Assembly: GCA_905178155.1 (NCBI GenBank)
Contig: CAJINV010000008.1
Span: 3,167,303-3,231,302, forward strand
Length of the DNA: 64,000 nucleotides
Direction: 5' to 3'
Source of the DNA: Amoebophrya sp. A120
Taxonomy: Eukaryota > Protista > Dinoflagellata
Positions 1-64,000 of the stretch are shown piece by piece (within the stretch, counting starts at the first letter, position 1; each line of letters opens with the position of its first letter). The notes under the pieces were generated by a model, which saw nothing but the letters and a program-made list of their open reading frames with translations, was not told the origin of the DNA and searched no databases. The position numbers were made by a program, and so were the translations under genes.

Positions 1-370
1 ACGCTGCGATTGGCCGGTCTGTTGTGACCGCAAAGGGTCTCGCTTTCGTGTTGTCGAAAGGGATGCACTCCGCCCGTGTTTGGCGTTGTCTCAGGCAATG
101 AAAGCGACGCGGCCTGTCTTGTCCGAGGCGACTCCTGTTGTTTGGCTTCCGCCCGGCATGGGGCACCCAGGGCGGACTGTTCTGCGTTGTGTCTTTGCGC
201 GTTTTTTTGCTAATCGTGATGCCATGAAATTGCGGCGCCCGTGTTTGCGCCCCCCTCGCCGTCGTCGGGGACGCGCCGCGGCGCGTCTCGCGTGCGGCCT
301 TGCCTCCTTCTGCTCGCCTGAGCTGTCTCGGCTTCCTTGCCTATCGCCCTTGCCTTGCGTTGCCCTGCCC

Positions 371-510
371 TTGGCCTGGTTGCCCTGGCTTGGTTGCCCT
401 TGGCTTGGTTGCCCTTGGCTTGGTTGCCCTTGGCTGGGCTGCCTTTGGCTTGGTTTCCCTTGGCTTGGTTTCCCTTGGCTTGGTTGCCCTTGGCTTGGTT
501 GCCCTTGGCC
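371..510. repeat. 15-bp minisatellite (TGGCTTGGTTGCCCT)n, about 9 copies
   Basis: Tandem unit is directly visible. It produces the repetitive ORFs in all frames at 80-634. Confidence 0.9.
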
Positions 511-2496
511 TGGTTGCTGGTGCTCATGCATCAGCCCGTCAGCTGTGCCATGCGTATCTATAACCAGGAAGGCTGCGAGTTTGTGTCCCGCCTGTGGTTG
601 TCTTGGTGCCCGACGTAACGAACTACGAGGCTAAGTCGTGCAGTGTCCGCATAATCTCCGTGGTGTGTCGTGATGGTGGGGCCAGCTGGCTGCTGTAGCA
701 GTCTAGAGCGGACAGATCAGCTACGACGCCCTTTAGTCAGCGGGGGAAAGAATGCGCAGCGGAAGCAATCACGGCAATGAAAGCCGTCCATTGCCGGGGA
801 CGATGACCATGAGCGCTTTCATTTTCACACCGCGGAAGCGGATAGGCAGAGTAATTAGAAGCTGGCGCCAGAAATTGGGGAGCGCAGCCGGTCCGGTACT
901 CTCGAAGGCGCTCGGGTTTGATACACCCGAACGCAGACAGGCTTGCTACCCGGCCTCAGGCCTCGGCGGGTCTGTCGCTCAGCGTCAGGCGGCCGGCCCC
1001 TGGCAAACTCGGGCAATTATATTCAAGGCAAAAAAGCAAGAATGCAGAAGCTGGGGCGGGCTGGGTTTTGTCGGTTTTGCGGCCTGTCAGGTTAGGGGTC
1101 GGTCCCGTTTTTCCGATTTCGCGCGAACGGCGCGCGGCGCCGAGGAAGGGGGGCGCGTGGCTCTGCCATCATTTTCATTTATTGGCCCTTTGGTTTCTGG
1201 GTGTTTTGTTTGGTCTTTTCCCAAGCGCAGTCACTCACGCCATGCGCCTTCTGTCCTTCCAATTCCGGGTCTCTTTTGGCCGGGCTTCGCCTCGGGTTGC
1301 AGCTCGGCAGAGGTTCTTAGACCGGGCGGCTGGGTTTCGCCGTGTGTGATTGTCAGGGCGGGGGCGACTTGTCGTGCTAGTGGGCTTGGTGCCTGTATAG
1401 GGATCGCCCCCGCCTGCCCAAGCGCCGGCACTTTCCCAGGGTTGCTTCGGAAGGCCGCCGGCGTTTGTTGTGGGTCGACAGGGGGCGGAGGTTGTTGTCT
1501 GGGGTTGCTTGAGAGTTGTGAAGAATGCCCAAAACAAAGCGGCAGCGGCCTTGGAATCCAGCATACCCTCGGGAATGCGTTCGCGCAACCTCTTCAGATG
1601 CTGCATCTAAAGCACTCCAATCACAGTGGGACTACACCGCTTGTCATACAAGTGCTGTCTCGCCAATCGCGGCGGCGCTGCGATTTTCTTTACCTCGCCC
1701 CAGTCTGTCAATCTCCTGGATGCCAATCAGAAAACGGCTCTGGGACAACTCATAGAGCCTATGCGGACCATCTTTCCCACTCACGCGAAGAGCCTCGGCC
1801 AAGCGCTCAGTACGATCCTCGTCGGTGCGATCAAGGACCAGGTGTTCGTGGTGTTCAAAATTGCTACAGCAGAGTTGGAGTCTGTTCCAGGCCTTAGTGT
1901 TCTGCTCGAACTCGCGACGCCAGTGCTCCACCAGTTCAGCGGCATCATCGCCAGCTCGCTCCTCTCGTATTTAGTAACAATCGGTGGTGAGTTGATGCTA
2001 GAGGAGGTAAGCACGGAAGCGATCGCCGCGGCGCAACAAGCGCTCGCCGAAACTGCAGAAAGCCGCGTCGCGGCAGAACAAGAACACTCAACGTTTCTCG
2101 CTTACTTGCAAGAGAAATTGGAAAAAGGCAGCAACACGCTTTTCCCCGACTCCTTAAGAGAAGAGCTGATGCAAGCACTTATCAACCACTGCCTACATAA
2201 ATCACACGAATTGTTCAAACCAGAAGCGAAGAGCTTTCTCCATACTGGGGCGCACGGCACTGCTGGCCTTGCGATGGTGCAACTGGGCTCGGCCGACACT
2301 GCAGCCGAGCATGTAGATCCACATGGAGATGCGGACGCGCCCCGTATCGACGATTTTCGCCGCGTGCGGTTCGCATCGGAAAAGCAGCCGACAATGCCCC
2401 TGCTGCTGCTGGCCAACAACATGACAGAGCCCCCTGTCTCTGCTCTTGACCTACAATTTTCCACCCACGACCACCGTATGATGAGCCCCGGGCCCC

Positions 2497-3867
2497 GGAT
2501 TTCTTTTGGATTTCTTCGGAAATTTTTTTTGCTTGTGGCCAACTTGCAAAACGAACGCGCCCCCGCTTCAACTACGAGCTGACATCCAGCGCGCCGTCAA
2601 GACCGCCGTCGGGCGGCTCGCTTGGCGAAGCCGGCTGGCCTGCTTGCTGCCAGGGTTTTCGCGACATCCCCCCGGACCGAAGCTGGGCACCCCAAGGTCT
2701 GGCGTTGTCAAAGTGCACGCATTGCACGCCCAGGCAACCGTGCGTGGGCCACTTCTCCAGGCGCGCCGGGAATGCGCGCGCGCGCAATGGTGCCAGGCAA
2801 CAGGGGAGGGGGGGGCACAATCGGCTGCCCCACTGCGGCTGCCATCCCAAGCTCAGGGGCGTGGCTGGGCGAGGCAGCTCAGGGGGCGGACGCCGAGGCG
2901 CTGGCGCCCGAATAAGATCTTTTCCAGAGCAGGGCCCACCCCATTCAAAGATATTCGCAACAACTCTAATCCAAAAGTCTCAAATCGAAATTTCAGAAGC
3001 TTTCGGAGCTCAGAAAAATGGCACTTTTCTGAGCTTCTGAATATCTTCTGAATAACTTCTGAAATTTGAAATCCGGATCAGCGACGTTGAAAAGAGTATC
3101 GTTTTTGCGGGCCTCTGAATATCTTTTTCGGGCGCCTCTGAATATCTTAGCGTCGACGCTATGGCGCGAAAAATAAAGAAGCTTCTTCTTGTCTTTTTTT
3201 CGCGCCTCTGATTGAATATCTTTTTTTCCGGCCACTGAATAACTTCCCGAAGATGCATGAGTATGCTTTTTCCACTTCGCTCCTCCCGAATGTATCCAGA
3301 AATGAGCTCACTGAGTACGTTTTTTTGGCTTAAAAAGTTGCGAACTTTTCAGCCAAGAACGATCTTCCGGGAACTCATCTCTGCGACATACCATGCCTGT
3401 GAGAAGTCCATGGCCTCCCCCCCTTGGTACGACATCACCCAGACGCCTGTCACAGACCATGCTTGGACTGCGCACGCGCAGGGCATGTTGGTGGACTCTG
3501 CGGCGCGACGGGGCGGCTGCCGGAAACCGCCGGCCCCTTCCCACGTGTGCGAGCAAGCCAGCGAGGAGGCCGGGGTCTTCATGTGAAGCAACATGGACGG
3601 GGACGCGTTTGGGCCTTGGCAGGCTTTACAAGCAACCAAAGATGTCCCGGGGGGGCCCTGAAGCCGCAGCTGGCCTCGGCCCTGCGGCGCCCCGCGATAG
3701 ACATGAGGCGGGCCCGTGGTTGCGCGGGGTGGGGTGCCAAGCGCGGGCCCGGCGCGATGCCCGGCGGGGGGCCTGGCGGAGGCACACGCCGGACGCCCCC
3801 GGCAATGCCCGGGCCGATCGGCTGCGTTAGTTTGCGAAAATTTTCGGAAGAAATCCGGAAGAAATCG
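2497..3867. mobile_element. Non-autonomous TIR element, ~1.4 kb, degenerate
   Basis: GGATTTCTTTTGGATTTCTTCGGAAATTTT at 2497 is an imperfect inverted copy of AAAATTTTCGGAAGAAATCCGGAAGAAATC ending near 3867. CTGAATA repeats lie inside at 2990-3250. Confidence 0.5.
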
Positions 3868-4258
3868 AGGCGCTTTTCCTCATCTATCAGCAAGAAAGCC
3901 GATGCCGGCACGTCGCACGGCGAGAAGGCGCTCACAGTCGTGTCTTGGGATGTCGTCCATAAGATGATTACAGCTTTCGAAAATGTGGGAAAAACGATAT
4001 CTGCTCATGTTTGGACTGAATTGAAAGACTCTGCGCAGCACCTATTTGAGAACTTCGTAGGGGTGGCGGTATCCGATGCCATGAGCGAAATCCGAGCTGC
4101 CTTGAGCGCGTTCTTCAGGGGCGTCGCCTCGGATACTCTGGCCACACATCTCGCAGAGCATCCATCTGGTAAGGAACTTGCGAAAAACAAAGGGGAGCAC
4201 CTTGCAGCCGAGGAGAGCATCAGAAGCGCCATCAATGGTTGCGATCTTACACCAGCCA

Positions 4259-5094
4259 CAGAATATATTAACTAGCAATATGACACATATCAACCAATAT
4301 GACACTTGGCAACGACAGCGCAGCGAAACGTCAAAACAGTAGCAGTATCGTGCTGTAGTATTGTCATATTGTCATATTGCATATTGATCGCGGGGGGCTC
4401 GCGCATGAAAATTGGTCCCGTCCGAGCTGCTTGCGGACTATGCGGTCATTAGGACCGCGCGCGCCGTTGTGCAGTTTGTGCAGATACCAACTAGGCGCCT
4501 CGTAGGTTTCTCGTCTCCGGAGCATGTTGACAACGCCCTGGCGCAGCGTTGGGCGCACTCCTGGCACGCTATTGCTGGCACAGGCGCTGTCTCTGCCATT
4601 AGCGGCTCGACTGCAAAGTCATGCACTAGGTTGCTTTTGGCGCAGCATCATCGGAAGTGCTTTCTCGGGAACTATTCCCGCGCCCGCCCGACCACCTGGC
4701 TAAATAGCTTAGTGCTGATTACAGTCTTTCTGCTTATGAGGGTAGCGCATCTAATCGCAGCGAATCTGTGTCAAACCACATTGATTCTTAAGCAGTTTCC
4801 GCGTGTTGGTCTCCTAGGGCTAGTAGGGGAATCGCGGCGACGAGTGGGCAGCCCGGGTGGAGTCCCTTCTTCGTAAAGGAGCAGCTGGGTGGCGGTGAGG
4901 CTATCGACCGTCGGGGGCGTTTTCGCGAACGAATTAGACGGGGGGCGAGGACGGTCTGTCATTGTCAGGTCATCTTTCGGTCCCCGAAGCCGATGGCTCC
5001 GGTCATATTGCTCAAAAATCAGTGGTCACATTGACAAGTTGCAGTATTGTCATATTGCTAAAAGTGCCAGAATTTTGCTAGTTAATATATTCTG
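4259..5094. mobile_element. 836-bp TIR element interrupting coding sequence
   Basis: Perfect 20-bp TIR CAGAATATATTAACTAGCAA / TTGCTAGTTAATATATTCTG, with subterminal CAATATGACA / TGTCATATTG repeats. Confidence 0.8.
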
Positions 5095-6529
5095 CAAGTG
5101 GAACCAAAAAGGCCATACAAAAGGCGACAGACGGACTTCGGAGCGCGATCGAAACGAACGTGATCCATAACACCTTCGACAACTTTGTGAAAAAACTACT
5201 CGGCTTGCTCGGGGTCGGGCAACACACGGCCGAGGGCAGCGCGGGCGGGACTCACCCTCACCAGCAGGGCCTGAAAGATTTGATACACACACTGCTCGAA
5301 AGCTTAATGGGCCACATAGAAACGCTAATGGGCATGCTCCATGGCGGCCATGGGCATAAAAGCGCTGCCGCGTTCCTGGAGCACAATGTGGCCGGCAGCC
5401 AGAGTGTGTACGTCGATGCGTTTGCGGAGCTTTCCAATGGCAGGGAGGACAAGAAGCATGGCCGCACTCTCCCCGACAGCGTCGTGCCTGGGGATGAGTT
5501 TTCGCCGGCGGCCACCGAGCCCGAGGATTTGGCTTAAGTAGCCTCTGTCGTCTGGGTGGTGGGCCCGGCAGGCGTTTACCTTGTTCCGCGGTTTTTGAGT
5601 GGTTTAACACATACCGAAGTAGAAATGCGTAGAATTATATCAATGAATATTTATTCCAAACAGTGGCCATGTTGGATGACGAGACGCGCCTCGGAGTTGT
5701 GAAACATCAGATGGATAGGCGCATAGACCGCAGCACTCGAGCAAGACTTCAGATCTTTTTGCACCTGCGGCCGGCTTCTTTCAAGAAGAACGCCGCTGCA
5801 AGACTACCACGGCGCCCCCGCACTATTGTTTTTACAGAAACGGATAGTTTTCATTTTATAAACAATACGAATCCTATTAGACCAGCATGAGCCTCGTCAT
5901 AATCCCATTGCTCGCATTGGTCGCCTCGTATTGACGTGGCGCCAGAACTCTCAAGATGGGGGGTGCAGTAGCTGGACCCGATTGATATGCCGCGTCTTCA
6001 TCGCGAACGGCGACGGTGTGGCACTATATCGCTTTCGATAGAAGATAGGGCTAGGGAAAAAAAAACGGGGCCGCGCATTCGGGCGAGTGATCTTTCAAGT
6101 CTAGGCGGGCGCTTTATGTTAGTGCTTAGGGCCCTAGCCATCTAGGCTGAAGTAGGGCGAATGAGGTTTGGCCCCACAGTCGTAGGCGGGCTTTTTGGAA
6201 TGGGGGCGCAATTCTAGATGAGGCGGGCCGCACGCGTAGACTAGCAGTAGGCTTAGGACGGAGGTGCTTCAGGCTCAAACTAACCTACCAGCGTGGGCAG
6301 TAGGCCGAGACGAGAAGCACTTCGCGCACTCTGAAGCAGCTGCGCGCTGTTTAATGATGACGCTGATAACAAACGGGAGGCGGAAGCAGCCGACGGCGGG
6401 CGCTCGTAGGGTGCTCGTATTGCTCAGATCGCTCGTGTTGGTCGCCTTGTGTTGATGATGATGACGCCAAAACCTTACAAAACCCTCTGCGTTACTGTAG
6501 TATCTGAATATTATAATTTTGAGTATGCA

Positions 6530-6885
6530 GCGGCCAACGGCCCGCATGAAACCGCAAGCGTTTTAATAGCACTCAAAAAACCATAAAAAAAAAACAGTCA
6601 GCAGCCCGCCCATTTTGCGCGTTTTGTTTTTCCGCGATATCTATCCACGCTAAGGAACAGTCTAAGGCTCAGTCTCGAACAGATTTAACTCGATCTATCC
6701 GCGCAGTGAATCAAGAGAAGCCCCAAAAGGAAATATCGGGCACCGCTGAAGTCGTCACAGGCTTCAGCTGTACAGCCACGGCGCAATCGCTCTCGTTGTT
6801 GTGGGACAACTTGGAGTAGCTCTCTTGTTGGTCATGAGATCAGAACCTCCGCCCTACTTGTGGCAGTGGTGCTCAACGTCAAGCG
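6530..6885 (+). repeat. Diverged copy of ~10850-11185
   Basis: Shared blocks such as GCATGAAACCG, GAAATATCGGGCACCGC and CTTCAGCTGTACA. Confidence 0.75.
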
Positions 6886-8684
6886 GTTGCACCTGCATGC
6901 ACGCTACTCCATGAAAACCGCTAGCGTTTTGCGATTATCAGGCTGATTGCACGTAGACGGCGACAGCCTCTCGCATGACTGGGCGTTACGGCATTACAAT
7001 ACATGGCCGGGCAGTAGTTAAAGCCCCGCGAGCCTGTGGTCCGAGGTGGAAGTGTGCCGGCCTTAATCTCTACGCCGCTCGGACTTCAGTTTCGCGGGCG
7101 GTCTTTGGTAGAAAGCACCTGGCTACGATTTCCGACGGAGAAGTGGCAGCCCGTATCGTTTCGCCTTTTTCTTAGGGGCCCAACAGGCGCCACGCAGTTT
7201 CTCTTCCTCGATCCTTGGTAGCTAGCATCGCCGCTTCGGGATGCCTGTTGTCACGTTCGTCGCCCCTTCGATCCGCTGCTCCGTCACCAGCCCGACAACA
7301 CAAGTTCGGCCCGGAAAGGTTTAGGACTCTAGGCTGCAGAGTTTTGTTTTAGGAATTCGAATTTAGGATATCCACTCTCGTGCTTATCGGTGTGTATACG
7401 GACAAGCGTGCTCGTCGGCGTCACTTTTAGGTCTCAGAAAGTGTAAGTGACGCCCCGACGGTTTAGCTGAGGCGTCTGCCATGCACGATTAGGCCGGGTT
7501 TAGCCCGAGGACGTACCAGTGGCACGTCCCCGAGCATTGCTTCCGGCAGTGTGACAGAATTGTGATTCAGACCCTGGCGTCCGGAGCCGGACGGCTTATT
7601 TGTGGCGATGGCCCGTTTCGGTCAGTGCTTCTGGACGTCGTTTGTCCTGGTGAAACTTGGCCGAGATTCAAACTGCAGACTCTGGCCAGACCTATCGCGA
7701 GGCAGCCTTTTGGCCCTGCCTGTCTCGCGCGTTCTACCTAGATTCTTCTTTCAGTTTTACGGGGCTGATAAGATATGGCCGCAGTGGCTAGATGTTGCCC
7801 GGGCCAGTTTCGACATCTCTGGCCCTCCTTCGTTGGGTTTGCTCTGTAGGTGGGGTCGAATGTCAACAGACCCACCGGACCCCGTGCCCGCTCGTGTGTC
7901 GCCTTTCCTTCGCCCACCCCGGCCGCATGAGGCCGCTCTGTCTCCGCCGCATTAGGCGGGGTCCCAGGTCTTGACACTTTGGCCCCTTACCTTTTAACTA
8001 GAAGGCCTCGCTGAGCCGCCGGCGTTCCCAGCTAGTCGAAGAACGTAGCGCCGGACGCGAGTTGCGCGAAAGTGAGACAGACCGAGAGCTTTGGGACCGA
8101 TGCTCGCGCGCACGGATGTCTGTGCAGACGGTTTCTCTTCGTTGTTGATGAACAACCAAAAACCAACTGCGACCCTTGTGAGCCCTAGGAAGGAGACAGA
8201 ACGTCTGCGCCTTCAGACCGGTGCCCTGTTGGCTGTAAAGCGCTAGCGCTGGGCGCGCAGCTATTATCCATTTTCCGCGCTGCATTTGTTGCAGCTGTTC
8301 AGGCGCGCAAAAGTGGCCCGCACCTCCCCCACTTTGCGTTCGATATGTTCTAGCACTAGCCCTGCGCACAGCTTGCCCCCTAATAACACACCTGAAGGGC
8401 TTCGGCTTTCGTTGGCCATGTGTGCGCTTCTTTCTATTCTTTGGCGCTAAAACGGGCGGTGAAACGGTATCTGGTGTGCAGAAGTGTTCCACACGTCTGC
8501 AGATATTCTCACTGCCCTCTCTTGGATTACTTAGCAGTATGTGGGAGGATTTTTCCCGCTCACCTTAAGAAGCGCGCGCGCAGTTCTATTCTTCGGCGCC
8601 GAGTGATGCCAGGGAGCGTCTTCCGGATATTGTGGCGGACCTGTGCCTGTTGTTTGTTAGTTTCATTTGTTGCGTAGGATGCTC

Positions 8685-9216
8685 AGAGATTTATATAAGC
8701 AATGCGACTCGCATTGATCGCAAAACCGGCCGCGGTTTGTCGCATTGCTCGCAATGCTCGCATTGCTCGCAAATCATTGGCGCCCGCCAGCAGTTAGGTG
8801 TGTGGCGATAGAGCAAGGGCCTTACCGGTGGGATTCGATCGCGAATTACCCGACGGGAAGCTGGCCTGGATATGCAGGCTGTAGTGGTCTTGCCCTCGTT
8901 TTTTTCTTTGGAAAAATAGTGCTGAGGGTTAGTAGACGTTTTCTTTTTCTCGAGCGCAGAAACAGAAACAAACCCAGACACAAGCGACGGTCTTCGCGCG
9001 GCCCGTTGGTTTGAGGTCAGGTTAGGACTAGGGCGGGCAGCCTGCTGAAGTGCGGCCCAATAGTGGACATACGCTCACGAAGTCGCGAAGAGTTGTTGCA
9101 AGAGTTGCGACAGGTCCGCGCGCCCGCGACTCGCAAGCCGTCGCATCCGTGTCGCATTGGTCGCATTGCTCGCATTGCTCGCAAATCATTGCCGGAGTTT
9201 CCTTATATAAATCACT
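8685..9216. mobile_element. Non-autonomous DNA transposon (MITE), 532 bp
   Basis: TIR AGAGATTTATATAAG / CTTATATAAATCACT. Direct repeat GGATGCTC at 8677-8684 and 9217-9224. TCGCATTGC arrays near both ends. Confidence 0.75.
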
Positions 9217-9470
9217 GGATGCTCCTCGCGTCCACCGACTTGAAGCGCACTAGCGCGGGCCCCCGAAGGGCCGGCGGCCGCGATTTTTTCGCTCGCATTT
9301 CTCAGCGCAGCCGGTGGGCTGCACTAGCGCCCGTTTCCGGAGGGTCCGCGGCTTTTTCGATTTTAAAAGCCAACCCGACCGCGGGGCGGGGCCGGCGGGC
9401 CCGAGACGACAACAACGAGCCCAGCCGGCCCCCGAAGGGCCCGCGCTCGGGCTCGTATTAATAAATAATT

Positions 9471-9799
9471 GTGGGGTAATAAATTAATCGCTTAAGTTAC
9501 CGGGTAACTTAGCGTCCGGCCGGCCGCCGGAAGCTAAGTTACCCGGTTCCCAGCCGCCAGCCCCGGAGAACGGAGCGGTCCGATCCGCTGGAACGGGCTG
9601 GCGGCTGGGAACCGGGTAACTTAGCGTCCGGCCGGCCGCCGGAAGCTAAGTTACCCGGTTCCCAGCCGCCAGCCCCGGAGAACGGAGCGGTCCGATCCGC
9701 TGGAACGGGCTGGCGGCTGGGAACCGGGTAACTTAGCGTCCGGCGGCCGGCCGGACGCTAAGTTACCCGGTAACTTAAGCGATTAATTTGTTACCCCAC
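9471..9799. repeat. Multi-hairpin palindromic cassette: outer stem enclosing hairpins A-B-A-B-A', period 112 bp
   Basis: 9471-9531 is a near-perfect reverse complement of 9739-9799. CCGGGTAACTTAGC recurs at 9500, 9612 and 9724. Confidence 0.95.
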
Positions 9800-9874
9800 T
9801 TATAGTTGGAGCGATTTATAGCCAGTGTGTTTGTTCCTGTTGCTCCTGCCCTAAATGTTGAGCGCCCGCTATTT

Positions 9875-10325
9875 TGTTTCTTCGAAGGCGAGCAAGATGA
9901 CGAGACCCCAAGTCACATACTAGTGCGACGCTGTGACTTTTTTCGTTAGTTTGAGGAGGACAAGCACAGACCCAAGTTCCGCCACACCAAAGCTTTCAAA
10001 CAAGTTTTCGTCTTCAAAAAAGCGCAGGGCACACAGGCTCCAGCAGCGCTGCAGCTTAGAGAAAAGCGAGAACCTGGAATGTAGCAGAGTAGAAATGAGA
10101 AAAAAAAGCAAGCAAAAAAAAGCCAGCTCCTCCAAGCCAGTAGCGCTACTCTTTTTCGTAGCAATTCTATTTTTTCTTCTCGAAGTAGACTAAGACAATT
10201 TTTCAAGCCTTTTTTTATCAAGCAGCCAGCGACGGCATCTATCTTGTAGAGTTGTAGACCTTCAACCTTAAGACTTTTACATCAATGCTTTCGCTTTACC
10301 AGTTCAGTTTTTCTCTGGAACCGGC
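9875..10325 (+). repeat. Diverged copy of ~11190-11680
   Basis: Shared CTAGTGCGAC and GCACAGGCTCCAGCAGCGCTGCAGCTTAGA blocks. Confidence 0.8.
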
Positions 10326-10849
10326 TCAGAGCGGGGGCTCCTCTGTCGAGCTGCTTTGTTTAAATTTGGAATCGGACGAGAGTGGACGGGCAATGACATT
10401 TGGACCTCGGGAGGACGAGGTTTTTGTTTGATGAAGTTTGCAACGTACAAGGAGTAATTTGAAAATTTGCGGTAAGACCGCCATCACGGGACCACCTGCA
10501 AGTCCCGCTGACGTCTCGGACATTCAGAATCAATAAACTTTAAATTGCAATCGTGAAAAGATCAGACGCTTCGAATGAGCATCAGTTGAAATTTTTGGAA
10601 AAATTATGCGACATCATATCACCGCGGCGGACTTAGAAGTATTTCGTGGCTGTTCGTCGTCTTCTTGCGGTGTTGTCTTGCCAGAGTGTGGTGGCAGTGT
10701 TGTCGTCGGTGTCTACGTGGATAATCCCCTAGAAGATGCGTGATGATGTGGGCGTTGTGTGCGCCCGCGGTGTGGCTTGATTCAATAGGACAGCCACTAT
10801 CACGACGACACCCCCGCGCTATTAATTTAAACGGATATAGCAATCAATA

Positions 10850-11680
10850 TCAACGGCCTGCATGAAACCGAAAAGCGCGTCTAAGTAGCAGTCGACAGGT
10901 CGGAAATGAAAACAGTCATCAACAGCGCGGAACACCTTGTGCGTTACGCTTTTCAGCGATAACGATATGCATTGAGTCTATATCTAGGGAAGCCTCAGAA
11001 AGAAATATCGGGCACCGCGGAAGTCGAATAGACTTCAGCTGTACATCCACGGCGCCACCGCTCTCGCTGCTGTCTGTGCTTTGTTGTATTGAATACCAGG
11101 ACAAATAATTGGAATAGCTCTGCTGCTGGTTATGTGATCAGAACGCCCCCTCCTCTTTGCGGCAGGTGTGCTCATCAACGTCCACCACTGTTTCTCCGAT
11201 GCCGAACAAGATAACGAGACTCTAAGTTCCATGCTAGTGCGACACTTTGACTTTTTTCGTTGGTTTGAGGAAGATAAGCTCAGAATCAATCGAGTTCAAC
11301 CACGCCAAGGCTTTCAAGAAGTACTTATTCCCTTTCCGAAAGCGCAAGATGCACAGGCTCCAGCAGCGCTGCAGCTTAGACAAAAACAACTCCAAGGAAC
11401 GTAGCAGAGTTGTAGAAAATGAAAAAAGTATGTAAAAAGAAGAACAAAAAAAGCCAATTCCATCAAGCTAGTAGTACTACTCTTTTTCGTAACAAGCCTA
11501 CTTTTTTCTCAAAACAGAGCCAGACCATTTTTCGAGCAATTTTTTTTTCGAGCAATTTTTGTTTCATTAGATTAGGAAGCGAGGATATTCATCTTGTAGA
11601 GGAGACTTTCAACTTTTAGATTTTTACAGCAAGCTTTTCGCTTTGCTAGTTCGGCTGTTTTCAGAAACAGGCTAAGAGTG
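10850..11680 (+). repeat. Contiguous copy of a degraded repeat or pseudogene whose two halves also occur at ~6530-6885 and ~9875-10325
   Basis: Colinear similarity to both fragments. Reading frames are broken by stops and indels. Confidence 0.65.
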
Positions 11681-14010
11681 GCTCTGTCAAGCTGGTTTAT
11701 TTTTATAAGTGCCACTGCTTGCAATTCATATCCTGCCGGGGGCAACAGATGGCTGACCTTCTGCTTTCGCCACTGCCTGACTTGCTTGCTTACCCAATTT
11801 CGCACTTCTTGTTTTTTAGTTCCCTCAGTCACGCATGCACTTCCATCCCGCAACGCGCGCACGCGGGGAAAAATTGATAACTGAATCTGAAACTGAACGG
11901 ATAGCGTGCTACATTTATTTTATATTGTTTTTTTCAGTACATGCCTCGCGACTGCGTTGCGCTGTTGTTTACGGCGGCAAACATGATAAAAAACGAAACC
12001 AAATGCAAATACACAGAGCAAAATCGCTCTCGTTGATTCTACTTTTGAACTTTTCCTAGGTCACAACGCGGAGTAGCCTGCAAAGTTGATCGACCAGCTC
12101 ATTTCGTGCTCATTTCGTCGCTGTTCAGTCCTTTCGTCGCTTAGAACGGACACGGCTGCGGCTCGAATTTCATTTAGTCAGAAACCGTGGGGGCGGGGAG
12201 TCTCGAGAGGGTCCCTGGGCCTTGTGGAGTGGCCGTAATTAGCCCAATGACTTTGACCCCAGAAGTGCCGGCAAAATGAAGTTGGACCGTCGGCCTTTTC
12301 CTGCGCTCACTCGCACGCGGGCAGATGCGCCCCAATGCACCGTCGATCGACGCAAAAAGCCCCTACGCTAGATTTGAACAAAGAAAGAACTTCTACGCCG
12401 ACCCGAAGCAGTTCAGGCTTTGTTTCGGGCTAGAGTTGTTGGCTCCGTGCTGAGCGGGATACGCAACGACTGCGCCCACCGTGTGCTTCCCGGGCCGCTG
12501 TGTGGAAGGGCAGCCAGGGCGTCCGCATGCCAGGCCGGGGAGCGAAAAGTGTATTTGCCCGCCCCAGCCTTGTTATTTTCCCACACAACGCAGCGGCACC
12601 AGCAGCCAGCGCCCTCCCCTGTTTGCGCGCGTGTCCTTGTATTGGTGGCAAGGTCTGGACAAGGTCACTTCTGGCTTGCGGAGTTTGGGACTCCTGGTTA
12701 GTTCTGCCTGCTGAGCTGACCAGGAACGGCGCGGCAGTAGTTCTAGGGTGGATTTATGGCATCTGCGGCAGGAACGCCGCCCCTCTACATCACCGACCTT
12801 CCGCCACAATAGCTGTAAGTGACTGATAGCTCAAGCAGGGTTTTAGGGTTCAACCCGTGGCGCTCCCGTCCGGCACGTGAACTTATTCTTATTTCGTTGG
12901 CCAAGTATAGATAAAACTTTCGGTGCTCTTCTCGGGGTTCATGGCCTCGATTTCCCTATCCCACCCAGTCAGCATGAGTATCAGGCCCGTGATTCGTATT
13001 GATGCGGGGGGAAGGCAAGTTCACTGTTAGCAACCTCCATTAGAGCTTAGCAAGCGTGGCCAAGAATAAAATTATGAAAAGCTCCAGCCGCGCCGTGCAA
13101 GTTCCGGAACGCCGCCACGCAGCCGAGCCGAGGCCGCTCTGATCTAGTAGTAAATACGCGGCGCGGACCCTTTCCGGACCTAGCCAACCGGGTCACTTCT
13201 GATGGCGCTCCGTGGTGGGCGGATAGGCATTGCGCTACTTCTCCGTGCGGCGAGAGCATGGCCAGCGCTCTTCTCTGTGAATGATGTTCGTCGTGGTGCC
13301 TTGTCATGCCTAGACTGCTAAATGGTTCCGTTCTCCGAGAAGTTTTGCGCTTTGAGCGTACGATCTGGATCGATTGCGCTACCTGCGCAAGTCGGCTAGC
13401 AGTGAACCGGCACCCACGGCCACTGACCGATTGACCTATTGCCAGCAAGTGGGGCACCTATGCAGTGGTGGCTAGCAGATCCGCCGCTTCCAGGTCTGGG
13501 TTGCTTCTGCATTGATCCGTTTCGGACCCCTTGGCCGTGTAGAGTAGATGTAGAACGCAGTGGGCAGAAGTTTCCCTCCACGCGTCGCGCCCGTTCTCGC
13601 TAGTAGGATTCGAGTTCTACTACCGTTTTCGCCACTTCCAGAATACAGACTGGCGTAGCAACACGAAAAGGATACAGCTCGATCCAGATGCTAAAGTGAT
13701 CCGCACAGATTTATTTCTATTTCTGATTTTGCCTTGCAATGAGTCGGCTAGTATCCTCCTCTTTCATATTTGTCATTGTCTGTGCTTTGTAGGTACTTAA
13801 GTTGATGTCGGCTCTCCACCCAGTATTTTGCTTTTGGTGTTCTAAAATATATATATAAATACGTACTTCTTCGCGGGCACCGCACTCCGGGCAGTGGTTT
13901 GCTGAGCTGATTCCCGCGTGAGTCAAATTCAGAGTAAAAATTGGATAAAGATTTCACTATGTCCTCGCCTCTGACGCCAAATCCTTCTGGTTCGAAAGCG
14001 GCACAGAAAT

Positions 14011-14201
14011 TATTAAAAAAAAAACCTTCACAATCACTTATGCACATTTTTGCAATACAAAAAAACTTTTGTCATGCGCAAAAATGCATCACAGTCAAGA
14101 GTTATAGGCGATTTCCTTTTGTGTTTTTGCAATATAAGAAAAATTTGTCACGCGAGACAAATTTCTGATGCGAGATTGTGGCGGTATTTTTTTCCTGGAT
14201 A
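14011..14201. mobile_element. Introner-like element, degenerate, upstream of the assigned ECM29 ATG
   Basis: TATTAAAAAAAAAACC..ACAATC / GATTGT..GGTATTTTTTTCCTGGATA; DR gaaat/ggaat. The spliced frame is unresolved. Confidence 0.6.
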
Positions 14202-14338
14202 GGAATAGCTAGAGCTTTACTAATATTGACGCAAACGCAATCAAAACAATCAAACTATGTTACAACCCGCTTTTCCCCGGTCGTGATCAACATCGTGTGA
14301 ATGTGTTGGTAGAACAAGTATCTATACATATACAAGAA

Positions 14339-17300
14339 ATGGACCAATATGAGCGGGTGTTACTCCGCCTGGTGGGCACGGAGGACGAAGCTTTTTCTGG
14401 TGTATGCTACGTGTTGCTGCCGATGGTAATGAGAAAGCTTCTGGAGCCGCTCCCCGCAACAGACGCCACCCCCGGAGCGACGCAGAAGAAAGTGATCGAT
14501 ATTCTAAACCACGTGCTGCAGCGCGCAAAGGCCTGTCGGACGATTTTCCTGCCTTTTTTCGGAATATTGGACTTGATCACCACCGAGATGCGCGCGGAGC
14601 GCCAGGGTGTGCCAAGTGCAAACCCCACGGGCCGGCTCCTCTTCAAGAACCTCTCGATGATTTTCCTAGGCCTTGCGATCGAGCGGCTAGAGGAGCTAGC
14701 TAGCTCCAGCAATATCGAGGCAGAGGCAAGTAGATTGGAGCGCTCCAATTCTGGCCACGGTTTTCTGGCGGACCTGATCAAAATCAACAAGCTTCCTACC
14801 GCGGCAGCAACCTTTTTCAAGGCAACGCGGACCGCGAGGACCGTGGCGAGTGAGCTGATCAAAGAGTTTCACCTGTTCCCGCGTGCGCACCAGCCCCAGA
14901 TCTTCCTGGCAGTGCTCCACGCATTCGCCTGCTTCTACCCGACCAACGTGGCTAGTTTGGTCTTTGGACTGACAAACCAGGCAAAGTCGGCCCTGCTAGA
15001 GATCGACGTCGTGGCACAACATCAGCAAGAATTGACTGGGGGCGAAACGGTTTGCGTATGCAACGAAACAAATGCTTTAATAAATACAGTTACACACGAC
15101 TATGTTGCAGAAGTAGTCAGAGAGGCCAGCTCCGTCACGCGCAATGAGATGTACTACAGGACCCTATGCTGTTCATGCCTTTCATGTTGCATGTTATTTT
15201 CCCGTATGATCTATGAACTATGATCTCCGCACTACACCAGACCAAGACGCCGGGAACCGGGCGTCTGGGCCTGGATTACGCCCCCCTCGTCCAGGGGCGT
15301 GAGCCATCTACCACGCCATAGTACCATGCAGACCATACCTGTGATGTAGTAGTTGCTGAATCTGCAATATTCATTGTGCGTCGACTGTAGCACTTTTTTC
15401 CTCGGATAACCGGCCTCAAAACCATTCCACGCGACCTGCACCGAAGTAGAATCCCAGACCGCAGGGTTGCTCGCCTTTCTAACGACTGCCCGCGAGTTAT
15501 CCTGAGTAAAAACGTAGCCACACCATAGTCAAGATGGGGAATCGGCTAGACAAATCCACAAGTTTTGGCTGTTTTGCATGACAAATTTGGATTCGTAGTG
15601 TAGTGCTGGTTGAGCTAGCTCTGCAGCATCACAGATCTAGCATACCATGCTGATTGGAGCTGCATGACAAATTGCAAAACACGACTAGAAAACGCTTCTC
15701 ATGGGGCTCCGCATGAGAAACATTTTCAGCATGCAGATTTGCATTACAACTCTGGCATGGGTACGTTTTTACTCAGGATACGAGTTCTTCTTGATCCCGG
15801 GGAACGCTATTGAAACGAAGCCGCCGGCAATCGCAGGCATGTCGTCTATGAAATGCAAAGATGTTTCTTGGGTCTGGAAATTTGTGATGCTGAAGATTGG
15901 CTGTATCACGAGCACGTGGACACCTCCCTTTTTATCGCATAAGCGAGCCTGACACGGATTTGCGCTGCAAGATGTTGGCTGCTCCGCGTGGAAAGTAACT
16001 GTCGTGCCTCTGTATGACAGGAAGGGGCTTGGGCTTCTGGGCAACGTGGTGCATGTTCACACCAAGAGGGTTGAAGCAAAGTGATGGCGCCGCGCTCGCG
16101 GCAACGTGTTGGTGTTGTATGACAGAGTTCCAAGAGCACTACGCAGTCCAGTCCCGAACTACGACTACACATTTTCAATGCATAGGCTCTGCCTCGTGGC
16201 AAGTTTGGAAAACGAAAATCGAAAAACTTCCCCCCAAGGTGTCGTCCCTCGTTCACGCCAAGACGTTGTTCCTGCAGTTTTGGTATGCGTTGGAAATATG
16301 TCTGGTTTCGGAAGGAGGCAATCTTGTGATGCGGATTCTGATTCTCATGCTGGAAGTGGAACTACGAAGAAAACAAAATAATAAATCTTTGTTGCATACA
16401 TAGCCAGTTATAAAAATGCGCGATTTTTGTCTCCCGGGCGGGGAGACACCTCCGGTCTTGTCAGCACCAGGACCCAGACATATTTCTTGCACTCGATATT
16501 TGCGACTCCAGCATCACGGCGCTCCTGGATTTGCGAGCTGTTCTTCCGACCACGGGGGCCGATGTTGCGGACACCAGTGCGGCGTCTGTAGATCGTCCGG
16601 CGGTAGGCACGAGTCAAAGTAAAGCAGACGAGGTCCTCTACAGTGCTGCTGCCGCGTCTCGCGACGAACCAGTTGAGAACAAGAAAGCGGAACAAGCTGG
16701 TGAGGACAGGGGGACAGAAGTTCCCGTGCAGCAGCAGACAACCCAGAATAAACCAACCCTGCTTGCAGATGGTGACCGCACAGGTGCTCTCCTTGCCCCG
16801 TCGTTGAGAACTAGTACGGGCGGCCCCGAGCAAGATCGTGATCAGGATTCTTTTGTGATGCACAACGCTGGTGGTAAAAACGCTGCCGCAGGAGCGGTCC
16901 TCGTGGCACCAAGTGCAGTGAACATTATCGATGTGGTGCATCATATCGTGAGAAAAAAAGGTTTCACTCTCACTGTAAGTAAGAATTTGTTTTGTTATTG
17001 TTCTTTTTGCAACTTTTGCATTACTAGTTCTTGAAACATGGCAAATTAAACTACACATATGAAGACCCTATCAAGACAAATGCGTCTGGGTCTGTCTCTG
17101 TGTTGCATTCTATGCATCACAAGTAAGTTCACCGTAAAACAGTTTTTTCTTCCGATACACCAGTGCTACCTGTGTTACCTGCTAGGCACCCTCGAGCCGT
17201 ACGAGCAAGTGTCGACGAGGAGCGAGGCCTTGTGGAAGCGACTTGAGCACCGGATCGAGGGTGTCGAATGCAAATATGTCTGGGGCCGGAAAGTTGTAAT

Positions 17301-20300
17301 GCTGGGCTGTGAATAGTGGATGGGATGCTCGGTACTGCACCGCCAAGCAAGCATAATGAGAAATATTCGCGCGGCTTTGCGTTGCTTTTTCCGCATGACA
17401 AGCTCTTTCTAAACGACAAGGGGGGTTCGTCTTTCTAAATGACAAGCTCTTTCTAAATGACAAGCTCTTTCTAAATGAGGACGACCACAGGGGGTTCGTC
17501 TCAATGAAATGAAATGACAAGGAAGATGATGGTCTCTTCTTGGACACGCATCACAAACTCTTCGTTTTCATACAGTCATACGCGACGAGCATGACAAACC
17601 TACTTGCATCCTTCCAGACCCAGACAGTATTTGCACCTGATAGAGAGCCTGGGCGAGCAATCGGTCTCGAAACTGCTACTCCAGCTGATCCGCGTCACCT
17701 CTCCGCAAGCGAGCTCCCGACTCAAAGCCCGCGCGTTGCAGATTCTGCAGCAACGAATCTTGCAGCTGCACCTGGACACACCTTTGCACGTCCTGCTCGA
17801 CGTCGCACCCGCAACCGAAACAAGCGACGACCTGCACGCTCGGGTGCGGGGCCAGGTTGGAGTCCCGGGAGGAACTACGTCGGCGGCGCCCGCGCCCGAC
17901 TATAATGCTGCACCAGCGGAAGTACAACAACACGCAACTACAATTTCCGCCGTGCGGCAGCAGGGGGACGAGCCGCAACTGGCGCAACACGCGGCCATTG
18001 CCGCTACGAGAACCTTGGTCTTGCGTGACGCTGTGGTGGCTTTCGTCCTCGAGTCTCTCGGTAGCACCGTGGTCACGGTCCGGGAGGCCGCTCTGAGCAC
18101 CCTTCTCAACATTGCAGACGTCGTCTTCCCAAAGGCCGCTGCTACCGGGTCCCTTTCCTCGGACGAGGAGCAGTGGAGCGAAAGCTTCGCCGGGGACACT
18201 TCTGCCGTCGGCGTAGCGGGAGGGGACGGTGGATCGCAGTTGTTCCCAGGGCGACCACCAAAAGTCGAGGACGAGGATCATGAGGACCCGAGCAACAAGC
18301 GCGCATCGGAGCTGTTGCACCGCACACTCCTCGGCATCGAGCACACATACTTCCCGACGGCAATCGTCGACGCGAATCTTTCCACCGCGCTCCGGCTCGC
18401 CTTCCGCGCCTTCGGCCGTCTCACAAGGAAGCAAATCCGCAACAGCCAGGAGGCGTTGCGCGTAGCGCCGAAGCTGTTTGCTCTGCTGAACGCCAATCCG
18501 GACGCGAGCGAGGAGATACTCGAAGCGCTGAACGGAGTGCTGCTCTGGTTTGCGGAGTCCACGTATCAAAAGGAAAAATCCCCCCTCCCCATATCGAAAC
18601 GAAGTTTCTGATGCTGGATTTCCGTACACAAATCAGATTTGTCTTGCAGTAGAGGACTGCAAGCATATGCCCAGCCTCAGTCGAGAGGTTTTGACGTAGG
18701 CGCCTAGCATGGCAAACGTGTATGCTCTAAGCCCAACAACATCACAAACCGCCTGCAAAATGCGGAACGATTTCTGGACTTGCCTTCATTCTTGCAAGAC
18801 AGACAGGATTTGAGGTCACAAATGCGCATCACAAATTTTCAGACGGATCCGCTTTCGTTATGGGGAGGGGGGATTTTTCCTTACGATACCACGTCCATAA
18901 AGACGCGCGCGAAGGCGGAAGATCCACCGGAGCCGGTAGGACGCGGCGCCGAACATCAACTAGAGGGGGCCGCCCCCGCCTCCTCGGCCGCCCGGAGCGG
19001 GCACGACAGGATGGGTCGGCGTGCGGCTTTATCCGTCCTGCTCGACCCCCTGCTTTCCCAGAACCCGAAGCCGCTGATCCGGAAGGAGGCGCTGCGCTGG
19101 GTTCTCCACTTGTTCCCGCCGGAGTCAGCGGAGTACCGCTTTTACGCCATCTATGGGAGTGTCAGGATTGAAATCTACAAAGTTGAAATAGCTTGTAATG
19201 CATAAAATCGATACCAGTTGGAAGCCCAATTTCCAAGCAGCGCATGACAAATTTCGGCACCGTCTACATCCACTTTGTCATGCTGTTTAGGGACGACAGA
19301 AGGCGCCTTTTCCTTTTGTCATGCTACTTTAGCAGCTCTATCGCAGACCCCAAAGAAACAGGCTGACAGTCGGCCTCACTTACTTTCCATCCCTGCAAGA
19401 GAGGCACTCGCACTTCATGCCTTGCAATTTATGCATGAGGAATTATTTCAACTTTTTCGATTTCAATCCTGACACTTCCATACCGTCCAGCGATGCGGGG
19501 ACCAGGACCCCTCGGTCGCCAGCATGGCCGCGAAAGCCTGCGACGCCAGCCGCAAGTGTCCCACCGTGAACGAGATGATGCGTTTTCTTCGTGAGGGAAG
19601 CATTCTGCTGCCGTCAGAACTGGCCAAGAAGTGGCCCGAGGTGCCACAGATTCCCAAACTGGAGAAGGGAAGCCTCGTATGGCTTGCAAATAGGTCTGGG
19701 TCTTGAAAGTTGGAACTTCTGATGCTAACTTCGGACTCCAAAAAAATTTGTATTGTATGACCAGCAAGAGGAGTCTAGCTTGTGCTTCGCGGGGAGGGCA
19801 TTTGTCATGCGGAATATTAGGTATCTGGAAGCAATCAGAAGAGAGACAATCTGTGATGCTAGGGGATACATCACAGACGTCACGGGTCATGTAAAATCTG
19901 CATGACAAGTTGCAACCTTCCAGACCCAGACATATTTGCATTTGATACCGCGCCTTCCTCGTCGAATTCGTCGTCGCCCACTGCGTATGCCTTGCAAATA
20001 TCCCTGGAGGTCTGGAAAGAGGAAGGGTTTGTCATGCTTGTCTGGCATGACTGAAGAGATTGTCATGCGTGTGGTCCAAGAGGAGACCGCTCTTTTGCTT
20101 GTCATGCAATAAAACGCAGTTTTTCATGCGGAAAGCGCAAGATTACGTCGCGCAAATAAGTTGTGCTTATTTCTCATGCTTGGCTGTGCATTACGATTAC
20201 AGACGAGAATTCACTATTCACAACTCAACATTACATAGTTTTTAGTTTCCAGACATCCAGGGATATTTGCATTTGATACTGCGAGGCCGAGCCGTATCCA

Positions 20301-23300
20301 ACAGAAAAGCTGCAGCAGGCGCATAGTTGTACTAGAAAATGAAAATTCATCGTGCATGTGTGTTGCTGCTTTATTTCGCCTGTCAGCGCCAAAATTTTTG
20401 TAAAAATAGATGCTGGGCCGCTGCAAGGAAGACACCACAAGAATTTTCCATCGTCCGATAATAGCACATGCACAGTCAGATGTAGAATGATAATGAATGA
20501 ACGTGCTGTGGACCAGCATGACAAAGATGAAGATCGCTGCCCAAAAATAAAAAATGTGTCCTCTTTACCTTTGGGCATCGACCAGCCAGCAGTGGATTTC
20601 GTGTTGCGGCGCAAAAAGCAGAATGAATGACAATTTCACTTTTTCTCTGGTACTTATAGGCGTCACGTGCGTTTCTGTGCTATAAGCCTTCAACAACCAC
20701 GTTTGATATGGCTGCAGATGATGGAGTGCTGGGAGCAGCGAGACCTGTCGACGCCGCCGAGCAGGACGGAGAGAGCACCTCCTCGTGCAAAAGTGGAAGC
20801 AAGACCACACTGAAACGCCCCCGTGCGGACTCAGTCGTGAACACGGCCGACCACGTCGTTGCTGGAGCTCCTGCCCGCCCCGGCGCACTAGAAGGTGCCA
20901 CACAACTCGAAAGAGCTCCCGAAGCTGCAGGAATTGCAGGCGCTGATGCGCCACGGGCGGCCCGTCCTCAGCACCAAAAAAAGTCCGTGGTCTCCGTGCA
21001 GGATGCCAAAGTGCTGCTTTCCCTGGCCGATGCCTCGAGCTCGTTGAAAGCCTATCGGCTCCTCTGGGAGTTGGCGCAACACGACTTGCATCGGGAATTC
21101 GCTGAACGTGTGGAATTCTTCGCAAACAAGGCTTTCCTCTCCGACAACGCGCTGGACTGGGCCCACTTTCTACAGGATATCCTAGACAAGTACGATTCAC
21201 CTGCTCCTGTCGAGGTTTCTGCTCAAGTCGGTCCTCCTGCTCGCGCTGCAGTCGAACCTGAGCTGCAGCTCTTCGGAACCGACCAGCTAGAAGCGGCGCA
21301 GGAGCTCGCTGCTAAGCGGAAGACGCTGTTAGCAGAACTGTATGGCCGCTACTACGGACGAGACGAACTACTAAAAACGCCGAGCTATGCATTGCAAATA
21401 TCGATCTGGCTCTGCAACGATAGTACTAGACTTGTCATGCTGACCTCCTCCCATGCTCCCGCGAATCCTCCATGCTGCGCTCCTCCCATCCTCTGTCATC
21501 CGCATCGCGAAGTAGCAGTGCTCCTTTGTAGTGATGTAAAAACGCAATTTGTCGTGCGCGTTGCATATTCCTCGCTCAAAAATTTGTGATGCTTGGCTGC
21601 GTACTGCGGTCAGTTTCTTTCGGATTCGCGACATGGTAGCAAGACAGCTTTCAAGAAGACCCAGGTATTATATTTGCATTCGATACGAGCGGTCTGTCAG
21701 CTACAACTTCGCGCGCCGCCGCGGCTCCAGCGCCCTCCTCCGACGATTTCCTGGGCGACACCGTGCTCCTTCTCCTGGCTGTCCTCTATCATGAGGGAAA
21801 TAATGCCTCCTCCCTTCTATGTGGAAAACGTACAAAAAGCGTGATTTGTGTTCCCTGTTCGTGTGCTCACGCAAATCCAAATGTTATGTTGTCCTCTGTC
21901 TTGCATAAAATTCGGCAAGGAAGGCCTGCTGGACAGGCAATCATCTGTAAAAATGCGGTTAAGCCTACAGAACAGTAGGAAGGTCTACCGTTCTGAAGAA
22001 GTGCTAGACCACATCTAGAAAGAACCTAACGAGGCTTGGAATGCGTCTACTATATTTTCCCTTGATGCAAGAGATGGTGCAAGAATTTGTGTACAGGCAT
22101 AGATGATGCAGCATCAGAAATTCCCGTTTGGGGAAGGGGGGATTTTCATCTGAACATCCTCGTGGTTCCCGTTTCAGGAAGCCAAGCCACGGTGACGGAG
22201 CGCGACACTGTGCCCACGGGCCAGAAGATTTTGGACAAGCTTGCGGCCTCGAGCCTTGACTCAACCCGGAAGCTCGAGGCGTATGAAAGCCTCAGGTTGG
22301 AAATTCTCAAAGTGAAAATAAATTTGTAATGCAAAAAAACGACTCCAGTTGAAGCACCATTTCTAGTCGGCGCATGACAAATTTTCCTGGCACTCAAGTC
22401 TTCGTGTCTGTCATGCTAGTTAGGCAAAGGTGTGCCGTTCTCTCGTGCTAATCTATCAGCAGCCCAATTCTACTGAACCCGTAGAAGCACAGTAGTCGGC
22501 CTCCGTAGTTGCGTTCTCTGCAATACAGTCTTTTTGGTGTCGCATTTTATGCAATTACATACAAATTATTTTCACTCTGAGAATTTCCATTCTGAGGCTC
22601 TCATAAGGCGGCCACCGTACTGGTAAGGAAACTCGGCAGGGACACAGTGCTCCAGGCCCTGTCGAAGAAGATGATAGACCCAATCCCGGCCTCATCTACG
22701 AGTAGTGGCGCGGCAGGGTCGACTATGAAAGTGCACAAGAATTCCCCCTCCCCCTCATTTGTCATGCAAAACCCCAAATACAGGCTGTGCCTCTTGGCAC
22801 TGTTTGCATGACAAGTTCTGGTAGCCCAAACAGCACTAGACTCTAGCGTACATTTGTCATGCAAAACCGGCATTCGTCTTGCGCTTGCCCGATGCTTGTA
22901 TTGCCGTTCATGCTATACAAATGATGGGCAGGGGGAGTTGTGCATTGTCATATCGACGAGGACGACCAAGAGTGTGATTCCGGACGACAAGCTGGCCATC
23001 GGTCTATCGAGAGGAAAAATCCCCCCTCCCCATATCAAAACGAAATTTCTGATGCTGGATTTGGATACACAAATCAGATTTGTGTTGCACAAAGGCATGG
23101 CGGCCAGATCCGCAGGCTAGCTGAGGGCGTATGGGTCTAGTTGCTCAGCATGGCAAACGGCCTCCCTTTAGGCCCAACGGCATGACAAATCGCCTCCATA
23201 ATGTGGCGGAAGCTTCTGCCCTTGTCTTCTTGCAAGACAGATGTGATTTGTGACCTCAAATCAGCAACACAAGGCATACCTTTTCAATATGGGGAGGGAG

Positions 23301-26300
23301 AATCTTTCCTCTCAATACGGTCCGGCAGGGAGCTTCCGCGACGCCTTCGCCTTCGGTGCTGTGCGCTTCCTCGCTGTCTGTGGCGACGTGGAGCGGGTTA
23401 TGACAGTGCACAACTCCCCCTCTTCGTCCCCCTCATTTGTCATGCAAAATATCCAATTCACCCTTTGCCTCTTGGCCCTGTTTGCATGACAAATTCTGGT
23501 ACTAGCCCAAATAGCACTATACAACTCCAGTGCAAGTTTGTCATGCAAAACCAGCATCCTTGCTGGTGCTTGTATTGTCGTTCATGCGATACAAATGAGG
23601 GGGAGGGGGAGTTGAGAACTGTTATACGGGTGCTGGAGATTAGCCAGCGCGACCATTGGCGCGACCGCGACGACGCGGTCTGCGTCGTCGCCCTTGCGCT
23701 CGTGCTGGATGCGGGGCTGGACATCTCGACAATTTTGTCGCACATGGGCGAGGGCGAGGCAGGTGATAATATACTTCCAAAGGGCCAACAAGAACCTCCT
23801 CCGCATCAACAGAGCGGCACTACAGCAGCTGACAGTACAACTTCTACAGCACCTACAACAACGTCTGGCACGAATGATAAAATCACGACATCGGACATCC
23901 ATCAAAAGGGGGTCTCTGTAGTGCCCCTGAGGCATGGCGTCGTCTGGCTTCTGTGCCGGCTGAAGCACGAGCAAGAGAAGTTGCATGGCTCCTTTTTCTC
24001 TACTAGTGCCTCACGTCAGACTTCCGCCTCTACTCCAGATCCCGGCTTGTTAAACGAGGCCACCGTGGAACTGCTGGCCCGCATTTTCGTCCGGGGTCTG
24101 CACCTGCCCGTCGCGAACCTGTTTGTGGCGGATGCGGCAGCGAAAGGCCTTGTCCGGCTATTCGCACTCACGTTCAAGAACGACACGACAAATCAGGCTC
24201 GTCCTGGACGACGTGCTGCTGCTGCCAGCAGTACTACTTGCCTCACAAAAACTTCCGCTTCCCCACCTGTCGAGCCAGGTGGTGAACTCGAAGGAGATGC
24301 AGGGACTGGCCCTGCTGCTCCTGCGGGCAGCACCTCGCTGGTTGTCAAAACCATTTTCGCCTCCGTGCAGCAGCGGACACACAACGAGAGCGCCCTGGTC
24401 GCCAAGGAGGAGGACTCCGTGCTTGCGAAATCCAAAGACAGTGCCGTTCTCGCGGCGCGGGAAAGGCAGAATGAACTGAAGGAGATGCTGTTTCTCTGCC
24501 GGCAGCTGGGAAACTTGAACTTCATCATTGCGTGCTTGGACCAGCCCACGGGCAGCTCCGTCGCGCTCGCGAGCATGGCCGCGATGCATGAGGACGCTGC
24601 GAGTTCACGGCTCGCGGAGGTCGCCAAGAAGCTCATGAACCCGAATAGCACTTTATCAAATGTAAAAATGTCTGGGTCTGGAAGAATGCGCGATTTGTCA
24701 TGCAGCTTTTCCATGACCCATGAGGTCTGGAATGCAGGACCTAGCATGACAGATTCTGTGCGATCTTTCTCATGCCTATCCTGCATGAGAAACTACCTCC
24801 CGACTTGGTCAAAATTGGGCGACTTTTGGCAATCATGCAACACAGATTTTTGCATGCTGCAGATTTAGCATGACAAGTTGCAATCTTCCAGACCCAGACA
24901 TTTTTACAGTTGATACACTTCCGCTATGAGCAACGGCTCGAGTTCCACCGGTCCGCAGCTCGCCGGCGTATTGACAACCCTGAACGCGCTGATGAGCATG
25001 TCCGAGAAGGACCAGCAGCGCCTGGCGGACCTGATGGATCCGCAGAAGCGCAAGGAGGCGGAGGAAAAGCAAGAAGCGGAGAAGCGCGCCCGCGTGGCCC
25101 AGGAGGCCAGCGTGAGCCAGCTCAAGAAGCAGCAACAGACGGCGTCGGTGGCCGGGTCGGGGTTCTTCGACGCGCTGACCATCCAGGCCGCCGACGTACG
25201 GTCCCTGGCGCTCCCGGCGCACCTTCGCGCGGCGGTAGCCGAGAAAAGGCTGGTGCTGCACCAGTTTCCGCCGTACTTCTTCCACAGTAACGGAAAGCTC
25301 CGGGAAGTCATCGTTTCGATATCATACGTAAAAACGACCCCACCCCGTAGTCAAGCTGGGAACTCTGCCAGTACATAAACGACCCCAAACACGCCGTACT
25401 TTAGTCAAGTTGGGAACTTAGCAACACAAACCCAGAAGCTTTCGGAGCAACGCATGACAAATTCCAGTCCGTAGTGTAGTGCAGTTTAGCAAGAGCAGCC
25501 GCACGACAAATCCATCTGCTCATCCCGTTTACAGCATCACAAATTCCAAAACGCAATTGGAAATGCCTCTCAACATGGAGATGCGCATTACAAGAGATGC
25601 GCATTACAAATCTTCCTGTGGTCGCAAATCTGCATGACAACTATGGGGTGGGAGAGTCTTTACTCAGGATATTCGATCTCCCTGAACTACTTCGGGATCG
25701 AGCGCGTGCAGGACATCGGTCCCTGGCCCATATGCACTGCAAATATGTCTGGGTCTGGAAACTTGTGATGCTGAGTTGCGTACCATGAGCATCATGAGGA
25801 GGCCACAACTCTTGATGGCTCAGCATGAAAAGTTTCTGAGCTTCTACTTCTAGGTACTATTGCCTACTCTGCATGACAAACTTCTGCGTTTCTGCATCAC
25901 ACAAAAATGGCGGCTTTAGGTAAAAGCGTGCGTGACAGACTCGAGAGTTATCTTGCTAGCCGAGCAAGACAAGTAGTCCCGCATTCTTCCAAAACGCCAG
26001 ACAGATTTGCACTGGATAGCTCAAGGTGTACCGCAACCTTGTGCGGATCGGGTTGAGCCCATCGGTGTCTCGCGTGAGTTTACGGGAAGCCAGCTGCCGG
26101 TGCCTGACGCAATTGCTACGGTCGGGCAGACGCTGGAGGGAGCTGGAACCCGAGTGGCAGGCCCTTTGGGAGGCGGTGATCCAAGTCACCGACGACCTCG
26201 AACCGAAAATCGAGGCCGTCGCCGGCCCACTATCACGCACTCTGCGATCCCTGACCATCCGTCTCTGCAACAGCTCCGGCCAACTGGCGTCGCAGCGCTT

Positions 26301-29300
26301 TGACGCCCCGCCGGGGTATTACACTAAAAAGTCCCCCCCCGATCCCGGAAGCGGGAAAAAATAATGTTTGTGTATACATAACAAGATTTTTAAATGCGAA
26401 ACTCTTTCGGTCTTTTCCTCTGAGCTACGAGTAGTCTTTCTACTGCAGGAGAACCTTCTATGCGTATAATTTCACAAGGATCGCTTGCATGACAAGTGCC
26501 GCGCTTGCTGGGCCTGGAGTCTTTTGCAGTACAAATTTTTGCTATTCACCATTGAAAATCTGCGACGCTGATACATGAAAGAGGGCGAGCGTTCCCATAA
26601 TTGGGAACTGGAACAAGCTTTGCCATACAAAAACAAACGCTTCCACGTTCTGGGGTCGTGGCGGCACTTATTTTCCATATTTATACGAGGAACCAGCTAT
26701 TTTCTCAGGGCGCAGCGAACGCCACCAGTAGTACTGGCGTTGCGGCGAGTGGTTCTTCCTCCGGAGCACCTGCAGCGCACCACCAGCGCCAACAGTACAT
26801 TGGCTCCGCGGAAGTGCAGGCGGCTCTGTCGAAAACACTCCCCATGCTGCTGCAGTTCCTGCACCTGTACCCGCACGCCCGGTCCCTGTGCTTCGATGTG
26901 ATCCACGAGGTCGCGCAACTCACGGCCAACGCGTCGTTGTTGAAGCCCTTTCTGCTGGAGCTGGTGCCGCTTCTTCTGGAATCACTGAACGCACTGGAGC
27001 ACCGCAAGGTCGCGGAGTACCAATGGGACTTCAACCGGGCAGGCGCCGGCGAGAAATACGAACAAGCCCGCATCGCGGCGTCCAAAGACTCACCCAGCTT
27101 CCGGCTGCTGCGGCGCCTGGTGCCCAGTTTCGACCGGCCCGCCCTGTTGGAGCTGTCCGGGACGCTGCGGAAGTTAATGCGGCAGGGGGTGGGCTCCAAC
27201 ACGAGGTGCGGGGTCTGCGATTTCTACTCCATGCTGGCCGCGGAGATGTACCGTGAGGAAAAATCCCCCCTCCCCATATTGAAAACGTATGCTCCTAAAA
27301 ATTTGTGATGCTGATTTGTGGCCACAAATCCTGTCTCTCTTGCAAGGAGGCAAATCCAAAGAATTCGCAGCCTTAGGGAGGCGATTTGTGATGCTGTTTC
27401 ACGTACATGGCAGGCCTCTGTCATGCTCAGCGCCTAAGTACAACAAAACACCCCTACGCAGGCTGCGGCTTTGCTTGTAGTGCCTCACTGCAAGACAGGG
27501 CTGATTTGTGTACACAAATCCAGCAACAGAGGTTTCCGCTTCAATATGGAAAGGGGGGATTTTTCACTTTGATAAGATGCCGCATGTGTTCTCGCAGCCG
27601 ATCGCGTTGCAGACTTTGCGGGCCATTGCGAGCTCGCTGGTGGACGAAAGCATCGCGGTCAAGTCCGCAGCAGCGTTATTGTGACGAAAAATCCCCCGCC
27701 CACCCCATGTCGAAAAGTAGAATAAGTTTTGTGATGCTAGATTTGCATACACAACTCGGACTGTATTGCTAGAAGAAGGCCAAGAGACGCAGCTGCGGCC
27801 TCGTTTGCGCACCATTTCTCTACTCGATGTGTCCCTCTACTTCCAGTTGCTTCCTGTCATGCTGAAGGCGCAAGGCTTTGGCTTTGTTTCCCACGCCGGC
27901 CAGCACTCCAGTCCACATGTCTCTTCCGTTCTAGCTGGCATGACGACGTGACTTGCGATTTTTGCAAATCGTGCTACACCAGTCCTCCTCTGAGTATGGG
28001 ATGAAGGAGGGACTTTTCGTTGCAATACGCGTCCGCGTTTGCGAGTATCGCCAAACGGGTCGACGACAAGACGAGCCTGGCAGAAATCATCGAGAAAAAG
28101 TATCAGAATGAAAAATGCCCCCACCCCCGAACTTGAAAGCATTTGTATTGCAAACCTTTCCAAATGAAACATTCGCCCTCTTGCACCTATCAGCATCACA
28201 GGTTTCCAATCGTGAATAGCGAAAATTTGTATTGCAAAAGACCCCAGCAAGAGCGGCGCTTGTCATGCAAGCGATGCGATACACGCCTAGACTCTGCATC
28301 AGAAAGATTCATACTCCTTTCATGCATGACAAAAAGGTTTCATTTGGAAACTTCGCATCACAAATTTTTGCAATTTGAGGGGTGGGGGGCACTTTTCACT
28401 GTAATAAAAAGCTGCTGCCCGGAGCAGCAGACTTTAATGATGATGTTGAAGACGTGAATGTGGACGACGCGGCGCGAGGAGTAGGACTACCAACGCTATC
28501 AAGTGCAAAAATGTCTGGGTCTGGAAGAATACAAACTTGTGATGCGCATTCCAGAACACAGGAAAATCTCTCATGCATAGGCAGCAAAAGTTGCCCACTT
28601 TCTGTCACCAAAATGCGACTTGTCATGCGGATTCGGCATTGCGGACGCTTCTCGAATCCTGTGATGCTAGAGCTTCCATGCCAGACCTTCTGCGTCATGC
28701 AAAAACAGCATGACTCTTCCAGACCGAGACACTTTTGCATTTTATAAACGCCCAAAAAAGGCCAAGCGGAGCCTGCTGTTGAAGTGGAGCCGGGGACGAA
28801 ACAGGTGTCGACAGTTCTCCGCCTAGACGAGGGCGGCCGAGCAGGAGAGAACCCGAAAGAGGTCCGCGGTGAAGTAGAAGTAGATGTCGCAATGTCACTG
28901 GACCAACGCGGGCCGGGCAGTGGTATGATGGGAACAAAAAATCCTCCCCATATTGAAAAGCCTTACTTACTTCTGAAAATTTGTGATGCTATGGCTAATT
29001 TCTGGCCACAGACCGTGCCTGTCTTGCAAAGGGGCAATTCCAGAGAGTCCGCCTCAGTACGCCGGCGGTTTAGAATTATGCAGTCGCGCCCATAGGGCAG
29101 GCCCCTGCTATAATGCAGCTATGGGCCTACGCGACTAAAACACCCCTTCGCAGCCTTAGCTTCTACCTGCGGTCGTGCCATACTGCACACAAATGATCCA
29201 GCAGCAGAAAGCCGCGCTTCAATATGGGACATCAGCGGGGGGATGATTTTTCATTTTGATAAGTGAGCACCGATCTTTGCTAAAGACCTCGGCATCCGAC

Positions 29301-32300
29301 CTCGGGTTTCTCACCACCTCGTATCCTGATGAAAAACGTCCCCACACCAGAGTCAAGATGGGAAACCTGCTAGACAGATCAGCCAGCCTTGGTTGTCTGG
29401 CATGACAAGTTTCTTGTCCTCGTCGTGTAGTCCTGTTTAGCTAGTTCAGAAGCATCACAGATCTAACATGGCATGCTGATTATAGCATCACAAATTCAAA
29501 AACACGAATAGAAAACGTTTCAAATAGGGCTCCGCATGAGAAACTTTTTTGGCGTGCAGAATTGCATGACAGCTCTGGGGTGGGGACGTTTTTACTCAGA
29601 ATACCTCGGCAAAGGCTTTGTCCGAGATCCACCTATCAACTGCAAATATGTCTGGGTCTGGAAAGTTGTGATGCTGTCTGGCCAATCATGTGGACGTCTG
29701 CATTGACAGCCAAGCATGACAAGTTTTGGAGTTGCTATAGTCTTGTCTATCTGCATGACAAGCTGCGTTTCTGCATGACAGAGAAGTGTGGCTTTTGGGT
29801 GGCGCGCATGACAGACTTGATAGCCATGCCAGACTAGCACGACAAATCTCGCAATCCCCCAGACCCAGACACTTTTACTTTTGATACCACCGCCGAGGGT
29901 GCGATTTGCGTTCGCTCCAATTGCGCGACCGCCTGTGCAGCCAGTGCTTTTTTCACCAGTTCCACGCGGTGGACCGGGTCAAGCAAGAATGGACCGCATT
30001 GTGGCTGGAACTGGGCTTTTCTGTCCGGCAAGCCCTTACTCTCGAGCCCGTCGTCACCGTTTTAGCCCGCGCGCTGCAATCGCAGGACCGCGCAACGCGG
30101 ATGCAGGCCTGTCGCGCCGCGGTACAACTCTCGCAAGACCTTCTCGCAGGTCGTACCACCACTGGTTCAGGAGACGAGGACGCGAATAAGGACCTGCAGC
30201 GGCTGGCAGCGGCGCTGGCGAAATACGAGAGACATGCAACCCCCCCCTCGGTCGTCATGGTCATCGTCGCCTTTAATATTATTGGTAAATTATTTTTTCG
30301 CATGCAAAGATGCAATTCCAGGGCAGTACTACCTAGCCTTCTAACTAGCTGCGTCGTCTTGCATAGCACTACAGGCCGTACCTGGATCTATTTTTGTCAT
30401 GCAAACGCTACAATTCTATCCTTGTCGCGATTGCCGCGCATCACGTCCTGCAAAGGGAAGGGGAGTTGTGCACTGTGATACGAAAAGTGTGGAAACCTAC
30501 AAGCTCGCGTACGTCGGGGCAAGTGTGGTATTGCGCGCCCTGGTCACGCTGCTGATGCACCTAAATGTAGGAACAAATATGACATTCACCGGCGCAAGAA
30601 GCGCAGATGAAGCGGCGGGCGACAAGGACCACGAAGTGGGAGGTGAGGACTCAACGTTTCTTGCAAAAACCGCTTCTTCCCCTGGTGCTCTTGGCACGCG
30701 GCAGGTGCAGGCCTGCGTGGAGATGGTGAGGTCGACGCGCGTGGAGGATACCGATCGCGCGGAAGCGCTGTGCATTCTGACCGACATGGTCGCGAAACTG
30801 GGGCGCGGCATCGCACGGGAGATTCCCGTGGCCGATCTGTACAGGTGGATCGAAACCAAGCTGGACCAGAAAGAGTATGGTGTTCTCAAACGTTACATTC
30901 TCAACTGTAACATGAATCTGTAATGCAAGAATGGCAAAAGCCAAAGGGGGAAGATTGCAAAACTTGCATTACAAATGCCACGCTGATTTAGGTGGTGTTT
31001 AGCCCTTCGCAAATTTGTCATGCGAAGCAGCTTGATCTTGTTGATGATGATGGTAGTTTTGCATCACAAACTCACGTAACAGTTGAGAATGTAACGTTTG
31101 AGAACTCCATAAAGAAGTCGAGCTCCGCCAGGAAGCAGAGAAGGACTTTGCCTTCGTGGCGAAAGTTCGTGGACGCGGCCCGGCCGAGAAGCTGCTTTCG
31201 CCGGTTTTCGATCTCTGGGCCGCGGTCCTGGACGGCCAAGACGTATCAAATGTAAAAATGTCTGGGTCTGGAAGAATCTAAACTTGTGACGCTGTCTCTT
31301 GATTCGAAAAGGATTTGTATTGCATGACCAGTAAGAGGAGTAGATTTTGTGCTCCGCGGAGAGGGCATTTGTCATGCGGAATGGGCATCAAGAATCCCTC
31401 CAAAGCCCTGTGATGCTAGGGCATGCATTACAGGCATAATGGGTCATGAGAAATATGCATGACAAATCGCGCACTCTTCCAGACCAAGACATTTTTACAT
31501 TTGATAAGACGGGGGAGGTGACGATTCTTATACGGTTGCACGACCACCAGGAGTTGCATTTTTATGCATTCTTGAAAATGTCGATCTCAATCTGGAAAGA
31601 TGCACACTTGTCTTCATGCGCATTTCTGATTTTTGCGAAGAAAATCTCTTCAATGCATAAACAGCACAATAAGGTACTACCCAAATATTGGCACTTCATT
31701 CTATCGAGCAAAGAGAAGATTACATGTTCTCTCGCTGCAAAAAATTGATGTTCTCAAAGCCTGTGAAGATGCCAGTAGGGCTCCTGCATACCACGTGACC
31801 TTCAGCGTCGTGCGAAATGAGCACCCGACCTCGACCAAGAAAAGCTGCACTATTCTTCCAGAGCCAGACACGACATTTGCATTTGATCAGTACCGGCACC
31901 ACGACCTGCCGGGGGGACCACGGGGCCGCCTGCCGCAAGGACGACGCAGCAACTGCTCGGCCGCTATCTCCAAGCGTGGCTTCGCGAATACGCACACGCC
32001 ACCGGGACTCTGCGCGTGGCGATGCTGCGCGCGCTGCGGCGTATCCTGCTCAAGCATTTCTCAACAGTCCGCGTCGGGGGCGGAGTAGATGTTCATACAA
32101 CTGGTGCCAACGTGGACCACAACGCCGCAGCTGCCACTGCCCGTTTTTTCGAAAGCGATTTTTACGGCGAAATGGTTCCAAGCAGTGGAGCAGGACAAGG
32201 CATCATGACCACGCCGTCGAGTGGAACAAGAACGACCGGCAGAGACCTGCTTCTCCAAGTTGCAAAGATCGCCCTCAACACCGTCAACGAAGATTGGTCG

Positions 32301-32789
32301 AGAATCCGACGCGCGGGCCTGATCCTGCTCGCCGCCTTCGTTCGAGTAGACGTAGACCAGTTGTTGCGGACCTGTGTGCAGTTGGAAGAGTTGGAAGCGT
32401 TCTTGCTCACGCTCGAGCACGCTGAGACAAACAACCTGGACGAGGCGCTTCACGAGGATCTTGAAGAAAGACAGGCACTGCAAACTTTGAACGCGTTCAG
32501 AAATATGCATTGCAAATATCGATCTGGGTCCGGAACGAAGAGTGCAGGTTTGATTTGGCATGCTTGTCTCACATGACAGTTGGATCTGTCATGCGTGAGC
32601 ACGCAAAAAGCCTCTTGCCTGTCATGCAAAAGTGCAGTTTTTGCCAAACAGAAAGCGAAACACAAAGATGCCCAGAAACTCTTCGGGCGTGGCTGCGTAT
32701 CGCGATAGGGTCAGCATTCACGGACTAGCAGCCCAATTTTCCAGATACAGACATATTTGCAATTAATAAGAAATGAACTTCGCGGATAA
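14339..32789 (+). CDS. ECM29: Proteasome adaptor/scaffold ECM29 (HEAT repeats). 34 exons split by 33 non-canonical inverted-repeat introns, ~2801 aa. An extra 5' exon from ATG 13959 is possible.
   Basis: MDQYERVLLRL...KKVIDILNHVLQR and LREASCRCLTQLL...LWEAVIQVTDDLEPKI...LTIRLC resemble ECM29. Removing each element plus 5 nt leaves 8406 nt (2802 codons), in frame at every junction and ending at TAA 32787-32789. Confidence 0.85.
15057..15408. mobile_element. IR introner (old, family F-like)
   Basis: TIR matches at 15 of 20 positions. DR is decayed (ttgcg/accgg). Removal plus 5 nt restores the frame. Confidence 0.65.
15498..15780. mobile_element. IR introner family C
   Basis: Perfect 19-bp TIR TATCCTGAGTAAAAACGTA; DR cgagt/cgagt. 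Confidence 0.92.
15847..16184. mobile_element. IR introner family A (degenerate)
   Basis: TATG...CATA ends with GGGTCTGGAA; DR tcgtc/ggctc; frame restored. Confidence 0.7.
16284..16498. mobile_element. IR introner family A
   Basis: AAATATGTCTGG / CCAGACATATTT; DR tttgg/tttgc. Confidence 0.85.
16944..17157. mobile_element. IR introner family F
   Basis: TATCG..AGAAAAAA / TTTTTTCT..CGATA; DR catca/cacca. Confidence 0.85.
17262..17642. mobile_element. IR introner family A, with an internal 18-bp tandem duplication
   Basis: TGCAAATATGTCTGGG / CCCAGACAGTATTTGCA; DR gaggg/gagag. Confidence 0.85.
18564..18888. mobile_element. IR introner family B
   Basis: ~30-bp TIR with AAGGAAAAATCCCCCCTCCCCATA; DR ccacg/ccacg. 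Confidence 0.93.
19152..19482. mobile_element. IR introner family D
   Basis: TIR TATGGRAGTGTCAGGATTGAAATC; DR ccatc/ccgtc. Confidence 0.92.
19678..19947. mobile_element. IR introner family A
   Basis: TGCAAATA.GTCTGGGTCT TIR; DR cctcg/ccgcg. Confidence 0.9.
19986..20278. mobile_element. IR introner family A variant
   Basis: TGCAAATATCCCTGGA.GTCTGGAAA TIR; DR ctgcg/ctgcg. Confidence 0.92.
20295..20684. mobile_element. IR introner (degenerate)
   Basis: TATCCAACAGAAA / TTTCTGTGCTATA; DR agccg/agcct; frame restored. Confidence 0.75.
21386..21685. mobile_element. IR introner family A
   Basis: TGCAAATAT / ATATTTGCA; DR cgagc/cgagc. Confidence 0.9.
21787..22156. mobile_element. IR introner family B (degenerate, right end ACA)
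   Basis: C-rich/G-rich TIR remnants; DR tcctc/tcctc. Confidence 0.82.
22282..22605. mobile_element. IR introner family D
   Basis: ~40-bp imperfect TIR; DR aggcg/aggcg. Confidence 0.92.
22724..22952. mobile_element. IR introner family E
   Basis: TATGA..GTGCACAA..TCCCCCT TIR; DR tcgac/tcgac. Confidence 0.92.
23005..23317. mobile_element. IR introner family B
   Basis: TATYGAGAGGAAA...CCCTCCCCATAT TIR; DR cggtc/cggtc. Confidence 0.93.
23399..23626. mobile_element. IR introner family E, close relative of 22724-22952
   Basis: TATRACAGT...CAACTCCCCCTC TIR; DR cgggt/cgggt. Confidence 0.92.
24654..24915. mobile_element. IR introner family A
   Basis: 32-bp TIR TATCAAMTGTAAAAATGTCTGGGTCTGGAAGA; DR cactt/cactt. 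Confidence 0.95.
25320..25671. mobile_element. IR introner family C
   Basis: GTAAA..CCCACCCC TIR; DR ttcga/ttcga. Confidence 0.9.
25731..26018. mobile_element. IR introner family A
   Basis: TGCAAAT.TGTCTGG TIR; DR gccca/gctca. Confidence 0.88.
26317..26685. mobile_element. IR introner family G (degenerate)
   Basis: TAT...ATA ends; interior similar to 28101-28406 in reverse; DR cgggg/cgagg. Confidence 0.8.
27249..27574. mobile_element. IR introner family B, inverted relative to 23005-23317
   Basis: GAAAAATCCCCCCT TIR; DR agatg/agatg. Confidence 0.92.
27677..28027. mobile_element. IR introner family B variant
   Basis: TATTG..ACGAAAA.TCCC TIR; DR agcgt/cgcgt. Confidence 0.88.
28101..28406. 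mobile_element. IR introner family G
   Basis: TGAAAA.TGCCCCCACCCC TIR; DR aaaag/aaaag. Confidence 0.92.
28497..28746. mobile_element. IR introner family A
   Basis: TGCAAAA.TGTCT.GGTCTGGAAGA TIR; DR aacgc/aacgc. Confidence 0.92.
28924..29261. mobile_element. IR introner family B (degenerate)
   Basis: AAAAATC.TCCCC TIR; DR agtgg/agtga. Confidence 0.85.
29322..29603. mobile_element. IR introner family C
   Basis: AAAAACGTCCCCAC TIR; DR cctcg/cctcg. Confidence 0.93.
29634..29886. mobile_element. IR introner family A
   Basis: TATCAA...TGTCTGGGTCTGG TIR; DR ccacc/ccacc. Confidence 0.92.
30224..30480. mobile_element. IR introner family E (degenerate)
   Basis: Right end GGGGAGTTGTGCACTGTGATA; DR cgaaa/cgaaa. 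Confidence 0.85.
30876..31111. mobile_element. IR introner family H
   Basis: 33-bp TIR TATGGWGTTCTCAAACGTTACATTCTCAACTGT; DR aagag/aagaa. Confidence 0.93.
31244..31506. mobile_element. IR introner family A
   Basis: TATCAAATGTAAAAATGTCT.GGTCTGGAAGA TIR; DR agacg/agacg. Confidence 0.95.
31563..31888. mobile_element. IR introner family A (old, DR lost)
   Basis: AAATGTCG...TCTGGAA / TTCCAGA...CGACATTT. Removal plus 5 nt restores the frame. Confidence 0.7.
32504..32768. mobile_element. IR introner family A, last ECM29 intron
   Basis: ATTGCAAATAT TIR; DR agaaa/agaaa; the join reads ...FRNELRG*. Confidence 0.9.
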
Positions 32790-33049
32790 GATCAACATCC
32801 AACTAAATGAAACGAAGGCCAGCTCCAAAAGAAGAAGAACGCCCTTAGCACTTCACTTTCCCAAAAAATAAATGCACGACAAAACAGAGATCTGACGGCT
32901 CCACTCCTTTTTTTTTCAGACTGAGTAATATTACCAGCCGGACAACTATAACCACAGAGTCAACGCCTTGGCATCAATTGTGATGAATGTCGCGAAGAGT
33001 CATGATTGACATCGTTGCTGCTGCAACGAACAGCGGAGGAATTTGAGTC

Positions 33050-35120
33050 AGAAAAATCTAAGACGAATATTGATATCGATCCCAAAGAACAATGATCACC
33101 GGATCCGCTTTTTTCTTCCGAAGCCGATCGATCATTGAAGGATTGCGGATATTGATTGTTGGTGGATTCTTTGTCTTTCGATTTTGTCGATGAAAATTCC
33201 AGAACTTGTGGCTCTCTCTGTCCGTCACAACCGAAAAAAAAAATCGCTAAAGTTATCGGATCGATTCTTCCGGATCAAGCGGATATGTACCAGATTCCTC
33301 GATAAGATTCTGGTCGATGAAATTCATTTCATTTCCATAATTCAATCTTGATTGAGATTCTGTCCAAGGAAGAGAAAATGGAAAAAAGAATGACAGAGAA
33401 TCTGAGTCGGAAAAAAGAATGACAGAGAATCTGAGTCAAAATTCTTCATCCATTTCGAATGATAATTCTAGTCGTTGGATTCGTGAATCATGGATCAGTT
33501 TTCTGAAAAAAATTGTTATAGATTTATTTCATCCCATATCTGATATTGATTCAGATCAGGAAAAGAATAAATAGATTCAAGGATAATTGGAGTCCAGGTT
33601 CTGGATTGATGCCGACACACAAATATTAATTTTTAAAAATTTTATTTCTCATGATGGGAGTCTGGATATTTCCCTCAAGAAATTCCGATAAAATCGGAAA
33701 AAGAATATCTGAAAATCTCTGAAAAATATTCTTGAGAAATTTTGCAAGAATTTTCGTCCGATCGTCTCGTCACAATCGAGTCAGGTCGGGTTTCGAAGTT
33801 TTTTGGAAATTTTTCGGTCATGTTTCGAAATTTTCGAAATTTTATTTTTCTAAGTTTTTCATGGGTCTGTAAATTTTCCAAATATGAAATCATGGAAAAT
33901 CGGAAACACAAATATGATTGAAATCCGATCGGATATATTCTACAGAATTTATATCGTTATTATTTTTCTATAATTTCTCAAGCAATTTCATTTCCAAAAA
34001 AATCTCCTAAAATGAAACAAAAGAAACAATGAGATCGAAAATGATATGAGAATGATATTGGATAATCTCGGATGGGATTAAAGAGATTGACAATCTAAAT
34101 CATTCATCATCTCATGATTCATCGATCTGAATCAATCCTCGATATTCTCATGATGAGATGGTATGGAGATCAATCCTCTTTTTTTTTCGTTAAAAATTCT
34201 ATTTCTCTTCCATCGATTCATTCTTCCGATATTCATGTCTATTCGAGAGAGAGATAGGGAGGATAATTCTTGCGATATTATCAACAGATAGAATTCATTT
34301 CATTTCGTCCATTCTGACATATATCCACTCCAATTTTTATTTTCATATCGACGAAAAATTTCTTTCTTTCTGGTCATGTCTGGGCATGACTCAAATTGTC
34401 TCATAGGCCCAATCCGAGATTATCCATCTTTGTTTCCATCTTCATTTCTCTTTCTCTCAAAAGATAAAACTTTTCGTCGATTTTATCTTTCTCTCAAAAG
34501 ATAAAATCGACGAAAAATTTCTATCATCAATCATTCTTGATTCTCTCTGTCTCATACAAATTTATGACACAATCTATATTTCGACAACGAGAAAGAATGA
34601 ATCATTGCCGAAATTTTTGGAAACGAAAAATCAACATGAGAACAACATTATTCTTATTATGGATTGAGATTTTTTTTGATTCATCAATATATTCCAATGT
34701 TGATAATGGAGAACCCAAAAATTTTTTTCGAATAACCTTACTCCCAACCCATCCTGAAGATTTGATATTTCGAAAAACATATATTCTTGCCTATCTCTCC
34801 AAAAGAATGATGTGAAGATTAAGAGAATCAAATCAAACATACGGAACATTTTCACCTCTCATCTGAAGATCTGTGAATTATTTGTGCCCACTCTCCTGCA
34901 CCGACAATACCCACACCAACGAACTAGAATGGTTGGACAGACCGATCGATAATAATGACCATGACCGGATGTCGGGCTCTACCCCACATGGATGCATGGA
35001 ATGAATGAGGTCATGGATGCGTGAACCCATCAAAAATCTCCAATACATTCAGTGATTGGATATCCGAAGCCACAGAAAGATCACTATGAATGGAATCTCG
35101 ATCAATCTCGAAATCTCATA
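33050..35120. other. AT-rich non-coding tract with strong GpC depletion
   Basis: By eye, about 8 GpC versus about 45 CpG in 33301-34860. Contains a 29-bp tandem duplication (33380-33437) and a 20-bp-stem hairpin (34471-34516). Confidence 0.75.
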
Positions 35121-36847
35121 CGGTGGAGCTCGCTACCTCATTTGGAGGCAGCGACTGTCTAAGCGAAGCACTAACGCGCTCGCATCAGAACTATGAGTGA
35201 GAGGCACCCGGGCGATAGCTACGGCGCGCGGCCCGGCATGATTGCGCCGGCGTTTGCGCCGCAAGAAGAGCGCGCTAACGCGCACCCAACCGGGCCCTGC
35301 AGGGCACTGGGGGCACCAAGGAAGCTAGCGCATTGGGCGATCGGCCACGCGAGCATGGGTGCGACCCCCCTTGTGGCAACGGCAACGGGGGAACATCAAT
35401 TTCGAAATGAAACCTAAAACAGACTATGGAAGTGCATCGTTGAATCCGGACACCCATCCACACATATACGATCATCCGAACCTCCTACATTAGAATCATT
35501 TTCCTTTTCGTTCGTTTGATTTCGCAATTGGAATTGGTACGCTCGCCCACACGCCGACAAATAATACGGCTGAGTGATAGATCAAGATTTCCCGCCGATA
35601 AGTCCGCTCACCACCCACAGCCTGACAGACATACGACCTTGCAGCAGGGTGTTGCCAGGAGGATTCAATCCATCCATCGGCATTGCTTTCACATGAGAAG
35701 ATGGAAAAGCATTCCAATGCTATCTGATATGTTGAGTCGCTCTGTGAGGAGCGAGAGATCGCTCGGCCTTTCGAACAAAAATTGAAAAATATCTGCTGAT
35801 CATGTTTTTAAGAAAATATGGCGCCGCGGTTACGGAAGAGAGGTCCGTCCCGAGCACCTACAGCAGATAGCTGTCGTTCTGCCGTGTTGGAACGACAGCG
35901 ACGAAGTTCATCTACTCATAGTCGGGAAGAAGCCCAGTGGTGACCAGCATCAATCATTATATTCGGCGCTACTCAGCAACTCCAGGGATGACATATTATT
36001 CGTCTTGCGCGCCCGCGCACATGATCAGGTACAACCGCCAGCCTCCCCACGACGACCGTGTGCACCAAGTGCTTGTGAACGCGCATCTACCCCAGGGAAG
36101 CCGCTAAAATCCCCCTAGCGGAAGAGGGAGCCCACAGAAAAAGCCACGGAAAAAGAATCGCACGAAGACTATCTAGAAGATACACAAGTCACGCACGTAC
36201 GACCATTCCCAATGTGCAAGTTTCAAAATAGTTTGAGATCGTTTCCAATGAAGAGGCATGCACCGAAGATAACGAAGAATGTTGCTACGATGTAGCTACA
36301 TCCGAAAATTACGAAAAGAAGAATCTGTGACGGTGCGGGGTCACGGCAACTTTAGTATTATGTCTTGAGCGAGGGACGAGTTCCGATAAGTAAAATCCAG
36401 AAGCACGGGACCCACTTTCGAACACAATTACCGCACGTCCTCCGGGCAACTCACGGTGGTGGCGAATGCCTGCCGCGATGCTGTGTAGCTCGCAGCATTT
36501 TCTGCTCGCTGGCGTTTGATTTGCTTTATCAGTGGTTGACAAAAAATCTAGCGTAAATGGGTGCTTTGATTCATCAGTGCAGAGGTCCGCAACTCTTCAT
36601 GGGGCATCGCAGTTCGTGCTTGTTCACGCTTCCCGCGTTGCCACGGAAAAACGATTCCTTTAACAACCGTCGACCGAGATGTCATGTTTGGAGTATTTTT
36701 GTGTGGACTTGTTCAACATCTGTGTGAAGGAATTAAAAAATTGTTTTTTCATTCCTGCGCCAACTCGCCAAGAACCACGACTACACCAGAAGACTGGGAC
36801 CCGATGATCGTTGATGACAGCCAAGAAAGACTTGTTTATCTTCCTCC

Positions 36848-38039
36848 TTACTTCTTCTTCTTCTCCAGCTTCTTCTTGTAGAAGGCCAACTCGTCGCCTT
36901 CCAGGATGTAGCCATCGCAGCGGCCGGTCTGGCCCGGGCGGGAGCTGATGCAGGCGAGCAGACGACCGGAGTTGAACTGGTCCTCCAGGTTGGCGTCGAG
37001 CTTGTGCACGCGACCGGCCTGCTTGGCCTTCACGTGTCCGGAGATCTTCACCTCCTCCTTCTTCTCCTTCTTCTTGCCCAATTCCACACCGTAGTGCTTG
37101 GAATACCTGCGTTTGCGTGTTTGTTTCATCTTTTTTTGATACCCGTGCGTGCACAGCCATAAAGTTTATTTCCATTGTTCATCGTAGGACTATCATTGTA
37201 AAGTCTGTGACGACCCATAAGGTCATTATGGAAAACGGAGATCTGAAACATGAAAACTTTTTCTTTGAAGAAAGAAAGCTCCTGGTGAAAGAAGTGGTCC
37301 TTCAGCTTCACCACGACAGATCTATCTGCATTGACAACAAGTGCACTTTCACTTCTTCGGGCATGAAATTTAGAAAAACAAATACCACTGCTTGAAGGGC
37401 ATGGCGTCGATCTGGACGATGGTGTTCTTGACCAGGGTCTTGGTGCGCACCAACTCGTTGGACACGGAATTGTACACAACGTCCATAACACGGACCTTGC
37501 GCGTGCAGTTCTCGCTGCCCCACGAGTAGTTACCGCTGTCCAAACGCAAAGCGCGGAACTTCTTGTTGGCACCTGATTTTTTGTTCATTCGGTGATATCC
37601 TTGCTTTATTCGTGAAAAGTTTTCTAGGCAAGAACGTGTTCGTCGAGCGAGCGCAGCGCGACGAGTCCTAGCGCGCGAAATTTTTTGCAGAAGTAATTTG
37701 TAGATATTTCGACCAAGAACCCCAGGTGGGAGAATGAAAAAAGCACTGGATAAATAAAAGTGGACCTTCGTTCGATGCTGACGTGTATGCAGGGAAGAAG
37801 TTGTAAGTGCGCGAAATAGTAATTTTGTCAGAAAATACGCAGTTTTTATTGTTATGTTACGACTAGTTGGTGGGAAAAAAAACTTTTATACCACGGCAGC
37901 GGACGACGCGGACGCGCTTGTGGCCCAGACGGGTCATGGCGGACGGGCGGCCCATCTCGTACTTCCTCTTCTTCTTGTGCACGTTCACGCGCCCACCGGT
38001 CAGGCGGTGCTTGTGGCGGCTGTCACGAGTGATACCCAT
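36848..38039 (-). CDS. RPS8: 40S ribosomal protein S8 (eS8); exons 38039-37892, 37572-37386, 37106-36848
   Basis: [16 protein letters not shown]...[15 protein letters not shown]...[17 protein letters not shown]. Two GT-AG introns give in-frame joins. Confidence 0.97.
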
Positions 38040-39720
38040 TTTCGAGAGGTTGTGTTCTGCTAGATTTTTCGCACTGATAAAGTATCAAACACACGATGGT
38101 GTTTTTGTTCTTTGTCCCTGTTTTTCAAAAATGTGCAAGCAGTGTTGAAGTCCATGAGTTTCTAGTGAATTCGATTTAAAAAGCTAGATCGATAGACTTC
38201 TTTCAGGAACCATTCAGGATGTGATCGCTTCAGGAAAGGATCGGTTGTGCGCACGACGTCTGTCGTCGCAAAGGTTAGGATCGCCGGGCATTTCAAGCGC
38301 TGAAAGAAAGGTCAAAGGCAAGAGCCGAGGATTCAACATCGTCTGCAGGATCGATCTTCTGGTGTAACTATTTGCTTTTGGGGAACGGGTTGATGAAGAT
38401 CCTCATTCTATGAGCAGACCGAGAAGTGATTTAGATCCTGTTTTTTCTGGGGTCAAATCCCAATGCGGATTTACTTTGGAGAAATTTAGATTTTAGCGGG
38501 ATGTTTGCTGTTCTTTTTCTATCCTCTTACGCCCATTTTCAGTGAAACTTTTGCGTTTCAAGGATCGATCGCTTCGCTGACACACTGTTTTTGATCTAAA
38601 GGCAACACGGGGATACCTAAATAGACCGATAAAGGGATCATCATCTTCATGCCAAGATTGATCAGCACCAGGACACTCGGACGGCACGAACGATCTTTAT
38701 TTTGCAAGTCAGAACGACTTTCCGGTGTGGGTCTTCTCTTTGCGTGAAAGGAAAGATACTGCGTCATTTTCGCAACTGGCTCGATACACCAAGAAATCGT
38801 CGTCGTTCATGCTCATGGGGGTTTGCAATACAAAATCGATGGCAGGGACCTGCTCCTGGGAAGCAGCGAGCACGATCAGGGTCTACTTCGTGTTAGTGCT
38901 ACAATATGATTGATACAAGACAAATATTTCTGTCCTTTTTACTCTGCATTCTTTTTGTTCCCTCATCTTCGACCCGACAAAAAGCCCACGATCCCGCCCC
39001 GGAGGCGGAATTTATCAACCACAATTCTTGAAACTAAATACAGGATCTAAGCGTAAGCACCACCAGTGCTACTACGGTCGTGGTACTGGTAGCAGAAAGC
39101 AGTATATCCTTAAAGTACGAGGTAACGACTACGTTAGCTGTGGTCCCGAGCTCTGAACCCCGGTGCTGTAATAAAGAAATCACGACTGGTTTCTTGCCTT
39201 GGTTCAAGACTTGATTATGGTGAGGTGCATCACTAGGATAATCAGGGGCCTGATGTTCGTGTTTTAGTGTAGTCATTCCGTGAAGAATGTCGCCACTTTT
39301 GATATCCTTGCATCGCTCTCATCATGTCATTCTTGAATTGCTAAATTCTTACCGAGTAGTGTTGTTGTTTGACCGATAGGTCCACATTAGCGCAACATAA
39401 GGGTCGCACCGAGGGTGCTCGGTCAACAACTCCCCGATTCGGTCGTTTGACCGCCCAGCTCAGTGGTAGGTCACTTCAGCGCTGTTCTTTGCAGCCTCGC
39501 GCGGCACTCTCCCAACTTGCTCCTTCGATATCCGACTGCGCAACTCCCCTCCACTGTTTTTATTCTCAAGCGATGTTTTCAGTTGTTGTAGTTCGCTTCT
39601 GGTGAATGGTTTGATGATTGGCTTTCGCTTTGCCTCACAAAAGTCTAGCATTACAGGGTGTCGGGAGCCTCTCAAATACAAATACTACCATCCATGCATC
39701 GGTTTCTCATGCAGAGGTAG

Positions 39721-40001
39721 TATGATTGGACAAAGTAACAAATATCTAACAGCTCCTCCGACTTCGCGCAAACGGCTAAGTCGGGAAAATCCAGGAAGTT
39801 CATGCGTATCTGTCACATGTGTACTGCAAAGCTTTCAAATTCCGCCCAAAATTGAAAGCATTTGCAGCAGGCATGTGCGTTTTTGGCTTCAATTTGCAGC
39901 CTCTACAGTACACATGTGACGAATTTCTTGCGTTTTCCCGACTTAGCCGCTTGCGCGAAGTCGGAGGAGCTGTTAGATATTTGTTACTTTGTCCAATCAT
40001 G
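39721..40001. mobile_element. Foldback MITE, ~69-bp TIR, 8-bp TSD AGAGGTAG (hAT/P-like TSD length)
   Basis: 39722-39789 is a near-perfect reverse complement of 39933-40000. TSD at 39713-39720 and 40002-40009. Confidence 0.93.
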
Positions 40002-40413
40002 AGAGGTAGATTATGCAGCTACAGTTTTTACCAGCTGCTTGATCTTCTGTAGTTAGTTACTTCATCTGCGCACGCCACACAAACAATGTGATCAGGGGAC
40101 GTTAGGCACTCCGATATTGGATCCCGCCCGACTAGATGCGCCGGATGAAGACGAAGAGGACGCTAAACGCTGTGCCTTCCCGGTAAAAGCGGTGTAGCCT
40201 GGAGAGCGAGAGGGAAGATAAATAATTTCATATCCTGATCTGTCGTCGAATTTGACGCGCGACCATCATCATTAATATCGCATATGGGAGCAAGTAGTTT
40301 ACAACTATGAAATCGAGCTAGTAAACAATTCACTCTGCATGTGCCAGCGGTCCGAAACTGAGCATGTGGTTACTTCCACGAACAGACACCTTCGAGCCCT
40401 CTCCTTGTGAAAC

Positions 40414-42002
40414 TCATGAGTACAACTTACCTTCACGCTTTGCCACCTCATGTGGTCGTCCGGGCCCACCACCAGCGAGGGGCGGACAGGACACACGCAG
40501 GTTCAGGGGCGAAACTTCTTCCGCGCTGTGCGGAAACAGCAGGGACGAAGCAGGAGCTCCTCCACCCGAAAGATTCCCAACAACCGCGTCGTGCGATGAA
40601 CTACCGTAGGCGTGGCTTGATATTACCCCGGTATCGAAACTGTAGAACTGCGATGATGAACTATTGTCGGCGTGGTAGTTCGTGTACATCTTCCAGGCGA
40701 GAATACTGCCGCAGAAGAAGGCGGCGGGGCAGAGCAGGTACAGTATCGCAAGAAAAAAACTGTGTAAGTGTAAATTTGTGTTGCAGAAAGTGCAAAACTG
40801 TTAGACTTGTCATGCTGGACATGCATCAGAGGCAATTTTCGTGCGTGTCTTCACGTGCTAGCTACGTCTGACAGGTTTTCTGTGTCATGCAAAGCAAACT
40901 TGTGATGCTATTCCCTCAAGAAACTTACACTTACACAGTTTTTTTCCTGGATATACAGCGACCCGAAAATATTTTCGGCCAGCGACCGGTCGGGCCCGAA
41001 GAAAGTGCGCGCTGCAGGCCTCCTTGCGTGGCTCATCAGAACGGATATCTGCATCACCCTGTTGTAAAAAGGCAAGTGGTGCATCATCACGGTGTTTCCA
41101 TGCAAAAATTCAATTCCTTTTATTCAATTCCTTTTGCGGTGCACGAGCACGGATTAAGGGTTCATCAGCGCGAAAGGCTGGCTCATCGATAGAAGCTGAC
41201 TCAATGAACTCTAGCGTGCGAAAAATTCTTGGATGGCCCGAAAAATGGCTGGGTGTATTGGAAGATGTACGGGTGAAGGTGGCTACGAACGAGAAAAGCG
41301 GCTACAAGAAAAGCAACTACATGATCATACATCCTCTAGATTGATATTGCAATAGGACTGTAGCACGTCACTATACTTGAGCGTCTCGATGATCCCCAGA
41401 TAGAATCCGAAGAGGTATCCTGTGTAAAAACGTCCCCACACCATAGTTGTCACGCAACTCTGCATGCTTAAAATGTTTCTCATGCGGAGCCCCATGAAGA
41501 GCATTTTCTAATGCGGTTTGGAAATCTGTAATGCGCCAATCAGCATGAGATACTAGATCTGTAATGCTGCTTAGCTAGCTCAGACAGCACTACACTACGT
41601 GTCCAAATTTGTCATGCGAAACAGCCAAAGCTTATCGATTTGTCTAGCGGATTTCCCATCTTGACTCTGGTGTGGGGACATTTTTACTCAGGATAAGAGG
41701 CCCCAATACATGATGAACTGCAGCTCCAGATGGTTGTAAAGACTTAGCCAGCCCAGCAGCGCTCCCAGTAGACAGAAAAAAGCGCCAAGCACGTCGGAGG
41801 ATTCCCGGGAGGCAGCAGCTGCGCCGCTCGTCGTACCGCTGCTCGACCCCAGCAGCCCAAAATCGTGAATGCGGGTCAGCGAGGAGAGCGTCTGGGCCCC
41901 CAGCAGGAACACCATCAACCCCTTCCGGCGCAACACGTAGTCTGACGGCGGTCCCTCGCTCTCGCCCGCCAGCGCGTGCGACAGCGTCGCAGGCAGCACC
42001 AT
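40414..42002 (-). CDS. Multi-pass membrane protein of unknown function; two IR introners and one probable GT-AG intron (41049-41330)
   Basis: Hydrophobic segments join in frame after removal: ...IMYWGLFGFYLGII... and ...IFGSLYLLCPAAFFCGSILAWKMY. Confidence 0.65.
40744..40953. mobile_element. IR introner family F
   Basis: GAAAAAAACTGTGTAAGTGTAA TIR; DR tacag/tacag. Confidence 0.93.
41416..41695. mobile_element. IR introner family C
   Basis: TATCCTG.GTAAAAA.GTCCCCACACCA TIR; DR agagg/agagg. Confidence 0.94.
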
Positions 42003-42701
42003 GATGATCCGAACAGTTGTAGTGTTGATCACTACATATTACAAGTATCTATCTCCGGTTACGGTTTCGCAGCTACGCATGAAAGACCTTCTACTTGTTC
42101 TTACAGGCCCCCGAGCACCTTCCTTGTATAGTTTTTCTTTTTTCCAAAATTATAAAATGAGCCATTGCTAGGACGAGGGTCGGCTTCTTGAAACGAGTGC
42201 GAGCGAGCTTGGCTTTGTTTCTCATCCCGATACGCGACTTGTGATACGGCCCCTGGACACGAACCCCCGCCACGGTCCACTGAAACAATACGACTTGTTG
42301 TAGAAAGGTGCGACTTGTCAGTCCTCTAGTAAGATGATTCCCATCACGGAAAAATGAAAATTGCGACGACGACAACAACGATCATGATGAGTCACGACGA
42401 CCTCTGTACATACGATTCTATGCTTTTCCGAGAAATATTTGGTATTCAGCGATAACAAAGAAACAGTTGCGTCAGAGTCATTGCAGGAGAGCGTAGGCCG
42501 GCGTTGTAGCTGCGACAACCAGAATCAATATCTGCGCCGGACGAGGAGGACGTAAGGCAATTTATGCGCTTCAGCTACCAGCTCCTGTTACTTATCCCAC
42601 AAACCGCAGTCGATTTCAGTTTGCCTTTTCAGCGTCTAATTTCGGAACCGGGGCCAACTTCTAAACTACTACGGAGTTCTTGTTGCCGACAGCTTGATAC
42701 T

Positions 42702-44465
42702 TCAAAAGTTCACTACTGGACTTGGAAGGTTCACCAAAATCTTGCTTCCGGGGGAGGTACTTCTACCCCGAACTGCGTCCTTGACCTTGTCCGTATTTCC
42801 AGTTCCGCCAGGCCTGCTCCTGGATTCATCCCGCGCACTGTCGCTGATCCCCTTTAGATCCAGGTACCGCTCCAGGTAGGTGGCGTTCTGCCTCCACGCG
42901 AGCGTGGCCCGCAGCATGTCCAAGCTCTTCGCCTTCTCGTCTTGCACCATGATGAACGCCTGCTGGCTATTCAGAGGAAAAGTAGCCCCCAAAGAAACTA
43001 CTCAAAACAAAGGCTGAAGTAGGGGATCATTTGTGATGCTAAAACAACCGCGCCGACATTGCCGTTGTCCACTATCGCTGGGGAGGCAAGCCTCCGCAGG
43101 CGCTAGAGCGGCATAGGGTCAGAACCGTGAAAACATCGCGGGGATCATTTGTGATACTGCGAAAAACAACCGTAGTACCGACGGCTCCATTTATTTTCGA
43201 CTTTTTATGTTCTGTCGCACGAAAAAAATCATGCCAAGTAAACATTCAGCAAATCTCGCTCCGAGAAGTAAGTACTGACTATGGGGGGGAAGAGATTGAT
43301 ACTTCATTTTGGTACTGCCGCGCGTGCGCGACGATCTTCGCGGCTTCCGCCGCGCCGCCCGCCGTGATGTTGGTGATAAGGGCGTCGTTCTCGGCCACCA
43401 AAGTGAATAGTTTCTGCTCCACTTCCACCACCTTCTGCTGGTACTCATTCACCACCTTCTGCTGTTCCGCGACTTGAATTTGCGTTATCGTGTCCTCGAA
43501 CTTTTGGTCGAAGTCCACCCGGAGAATCTGAAACAGGGGCACCGAAACGTAACCAAGCTCCGACAGTGTTTCGTTCACCCCGGCACGAATGCATCCACGT
43601 TGAGAAAAACATAAACAGCCGACAAGCTCGGCGGCGGTAAATCATGTCAAGTGCCGACCACGAACTTGCAAAATTCGCTTTATTCGTATTCAAACTTCAG
43701 CACTTACATAAAACGATGGAGGACCCTCGACACGGCGCCGCAAAGGCACGACTGCGTCTCACTACTACATCACTATCAACATTTTGATGCGACTGTAGGA
43801 AAATTCTCCACACCGACCTCTAGTAGGTCCCCAGAAGGACTAGCAGGGCACATCAAATGATCGCGGCCGCAACAAGCGTGTTTTCATCTCTAGTGTACTA
43901 TTATACGCTGGGATAGCATCCGTTCCGCGATCAGATGTCGCTTGGTCCAGAAATCCTGCGGCGTGAAGCGCTGCGCGATGTTCGATATTTGGTTGTAGGA
44001 CAACAGCAGCCACCGGTCACGCGCCGCCTCGTAGCCGCCAAAGGAGGTGTAGATGTCCTTCAGGTTTTCCCGGTTCAGCACAAATTCGAAACTCGCCGAG
44101 ATGTCGATGGGCTGTCCGCCGCTGTCGGGGTCGCTCGGGTCGGCTCCCGTGCGGGTGCGGACGGGTCTCCGGTCGGCGGCCGTGTGGTTGGAAAATTCCA
44201 CCAGCTGGTAGGTCGCCGGGAACAGCAGAAATTTTTTGAAGAAGCCCACGTAGTGCAGGCCGCCGCGGTACGCGCGACCGTCTTCCAGCAGTGACCCGGT
44301 CAGCGAGTTCTGTAAAATGCCGTACTCATTCGGGTCCAACCCCTCCAGGCAGGAAAGCGTGGAAAGTAGCAGGAGAAACAAGAGTCCCCCCAGCGCCGTC
44401 AGCACGGTTTTGAGGCTGCGACACGGGCTGTCGCCGTCCTCGTCGCACAACAGCTGAAAAAACAT
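42702..44465 (-). CDS. SPFH/Band-7 (prohibitin-like) domain membrane protein; exons ~44465-43906, ~43580-43315, ~42967-42702
   Basis: N-terminal TM segment, then LDPNEYGILQN...GLHYVGFFKKFLLFP, RTRTG...DISASFEF and QILRVDFDQKFEDTI plus coiled coil. Both introns are non-canonical. Confidence 0.75.
42968..43314. mobile_element. IR introner (degenerate, B-like)
   Basis: TAT...GTA ends, TTGTGATGC motif, DR ctggc/ctgcc; join ARQQAF is in frame. Confidence 0.75.
43585..43905. mobile_element. Highly decayed non-canonical intron (possible old introner)
   Basis: One TAT-type end at 43905. The other boundary is inferred only from the reading frame. Confidence 0.4.
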
Positions 44466-45120
44466 TATTGATTTCGCGCGATCATATATTCATCGTCCAG
44501 AACAACAAATTGTTGTACCTACTACGCACCGCGGTCCGCTTCATGAGAGAATCTGATGCTCTGGATCTCCACCAAATACTTACTGCACGTCCGGACCACG
44601 ACTCTCGCGGCCGTGCCCACGCTCCTCTCTCTTTCTAAGGTAAGTAGTACAGTTGATAGCAATGTGGATCATAGCCTCAGCTACTGCTCTCTTCATCTTC
44701 CAAAGCATGACTCGCAGGGCGGTCAAAGGCCTTTGGCCGCACTCTGTTTCACCGAACACATTGGGAACAAGGGATAAAGGTCTTTATCTACACCTCCTCG
44801 TCCTGCATCGGGTACTACCCAGGTACTAGAATGAAGAACATTTTTTGATGAATCAGAAAAACCCAGCGAACGCTTGGATGTCGCGAAACTTCAGATCGTG
44901 ATTATTATACAGGTCGTATTTACTACTGAGTACTTTGTATACTATGTCTCCTCATCTTCGTGGAGAAAGAGAGAGCAAAATCATCACTCTGTCTGTCGCA
45001 TGACCCTCCGAGTCATGCGGTGTGTCGCAAAAAACCTGATCCAAATACTAATCCCGGCAGTGTCGCTTCACCGAAGAAGATCTTGAAAGATTCATTAAGA
45101 TGCCAAGAGTTTCATTGCTT

Positions 45121-47520
45121 TCACCCGGTTATTTCCATAGCTGCGCAGCTGCCTGAACCCCCCTGTTTGCCACCCTCTTCTTCATTCTTCCCGAGGACCT
45201 TAACCTCCGCCATGTCGTCGATGTTGAAGGCCGCCTTCGTGACAACGATCTGGGTCCCTTTGGGCCTCGAGGAGGAGGTTAATATTGAAGACCCACGATC
45301 TTCTACCTCGTCCGCCATCATGTCGATATCGTTGCTGTCCGCAAGTCCGTTATTTCCATTGTCTGTTGGCGGTAGGACGTGGTAGCGGAACTTTCCGCAC
45401 GCGATTTCCTTCAACACAAGCACGGCGGCGCGCGACAAGTCCGCCGCGCCCCCGCGCTTCAGCTGTCCCCGCGACGTGGCGATGCTGATCAGGAAATCCC
45501 TCACGTTCAGCAGCGTTGCGGGGTCGAGTTGCGGGGTCGAGTGCTGGCGCTGCATCCCAGAGGATGAGGAGGAGGACGAACCAGCACCACCAGCAGTAGT
45601 TTTCGCTTTGTTATTGTTCACCAACAGCACCGTGGACGTCGCAGATTCGTCTTCCCCTCCGTCGTCGAAGAAGTGGCTCACGAGCTTCTGCAACGGGATC
45701 TGCTGTGAGAGCTGCTCCACCACCCGCACCGGGTCTTTCAGCGTTTCCACCTTCACGGCGTTCCGCAACACAACCGAGGGGTCCTCGGACTTGCCCGAAA
45801 AAACCACCCCCGGACTGTCAATCAACCGAATCTTGGAATCCAGAATTACTTCTTGGTACCTGCGGAGACGTTGATAAGGAGAGATGACGAGTTGTCGTAT
45901 TTGCTCGCAGCAGAACAATCCACACTAACAAGGATGATGATACTATACATAGCACCCAAAAATTTGATCCGATTTTTCCTTCATGTTCAGAGCGCCCAGG
46001 GCATGTTCATACTCTGCTCATCTGACGCATTCCTTCGTTGCTGTCCGATGCTGCAAATGACGTTAGGACGTGGCTACTTCTGTCGACAATGCTCGATGGA
46101 GTCGCAGCAACAGCTCAATAATATCCGCCTCTATTACAACCGGTGAAATTGAAACTTCTTTCAACGCAACACGACTGTTTTCTTTCTGACGTGCGCAGAA
46201 ATATGTGCCCTCTTCCTTACTACCAATGTACGTATCTCCTCGCGGCTGGCAGAACTACGAGTGCGGAACGTCAACGGCTCATGCGGAGTAAACTCTGAAT
46301 GTGAACCAAGAAATAAATAAAAAACGAATAATACGCTTTGGTAACCCCGGCGGTTCCTCCAGCCTTGACGGCGGTGCAGCGTTTCAGGGAGTTGATGACG
46401 CTCGACTTTCCGACGTTTGGGTAGCCAAACACTCCGACCGCGATTGCCTTCTTGGAGCCCGCGGAGCTCCGCGAGTAGTTTTTCAGCAGCTGCAGCAGTG
46501 TGTCCGCGCCCAGCACGGCCGTGGTGCTCTGCAGCTGGGCCTCCTTCGCGTGGGCGGCACTGGTGAGGTTCTGCCCCTTGTTGGTCCCGCACTTGAACAA
46601 CAGCGTCGGGAACTCCCGCTGCAACCGCTGCATCCACAGGGAAGCCGCTTCCTTCGGGATTAAATCCACCTTGTTCAGCAACAGAATCATCTTCTTCCCC
46701 TTCGAGCACAACACCTCCCGCTCGATCTGCCGGTTGCGGCAGCTCTCCGGGTCGCGCGCATCCAGGACCTTTGATTTTTATACGTGTAGATATTAGCGCT
46801 TGCGTGGAATCAACTCAAATTTTTCATTCAACACCGACAATCAATCTCAGAGGTAAAATGTCGACGAGTTCGATCCCGCGACTAGAGACTTGTTCTGGTG
46901 CGTGCAGTCCCGCTAACTAGCCGCAGAATTATCTTCTCACGAATTTCTCTCGACGGAATACGAATAAACAGCAGTATCTCAACATAATTACAGTAGTAGG
47001 CACGCATTCAAATCACAAACAGATAGATGACAGAGGTGGTCTACATCATCTCACAGCCGCGGCGTGCGGGAAGGCAACAGCTTTTTTATGTAGTCCAGAA
47101 AAAAAAAAAAGCTTATCTGACGACAAATCTTTGTACCTGAATTAACACGTCGCTGGCGTTGACCACCTTCCTCAGCTCCTGGTAGAACTTTCTCCGGGTG
47201 TTTTCCGCTTCGCGATTCCGGTTTTCTCCCCCAGTATGAGCCTCCTCCTCGGCGTGCTGCTGCTCCTCCGCGGCTTTTCCGTCGAAGTCATCCTGGCGCT
47301 GCCGTGCCTGCTCCAGGGCGTCCACCAGGTCGCGGCTGTGCTGCAGATCCTTTATTTTCCGCTCCAGCCGGTTGCCCAGAAACGATGACTTCTTGGTCGC
47401 GGTCTTCCGGGTCGCCAGCTTCGTCTTCTGCTTGTTGTGCACCTTCTTAGTGGAGTTCAGCAGCCGCTTCTCCAGCTTCTTCTTTTTCGTCACGAAGTGC
47501 GTCGGCTTATTCCGACCCAT
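45121..47520 (-). CDS. GNL3: Nucleolar circularly permuted GTPase, GNL3/Nug1 (nucleostemin)-like; exons 47520-47137, 46768-46335, 45859-45121
   Basis: FYQELRKVV...VLDARDP, LLNKVDL, GYPNVGKSS, GVTK and LIDSPGVV motifs with a basic N-terminus. Two GT-AG introns. Confidence 0.88.
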
Positions 47521-48249
47521 CTTGTTGTTCGAGAGAAAACTTAAGACTTTTCAATCAGCGAAGTGTGTAAAGTTATACGAAACGACGAGGTCGACGTTCT
47601 TTACGCCGCACCCTCTTCGCTGATATCGTTCCTTTCCTAATAGCTGTAGGTATGTACTTACGCTCCAAGCTTTTTCTCTGTCGTGATTTCATTCCTGTCG
47701 TGATCATATTTGCTGCAAAAGTGAAGAGGGAGATTTAGTTTTAGATTTTCATTTGAGCACGTACTTTCATACGAATATTAAACAGGAACGCGATGGATCA
47801 TTCGAGGAGTTTTATTTCTGATGGGTAAAAGGAGCCTGATGATCCGCAGCATGTTATTCGAGACCAGGGAGGTGGAACCGCCTCGTGTTCATTCCAGATC
47901 CAACGCCTCATTTTCCAGCTACAACAAGGGATGATCGCGGCACACAAGTGGGCAGTAGAATTTATTTAGAAGTGACTTTCACCATCACTAGAACCAGAAC
48001 CAAATCGAACGATCCGAGACAGTGGCTCACTTTTCATTCAACCGGATTATGGGCAGATGATCCGATAGCGGTTCGATCTTCAAGTCGGAAAAAATGGGTT
48101 CACTTTGAGAGCCGAGATGCTGCTTTCTTCTCGTCAGAATCGCTCCGCGCAGTAGCCTTTCGTGGCTTTCGCTAGTAGACAAAATTACGTCAACGAAAAC
48201 ATCAGGTTTGTGTCGCAGCGCTGACAAAGTTCATAGTACTGCTAAAAAA

Positions 48250-51200
48250 TCAGTCCACTTCCATGCTGTCCTCCTCCTCCTCCTCTTCTTCCTCGACCTC
48301 CCCCAAGGAGCTGTTGCTCTCCTCCTCGCTTGCCCCTTCGGCGTCCATGTCCGCGTCAGCAGCACTGTCGTTATCTTCCTCGTCGTCGCAGGACGACTGC
48401 ATATCCACGTCTTGTTCCTCAGGTTGTAACATCTCTTCTTTGTCTTCAAGTTGCAACTCAGCATCCGAAGTACCTGCTAGAACTTCTACGTCGACACGAT
48501 GTCTGTCACGTTTGTTTGTCGTTTTCTTTTGAGCTCCACTTCCTGTTGTGGCTGCTGCAGCTGCCAGTACAACAGCTCCACGATTTTTGCCATTGTTAGT
48601 ACCCTGCTGCTGGTGACCACCACCGCCTCCCTGGTGGCCAGCAGACGAGGAACTGTAATTCCCCACCACGGAGCTGCACGAAGCGGAGGAACTGCTCTCC
48701 TCGGCGCGCTCCTCAAAAATTTCCAAAACGGCCTCGCTGATCTCCTCCAGGATCTGCTTCGCGCCCCCGTGGTTTAGCAGCACCAGGGCCGGAATGTCCT
48801 TGTCAGTGTCAGTGGGATTGATGCGAACCCAGGTGGCGAACGACCGCCGGAGACTCGTGTGCTTCTTGTTGAAATCGTTGTATACCTCTTTGCACTCGTC
48901 GCGCACCTAACATATTTTAATACCAGTTGGCTTCGTGTTACCATAATCGCTTTTGATTTCAAAAAGCGAAAGGATTAAGGCCGAGAGGTGATCAACAATA
49001 CCTCTTCCATTTTGAAGTTGGATATTTCACGATTCATACGTACATCGACTACGTGCCAACATGCTGCAGTTGCAAGAAATTGAATCACGTGATACAAAAT
49101 GGGGCAGCAAAAAAAATCGCGTAATATTAAAAAATCGGTATACCGTGGGCACCCGGGTACCGCAGCCGATTTCCAAAATGACTAGATTCGTTCTCTTCTC
49201 GCTTTCCATCCTGTCCTCCCACTGCTGGTAGGGGGCCCACTGCGACTCGTGTAGTCTATCCATCAAGTCCTCGTCGTCATCCGAGAACATCAGGACCTGC
49301 GGTCGAACCCGGGGTTTCTTATCGAATCCCACGGGAAGGGCAGCAGAGTCTTCAGGTTGGGACGACGACTGTCCTCCAGAATTGATGTCGCTAGTTGTAT
49401 CATTTCTTCCAACATTTGACGCACTGGTCGTGTCAAGGTGATCTGGCTCCTGGGACCCAGGCGGCGCTGCGGTAGAGGTAGACGAAAGGTTATAATTTTC
49501 TCCGGCGCGTTGTAGTACGCCGGTGGACTTCTTCTCGATGCGATAATTTTCATCCTGTTCAGCAGTATCGGCGGGACAACTTTTCTGAACGGAAGTGGAG
49601 GGAGATGTAGTTGCAGGAGTAGACGTCGTCTTCCCCACTGCTGCGAGGGCACCAGAAGTAGCGGACGCCCCCGCCGCCTTTTTGCTGTTCATCTTCCGTG
49701 AAACAGTAGAACTAACGGATGTAGTTGCCTTTGTGGTTGTGGTACTGGCAGCTAGAACTACAGCATTTTTCTCCTGCTTGGCAGAACTCGCTGTCGCCCC
49801 AGCCGCCGCCTTTTTAGCCCGAGCAGACGCAGTTGTGGTGGCTCCAGCTTTGGTGCTGACCGTGGTACTACCGATGTTGCAGCTCATCTCCTCCCCGGCC
49901 CGAGAAGAGGAAGCACCTCCGCTCTTCGAATAAATCGTCGTGGAGGTCGAGCTTTTGGAAGAAGTTGTACTGGAGGACGTGCCCTGGCAGCTTTTTTTCT
50001 TCGTCGCTGGCGCTTGCTGAACAGAATTCATCATGTTCGTGTTCGTCTGCGCGATGCTTGTTACGTTTTCCTTGAAAGAACTACCTGGAGGTCCACCTGC
50101 TCCCAAGGCCGAATTTTTGCTCGCGGTGGACGCCGAATTATGCGTAGTTTTATTCGAGGAGCTGCTTTTCGCTGTCGCGACGGCTTTTTTGATCACAGCA
50201 GTGGCTTTTTCAGCAGCGGAGTTGCAGCTCTTGTGGTCCTTCTTTGTGCTTATCGACGCACCCCCACGAGCTGCGGGAGGGTTTCGAGCAGTAGAACCGC
50301 CACTGGGTGACAGCGGAACTTGATGCTCAATGGCGGCCACCATCGCCGCAGCCCCCGCCTGCCTGTTTGACTTCTCCCTGTTTTCCAGCACCGCCTGCAT
50401 GTCCCACTTTTCTTGGCGCTTCCACTCCCAGTCACAAGCGCCGTGAATCTCCGCGACGCGCCGGCCGAGCTTCGGCAGCCGCCGAAAGTGCCCGTCCACG
50501 TTGGACGTAAACACGTACCAATTGGGGATCTGCAGGGGCGAAACAAATCGCGCTGCCTTTTCTTGCAGACGCAACTCGTCTGCTTCGGACAAGGCCGGAC
50601 GCACATTAATGTTCGTGGCCGACGACCCCGACGCCGGGTTCTTCAATACCTCCTGTTCTGAGCGTTCTTGGAGACCACTACAAGAACTACTACTAGAACC
50701 CGACGTGTGCTGGTCGGGGTTCAAACTCGTCGTGGTAGAAGTTGACGCACCAGGACAAGAATTGTGGTTCGTCTGGCTGTTGTTCCCCAAAAATTTACTA
50801 TTGCAGGACGAGCCAGTCTGCTCGTTGTCACCATTCTGGTCGCGGTCGTGTAGCCAGGACTCGAGAATCCAGTAGCCGTCGTGCGGCTCTGCCTTTGCGT
50901 AGGTCGCCTTGCACAGGTGCCAGAACTGCGCGAAGGCGCTGTAGTCGTTGTCGCGGGCGTCCGGGTGGCACAGCTGCGCGTAGGAACTGTCCTCCTTGTG
51001 AGGCAACAAGGGCTTGTCCCCGTACTCGGCGTAGGTGGGTAACCCGCTGTCCTTGCCCATGCCAGCGCCGGCGGCGACCAGCAGGGTGTTGCAGTTCAGC
51101 AGAGCCTCCGCCACGCGGCGGACCTCCGCGGGCCCGCTCTTCACGTTGGTACTCCCGGACCGAAGATTGTACTTCTGCTGTTTGGGCGGTGCGGGTTTCG

Positions 51201-51414
51201 TACTTGTTTTTACCACCTCCGAGGTGGAAGCGGTTTGCGCGGGGACGACCACAGGGGGAGCCGGAGGCGCAGGAGGGTGCTGGTGTTGATGACCACCTGC
51301 GGGAGCCGCTGGTGCCGCACCTCCTTGATGTTGTTGTCCTTGTTGGGGGCCACCAGCAGCCGGGATGGTCGCGTTGGAGGACATAGCGCTTTTACTCGTC
51401 GTGCCGCTCATCAT
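48250..51414 (-). CDS. Sir2-family NAD-dependent deacylase with long low-complexity insertions; GT-AG intron 48907-49143
   Basis: AGAGMGKDSGLPTY, FTSNVDGHF, EIHG, RPQVLMF and LEIGCGTRVPTVR motifs. Confidence 0.85.
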
Positions 51415-53319
51415 GAAACTATTTCTTGGAAATGATTTTTATGCTGCTTGTACAGGTACTTCTTCTTTTCGTTGTTCTATTAACTTCTAGTCGTGGGTCC
51501 AAAAAAGCCTTCTGTTGACTAAAAATATCAGGGCGTCGCTTGGAGCATTTTTCTTGCGCTAATACTAATTTTTCTTATGCGCGTACTAAGTAAAGCAATA
51601 GCGTAGCGTCGTCTGAAACGATGTTTTCGCGGCCTAGAACTTGTTGTGCAGGATGAATCGGTGGTCGTCTCGATCTCGTTCTGATTCCCACTACGATCTC
51701 GTCCGACTAGCACTTCGTATTCTTGCGCGGAGGAAAAAAGAAAACATCAAGGCCGCATCTTTATTAATTTACATTTTTGTTTTTCTGTAGTTGTGCATAA
51801 CTACACTTCCATTTTGGGTCTGTTATGATTGTTCCGGGTGGTGGTACTTTCTACACGTCGTAACTAAGATCAGATTATTTCTTGATTGGTTTTGGAACTT
51901 CTACGTGCTTAAAAATAGTCGCCTGGAAAAATTGATGGAGTCAACAAAATCAAAATCTGTTGCGCACGCAACCAAACAATGCAAGAAACTTGTAAAAAAA
52001 TGCGTAGATCACGTTTCGTCTTTTCTGTGAGCTGAAGGGGAGCTGGTCAGCGATCAGAGGCTGTTCGTCTTAGACACACAGTCCACCAGTAGTACCCGCG
52101 GGAATCAATCCATTTTTTTCCGTGAGCCTTCTCTGGCTGCCATGACTGTAAGATCTTCATCCTCTGCAACATTTTCATTGAAGATCTTCAATATCTTGTC
52201 CGGTTGCAAAATTTTAATTTTTTCTGAGCGCCAGCAACAATCGGAAATTTAGCTGATCATGAGGGAAAAGATCCTGTTTTACATCTTATTCTGTCTAGGA
52301 AAAACTTTTTTCTTGCTGGCTGTTGCTCTTCCCGCGCGGACGGTCGAAAATAAACTACGATCCCATGCTCCATTGAAAGAGATTCATCGGGGCATCAACA
52401 GAGATCCATCTTGTGATTCGCGTACAGGAACCAGTGAAGTAACTACTTAAACTGTTTTCTTTTGATGCTTGTAGTGAAGAGAGAAAAACGGCGTACACAA
52501 CACAAACAGAAACACGTGCTGGTGACAGATGCAATTTGTTGCATATGCAAAGGAACCAAGACCGACCACCAGTTTTCATCGGTTTGACCCGTCTGAACAG
52601 TAGCGAGTGCAAGAGTTTGCTTTCAACTTTCGTCACTGTAGAGGCCGTGCCAGGAATTGCACCAGGACGACCGGCGGCAGCATTGCAAATCTACCCAGTT
52701 CTTGTGCCCTTCCTTCGTTCATGCGACCAAAAAATCTGTACAAAAGAAATCGCTTATCATCATACGTATCGGGGTTACTTAGTTGTAGCTGTTCCTGATT
52801 TCATCTTTTTCATTCTGCACGACGAGAAGCTTGTTCTCATCTTCCTTCATCTTGATGTCAGTGCTTTTCTGCTTCTGATGTCGCGCTCGCCCTGTTGGAC
52901 TAAGTCTAGGAAAAACATGACCCCGATACTAGCAAAATAGTCAATCAAAGAACTGCTCTCCTCGAGTAAATAGTCTATCAAATTGTTTCCGGATCCATTG
53001 TCTATCTATCAAAGTACTAAATGACAACTTTGGGTCATGTCTCGTGCAAAATCAGTTGACCTGCGTTGATGTATTGAGTTTAAAAGTGAAAGCAACAGCT
53101 TGACTCTCTGTCGGTGGTGCCGGAGAATGAAATGCCACAACGGTTCGTGGCTGATGTTGTAGGTGGTAGCTTTACTAGTACCTGCCCCTACAGGTGGAAG
53201 CTGGCCTGCTGACGGCATCGATCTACTTCCAGATCTTTCATTGCTAAAAACTTGTTTTTGCTTAGCAATTCTCATGTATGTGAAAGGAGCATCGAACCCG
53301 GCGCATAAAAAGTAAGTTG

Positions 53320-56300
53320 TCAGTCGAAAAAGGGTCTGTCGTGGGGCGTCTGGGTGCCCAGCACGAACCAGACCGACAAGATCCCTCCCAGCAGCGGCAC
53401 CACACGACATTGCACCGTGTAATAGATCTGGTCGTCCGGCCAGTCTATATGGATGTGTCAGAATCGAAATCGACAAAATCGAAAAACTTGTGATGCGTAA
53501 AATGTAGGGCACTGAAGGCCTGTATTGGGGAGCAGGCAAATGAGACCGATTGCAAGCCTGTTTAATAGGGGTATGCAATGCGCTGCCAGAATAACATGAC
53601 AGAAGCAGTCTTCTTTGTCCAAACAGCATGACAGACTGGATTTTGGTGCTCCCGAAATTTGTCATGCGCCACTGGGAAACTGCGGCTCCAACTGGTATCG
53701 ATTTTATGCATCACAAATTTTTCGACTTTGCCAATTTCGATTCTGACGCTTCCATAGTCTACCATGGCTCGGTACTCTGCGCTGTCCGACAGGTAATTGC
53801 GTATTTGTTCGATATATCAAAAGTAAAAATGTCTGGGTCTGGGAACCTGTGATGCTGGGTGGCGTCTCATGATGAGGCTACAAATGCTGGCTCAGCATGG
53901 CAAGTTTCTTAGCTCCTAGGTGTTGCCTATTCTGCATGACAAACTGCGCTTCTGCATCACAGAAAAACGGAGCTCTTGGGTAACGCGCATGACACATTTA
54001 AGAGTCATGCCAGACAAGCATGACAAACATGAATTCTTCCAGACCCAGACATTTTTACAGTTGATACGATATCTGCCGTGCTGAAGTGGATGCTGTAGGC
54101 TCGGAATTTCTTCCCCTTTTTCACGGGAAAATCCTCCATGGACTGCAAGAAGTTGCTGTACCGGTTGTACCAATCTTCCCAATCTTTCACCTCCTTCTTC
54201 TTGTCGCAACTCGGATCCTCCAAGGGCGTGAAGGTCCAGTCGTGCTTATCAAATTGAAAAGCGGAAGTGCCCCCACGACCCCCAGAGAAAACATTTCCTA
54301 CCACTTTGCATGTGCCAGTATCGCTTTCGCAGCTGGTGTTCAAGCCAGGCTAGCAAAATAAGTAACTCTGTGTTGCAAAAAGGCTGAGCTGTACACGGGA
54401 GATTTGCGACGTAGGAGATGCTTTGATGCGCATTTTTTGGAATGATCTGAAGCAAATCTATCAGCCTTCGTCCAAGTGGTCCAGCCATGCAAGAGAAAAA
54501 ATTTTCATGATTTGCGATTTGGGATCATAAACTTCGCAACACAAACTCTTGAAACGTCTGGGGTCAGGGGCACTTAAGTAATATTTTCCTTTCGATAGTA
54601 CCGAATTTGACACTGCTCGCGTAGCTTTTCCGGGCAAAAGAACACGTCCAGCGTCATATTACAATGAAAGATGCCCCCACCCCCAGCTACTTGGCAGCAT
54701 TTGTATTGCAAACCTTTCCAACAGAAACATTCTCCGTCTTGCATATCTCAGCATCACAAATTTTCCATGCTGAATAGGTAAAATTTGTGTTGCGAAGTAG
54801 CCCAACAGCAGCCGGATCTCTTATCCACAAGGCACCTTGCGCACCCAGATTCTGCATCAGAAACGCTCGCAGTCCTTTTTTGCAAGACAAAAAGCTTTTA
54901 TTTGGAAACTTTGCATGACAAACTTCTGCAAATTTCGGGGTGGGGGCATTTTTCACAGTAATACGTCATCCGTTCCTCCAGCAAGTCCGCGAAAAAGCTT
55001 AGCGCGTCCAGGACCTGCGGCCGGTCGTCGAAGTAGCAGTCCAGCCCCTTTTTCGCGCGGAACAGCCGCATGTTTTCCTTCATCTCCGACAAGATGTCTA
55101 CGGTCATCGAATCGGCGATCGGCATCTTAATGGGCGGGGGAACCACCACGTCGATGTCGACAAACGGAATCGCGTACTTCTCCACGTTCTTCGCCGTCGA
55201 AAAGAGCCCTGGCGTCAGGAAGGGCTCCCACTGCAGGGGCTCGTCCATGTTGTAGGAAATGCAGGCCGGGTGCTGGTTTTGCCGGTTCGCGTACACGTTG
55301 GTCGTGTTAAACATCACCTCCAGCGTCACATACGGAAGTTCCGTCACCAGCGTTTCGTTCTCCACCAGCAGTTCCAGGTCCGGGAAGAAAACCATGCTGC
55401 TGGCCTTCGCCATCATGATCTTCTTCAGCTCGTCGCGTCCCAGACCCTTCTGCTTGCCCCCGCCGGCGCCTCCTTCCGCCTTGGCCTTCATCTTGGCCCG
55501 CGGCGCGCGCCCCACGGTCTGGATCTCCAGCGTCTCGGCGGTTATCCCAAGGAAAAATCCCCCCTTCCCATACCGAAATTTGTGATGCTGTACCTGAGTA
55601 CACGAGTCGACTTGTATTGCTAGAAGGCCAAGAGCCACAGTTGTGGCCTCGTTTGCGGGCCATTCGTGATGCTGTTTCCCACTTCCAGCTGCTTCCTGTC
55701 ATGCTGAAGATGCAAGGCTCTCCCACGCAGCCCAGCACTACAGTCCGCATCTTTTCCCTTCTAGCATGACAAAGCTGATTTGTCACCACAAACCTGCATC
55801 ACAGATTTCCGTTTTGATATGACTAAGACTATGGAGGGGAGGAGGGATTTTCTTTCTTGATAGCGGTCAGCCGCATGTCATCCACCTCGCTGTCCCACAT
55901 CGGGTTGAAGTTCTTGCGCTCCTTGTCGTCCTATCAAGTGTAAAAATGTCTGGGTCTGGAAGATTGCCAGGTTTGTCATGCATATTTTGCATGACCAATG
56001 ACGCCTGTAATGCATGCCCTAGCATCCCAGATTTTTAGAAGGCTTCCTGATGCTTATTCCGCATGAGAAATTCCCTCCCCGTATAACAAAATCCAGACTC
56101 CTTTTGCTAGTCATGCAATACATGGAATTGAAAGACAGCATCACAAGTTACCACCTTCCAGACCCAGACACTCTTACATTTGATACGTCCTCGTCCTCCT
56201 CGGCGTCGATGAGTTCGAGATCCATGTTCAGCCGCGACGCGAAAATCCACACCGGCAGCGTGCCCTCGGGGGAACCCGGCACGATCTCCTTCACGATCCC

Positions 56301-57715
56301 CACGTCTATGACCTGCTCAGGTGTTAGAATCTCAAGCGTTACAATAGAATCTGGAATTTGTCTTGCATGATCAACTTGACAGACTCGGACAGCATTCCAC
56401 TTTCTGCAATACAAATTTCGGCAGATTGTAGTGCGGATTGGGACTCCAGAACTTGTCATGCGCAATCCTGTGGGAATAGGGTAGATCATGCACCTCTTGC
56501 AACACAGATTCCAGATTCTATTGTAACGCTTGAGATTGTAACGTTTGAGCAGGTCATAACGTCGGTCATGATCTCCTGGATCAGGTCCGGTTGCGCGTTT
56601 TTTGGAAACAGTTCCAGCGTGTGCATTGCAAAAGTATCGTACTAGTATAAATTGCAATACTCCTTAGCATGAGAAATGCAAATGGAATCTGTCATGCGGA
56701 TTTGCTTAATAAAAAGATTTGTAACGCAAGACTTGCATTCATACGAGTACGATGCTTTTGCAGAAGATACAGCGGCAGCTCCAGCCACTGAACCACCAGT
56801 TCGATAAAAACCGTGGGGCTCCCGCGGGCCCGCTCGATCTTTTCCAACAAAGAGTCACAGGCGCGTCGGCGCTCCTTCTTGTTCTTTTTGATGTACGCCA
56901 GGCGCTTCTGCACCAGCTTGCTGTGCTGGTTCAGCCAATCCGAGTCCTCCATTTCTTCGAAGATCATCTTGCCCAGCCCCAAGCGCTTCCCCTTCCCCCC
57001 GTCCCACCTCCGGGGCATCGCGTACCGCCTGGCCTGGCTGGGCTCCCAAAAAATCACGGACTTATCCTTCTCGAGGGTGGCAACCCAGCTGTGCTCCACG
57101 ATTTTGCCCTCCTCTGTCATGAGCTGTCCCTTGCAAACCCAGGCTGATAGGGAAATGTATTAACGTTTTTTTTTTTTGGGTGGATTCTCCTGTCTTCTTG
57201 ACGCTACTCATTTCTTCAAAATTCAGTAACTTGTTCCATCGATGTTCATCATAGCAGCTGAAGCACCTACTTTTTCTTGTCCGTCGTGATGCAAGAGAGA
57301 ACTACTTAGTCACAACGTAGGCAGGACTTGCAGGTCAACCTCAGCCACTCGGGCACCGGAAACCAAAAGGGACGAGAGACTCTTACTCATCTTTTATGTT
57401 ATCATAGATTGATACCGTTTTTCTTGCAGCCGAGAAGGATACAACACAGCAGCACCGCGTGGTCTTGGGCGGGGCCCTTGCGCTGCGCGAGTATGAAGGA
57501 CGCGTTCTTCATACTGTCGTCGGGCATCAAGCCGGTCCGCTCCTGCTTCGATGCGTAGTAGTAGGGTAGGCAATTTATCCAGTGCAGCAGGGTAGCGGGG
57601 CGGCAGAGCTCCTGGGGGATAATGATCGGGCAGAGGAACGCGGGGATCGGTATGGTGCCCCGGGTTTGAGGATGTATCGCCGTGCAGGGAAAGCGCCGGC
57701 ACCCACCCTCCGGGT
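53320..57715 (-). CDS. 3' part of a CEP76/CC2D2A-like (transglutaminase-fold) centrosome/cilium protein; 8 IR introners plus one GT-AG intron (57144-57415); 5' part lies beyond the Copia element
   Basis: GPAQDHAVLLCCILLG, HSWVAT..IFWEPS, LPYVTLEVMFNTTNVYAN and C-terminal VQCRVVPLLGGILSVWFVLG. All joins are in frame to the stop at 53320. Confidence 0.75.
53448..53756. mobile_element. IR introner family D
   Basis: TATGGA.G.GTCAGAATCGAAAT TIR; DR gtcta/gtcta. Confidence 0.93.
53815..54066. mobile_element. IR introner family A
   Basis: GTAAAAATGTCTGGGTCTGG TIR; DR cgata/cgata. Confidence 0.93.
54247..54597. mobile_element. IR introner family G (degenerate)
   Basis: GAAAA..AAGTGCCCC TIR; DR gtgct/gtacc; frame restored. 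Confidence 0.8.
54657..54963. mobile_element. IR introner family G
   Basis: TATTAC..TGAAA.ATGCCCCCACCCC TIR; DR cgtca/cgtca. Confidence 0.93.
55543..55862. mobile_element. IR introner family B variant
   Basis: GAAAA(A)TCCC TIR; DR gcggt/gcggt. Confidence 0.9.
55932..56185. mobile_element. IR introner family A
   Basis: TATCAARTGTAA...TGTCTGGGTCTGGAAG TIR; DR cgtcc/cgtcc. Confidence 0.94.
56307..56558. mobile_element. IR introner family H
   Basis: TATGACCTGCTCA...AATCTCAAGCGTTACAAT TIR; DR acgtc/acgtc. Confidence 0.93.
56620..56769. mobile_element. Short (150 bp) IR introner
   Basis: TGCAAAAG.ATCGTACT TIR; DR cagcg/cagcg. Confidence 0.88.
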
Positions 57716-58012
57716 TATGGGGGTTGTACCTTTAGTTGTGCGTGTAGATCATATGCAGTTGCAACAAAAATCATAGATACTCTAGTAAGTACATGGGCGA
57801 CCTGGCCCAGTTGCGGGTAAAGGTATAAAGTGCAAATTTGTTATCATGCAGCTCTCTTCGCCTCGGCTGGGCTCATCTTGCACAAACATCTGTCTGGCTC
57901 TTGAACAGCAAAGAAAGCTGTAGTGCAGCTGCGGCACTGACACTGTCGAGCGGGGTGGATTCATTAGCTTTAGTTGTTCTAGTTCCATAAAAAGAAATCA
58001 CATCTACAAACC

Positions 58013-58322
58013 TGTAGGTGAGATCAGAATGCAAATCTGTATCGATCCACATTCGCACCCTGATTCCAGATGAAATGACGCCACAAAATCCACGATCTGA
58101 AATGACATGATCATCTGTAGTACCACGCTGGTTTGCTGCACATTCAGCAAATGAGCATGATGATGATGATGTTTACCCATGCTGTTTTCAGGCTGTCAAG
58201 TACTTCTGTACTAGCTGGATAAAGTCCACCACTGTGGTGATACATACTAGATTTCTGGTCTTGACTTTTAGTCACTGTGTTCCTCGTCGTGGATTGTTGC
58301 GGTACTGCTAACAATCTTGACA
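58013..58322 (+). repeat. 5' LTR (3' end at ...TTGACA is tentative)
   Basis: Identity to 63839-64000. The end is inferred from the CA dinucleotide. Confidence 0.7.
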
Positions 58323-58792
58323 TCCTTTAAGCCAAAAAGCTCAAAGGGAAAAACACTGAACAACGGGGCAACTGGACAGCATTCCGCTGGGTTGTGTTGT
58401 GTGTTTTGGAACTTTTACAGTTTTCAACTTTTAGGCTTACTGTTTTCACAGTGTGCACCTTGTAGGTTGACTGATTTACAGTAGTTGTAGTGGCAATTTT
58501 TTTGCGGGTTTTTACAATTTTAGAGAAAGTTTTTAGGTGTTTAACCCCTAAAATTTACCCCTTAAAACTGATGGACGGTTGGTCCTTCACTGAGGTCGTT
58601 TACGATCTTGGCAAGCGTATCCTGTACCGTGCGGGCAGTCATAAGACTGTGCGGGTAACCGACGAGTTTTACTCTTCGAAAAGTTGCCGGGTGGTTTACA
58701 ACCTGTATCAGAAGTTGGCACATCTTTGTGTCAACTTTGCGACTTTAGGTCCTGCCAAGGTTCAGCTCTATCTTAATCTCGCTCGTACCACA

Positions 58793-61700
58793 ATGGCGCA
58801 GTTTAAGATGGAGCTTCCTACCTTCAACGGTAAGGATGCGGGTCAGTTTTCTTCGTGGCTGTACAAGATGAGTCCCATCTTGAACTGCTACGGAGAGGAT
58901 GTCGTAGAGTACGTGAACAACACCGCTCTTGGCACTCCGGCCAGTGTTCAACTGACCGCGGAACAGGTTGAAAAGTTGAACCAGCTGGCTGCTCACGTTG
59001 TGACTAAACTCGACGGGGAACCGTTGCAGTTGGTCACGACCGAGCATGCCACTGACCTTCCGAACATCTTGCGCGTGTTAGTGGGCAAGTATCGGAGCCA
59101 GGTCGCGTCTTCTCGCTTTTCCGCCCTGACTCAGTTGCTTACCAGCAGCAAGAAGACGGGCGAAAGTGTGGAGGCGTACTACGCTCGTAAGTCCAACTAC
59201 TTGCGTAACGACCTGGGCGGTACCATCACGACAAACGAATTGTTGTTGTTTGGTATCGTGGGCGGCTTGGATGACAAATCCAAGAAGTTGGTCACTCCGC
59301 TCCTGGCGATGAATGCTTCCACTTTGCAAATTGTGGGCACTCTTCGCGAACAGGAGGCGCAGGACAAGGCTGCTCCGAAGCAGGTTACCGAGCACGTCTT
59401 GGTGACTAGCAAGAAGGAAGAGCAGGCGCAGGCACAGCGGATTGTCGACAAGGCAGTTGCTATGATTGCGAAGAAGTTTCCGAACGTCCGGAAGCAGGAC
59501 GAAAAGGGTAGCCAACTTAAATGTTGGACCTGTGGTGGCAATCACAAAAAGTCCGACTGTCCCAAGCGCAAAAACGGAGGCAACAACAACAACAAGGGGA
59601 AAGGCAAGGACAACAAGGACAAGAAAGATTACGAGAAAAATAGGTTGCATCTTTTGCATCAAAGTAGTTCTAGTAGCTCTGTAGCAGCGCCCAGCGCTGT
59701 GGTTTGCATGGCAATGGCTGGCACGGCTTCGGCCTGTGTTAGTGTTCTCACGGTGAAAAGTGAGGGGGTTAGGGATTCTGGGGGGGTTTTGTCCCTCTCT
59801 GGGGTTCTGGATTCGGGGGCTTCGGATCACACGTGCGGGGAGCGCGGTGCATTCGAAGAAATCTCGAATGAAGAAGTTACCACGAAGGTTGCCGATCGTG
59901 TTTTGGACGTCAAAGCACGGCGCGGCATCTTCAAGGGAAACACAGTGGGACTCCGGTTGGGGTTGTATCATCCTGACATCGCCGGGCTGCTAATTTCGGT
60001 TGGCAGGCTGGAGGACGATGGCAGGAAGATAGTTTTTGATGGCCCGAAGAGCGGCGTGCTCGACAAGGCCTCGGGGGATTGGGTCGGCTTCGGTCGGGTC
60101 AATCGGCTCCCGGTGCTCCCTGTCGAGTTCGTCGAGAATTCTTCAGTGGTCAAAGTTTGTGTCGACCAGGACACGGAAAAGGGTCTTCATTGCGAGCCCG
60201 CTGCGGTTTGTGATAAACTTTCCGCAGAGGACACTAAGCTCTGGCATGAGCGGTTTGCACATCTCTCAGCGCATGGCGTCAAGTGCAAGCACTGCGATGC
60301 GTGGGTGCGCAATGATGAAAGGCAGAGTGCCTGGGCACCAGGCTGCTCGGCCTGAGCATCTGAAGGCTAAGGAATTCGCTGACGAAGTCTCTTGGGATTT
60401 TGTTGGGCCTTTTCCTGTTTCCTTTTCGGGAAACAAGTGGTCTTTGAATGCGGTGGACGAATTGACGTCCTGGCCCTTTTGCTACCCATGCAAGGAAAAG
60501 GGAGAAGCTGGGTCCAAGCTTGAGTTGTTTTGCCAAACGGTGAAACCGCCCAAGCGGGTACGGGCTGACAACGCTCCCGAGTTCAAGGGGCAGAACACGA
60601 AGTGGAGACAGGTTGCGGCTGAGCAACGGCCTCCCACTATCGTGGATTATTCTGCGCCCTACACTCCACAGCAGAGTGGTAAGGTGGAACGCTGGAACCA
60701 AACTTCGTGTAACGCGGTGCGTTGCATTCTGCATGGTGTAGACCTACGCTGTTGGGACTATGCCTACAGGTTTTTGGCGTACGTGTTTGCTCGCGTGTCA
60801 CGGAAGGGTCCAGAAAGTTCGCCCTACTTCAAGAGGCACGGCCGCGAAGCGTCGACCAAGCATTTCCGTCGTTTCGGATGCCTGGCCTACGCTAAGCAGC
60901 ATGTCCCTGGTGGAAAGCTGGACGCTAAATACGTCCGCGGTGTGTTTCTTGGTTATGGAACTGAGAACAGCACTTACCTCGTTGGCACTTGGGTGCAAGA
61001 CAACAGGTGTGCGGACGGAGTTCGTTTTTCCGTGATCGAATGCCGGGCGTGCGCATTTGGTGAGTCAATTACAATCGGGGAGATTGAGGACTTGCAAAAG
61101 TTCAGTAACGGCACTTTTGTCCCGTATACACTGCCCGACGCGCTCGGTGACTCCATTTTCGAGGAAAGGAGTCAGGTGGCCCCAGGTGAGTCTGATCCCT
61201 CGCCTGCTGGTGCTTCTGATGTTCCCGAGGGAGGTGGTTCCGTGACGGAGGGTAAGAATACAGTCGAAACTTCTGACATGCTGGATGACACTCCTCCAGA
61301 GGAGCAGCAGGAGGAAAATTTGATCGGTGACGAGGTCGCGCCGGAGGCTATTGATCTTGAGGCGGAGAATCAGGCTGGTCCTGAGGCTCCTGCTGAGGGC
61401 GATCAACCACCTGCCGACCCGGCCCCTGTCGGTCAAGATTTACCTGCAGCGCCTCAGGCGGATTCTGGTAATGTTGTGGAGAAGAAACGGGGACGAAAGC
61501 CCGGGACCAAGGCTCAGCCACACTGGCGCAAGCCAGGCCGTAAACCTAAACAGGTCGCGGCAAAGGCAAAAGCAGCTCCAAAGCGCCAGCCTGCTGGTGC
61601 GGATTTGGTGCAGATGCTTTTGGCTGAGGTGAAGCTCAAGAATTCTTCGCCTGAAGCTCTTAAGCTAAAGCGCAAGGCTTCAGGGGGGGCAGAGGAATTT

Positions 61701-63483
61701 TCTGCAAAGAGACGGAAAGAGTCACCCTCGGAGGATGAATCCGGATTGGCGTCGTGCGTGCAGGGTGCAGTGCTTACAGTATCTGCGGAGGATCCTGATT
61801 TACAGGAGGCAGCAGCTTCGTACTGCTCCGCCTTAGATGAGGAGTCTGCTGAGTTTCAAGTAATGGCCACTAAGAAGTCAGCTTTCAGCGGTCCGGATGC
61901 GACCAAGTGGATCGAAGCCGATACACTTGAGCGCACCCGACTCGAGGCCCTGAAATGCTGGAGGCCTTTACGTGAGGGAGAATTCGATCCGGCCACGGAC
62001 GAGGTTATTCCTGCGGTTTGCATCTACTCCCGCAAGCGGTGTGGTAGGTACAAGTGTAGGCTTGTGGCGCTGGGCAACCGGCAGAAACAAGTTTTCTCGC
62101 ATGAGGTATACTCTCCCACTATTTCAGGGGGGGCCAGCAGGTTTCTACTCGTAGAAGCGGCGGCCCAGGGCCATCACCTGCGTCAGTTCGACGCCACTAG
62201 TGCCTTCATCCAGGCGGCGTTGACTGATGAGAGGGCGATCGTTCGGCTTCCAGCACACTGGAGCAAGTCGCCGAGAGGAGACTTGGCGATGCTGCTTAAG
62301 TCGCTCTATGGCTTGAGGATAGCCCCACGGAAATGGTATGACCGTTTTTCCAAGGGTCTGAAGTCGCTCGGTTGGGTGATGTGTCCCAGGGAGCCCGGGT
62401 TGTTCCGAAAGGAATTGCCTAGCGGCACCATCACGATGGCCATCTTCGTGGATGATTCTTTGATGTCTGGTCCGTGTCCCAAGACTCTGGGCGAGGAGAT
62501 GTCGAAGGTCCTGAAATTGTTTCCCGGTACGATCATCGCTCCAGAAATGGACGGCGACGTGGAGACTCGAGATGTTCTCGGTATGGTCGTCAAGTATGAC
62601 AGGCCGAAGCGCTGGCTGAAGATGTCCATGGAACAAGCTGTGAGCAAGTTGCTCAAGAAGTTCAACATGGAAGACTGCAAGCCTGCACCTTCGCCCTGTG
62701 TGGCTGGCGATCTGCGTGAAGGGGGTCCGGCTGAGTCCTTCCCACTTCGGTCGTTGGTTGGGGGTACGCAATACATCGCGCACCAGACGCGGCCTGCCAT
62801 TGTCTTCGCTACCCAACGCGTGGCAAGGGGTCAGGAAGCGCCGACTACTTCTGCGGTAAAGGCAGGCAGACGGATTTTAGCATATCTGAAGGGCGCGAAA
62901 GACCAAGGTCTTGAGTACTCTCCAGAGATCGAACGCCAGTGGCGTGAGACCTATGCTGAAATCGCGAAGAACGGCGGCCATGAGTTGCCGGACACTGTTG
63001 CTTTCGGTGATAGTGACTTCGCGGGGTGCACTGCAACACTGCGCAGCGCCAGGCAGTGGGTCGATTCTCTATCACAGAGGCGCCCCGATTGCATGGAGTT
63101 GCAAGCGTCAAACGGTTAAGGCGCTCAGCACCTGCGAGGCTGAGTACGTCGCAACCTTTGACACGATCAAGCTATCCTTGGGGCAAGGGTATCTGGATTG
63201 GTTCCTGGCTGATAGGAGTTTACCTCTTACGTTTGTGGACAATTGTAGCGCCCTGGATTTGGCCAAGTCGTCCCTGGTGACGAAACGGTCGAAGCACATA
63301 GAACTTCGGTTCCATGTGGTTCGGGATCACTCTCGTGACCTGTGTTGGGTTCCCACTGCGGCCAATAAGGCTGACCCATTGACGAAGGCGCTTCCTTCGG
63401 CTGCCTATCTTAGGTTCTTTCATCCTTCCCAACAGGATGATGGGGGGTCTGATTCCGGGTCGGAATCAGAATCGTTTGCATGA
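58793..63483 (+). pseudogene. Copia Gag-Pol polyprotein with two +1 frameshifts (~60300, ~63050)
   Basis: CWTCGGNHKKSDC knuckle, LDSGASDH protease, LWHERFAH, integrase WDFVGP/RADNAPEF/KVERWN, RT CRLVALG/IFVDD, RNase H DSDFAG..RSKHIELRFH. Confidence 0.92.
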
Positions 63484-63838
63484 TGCTAGGGAGCATTGAT
63501 ACTAGAACTACTTCCAAGAAAAATTTCTCGTAATTTCTCCTGCGTATTGGCTAGACGCACCGTAGCCATGTTCCGAAGGGTACCAGTTCGCCGCAGCACT
63601 GGCCGAAACCGAAGAAGAAGAGGAGAAGAAGAAAAGACGCATGTAGTTCAAGGCAACTATGTGGTCTAAACCGATTTTACTATCACTACTACTGTAGTCA
63701 GGTGCTGTCCTGATGAAATTCAGATGCTATTCTGAATGGTTCCAATCACACCCACGGTCTTGGTGTGATGTTTGACAAGAAAAATTTCGTGGTGAAATTT
63801 TGTCGGTTGTCTTCAGTAGTTTCGACTGAGGGGGGGAA

Positions 63839-64000
63839 TGTAGGTGAGATCAGAATGCAAATCTGTATCGATCCACATTCGCACCCTGATTCCAGATGAA
63901 ATGACGCCACAAAATCCACGATCTGAAATGACATGATCATCTGTAGTACCACGCTGGTTTGCTGCACATTCAGCAAATGAGCATGATGATGATGATGTTT
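63839..64000 (+). repeat. 3' LTR (partial)
   Basis: Identical to 58013-58174. Confidence 0.95.

Follow-up and report, generated by a model that had tools for sequence, protein, structure and literature searches.

The introner elements of the marine parasite Amoebophrya sp. A120 were described by Farhat et al. 2021 as introns of many families, ~240 nt long on average, with non-GT-AG ends and RNA-seq support (PMC7789003). They carry inverted repeats (TAT, 7 variable nt and at least 3 A) and direct repeats of 3-5 nt, and their borders were left undefined or variable (PMC7789003). In Gozashti et al. 2025, they belong to a TIR DNA class of unassigned superfamily, with tens of introns in one gene (PMC12130899). 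There are ~30,000 such introns in the genome. The nonconventional introns of euglenids have no GT-AG; inverted repeats unite their ends, their junctions show TSD-like repeats and they are released as circles (PMC6221363, PMC11282704). The introners of Micromonas, Aureococcus, Polarella and Fritillaria are transposon-derived, and owing to their TSD the coding sequence is intact again after splicing (PMC11282704).

The window, i.e., the whole stretch of 64,000 nt of A120 DNA that was analysed, contains a gene interrupted by 33 inserts (Table 1). Its identification as ECM29, first made from the sequence, is supported by the Pfam matches of exons 1 and 22; the 12 other exons of the 14 scanned have no match above the curated cutoff. 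The protein encoded by exon 22 is 100% identical to the annotated A120 protein CAD7958390.1 / GSA120T00005976001. Because of this identity, and because the inserts match the A120 introners (Farhat et al. 2021), we are dealing with a phenomenon that has been described before, and the link to Amoebophrya is stronger than the original prediction supposed.

Table 1. Positions in the window of the ECM29 coding region, two of its exons and the 33 inserts. Insert coordinates run from TAT to ATA; at each insert the intron probably extends from start-1 to end+4. DR, direct repeat.
Feature	Position	Strand	Remarks
ECM29 (proteasome adapter) coding region	14339..32789	+	34 exons, 2,801 aa once 33 inserts removed
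Exon 1, ECM29_N domain PF13001	14339..15056	+	Pfam E=7.3e-09
Exon 22, HEAT_ECM29 PF24492	26691..27248	+	Pfam E=7e-16
Insert 1	15057..15408	+	352 bp, DR 4 mismatches, boundaries inferred; frame only
Insert 2	15498..15780	+	283 bp, perfect DR; frame only
Insert 3	15847..16184	+	338 bp, DR 3 mismatches; frame only
Insert 4	16284..16498	+	215 bp, DR position 5 mismatched; RNA-like contig piece starts 16499
Insert 5	16944..17157	+	214 bp; frame only
Insert 6	17262..17642	+	381 bp, TGT start; frame only
Insert 7	18564..18888	+	325 bp; RNA-like contig piece stops at 18558
Insert 8	19152..19482	+	331 bp; frame only
Insert 9	19678..19947	+	270 bp, DR position 3 mismatched
Insert 10	19986..20278	+	293 bp
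Insert 11	20295..20684	+	390 bp, DR position 5 mismatched; RNA-like contig piece starts 20685
Insert 12	21386..21685	+	300 bp
Insert 13	21787..22156	+	370 bp, ACA end
Insert 14	22282..22605	+	324 bp
Insert 15	22724..22952	+	229 bp
Insert 16	23005..23317	+	313 bp
Insert 17	23399..23626	+	228 bp
Insert 18	24654..24915	+	262 bp; RNA-like contig pieces adjoin across it, 267 nt skipped
Insert 19	25320..25671	+	352 bp; in contig-skipped set 18-32
Insert 20	25731..26018	+	288 bp, DR position 3 mismatched; in contig-skipped set 18-32
Insert 21	26317..26685	+	369 bp, weak TIR; GT..AG in inferred register; skipped by contig
Insert 22	27249..27574	+	326 bp, TAC start; in contig-skipped set 18-32
Insert 23	27677..28027	+	351 bp; in contig-skipped set 18-32
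Insert 24	28101..28406	+	306 bp; in contig-skipped set 18-32
Insert 25	28497..28746	+	250 bp; in contig-skipped set 18-32
Insert 26	28924..29261	+	338 bp, DR position 5 mismatched; in contig-skipped set 18-32
Insert 27	29322..29603	+	282 bp; in contig-skipped set 18-32
Insert 28	29634..29886	+	253 bp; in contig-skipped set 18-32
Insert 29	30224..30480	+	257 bp, TAC start, weak TIR; in contig-skipped set 18-32
Insert 30	30876..31111	+	236 bp, DR position 5 mismatched; in contig-skipped set 18-32
Insert 31	31244..31506	+	263 bp; in contig-skipped set 18-32
Insert 32	31563..31888	+	326 bp, ATC end, DR 3 mismatches; alone fixes cut register
Insert 33	32504..32768	+	265 bp; annotation misses it; RNA-like contig piece stops at 32498

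The 33 inserts announced by the original prediction were all recovered between 15057 and 32768 (214-390 bp), those with weak ends (1, 3, 4, 13, 21, 29 and 32) being delimited by a relaxed search or by eye. The ends are inverted, i.e., TAT on the left in 30/33 and ATA on the right in 31/33; the deviant ends are those foreseen: TGT (insert 6), TAC (22 and 29), ACA (13) and ATC (32). Positions 11-13 of the inverted repeat are A in 26-29 of the 33 inserts. The 5-bp direct repeat is perfect in 19 inserts and has one mismatch in 11, three in 2 (inserts 3 and 32) and four in insert 1; its mean identity is 0.87 at K=5 vs. at most 0.34 at K=2-4 and 6-9. The inserts have the features of MITEs (TIR, TSD, short, non-coding, multi-copy), and 21 of them have a match that covers 70% or more of the insert in a set of 341 related elements (best matches up to 95% identity). 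The 4 long candidates in 478 kb include no transposase or autonomous partner. In 6/33 inserts the pairing predicted for the ends is below 0.5.

Removal of each insert plus 5 nt from 14339-32789 leaves 8,406 nt, i.e., 2,802 codons (2,801 aa plus stop) with 0 internal stops, so that deletion of the element with one repeat restores the frame at the 33 sites, as claimed. If frames are independently random, the probability of finding every one of the 33 downstream exons open is 4.5e-10. Other removal lengths are also stop-free (a single model each for insert+2 and insert-1, several each for insert+8 and +11); the open frame is thus insufficient to prove insert+5, and the length is fixed by an RNA-like contig. 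Inserts 1, 2, 3, 5, 6 and 8 are supported by the frame and by neither RNA nor the annotated protein. That protein spans 25 junctions and agrees with the insert+5 length at 23 of them; it begins ~900 aa late relative to the reconstructed ECM29, has 2 additional residues at junction 21, and misses insert 33, into which it reads. The gene model can be corrected on these three points.

The non-GT-AG character of the inserts is supported: GT...AG in the exact length register occurs in 1/33, and frame-keeping GT...AG in 5/33 within 5 nt and in 13/33 within 12 nt. In the register discussed below, the donor is GT in 15/33 (CT, TT or AT in the others, T at +2 alone being constant) and the acceptor AG in 3/33.

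The original prediction left the choice between RNA splicing and DNA excision; the former is favored. Run X3 is RNA by an automated guess, not by its record, and was mapped as contigs, which drop rare variants. Its record 12 (4,415 nt) skips exactly the sum of insert+5 per insert in the 4/4 intervals over inserts 18-32; insert+2 and +8 models drift by up to 45 nt. Inserts 18-32 are therefore probably absent from mature RNA, in so far as the guess on X3 is right. The evidence from X3 is one-sided (a piece start or end) for inserts 4, 7, 11 and 33.

In ciliates, IES are transposon-like, are precisely removed from the DNA of the somatic nucleus and leave one repeat copy; we know of no separate somatic nucleus in Amoebophrya. 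A similar DNA-level excision, by which one of the life stages would have a template free of elements, agrees with the transposon-like anatomy of the inserts, with the single repeat copy left and with the record of X3, which does not state RNA. Still, it is very improbable, because contigs of the DNA-like run X1 cross the inserts unbroken at 42-47x, i.e., at single-copy depth (e.g., 15740-17459 and 20252-22311). Element-free genomic DNA, which the original prediction proposed to search for, was not seen in this one run of one sample, contigs being unable to show absence. Also against excision are the zero depth of X3 at 13900-14540, upstream of ECM29, an end constraint that follows the direction of transcription (see below), the persistence of inserts long enough for their direct repeats to diverge, and the RNA-seq support of published A120 introns against the genome (PMC7789003).

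The mismatched repeats suggest cutting at 1 nt upstream of TAT and at 4 nt downstream of ATA. The X3 piece start 31893 fixes this register at insert 32, the sole fully informative junction; 16499, 20685 and 30869 require position 5 of the right-hand repeat and 26689 requires position 3 of the left-hand one. This basis (one fully and 4 partly informative junctions) comes from the 16 pieces listed of ~20,500; none of the 15 joints listed of 918 is from X3. The annotated residues at junctions 9, 20, 26 and 32 agree with the 1/4 register. The mRNA would keep positions 1-4 of the left repeat plus position 5 of the right one. It is improbable that the register of RNA removal varies, or is another one, within the 5-bp repeat and that the 1/4 rule is an artefact of few junctions: 5/5 informative contig ends and 4 informative annotated residues fit 1/4, although the annotation differs at junction 21, according to a figure legend the position of the splice sites with respect to the hairpin is variable (Fig. 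3, PMC7789003) and, in the 22 of 58 rows of Dataset S2 considered, A120 families have TSD of 2-5 and more than one mechanism of gain (PMC12130899). Moreover, perfect repeats let aligners place junctions arbitrarily, which would mimic such variability.

A wider survey by inverted ends alone gave the 341 elements, 243 with a perfect 5-bp repeat and at most 25 with any other length. A coding-like frame is found at 102/201 junctions with +5 vs. 12-21 for +3, 4, 6 and 7, and a minus-strand gene in the window obeys the +5 rule over 8 inserts. In a second assembly (235/301 elements strand-called), there are 0 deviations from T at the 5' end (intron +2) against 9 from its mirror, the 3' A (p=0.004, though deviants may share ancestry); deviations at positions 2 and 3 of the ends are symmetric (3:2 and 5:3). 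Strict strand calls (110/262 elements) give 0 vs. 5 and the window 0 vs. 1. Relaxed calls are correct at 12/14 called ECM29 junctions and strict calls at 27/27. One further terminal deviant (L017), of uncalled strand, leaned against the U+2 pattern.

Both orientations are used, with a significant bias in 0/12 families of at least 4 members. There is no preference for G+1 (48/151) and no strand-specific AG; the 184 oriented elements show no branch-point or pyrimidine motif that is specific to a strand, a T tract and a TGAT-like motif being provided by the symmetric ends whichever way the element lies. G at intron +5 (11:0 in ECM29) is not replicated in the wider set (45 vs. 58 of 151). Stems show no G-U bias (G-U vs. 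A-C mismatches 141:157), thus selection for RNA pairing is unsupported. In the ECM29 register there is no constraint on the bases at the junction, and the partner of +2 in the stem is -5.

A spliceosome normally needs G+1, AG, a branch point and a pyrimidine tract, and U at +2 is a hallmark of its donors. The inserts are non-autonomous transposon-like elements of the A120 introner kind, likely removed from pre-mRNA together with the equivalent of one repeat; they may have spread by a putative DDE-type transposase binding the repeated internal motif TGT[CG]ATGC. The intron would start 1 nt before TAT (N-U-A-U) and end 4 nt after ATA. The terminal hairpin would join the ends whatever the orientation, the 5' site would be marked by U at +2, which is the single signal seen to be strand-specific, and the 3' cut would be set by distance from the stem, not by AG. 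For the machinery, the best explanation, on which belief and doubt are evenly balanced, is a relaxed, probably U1-independent spliceosome with N/U at the 5' end and a hairpin ruler at the 3' end. Spliceosome proteins, U2, U4, U6 and U5 are reported to be present in A120 and U1 snRNA to be undetected (PMC7789003); T is second in 9/9 top donors of A25 and of A120 (Table S4, PMC7789003). This reading is weakened because G+1, AG, branch-point and pyrimidine signals were not found.

The absence of AG, G+1 and branch signals, the undetected U1 (PMC7789003), the dyad symmetry of ends used in both orientations and an unpaired side longer at 3', as in euglenid introns, speak for another possibility, to which we lend somewhat less credence: a hairpin-reading endonuclease would cut on either side of the stem, at 1 nt upstream and 4 nt downstream, and the exons would be sealed by a ligase, without spliceosome, in the manner of the nonconventional introns of euglenids. 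However, the sole asymmetric constraint is the donor-like U+2, G-U bias is absent, and the stretch skipped by X3 includes inserts whose predicted stem is weak (21, 26, 29 and 32). The original view of a machinery reading the TAT/ATA-capped stem stands as to a single rule and must be amended as to the stem, since the cuts are likely outside it, the terminal A of ATA can vary and weak stems are skipped. More tentatively than the relaxed spliceosome, one may consider a third kind of nuclear pre-mRNA splicing without GT, AG, U1 or strand-specific branch point, in which a hairpin-measuring machine, non-spliceosomal or rebuilt to new chemistry, cuts 1 nt before at N/U and 4 nt after. If so, any TAT...ATA element duplicating 5 bp would be a perfect intron on insertion, in either orientation.

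With the 5-bp repeat and the 1/4 geometry the original coding sequence would be restored wherever an element inserts, and this would account for the ability of the elements to flood genes; the fixed register and U+2 would likewise explain silent insertion in either orientation. They would also give exact predicted intron ends, which would make the splicing mechanism testable (lariat vs. circle mapping, minigenes). The elements themselves, being published for A120, will not surprise a specialist; the probable fixed cut position is the addition.

The comparison with known systems leads to the following: (i) ciliate IES share the anatomy of the ECM29 inserts, but IES are cut from DNA whereas the evidence here points to RNA; (ii) the GT (GC) donor and AG acceptor of U2 spliceosomal introns do not characterize the inserts; (iii) the introners of Micromonas, Aureococcus, Polarella and Fritillaria are likewise transposon-derived introns with TSD-restored coding sequence, but keep GT/GC-AG or AG-AC/AT, whereas the inserts keep T at +2 only; (iv) euglenid introns share the joining of ends by inverted repeats, TSD-like repeats and the lack of GT-AG, but their stems pair +4..6 with -8..-6 at Y/R junctions, neither of which is found in the inserts (+2 with -5, N/U at 5', free 3'); (v) in the part of Gozashti et al. 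2025 considered (22/58 rows), the splice-site origins and the lengths of TSD that were called automatically are mixed; (vi) the inserts lie in genes of the same A120 genome as its introners and share with them the TAT + 7 nt + AAA inverted repeat, a direct repeat (5 bp) within 3-5 nt, family repetition and absence from RNA (the RNA status of the run being guessed). They do not differ in kind from A120 introners; what is proposed here in addition is that the 1/4 register is fixed, that the repeat is strictly 5 bp, that orientation does not matter and that U+2 is constrained, the register, the use of both orientations and the U+2 constraint being new relative to the literature examined.

In the ECM29 gene, 33 inserts of 214-390 bp each, spanning 15057 to 32768, were found by a scan for inverted ends and direct repeats, with criteria relaxed for 7 weak inserts. 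Removal of each insert (from TAT to ATA) plus 5 nt, i.e., one direct-repeat length (hereafter +5), leaves 2,801 aa and a stop in the first assembly tried; if frames were random, the probability of 33/33 open downstream exons would be 4.5e-10. The open frame described in the original prediction for loss of the insert and one repeat copy is thus recovered. The direct repeat is 5 bp long (perfect in 19/33, mean identity 0.87; alternative lengths ≤0.34). Excision was also predicted to be non-GT-AG, and indeed GT...AG stands at the exact register in only 1 of the 33 inserts. Canonical splicing from nearby sites was rejected: at most 13/33 inserts could use GT-AG within 12 nt.

A profile search of 14 exons identifies exon 1 as ECM29_N and exon 22 as HEAT_ECM29, the 12 others having no match above the cutoff. 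Alignment across the junctions (junction N being the exon join at insert N), which had been proposed as a check, could be followed in part. Only two outside homologues were found, and one of them (P0003; E=2e-10) is gap-free over junctions 22 and 23; junction 21 lies within an insertion and the remaining ones in unalignable regions. Inserts 1, 2, 3, 5, 6 and 8 have the reading frame as sole support. The 11-nt exon between inserts 10 and 11 is hard to reconcile with exon definition. The candidate insert upstream of the start is perhaps in the 5' UTR, and the high depth of DNA there points to a repeated element.

Four runs were mapped on 13900-33100; the listing covers 16 pieces out of about 20,500 and 15 joints out of 918. 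X1 is a DNA-like run and X3 a run taken as RNA by guess, both mapped as contigs. Over inserts 18-32, one 4,415-nt X3 contig lacks, in 4/4 intervals, exactly the total insert length with 5 nt added per insert; insert 18 alone is visible as two abutting X3 pieces, inserts 19-32 being obtained by arithmetic. The removed length is not fixed by the frame alone because certain models with +2, +8, +11 or -1 contain no stop either, yet +2, +8 and other frame-equivalent lengths are excluded by this arithmetic, +2 and +8 drifting by up to 45 nt over the same intervals. The borders of inserts 4, 7, 11 and 33 coincide with ends of other X3 pieces. Depth of X3 is zero at 13900-14540, and no X3 joint occurs among the 15 of 918 joints listed, contigs dropping rare variants. 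The 2026 raw RNA runs X9 and X10 (12 and 166 partial reads) are uninformative because every read lies only partly on the stretch. X1 contigs (0.8-2.1 kb) run unbroken through the inserts at 40-47x. RNA splicing and DNA excision had both been envisaged: X3 supports removal at the RNA level over inserts 18-32, and the unbroken X1 contigs speak against DNA excision. Such excision, as in ciliate IESs, is very improbable. Summed over readings, removal from RNA is very likely.

The position of the cuts is shown by mismatched repeats and hidden by perfect ones. At insert 32 the downstream X3 piece opens with the right repeat's fifth base (31893), so that only an intron from 1 nt before TAT to 4 nt after the element fits (register 1/4). 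The right-hand fifth base is also required by the piece ends 16499, 20685 and 30869, and the left-hand third base by the piece end 26689; annotated residues at junctions 9, 20, 26 and 32 are consistent with this register. From these five contig ends we infer register 1/4, and a register that varies between inserts appears improbable. The donors are then GT (15), CT (8), TT (5) and AT (5), the acceptors being free.

Exon 22 matches CAD7958390.1 (GSA120T00005976001) of Amoebophrya sp. A120 at 100% identity. This annotated protein (1,920 aa) begins at position 902 of the joined ECM29 sequence, spans junctions 9-33 and has the +5 length at 23/25 junctions; the exceptions are junction 21, with two added residues, and junction 33, where it runs into insert 33. 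Inverted-repeat introners, already mentioned for Amoebophrya in the original prediction, are described in A120 itself in the accessible part of Farhat et al. 2021 (PMC7789003): (i) the inverted repeats open with TAT, followed by seven variable bases and three or more A; (ii) the direct repeats are 3-5 nt long and the introners RNA-seq supported; (iii) U1 snRNA is undetected and the intron borders are marked as unknown; (iv) T is second in 18/18 top donors (Table S4; nine in A120 and nine in A25). The accessible text of PMC11453091 repeats this summary. In the part seen of Gozashti et al. 2025 (PMC12130899), single A120 genes have tens of introner introns, and most of 22 of the 58 A120 rows of Dataset S2 are TIR DNA of unknown superfamily. 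PMC13693241 makes no mention of introns. Given the exon 22 match and the published introners, the ECM29 inserts are therefore already known in kind and in the A120 genome.

Features of the window
Feature	Position	Strand	Description
Palindromic block	9467-9804		GC-rich, near-perfect, units 112 bp apart; differs from TAT elements
Candidate 34th insert	14011-14201		191 bp, TAT...ATA, 1 repeat mismatch; closely upstream of ECM29 start
ECM29 gene	14339-32789	+	34 exons
11-nt exon	20284-20294	+	present in annotated protein
AT-rich stretch	33000-35000		low complexity, 34% GC, directly after ECM29; unlike flanking DNA
Probable membrane-protein gene	39718-41695	-	two clear inserts, 40744-40953 and 41416-41695
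Divergent palindromic insert	near 39721-40004		in probable membrane-protein gene
SPFH/Band 7 domain exon	43893-44489	-	PF01145, E=2.4e-07
Gene with CEP76 peptidase-like matches	about 53000-57160	-	8 inserts of ECM29 kind (53448-56769), all obeying +5
AG acceptor	near 57146		canonical-looking, in CEP76-like gene
Copia-type LTR retrotransposon	58013-64000		RVT_2, SH3, gag-pre-integrase matches

In the CEP76-like gene, +5 removal brings the first stop to codon 529, beyond the last junction (+4, 147; +6, 135). What looks like a canonical intron separates the two clear inserts of the probable membrane-protein gene. The two LTRs of the Copia-type element show 100% identity in the 162 nt visible, thus its insertion is recent; its frame is broken by a stop near 63119. 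As mobiliser of the inserts it was rejected, its LTRs being ordinary and TG-starting.

A motif scan gave 156 loci totalling 478 kb; those listed (77) are contigs from a single other assembly, under JACKZZ01 accessions. Among related elements found there by inverted ends alone, 243/341 have a perfect 5-bp repeat. A coding-like frame follows +5 removal at 102/201 junctions, and removal with 3, 4, 6 or 7 nt at 12-21. Families occur in both orientations, within ECM29 as well, with significant bias in 0/12. TGT[CG]ATGC occurs 71 times in ECM29 inserts vs. once in exons; 300/341 related elements carry it, mostly at a distance of 30-45 nt from one end. It is likely a transposase binding site. Two matches on viral contigs were dismissed as chance. 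No transposase or autonomous partner was found in four long candidate elements of the 478 kb; one element (L022:359-1462, 1,104 bp) has a perfect 5-bp repeat, a GC-rich repetitive interior and no evident transposase ORF.

The 5' T of TAT, i.e., intron position +2, shows 0 deviations vs. 5 at the mirror 3' A in strictly oriented elements (110/262) and 0 vs. 9 (p=0.004) in loosely oriented ones (235/301), though the deviating elements may be related by descent, and one deviant without a strand call pointed the opposite way. On ECM29 junctions, strict strand calls were right in 27/27 and loose ones in 12/14. Deviations at TAT positions 2 and 3 are symmetric between ends in the JACKZZ01 assembly. 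Oriented related elements show neither a G+1 preference nor a strand-specific branch-point or pyrimidine motif. The bias for G at intron +5 (11:0 in ECM29) did not recur in a set of 151 elements (45 vs. 58), and stem mismatches (G-U vs. A-C, 141:157) give no G-U excess, hence no signal of RNA pairing; these four results argue against a plain spliceosomal reading. Also rejected was a drift towards G at +1 (left G in 4/5 ECM29 inserts with differing position 5, 0/6 in related loci). A constant branch A at -7 has no support, deviations numbering 3 there and 5 at its mirror site. The top strand-biased k-mer is CCAC (56:22, p=1e-4; 116 4-mers tested, without correction for family structure). Folding gives z ≤ -3 for 23/33 inserts (12 shuffles each) with a closing stem predicted for most; predicted end pairing is below 0.5 in 6/33, four of them in the stretch skipped by the X3 contig.

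The fixed register, orientation independence, U+2 constraint and mechanism are stated nowhere in the accessible text of the literature searched; the first three may stand in figures or further papers. U at +2 has a role in spliceosomal donors. The preferred reading, about evenly poised in our judgement, is a relaxed spliceosome working without U1: the hairpin would join the two intron ends, U+2 would mark the 5' cut and a ruler would set the 3' cut. The main rival, possible if rather doubtful, would be a nuclease-ligase system, as is suspected for euglenid nonconventional introns in the accessible parts of a review (PMC11282704) and of PMC6221363. Another Amoebophrya with canonical introns retains U1, according to the part seen of PMC12005148; this is in keeping with a connection between the loss of U1 and introns of the ECM29 kind.

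Follow-up and report, generated by a model that had tools for sequence, protein, structure and literature searches.

The window analysed here, a 64,000-nucleotide stretch of the Amoebophrya sp. A120 genome, contains three genes interrupted by inserted elements (Table 1) and an RPS8 gene with a 197-codon frame, both introns of which begin GTAT. Further GT..AG intron candidates were chosen among several in-frame options and were excluded from the evidence. The first host gene was identified as ECM29, a proteasome adaptor, from Pfam matches on its plus-strand exons (PF13001, E-value 2e-8; PF24492, E-value 3e-16). When 32 elements, each with 5 additional nucleotides, are removed, a frame of 2,539 codons runs from 15482 to a stop near 32787, and retention of any one of the 31 upstream elements results in an early stop. 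The coordinates of this gene leave the introns at about 15050-15480 out of the gene model; joining 14338 to the frame by one single intron was tried and none fits. The second host gene (53.3-57.1 kb) gave weak CEP76 peptidase-like Pfam matches (E-value 4e-5, below the cut-off). The strand of the third gene was assigned by a codon model, the training of which included one 381-nt piece with three stops.

Table 1 Host genes and elements in the window (joints are given as last position before > first position after the removed piece)
Positions	Strand	Feature	Details
14338..32789	+	ECM29 host gene	Pfam and restored frame; at least 32 elements inside
53300..57140	-	second host gene	527-codon frame after removal of 7 elements
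40744..41695	-	third gene, partial model	two elements: 40744-40953, 41416-41695
15498-15780, 15847-16184	+	elements	frame restoration
16284-16498	+	element	register at most 4
16944-17157	+	element	register at least 3
17262..17642	+	old element	piece begins 17647; register at least 4
18564..18888	+	18564/27249 family, orientation A	X2 record 10, joint 18558>18889
19152-19482	+	element	register at least 3
19678..19947	+	largest family (as 24654), orientation B	diverged duplication; register at least 3
19986-20278	+	element	
20295-20684	+	element	register at most 4
21386-21685, 21787-22156, 22282-22605, 22724-22952	+	elements	
23005..23317	+	18564/27249 family, orientation A	duplication CGGTC; retention gives stop
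23399-23626	+	element	
24654..24915	+	largest family, orientation A	duplication CACTT; joint 24648>24916
25320..25671	+	element, family 15498/29322/41416	joint 25314>25672
25731..26018	+	element opposite to 19986 and 53815	joint 25728>26022; register at least 3
26317..26685	+	relative of 28101, opposite orientation	GT..AG at common register; register at least 3
27249..27574	+	18564/27249 family, orientation B	duplication AGATG; 5' end TAC; joint 27243>27575 (X1, X2)
27677..28027	+	element opposite on transcript to 55543	joint 27672>28029
28101..28406	+	element opposite on transcript to 26317 and 54657	joint 28094>28406
28497..28746	+	family related to that of 24654, opposite to 24654	joint 28491>28747
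28924..29261	+	18564/27249 family, orientation B, older copy	family HMM 146.9 vs 42.7 bits; absent by contig span arithmetic
29322-29603, 29634-29886, 30224-30480	+	elements	
30876..31111	+	element	piece ends 30869; register at most 4
31244..31506	+	largest family (as 24654), orientation B	contig span 185 = 185
31563..31888	+	old element, 3' end ATC	duplication 2/5 identical; piece begins 31893; cut exactly after base 4
32504-32768	+	element	
53448-53756, 53815-54066, 54247-54597, 55932-56185, 56307-56558	-	second-gene elements	
54657..54963	-	second-gene element, like 28101 on +, thus opposite on transcript	self-BLAST, interior alignment, family set
55543..55862	-	second-gene element, like 27677 on +, thus opposite on transcript	self-BLAST, interior alignment, family set
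56620-56769	-	element	eighth in element list used for second host gene

The elements carry the features of MITEs: a terminal inverted repeat, a target duplication, many copies and either orientation. For counting, a stranded set of 321 copies was used, 42 from the window and 279, without RNA support, from metagenome loci. The 5' end reads TAT in 307/321 copies and the 3' end ATA in 300/321; with an A-tract at positions 11-15, the repeat can be written TAT-N7-AAA. The 5-bp duplication was exact in 28/42 window copies and 300/401 loci copies, and subterminal motifs matched 137 times in 12.2 kb of elements versus 14 times in 51.8 kb outside. No element was detected in two viral-contig matches and two matches in other assemblies.

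Judged by this anatomy, the elements very probably belong to the same, already published class as the introner elements of Amoebophrya sp. A120 (Farhat et al. 2021, PMC7789003). As far as the text and legends of that paper describe them, those elements share the inverted repeat starting with TAT, seven looser bases and an A-tract, as well as 5-bp direct repeats (legend of Fig. S19), a length of about 240 nt, many families and the lack of GT-AG. Repeated families, non-GT-AG ends and removal from RNA were all found here, and the 5-bp duplication agrees with the direct repeats of 3-5 nt that flank A120-type elements where exon meets intron. However, the legends of Figs. 3 and S23 describe where splicing occurs in relation to the hairpin as variable or unknown, whereas the cut is fixed here (see below); one sentence in the same paper, which puts four bases of the direct repeat ahead of the 5' end, is compatible with our register. 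Its text makes no statement on element orientation, and the "orientation" matches listed from its supplement (two of three) concern genes. Neither the unbiased orientation nor the fixed register was found in the literature searched, which included the text, legends and Table S4 of PMC7789003 and the main texts of the bioRxiv articles.

The first-pass annotation had claimed that the start of 27249 matches the reverse complement of the end of 23005, and the end of 31244 that of the start of 24654. Self-BLAST bore this out (27255-27565 vs 23311-23014, minus strand, 71.6% over 313 nt, E-value 4e-37; 31243-31507 vs 24916-24653, minus strand, 73.9% over 272). Since any terminal inverted repeat yields matches between starts and ends, these alone are insufficient, and the interiors were therefore aligned in transcript orientation after trimming 50 nt from each end. 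Each pair was scored in opposite orientation, in the same orientation and against the best of 300 shuffles; per-pair shuffles were the only null used, as a pooled null is distorted by length differences. The scores were 153, 49 and -7 for 23005 vs 27249 and 79, -1 and -1 for 24654 vs 31244, and 18564 vs 27249 scored 205 opposite and 53 same. Two other pairs, 28101/54657 and 27677/55543, had been described as alike on the plus strand with host genes on opposite strands. The restored frames and plus-strand matches agree with this (54657-54963 vs 28101-28406, 76.5% over 311; 55579-55765 vs 27728-27935, 73.6% over 208), and the interiors scored 187, 15 and -5, and 149, -7 and -11, respectively. 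Thus, the inverted pairs are confirmed to be homologous through their interiors, beyond the ends.

When orientation was tabulated by family over the 321 stranded copies, both orientations occurred in all 13 families with at least four members, and none was biased at p<0.05 (34:35, 24:17, 14:18, 11:7, 7:8, 6:3, 7:1, 4:4, 4:4, 3:3, 4:1, 2:3 and 3:1). Two families that appeared one-directional in the window (3:0 and 4:0) became 4:4 and 14:18 in this larger set.

RNA-like contigs lack elements of either orientation, exactly to the base, which agrees with the earlier proposal that excision is independent of orientation. The RNA nature of these contig sets (X1-X4) is guessed, and X1-X3 represent one sample. 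Joints are seen directly for 24654, 27249, 27677 and 28101, and the excision of 31244 follows from an exact contig span. X1 record 2 spans 3683 nt, equal to the prediction with 15 consecutive elements out, and its listed exon pieces show no mismatching letter; X2 record 6 likewise spans 4315 nt as predicted with elements out. For 23005, we infer excision from X1 record 7, which has a depth of 1.42 against predictions of 1.32 if removed and 0 if kept. RNA support for 15498 and 15847 was looked for in the RNA-like contigs and none was seen. Two raw-read runs (X7 and X8) fell on repeats only, with depth in 7/30 and 4/30 bins, and nearly all of their reads ran on unlike the window.

On the transcript, one nucleotide ahead of TAT and four behind ATA are cut out with the element, so that 5 nt leave with it (N-TAT...ATA-NNNN) and the gene is restored exactly. 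Diverged duplications made 11 of the 23 examined junctions informative, and a single register, a cut after base 4, fits all of them. The mirror register, in which the cut is tied to the element's own direction, was excluded by all seven junctions able to tell. Even in 31563, where the terminal pair is broken, the register is unchanged. We describe these elements, with high confidence, as TAT...ATA insertions with a 5-bp duplication that lie both ways about equally and are excised at one fixed register.

Directional signals were then sought in sense and mirror positions. U is present at +2 in 320/321 copies (window 42/42, loci 278/279). In the loci, T at +2 (278/279) exceeded its mirror A (269/279) with discordant copies 9:0 (p=0.004), a skew that was predicted beforehand, rests on 10 copies and fails correction over all 27 positions; in the window the counts were 42/42 and 41/42. 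The next two bases showed no comparable skew in the 279 loci copies, and the +2 U is the one remaining directional trace. Since the cut is asymmetric on the transcript (1 nt on one side, 4 nt on the other) and U at +2 is kept more strictly than its mirror base, the machine reads direction.

No preference for G was observed at +1 (GT 93, AT 84, CT 55 and TT 46 of 279). Donor-G selection at +1 in the window (G 18/42) was considered and rejected, as it is matched by C at the first duplication base (17/42) and, in the loci, by exon composition; a donor bias for G at +5 (window, 17 vs 8 of 42) was rejected as well, because the loci showed the opposite (73 vs 97 of 279). Acceptor AG was at chance (26/279), as were GT and AG together in the true register (10 vs 10.0 expected, of 321). 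The +1 base is thus free and the 3' dinucleotide random. GT..AG can be read at any of six registers in only 19/321 copies. No 3- to 6-mer passed Bonferroni correction as a directional interior word, and the branch-like YTRAY was found in sense only in 33, in antisense only in 41 and in neither in 234 of 321 copies. An Rfam search of 22900-31600 gave no match at the gathering score. Among the hallmarks of a canonical U2 intron, GT(GC/GA)-AG and a directional branch motif are absent and the +2 U is present. Introns without +1 G, AG and a branch motif are far from known spliceosome chemistry.

The reading that we prefer is that MITE-like insertions of both directions are cut at a fixed register by a relaxed spliceosome that reads their symmetric ends, and not AG or an interior branch point. 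We regard this reading as evenly balanced, and the same holds for its central part, the assignment of excision to the spliceosome. The transposase would insert regardless of host strand, and the mirrored ends (TAT-N7-A-tract and T-tract-N7-ATA) would in either orientation give nUAU at the 5' end and a U-tract with AUA at the 3' end. The nUAU would fit positions +2 to +4 of the GUAU donors of this genome, and the 3' cut would be set at a distance of 4 nt from AUA, with no scanning to AG. The long hairpin would probably help to join the ends, as a legacy of the DNA transposon and not as a selected signal.

The GTAT starts of the RPS8 introns, together with U at +2 of the elements, point to shared donor reading. 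Table S4 of PMC7789003 has T at +2 in 9/9 predominant A120 motifs, and 9/9 A25 motifs begin TT, although these motifs depend on aligner placement of ambiguous junctions. According to the text of that paper, the set of spliceosomal proteins is almost complete, and 15% of the canonical A120 introns show the repeat layout of the introner elements too; the failure to detect U1 snRNA in the two published strains is a point against the spliceosome. A precedent for a spliceosome adapted to introns derived from terminal-inverted-repeat transposons is described in the texts on Fritillaria borealis (bioRxiv 10.1101/2025.08.15.670264; PMC11282704), where the preferred ends are AG-AC and AG-AT, whereas in the present elements nothing but the +2 U is constant, and any dinucleotide may stand at the 3' end.

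A separate, non-spliceosomal machine that cuts and ligates, as proposed for Euglena, may instead read the paired UAU/AUA at the hairpin base with spacers of 1 and 4 nt; we consider this possible but somewhat doubtful. The missing AG, +1 G and branch motif all suit it, as do the strong hairpins (z-scores of -6.4 for 23005 and -10.4 for 27249) and the complementarity of repeat bases 1-3 in 810/837 cells. The logic resembles that of the Euglena nonconventional introns (Nomura et al. 2025, PMC12501133), which also lack GT-AG, have a short complementary end motif with fixed unequal spacers and have a proposed MITE origin. However, Euglena belongs to a different eukaryotic supergroup, its introns have CAG/CTG motifs set off by spacers of 3 and 5-6 nt and are followed by an exon that starts with a purine, and orientation is not discussed in that paper; the signature N3-CDG...CHG-N5-6 is absent here, where the ends are N-TAT...ATA-N4.

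Stem reading is where the cut-and-ligate explanation loses ground. On the transcribed strand, G-U mismatches were not in excess over A-C mismatches (175:204, 313:310 and 601:588 over 16, 30 and 45 nt). Sense strands gain no folding stability over antisense ones (mean difference -0.07 kcal/mol, n=161), and their end-pair probability is slightly lower (p=0.001). Predicted end-pairing is below 0.15 in 8/28 RNA-supported copies, 27249 included, and the broken pair of 31563 leaves the register in place. The +2 U skew and the GUAU donors, too, suggest shared donor reading. The first-pass annotation had inferred recognition by a symmetric terminal stem without directional interior signals; the second half stands, and the stem half is not borne out by these counts. 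The stem argument also has a gap: with a symmetric end, equal linear signals lie at 5' and 3' whichever way the element is turned, and introners with ordinary splice sites are known to create introns in both directions, according to the text of bioRxiv 10.1101/2020.10.14.339549. The cut-and-ligate machine is the strongest form of that stem idea. We consider it rather unlikely that a non-spliceosomal machine splices here without AG, branch motif or +1 G and measures both cuts from the mirrored three-base motif, so that every transposon with TAT ends and a 5-bp duplication would be a perfect intron wherever, and whichever way round, it inserted.

It is improbable that the elements are skipped before RNA processing, by stage-specific DNA excision (like the internal eliminated sequences of ciliates) or by polymerase bypass at a DNA hairpin. 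Such skipping is orientation-neutral by nature, and the duplications and subterminal motifs are DNA-transposon features. However, the DNA-like run X5 still contains the elements, with 20252-22311 unbroken, no exon-exon joint is among the X5 joints listed (15 of 49), X3 record 15 (RNA-like, depth 2, possibly DNA) spans an exon-element border, and a register that is asymmetric on the transcript is not expected of DNA excision.

Template switching is classically favoured by hairpins between direct repeats, and the RNA label of X1-X4 is guessed. Reverse-transcriptase switches across the hairpins at the direct repeats, or an origin of X1-X3 in the DNA of an empty-site strain, are nevertheless very improbable: the ECM29 frame stops early when an upstream element is kept, 15 elements are gone together in one contig whose listed exon pieces show no mismatch, and the register holds even at 31563 with its degraded duplication.

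Both-way intron creation is known for introners with canonical sites. The text of bioRxiv 10.1101/2020.10.14.339549 describes it for Polarella glacialis (classes 2, 3, 6, 7, 8 and 10) and Aureococcus anophagefferens, whose introners likewise have their duplication absorbed by splicing, but which use GT/GC/GA and AG sites and are reported to be biased towards one orientation, whereas AG, +1 G and bias are all lacking here. That an ordinary spliceosome uses GT..AG, or has evolved it, for each orientation as in those introners is scarcely credible, in spite of 26317 and this published precedent, since so few copies offer GT..AG at any register and the listed joints skip exactly the element plus 5 nt.

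The removal of these non-canonical introns is called unknown in the text of PMC7789003 and in that of a 2024 review. With a concrete rule (N-TAT...ATA-NNNN, in a fixed position on the transcript whatever the orientation, with only the +2 U conserved), the question becomes experimentally testable, and gene models in genomes of this kind would be corrected. The rule also accounts for how these transposons can flood exons: an insertion would be silent wherever it landed and whichever way it pointed.

Four pairs of MITE-like elements (named by their start in the window) had been read in the first-pass annotation as family copies lying in opposite directions relative to their host genes, and self-BLAST returned full-length matches on the strands claimed for all four. 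Since every element carries terminal inverted repeats, end-to-end matches are uninformative on orientation, and the interiors were therefore aligned instead, with 50 nt cut off each end and 300 shuffles per pair. Opposite orientation scored best in all four pairs, well over the shuffles (see table), and the inverted homology is real.

A scan of metagenome contigs gave at least 148 loci, nearly all from one assembly and chosen by one family's motif, which carry the same families as the window at up to 96.8 % identity. In the loci listed, 401 distinct elements were found by a strand-symmetric detector that recovers 36 of the 42 window copies and none in four shuffles. Excluded were 20 elements that had 3 duplication mismatches or were <140 nt long, and a further 102 whose host strand could not be called with confidence; the 279 copies left are introns by reading-frame inference. 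Host strand was assigned by a codon model, for which 35 of 42 cross-validated calls were confident and all 35 were right. When the 42 window copies were added, 237 of the 321 fell into 17 families. Both orientations occurred in all 13 families with at least four copies (lowest p against 1:1, 0.07), and nearest neighbours among family copies shared orientation in 114 cases and opposed it in 123.

The window set consists of 42 curated elements in genes; the first scan gave 34 (33 in genes) and the others were added by hand. All have TAT...ATA ends, with an A-tract at bases 11-15, and all are flanked by a target duplication of 5 bp whose two copies are identical in 28 of the elements. A repeated subterminal motif had 137 matches in 12,213 nt of elements versus 14 in the 51,787 nt outside. 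The + strand host gene is ECM29, which from 15482 on is a single 2,539-codon frame once each element plus 5 nt is taken out, and the frame stops early if any one of 31 upstream elements is retained. The minus-strand gene at 53.3-57.1 kb has 527 codons after element removal. Rfam gave no match in 22900-31600.

Of the words in 22900-31600, a fraction of 0.35-0.41 occurs in sequencing runs X1-X4 (one sample, presumed to be RNA), which is what exons alone would give. One X1 contig covers 24282-32498 in exactly the 3,683 nt predicted once 15 elements are removed; a contig from X2 covers 23650-32498 in 4,315 nt. Relatives in opposite orientation are absent within these contigs (24654 versus 31244 and 28497; 28101 versus 26317). 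Element 18564, which has the direction of 23005, was removed at joint 18558>18889, and 27249, opposite to 23005, at 27243>27575. For 23005, which has no printed joint, removal was read from depth only in X1 record 7: the next exon showed 1.42 (predicted 1.32 if removed, 0 if kept) and its own bin 1.22 (0.89 removed versus 2.30 kept). The comparison covered the 32 + strand elements: 28 were supported by printed joint or length, two (23005 and 23399) by depth and two (15498 and 15847) by none of these. The elements stay in place in the DNA-like run X5, which may be the source of the window.

Where the two duplication copies differ, the surviving bases could be told from the contig. Eleven of the 23 junctions with printed boundaries were informative, and a cut after base 4 alone fits all 11; 31563 fixes it by itself. 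The removed piece is N-TAT...ATA-NNNN. A cut tied to the direction of the element itself would give the mirror register in about half of the copies. That register was excluded in all seven junctions able to tell, a count that spans families, with no single family informative both ways under firm assignment. Removal is exact, at a fixed register and neutral to orientation.

AG and directional interior words are absent from the elements as signals. The 279 loci copies begin with GT (93), AT (84), CT (55) or TT (46), and 3' AG occurs in 26, about chance. No directional 3- to 6-mers were found after correction and branch-like motifs were not directional (n = 321 for both). The sole directional trace is T at +2 in 278 of 279 copies versus the mirror A in 269 (discordant 9:0, p = 0.004 uncorrected); neighbouring positions showed no skew among loci copies. 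The +5 G excess of the window was rejected as a signal because the trend reversed in the loci. In the at least 148 loci, C at base 4 of the terminal repeat was commoner in the 5' copy than in the mirrored 3' copy (discordant 69 versus 39, p = 0.005 uncorrected); the window showed the opposite trend.

The earlier proposal that a symmetric terminal stem is recognised, not directional interior signals, held for orientation neutrality and the lack of directional words; the stem itself gained no support. Predicted hairpins are strong, but G-U versus A-C counts on the transcribed strand (175:204, 313:310 and 601:588) showed no G-U excess, the sense strand folded no better than the antisense (161 of 321 copies folded), and predicted end pairing was <0.15 in 8 of 28 RNA-supported copies. 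As it has little power where copies are young or stems redundant, this test denies the stem model support but does not refute it.

Symmetric ends would offer the same linear signals in either orientation. A relaxed spliceosome may read nUAU at the 5' end and place the 3' cut 4 nt beyond AUA, a reading to which we give even chances. Both RPS8 introns of the window begin GTAT. The main rival, a separate machine reading a paired motif as in the nonconventional introns of Euglena (PMC12501133), is tentative and somewhat less probable than the relaxed spliceosome. DNA excision or polymerase skipping fits poorly and is improbable, template switching is still more so, and ordinary splice sites fit so poorly that we give them almost no weight.

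The orientation and removal pattern is well supported as a description. In PMC7789003, A120 elements with the same anatomy are already described, their splice position is termed variable, and the predominant motifs of Table S4 have no base but T at +2. Introners in both orientations, with canonical sites and orientation bias, appear in bioRxiv 10.1101/2020.10.14.339549; in contrast, orientation here is about 1:1 without canonical sites. The element class, and intron creation in either orientation for canonical introners, are known. No statement of unbiased orientation or fixed register for these elements was found in the literature searched, which was mainly outside subscription journals. As far as searched, two things are new: the N-TAT...ATA-NNNN register, and a near 1:1 split of orientations among elements that lack canonical sites.

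Inverted pairs and other features of the window (strand is that of the host gene for pairs)
Feature	Position	Strand	Observation
Inverted pair	23005/27249	+/+	Interior score opposite 153, same 49; best shuffle -7
Inverted pair	24654/31244	+/+	Opposite 79, same -1; best shuffle -1
Inverted pair	28101/54657	+/minus	Opposite 187, same 15; best shuffle -5
Inverted pair	27677/55543	+/minus	Opposite 149, same -7; best shuffle -11
Element with same ends	14011-14201		Just upstream of ECM29 start codon; 5' UTR or intergenic
ECM29 model gap	15050-15480	+	Not spanned by any one intron of TAT/ATA or GT-AG type; probably holds two introns or nested ones
RPS8 gene	36840-38039	minus	Two canonical introns, without terminal-repeat element
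SPFH gene intron	42963-43302	minus	Old, element-like, fits frame as GT..AG; 3' cut 5 nt after ATA, not 4 (frame inference); possibly intermediate between element-type and GT..AG introns
Palindromes	9471-9799; 39722-40000		Long, near-perfect; 88 % and 78 % self-complementary; other end types
Repeat pair	9875-10361/11189-11702		500 nt, 71 % identical; outside TAT class
Intergenic block	33000-35000		Low GC (34 %), between convergent gene clusters
Copia-like LTR retrotransposon	58013-64000	+	RVT_2 E-value 6e-23; extends past window end
Its LTR pieces	58013-58174; 63839-64000	+	100 % identical

Follow-up and report, generated by a model that had tools for sequence, protein, structure and literature searches.

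In the 64,000-nucleotide stretch of Amoebophrya sp. A120 DNA analysed here (the window), the 9-bp motif GCAT(G/C)ACAA recurs inside introner families that differ in their TIRs. It is probably a double-stranded DNA site to which one mobilising protein (a transposase or its accessory factor) would bind, in several copies set at fixed distances, and splicing likely does not need it. Binding by such a mobiliser is predicted from sequence, with evolutionary constraint as its proxy.

Elements were sought de novo by their TAT...ATA ends and flanking 5-bp repeats, followed by manual completion through reading-frame checks; this gave 44 TAT...ATA elements of 150-390 bp with TIRs and 5-bp TSDs in the 64-kb window. 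The TSD matched in 5/5 positions in 28 elements, in 4/5 in 12 and in at most 3/5 in four. TIRs, TSD, small size and the lack of a transposase ORF inside the elements are MITE features, and the anatomy (TAT start, seven variable nucleotides, at least three A, direct repeat at the exon/intron border) is that of the published Amoebophrya A120 introners. The ends TAT-N7-AAA and the 5-bp TSD are common to all families, which repeat across the genome, window copies being up to 96.8% identical to those in another assembly. The window elements are non-autonomous, DNA-transposon-like introners that are excised exactly from RNA.

The ECM29 proteasome-adaptor gene (14339..32790, plus strand), with a Pfam ECM29_N and HEAT_ECM29 match in two exons, contains 33 predicted introns, all TAT...ATA-type elements, for which 13 joints were seen; deleting every element plus 5 nt leaves 2801 codons with zero stops. 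Upstream of its start, an element with six PWM sites was found (14011..14201), while the region downstream (33000-36000) is AT-rich (GC 0.42) and devoid of long ORFs or elements. A putative minus-strand gene (53330..57122), with a weak CEP76 peptidase-like match below the cut-off, has eight elements whose removal would restore the frame; for one of them, 54319-54597, the left end is one of three choices that do so. Further elements are located at 40744..40953 (five PWM sites) and at 41416..41695, the latter belonging to the 15498/25320/29322 family and probably lying inside a minus-strand gene. Micro-exons are present between adjoining introners, one of 11 nt at 20283-20293, predicted from the frame, and one of 25 nt at 29608-29632, supported by RNA.

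The focal introner (29634..29886) is a 253-bp non-autonomous TIR element with TAT...ATA ends, flanked on the plus strand by CCACC as 5-bp TSD at 29629..29633 and 29887..29891. Its left TIR of 28 nt (29634..29661, plus strand) is 82% complementary to the right TIR (29859..29886, minus strand), and the two arms pair in the predicted RNA fold (z -3.93). Motif sites on the plus strand were confirmed at 29714..29722 and 29753..29761 (both GCATGACAA) and at 29773..29781 and 29806..29814 (both GCATGACAG), the site at 29773 opening a 33+31 bp triplet. A fifth start listed in the earlier note, 29837, turned out to be the variant GCACGACAA (29837..29845, plus strand), with inward polarity at position 42 from the right end, and a minus-strand site of inward polarity at position 33 from the left end (29666..29674) was absent from that list. 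The joint 29628>29887 skips 258 nt, i.e., 253+5, in 4/4 runs of one sample; taken singly, it is ambiguous in position because the TSD duplicates its border. The excised intron would be 29633..29890 (plus strand), beginning one nucleotide ahead of TAT and ending four nucleotides past ATA, in the sole register compatible with all 13 joints. The sister copy (53815..54066) has the same plus-strand orientation and, lying in the minus-strand gene, is opposite in the transcript; the restored frame suggests that it is an intron. Its site gaps are 39, 20, 33 and 31, the first having previously been given as 38. The variant GCATGGCAA occupies the first of its sites. Since it is a homologous copy, the matching gaps are not independent evidence.

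The strict motif has 74 matches in the window versus 1.63 ± 1.12 expected (100 dinucleotide shuffles, largest value 5). The 44 elements contain 71 of these sites (5.6/kb), whereas one is found in exons (10.0 kb from two genes), none in the LTR element and two elsewhere; the intervals 1-13000, 33000-40300, 44000-52900 and 57200-64000 are free of strict sites. Counted by element, the motif is the top 8- and 9-mer, with GCATGACA present in 35/44 elements, the exact 9-mer in 38/44, GCAT[GCT]ACA in 40/44 and a PWM site in 42/44. Written as a consensus, the PWM reads GCA(T/a)(G/c/t)A(C/g)A(A/g)(A/g), and its flanks are rich in pyrimidines. All nine TIR types distinguishable by eye, a grouping separate from the A-H labels used before, carry the motif. 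The observation of the earlier note, one motif shared by all TIR families and seemingly rare in exons, is confirmed. Isolated sites were seen at 13301, at 39648 and at 42968-43310, the last within a probable decayed element with unfixed ends. A 279-bp element at 39722-40000, with long perfect inverted arms of a different type and zero motif sites, constitutes a natural negative control. The LTR retrotransposon (58400-64000) encodes a Copia-type reverse transcriptase (RVT_2), has its gag-pol split over two ORFs and contains no exact motif.

Polarity of the outermost sites is defined. Among strict sites at most 62 nt from an element end in the window, 38/39 read TTGTSATGC inward, and they are mostly located 32-36 or 40-44 bp from that end. 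The proposed left and right forms of the motif are thus borne out as inward polarity, except that the sites lie just inside the ~28-bp TIR and not within it. Spacing is likewise restricted: the window has 41 same-polarity pairs at 30-33 bp versus a null mean of 8.3, with 21 pairs in the best 4-bp window of any of 1000 nulls. Offsets of +/-31 and 32 (same polarity) and of +16, -17, +34 and -48 (opposite polarity) each have frequencies of 7-14% versus a median of 0.6%, and opposite-polarity spacing recurs at +16, -16/-17, +34 and -48. An initial family-level test on seven groups was not significant (p 0.94) because chaining had merged families. A replacement test, chosen after that null result and based on one-element-per-group resampling over 16 hand-adjusted groups in the window, gave a 30-33 bp excess with p<0.05 in 75% of 40 draws; such a pair is present in 7/13 window groups having two same-polarity sites. 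Tandem arrays with a 31-33 bp unit are absent from the elements. The sequences flanking paired sites do resemble one another to some degree (0.37 vs 0.22, n=18), and the 32-bp step may therefore owe something to old duplication. A period of 10.3-10.5 bp is strong in pooled copies (best 10.3 bp). With one element per family, the general period is borderline (median p ~0.05, p<0.05 in about half of the draws), and the lengths of the elements show no phasing (R 0.09 at 10.4). Of the near-helical spacing claimed earlier, the three-turn step of 31-33 bp holds, while a general ~10.5-bp period is borderline after de-duplication. The spacing is a discrete grammar more than a general helical period.

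A second set of elements was obtained by scanning metagenome contigs with a TIR-plus-motif pattern (family-A pattern), which yielded at least 155 loci (L007-L161), all from assembly JACKZZ01. A motif-blind finder applied to these loci gave at least 336 distinct elements, with two false positives per 317 kb of shuffled DNA. Many of the elements are query-selected, their families largely overlap those of the window and they are not an independent lineage; the queried outer sites were scored apart. Among the matches listed, the exact 9-mer is present in 284/336 elements and a PWM site in 335/336, and 777 sites fall in 114 kb of element-homologous DNA (6.8/kb) versus 53 in 320 kb far away (0.17/kb). 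The 31-33 bp peak recurs in these 336 elements; with one element per cluster, a median of 13 pairs at 30-33 bp compares with 6.6 in the best null window (p<0.05 in 25/25 draws), and the cluster-weighted best same-polarity period is 7.1, not 10.4, again among the matches listed. The logo of the 336 elements listed has A at 0.87-0.93 at positions 11-13, its TAT being a search criterion, and their TSD composition is flat, implying no strong target preference. One locus contains a 1104-bp element (L031 505-1608) with matching TAT TIRs, a 5-bp TSD and five motif sites in its left 220 bp; the interior is unrelated, repeat-rich and without a long ORF, and the element is possibly a deletion derivative of a larger one.

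Conservation of the motif depends on where in an element's history it is measured. In the window, motif density is lower the more the TIRs and TSD have degenerated (rho 0.57, p 6e-5, n=44), the mean number of strict sites being 2.86 in the 28 elements with a perfect TSD versus 0.25 in the four with a TSD of at most 3/5. In JACKZZ01, event counts from 13 subfamilies of at least five copies (176/336 elements, among the matches listed) gave core/interior change rates of 0.21-0.28 on inner branches and 0.52-0.67 at tips (Fisher p ~5e-5). In six subfamilies of at least eight copies among the matches listed, private core changes occur at 0.79 of the interior rate; the cell-count p-values of that analysis overstate independence, and event counts are preferred. 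After context control, 105 private core changes were observed versus 160 expected (ratio 0.66, p 2e-6; JACKZZ01, among the matches listed), a deficit that counts against a role in mobility alone. Older insertions with a TSD of 4/5 have an equal excess of changes in core (+1.07 points, 20 events) and interior (+1.05 points), again among the JACKZZ01 matches listed. Over these analyses, private core changes lie 21-48% below the interior rate. The motif likely behaves as a DNA-level mobility signal. Tip rates are still below 1, and a helper role after insertion is therefore a possibility. The tip deficit may reflect unsampled master lineages or real post-insertion selection; in a small sample of a large family the tips include unsampled transposing lineages, which would give the observed mixture of inner and tip rates.

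Excision was followed in contigs from four runs of one sample, which were classed as RNA by guess and cannot show levels. All 13 joints (12 in 26200-32000, one near 24650) omit the element length plus 5 nt. The raw-read RNA run X9, with 12 partial reads on the window, was uninformative for splicing. Most joints are blurred by the TSD; four imperfect TSDs narrow the cut, and a decayed element (31563..31888, joint 31561>31893) pins the register. Only cutting one nucleotide upstream of TAT and four nucleotides downstream of ATA (-1/+4) is compatible with all joints (24654-31888). Under this register, T is at +2 in every intron, as it is in the nine commonest A120 splice classes (PMC7789003, Table S4), an agreement that lends weak support because aligners may favour T at +2. 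Selection for G at intron +1 was rejected, with G in 19/43 at +1 and equally in 19/43 at the mirror position, and TSD mismatches in the second assembly (7 vs 7, among the matches listed) speak against this preference as well. No AG preference was found at the intron 3' end (3/43). Within the terminal ATA, the first A lies 7 nt from the 3' cut; it is invariant in 43/43 genic elements, partly as a search criterion, and could be a branch point. The GT..AG intron at 26317-26685 is a decayed TAT...ATA element in the same register, and therefore some 'canonical' introns are introners.

A splicing signal would be expected in every spliced intron and in a single transcript polarity; the motif shows neither. 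In the window, its transcript polarity is even (56 vs 50 strict sites, 99 vs 89 PWM sites), and same-family copies in opposite orientations are spliced within one gene (24654 vs 31244, 28497 vs 29634, 26317 vs 28101). The element at 25320..25671, with seven plus and no minus sites, is excised exactly by contig arithmetic (4+54+292 = 350 nt), which covers excision of element 25731 likewise. Exact excision was also found for 28497..28746, with no plus and four minus sites, and, in 4/4 runs of one sample, for 31563..31888, which has zero motif sites (best PWM score 3.0) and is the one motif-less element checked in RNA (n=1). Even polarity together with exact removal of these three kinds of element makes a signal that is needed in the RNA difficult to uphold. 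Pairing of the ends in the predicted RNA fold (z -3.93) would suit a splice rule based on the ends. Interior contig cover of 31563-31888 was seen in 2/4 runs (X5 and X6), with a loose end at 31646 that continues outside the window; retention or alternative processing is possible, and the cover may reflect poorer splicing, which is confounded with decayed TIRs. The earlier proposal that the motif defines these sequences as removable is not supported, and the refuting condition given in the earlier note applies in part: the motif-less and single-polarity elements are removed exactly and density fades with age. The refutation is incomplete, given the deficit of private core changes and the unspliced cover of the motif-less intron.

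Orientation independence and DNA-type spacing would also fit a host or domesticated-transposon DNA-binding protein that reads the lattice in chromatin and helps to load the splicing machinery co-transcriptionally, redundant copies making single losses nearly neutral. Such a reader is compatible with the significant tip constraint (0.66, ranging over 0.52-0.79 across analyses, among the matches listed), with the unspliced cover of the motif-less intron and with U1 snRNA being undetected in A120 according to the text of PMC7789003. Against it, constraint is 2-3 times stronger on inner branches and the change excess of older insertions is equal in core and interior (both among the matches listed), the motif fades with age, and 31563-31888 is exactly spliced without a site. 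We consider this explanation unlikely, yet worth keeping in mind. If the motif instead acted at the RNA level, either bound by a splicing factor or lengthening the terminal hairpin where inverted copies pair, this would agree with the paired ends of the predicted fold, with the complementarity of left and right outer sites and with at least one TTGTSATGC-sense site in 12/13 directly seen introns. However, polarity is unbiased, with 25320 and 28497 both excised exactly, direct repeats 31-33 nt apart cannot pair together, outer sites are often offset (33 vs 42) and the best pooled period is 10.3, not 11; an action in RNA is highly unlikely.

Common ends and TSDs in all families make common descent likely, and together with the resemblance of paired-site flanks this would suit a motif without function, left over from a single ancestral element and multiplied by duplication within it. 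The inner-branch rate, however, is about a quarter of the interior rate (among the matches listed), so that the constraint test largely refutes a relic, and the spacing is kept across seemingly unrelated spacers without tandem arrays, leaving this origin a very slim chance. The pooled 10.3-bp period and an ORF for a C5 cytosine DNA methylase in the second assembly (L028 378-1877) could be taken to indicate a base-modification target, or a nucleosome or DVNP positioning signal, that silences or packs the elements. We regard this as next to negligible in probability, given that replicating lineages of the element would not preserve a mark that silences them and that strict 9-mers at discrete offsets, rather than a dinucleotide wave, make up the signal.

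A shared binding site for one trans-acting protein, as suggested in the earlier note, is supported by the fixed polarity at both ends, the discrete spacing and the constraint; among the proteins named there, the transposase fits best. In the mobilisation reading that we prefer, a dimeric or multimeric protein would bind sites in inverted pairs with a step of 16-17 bp and in direct pairs with a step of 31-33 bp (three helical turns), its anchor lying 33 or about 42 bp inward of each TAT end. The assembled complex would cut at TAT...ATA and insert with a 5-bp stagger. Use of the same protein by all families would keep the motif while TIRs and interiors diverge. After insertion, the sites would decay, and splicing would rely on the ends, that is, on a terminal RNA hairpin with cuts in the -1/+4 register. 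We think it quite unlikely that, beyond this, the A120 families form one superfamily in which a single integrase-like transposase wraps the whole element (150-390 bp) on 9-bp sites arranged as a 16/32-bp lattice, and the same or a domesticated protein marks the DNA so that the U1-less spliceosome cuts at -1/+4; if true, one protein would couple intron creation to intron removal.

Farhat et al. 2021 found no transposase in A120, according to the text of PMC7789003. An integrase-like enzyme would be the best lead for the mobiliser and A120 family 38 its best candidate: the text of PMC12130899 reports a 5-bp TSD and TA/TA termini, as in the window elements, and LTR-type homology. Among the JACKZZ01 matches listed, 0/73 long ORFs in the loci belong to transposase or integrase families, and three elements longer than 520 bp contain no ORF over 238 aa. 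No autonomous element with the same ends was found in the window or, among the matches listed, in 0.58 Mb of loci. Viral contigs gave 0 matches to two TIR-based patterns. Six matches to a motif-triplet pattern were rejected as short tandem repeats unrelated to introners.

The TSD of hAT elements is 8 bp, compared with 5 bp in the window elements. In Hermes, BED domains bind subterminal AAG(T/C) repeats, and Tol2, Tag1 and Ac have end requirements (text of PMC10368747). These hAT subterminal repeats, as described there, are short sites that recur inside the TIRs in either orientation, asymmetric between ends, and by sequence the window motif would qualify in the same sense, with repeated sites of defined polarity inside the ends. 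In contrast to hAT, the window 9-mer runs through the whole element at 16/32-bp steps and is common to families with different TIRs. Ginger elements have TGTNR ends and mostly 4-bp, sequence-biased TSDs, while TDD-4/5 make 5-bp TSDs as seen here (text of PMC2836005). The window ends are TAT[CG] and TSD composition is flat; membership in Ginger was rejected on the termini. MITE-derived introns of Fritillaria and euglenids are likewise TIR+TSD elements excised from RNA with non-canonical ends, but they have other termini and no internal motif lattice in the text of PMC11282704. The A120 introners themselves have been described in PMC7789003 with inverted repeats of TAT, seven variable nucleotides and at least three A, 5-bp direct repeats, non-canonical splice ends and introns of ~240 nt. 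The window elements agree in repeats and ends; that text, figures aside, names neither a shared internal motif nor a spacing, describes the position of the intron border as unknown and states that general mobilisation by a transposase is ruled out. In the literature searched, including the text of PMC7789003, PMC12130899, PMC11282704 and PMC12005148 (figures aside), the motif, its grammar and the fixed register were not found; a literal-motif text search gave, among the matches listed, papers all unrelated by title, and PMC12166617 does not mention Amoebophrya. The elements are already known, and the motif is a real, apparently unreported variant of transposase-type subterminal repeats.

Movement and splicing of the A120 introners are stated open questions, the describing paper having given neither a transposase nor a fixed splice position. 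That the elements share a strict 9-mer and its spacing grammar argues for a single trans-acting, DNA-binding mobiliser behind the nearly 2,000 reported families. The motif is a bait for finding that protein and a signature for autonomous copies, and the -1/+4 register is a testable rule for U1-less splicing and for the annotation of introner-bearing genes.
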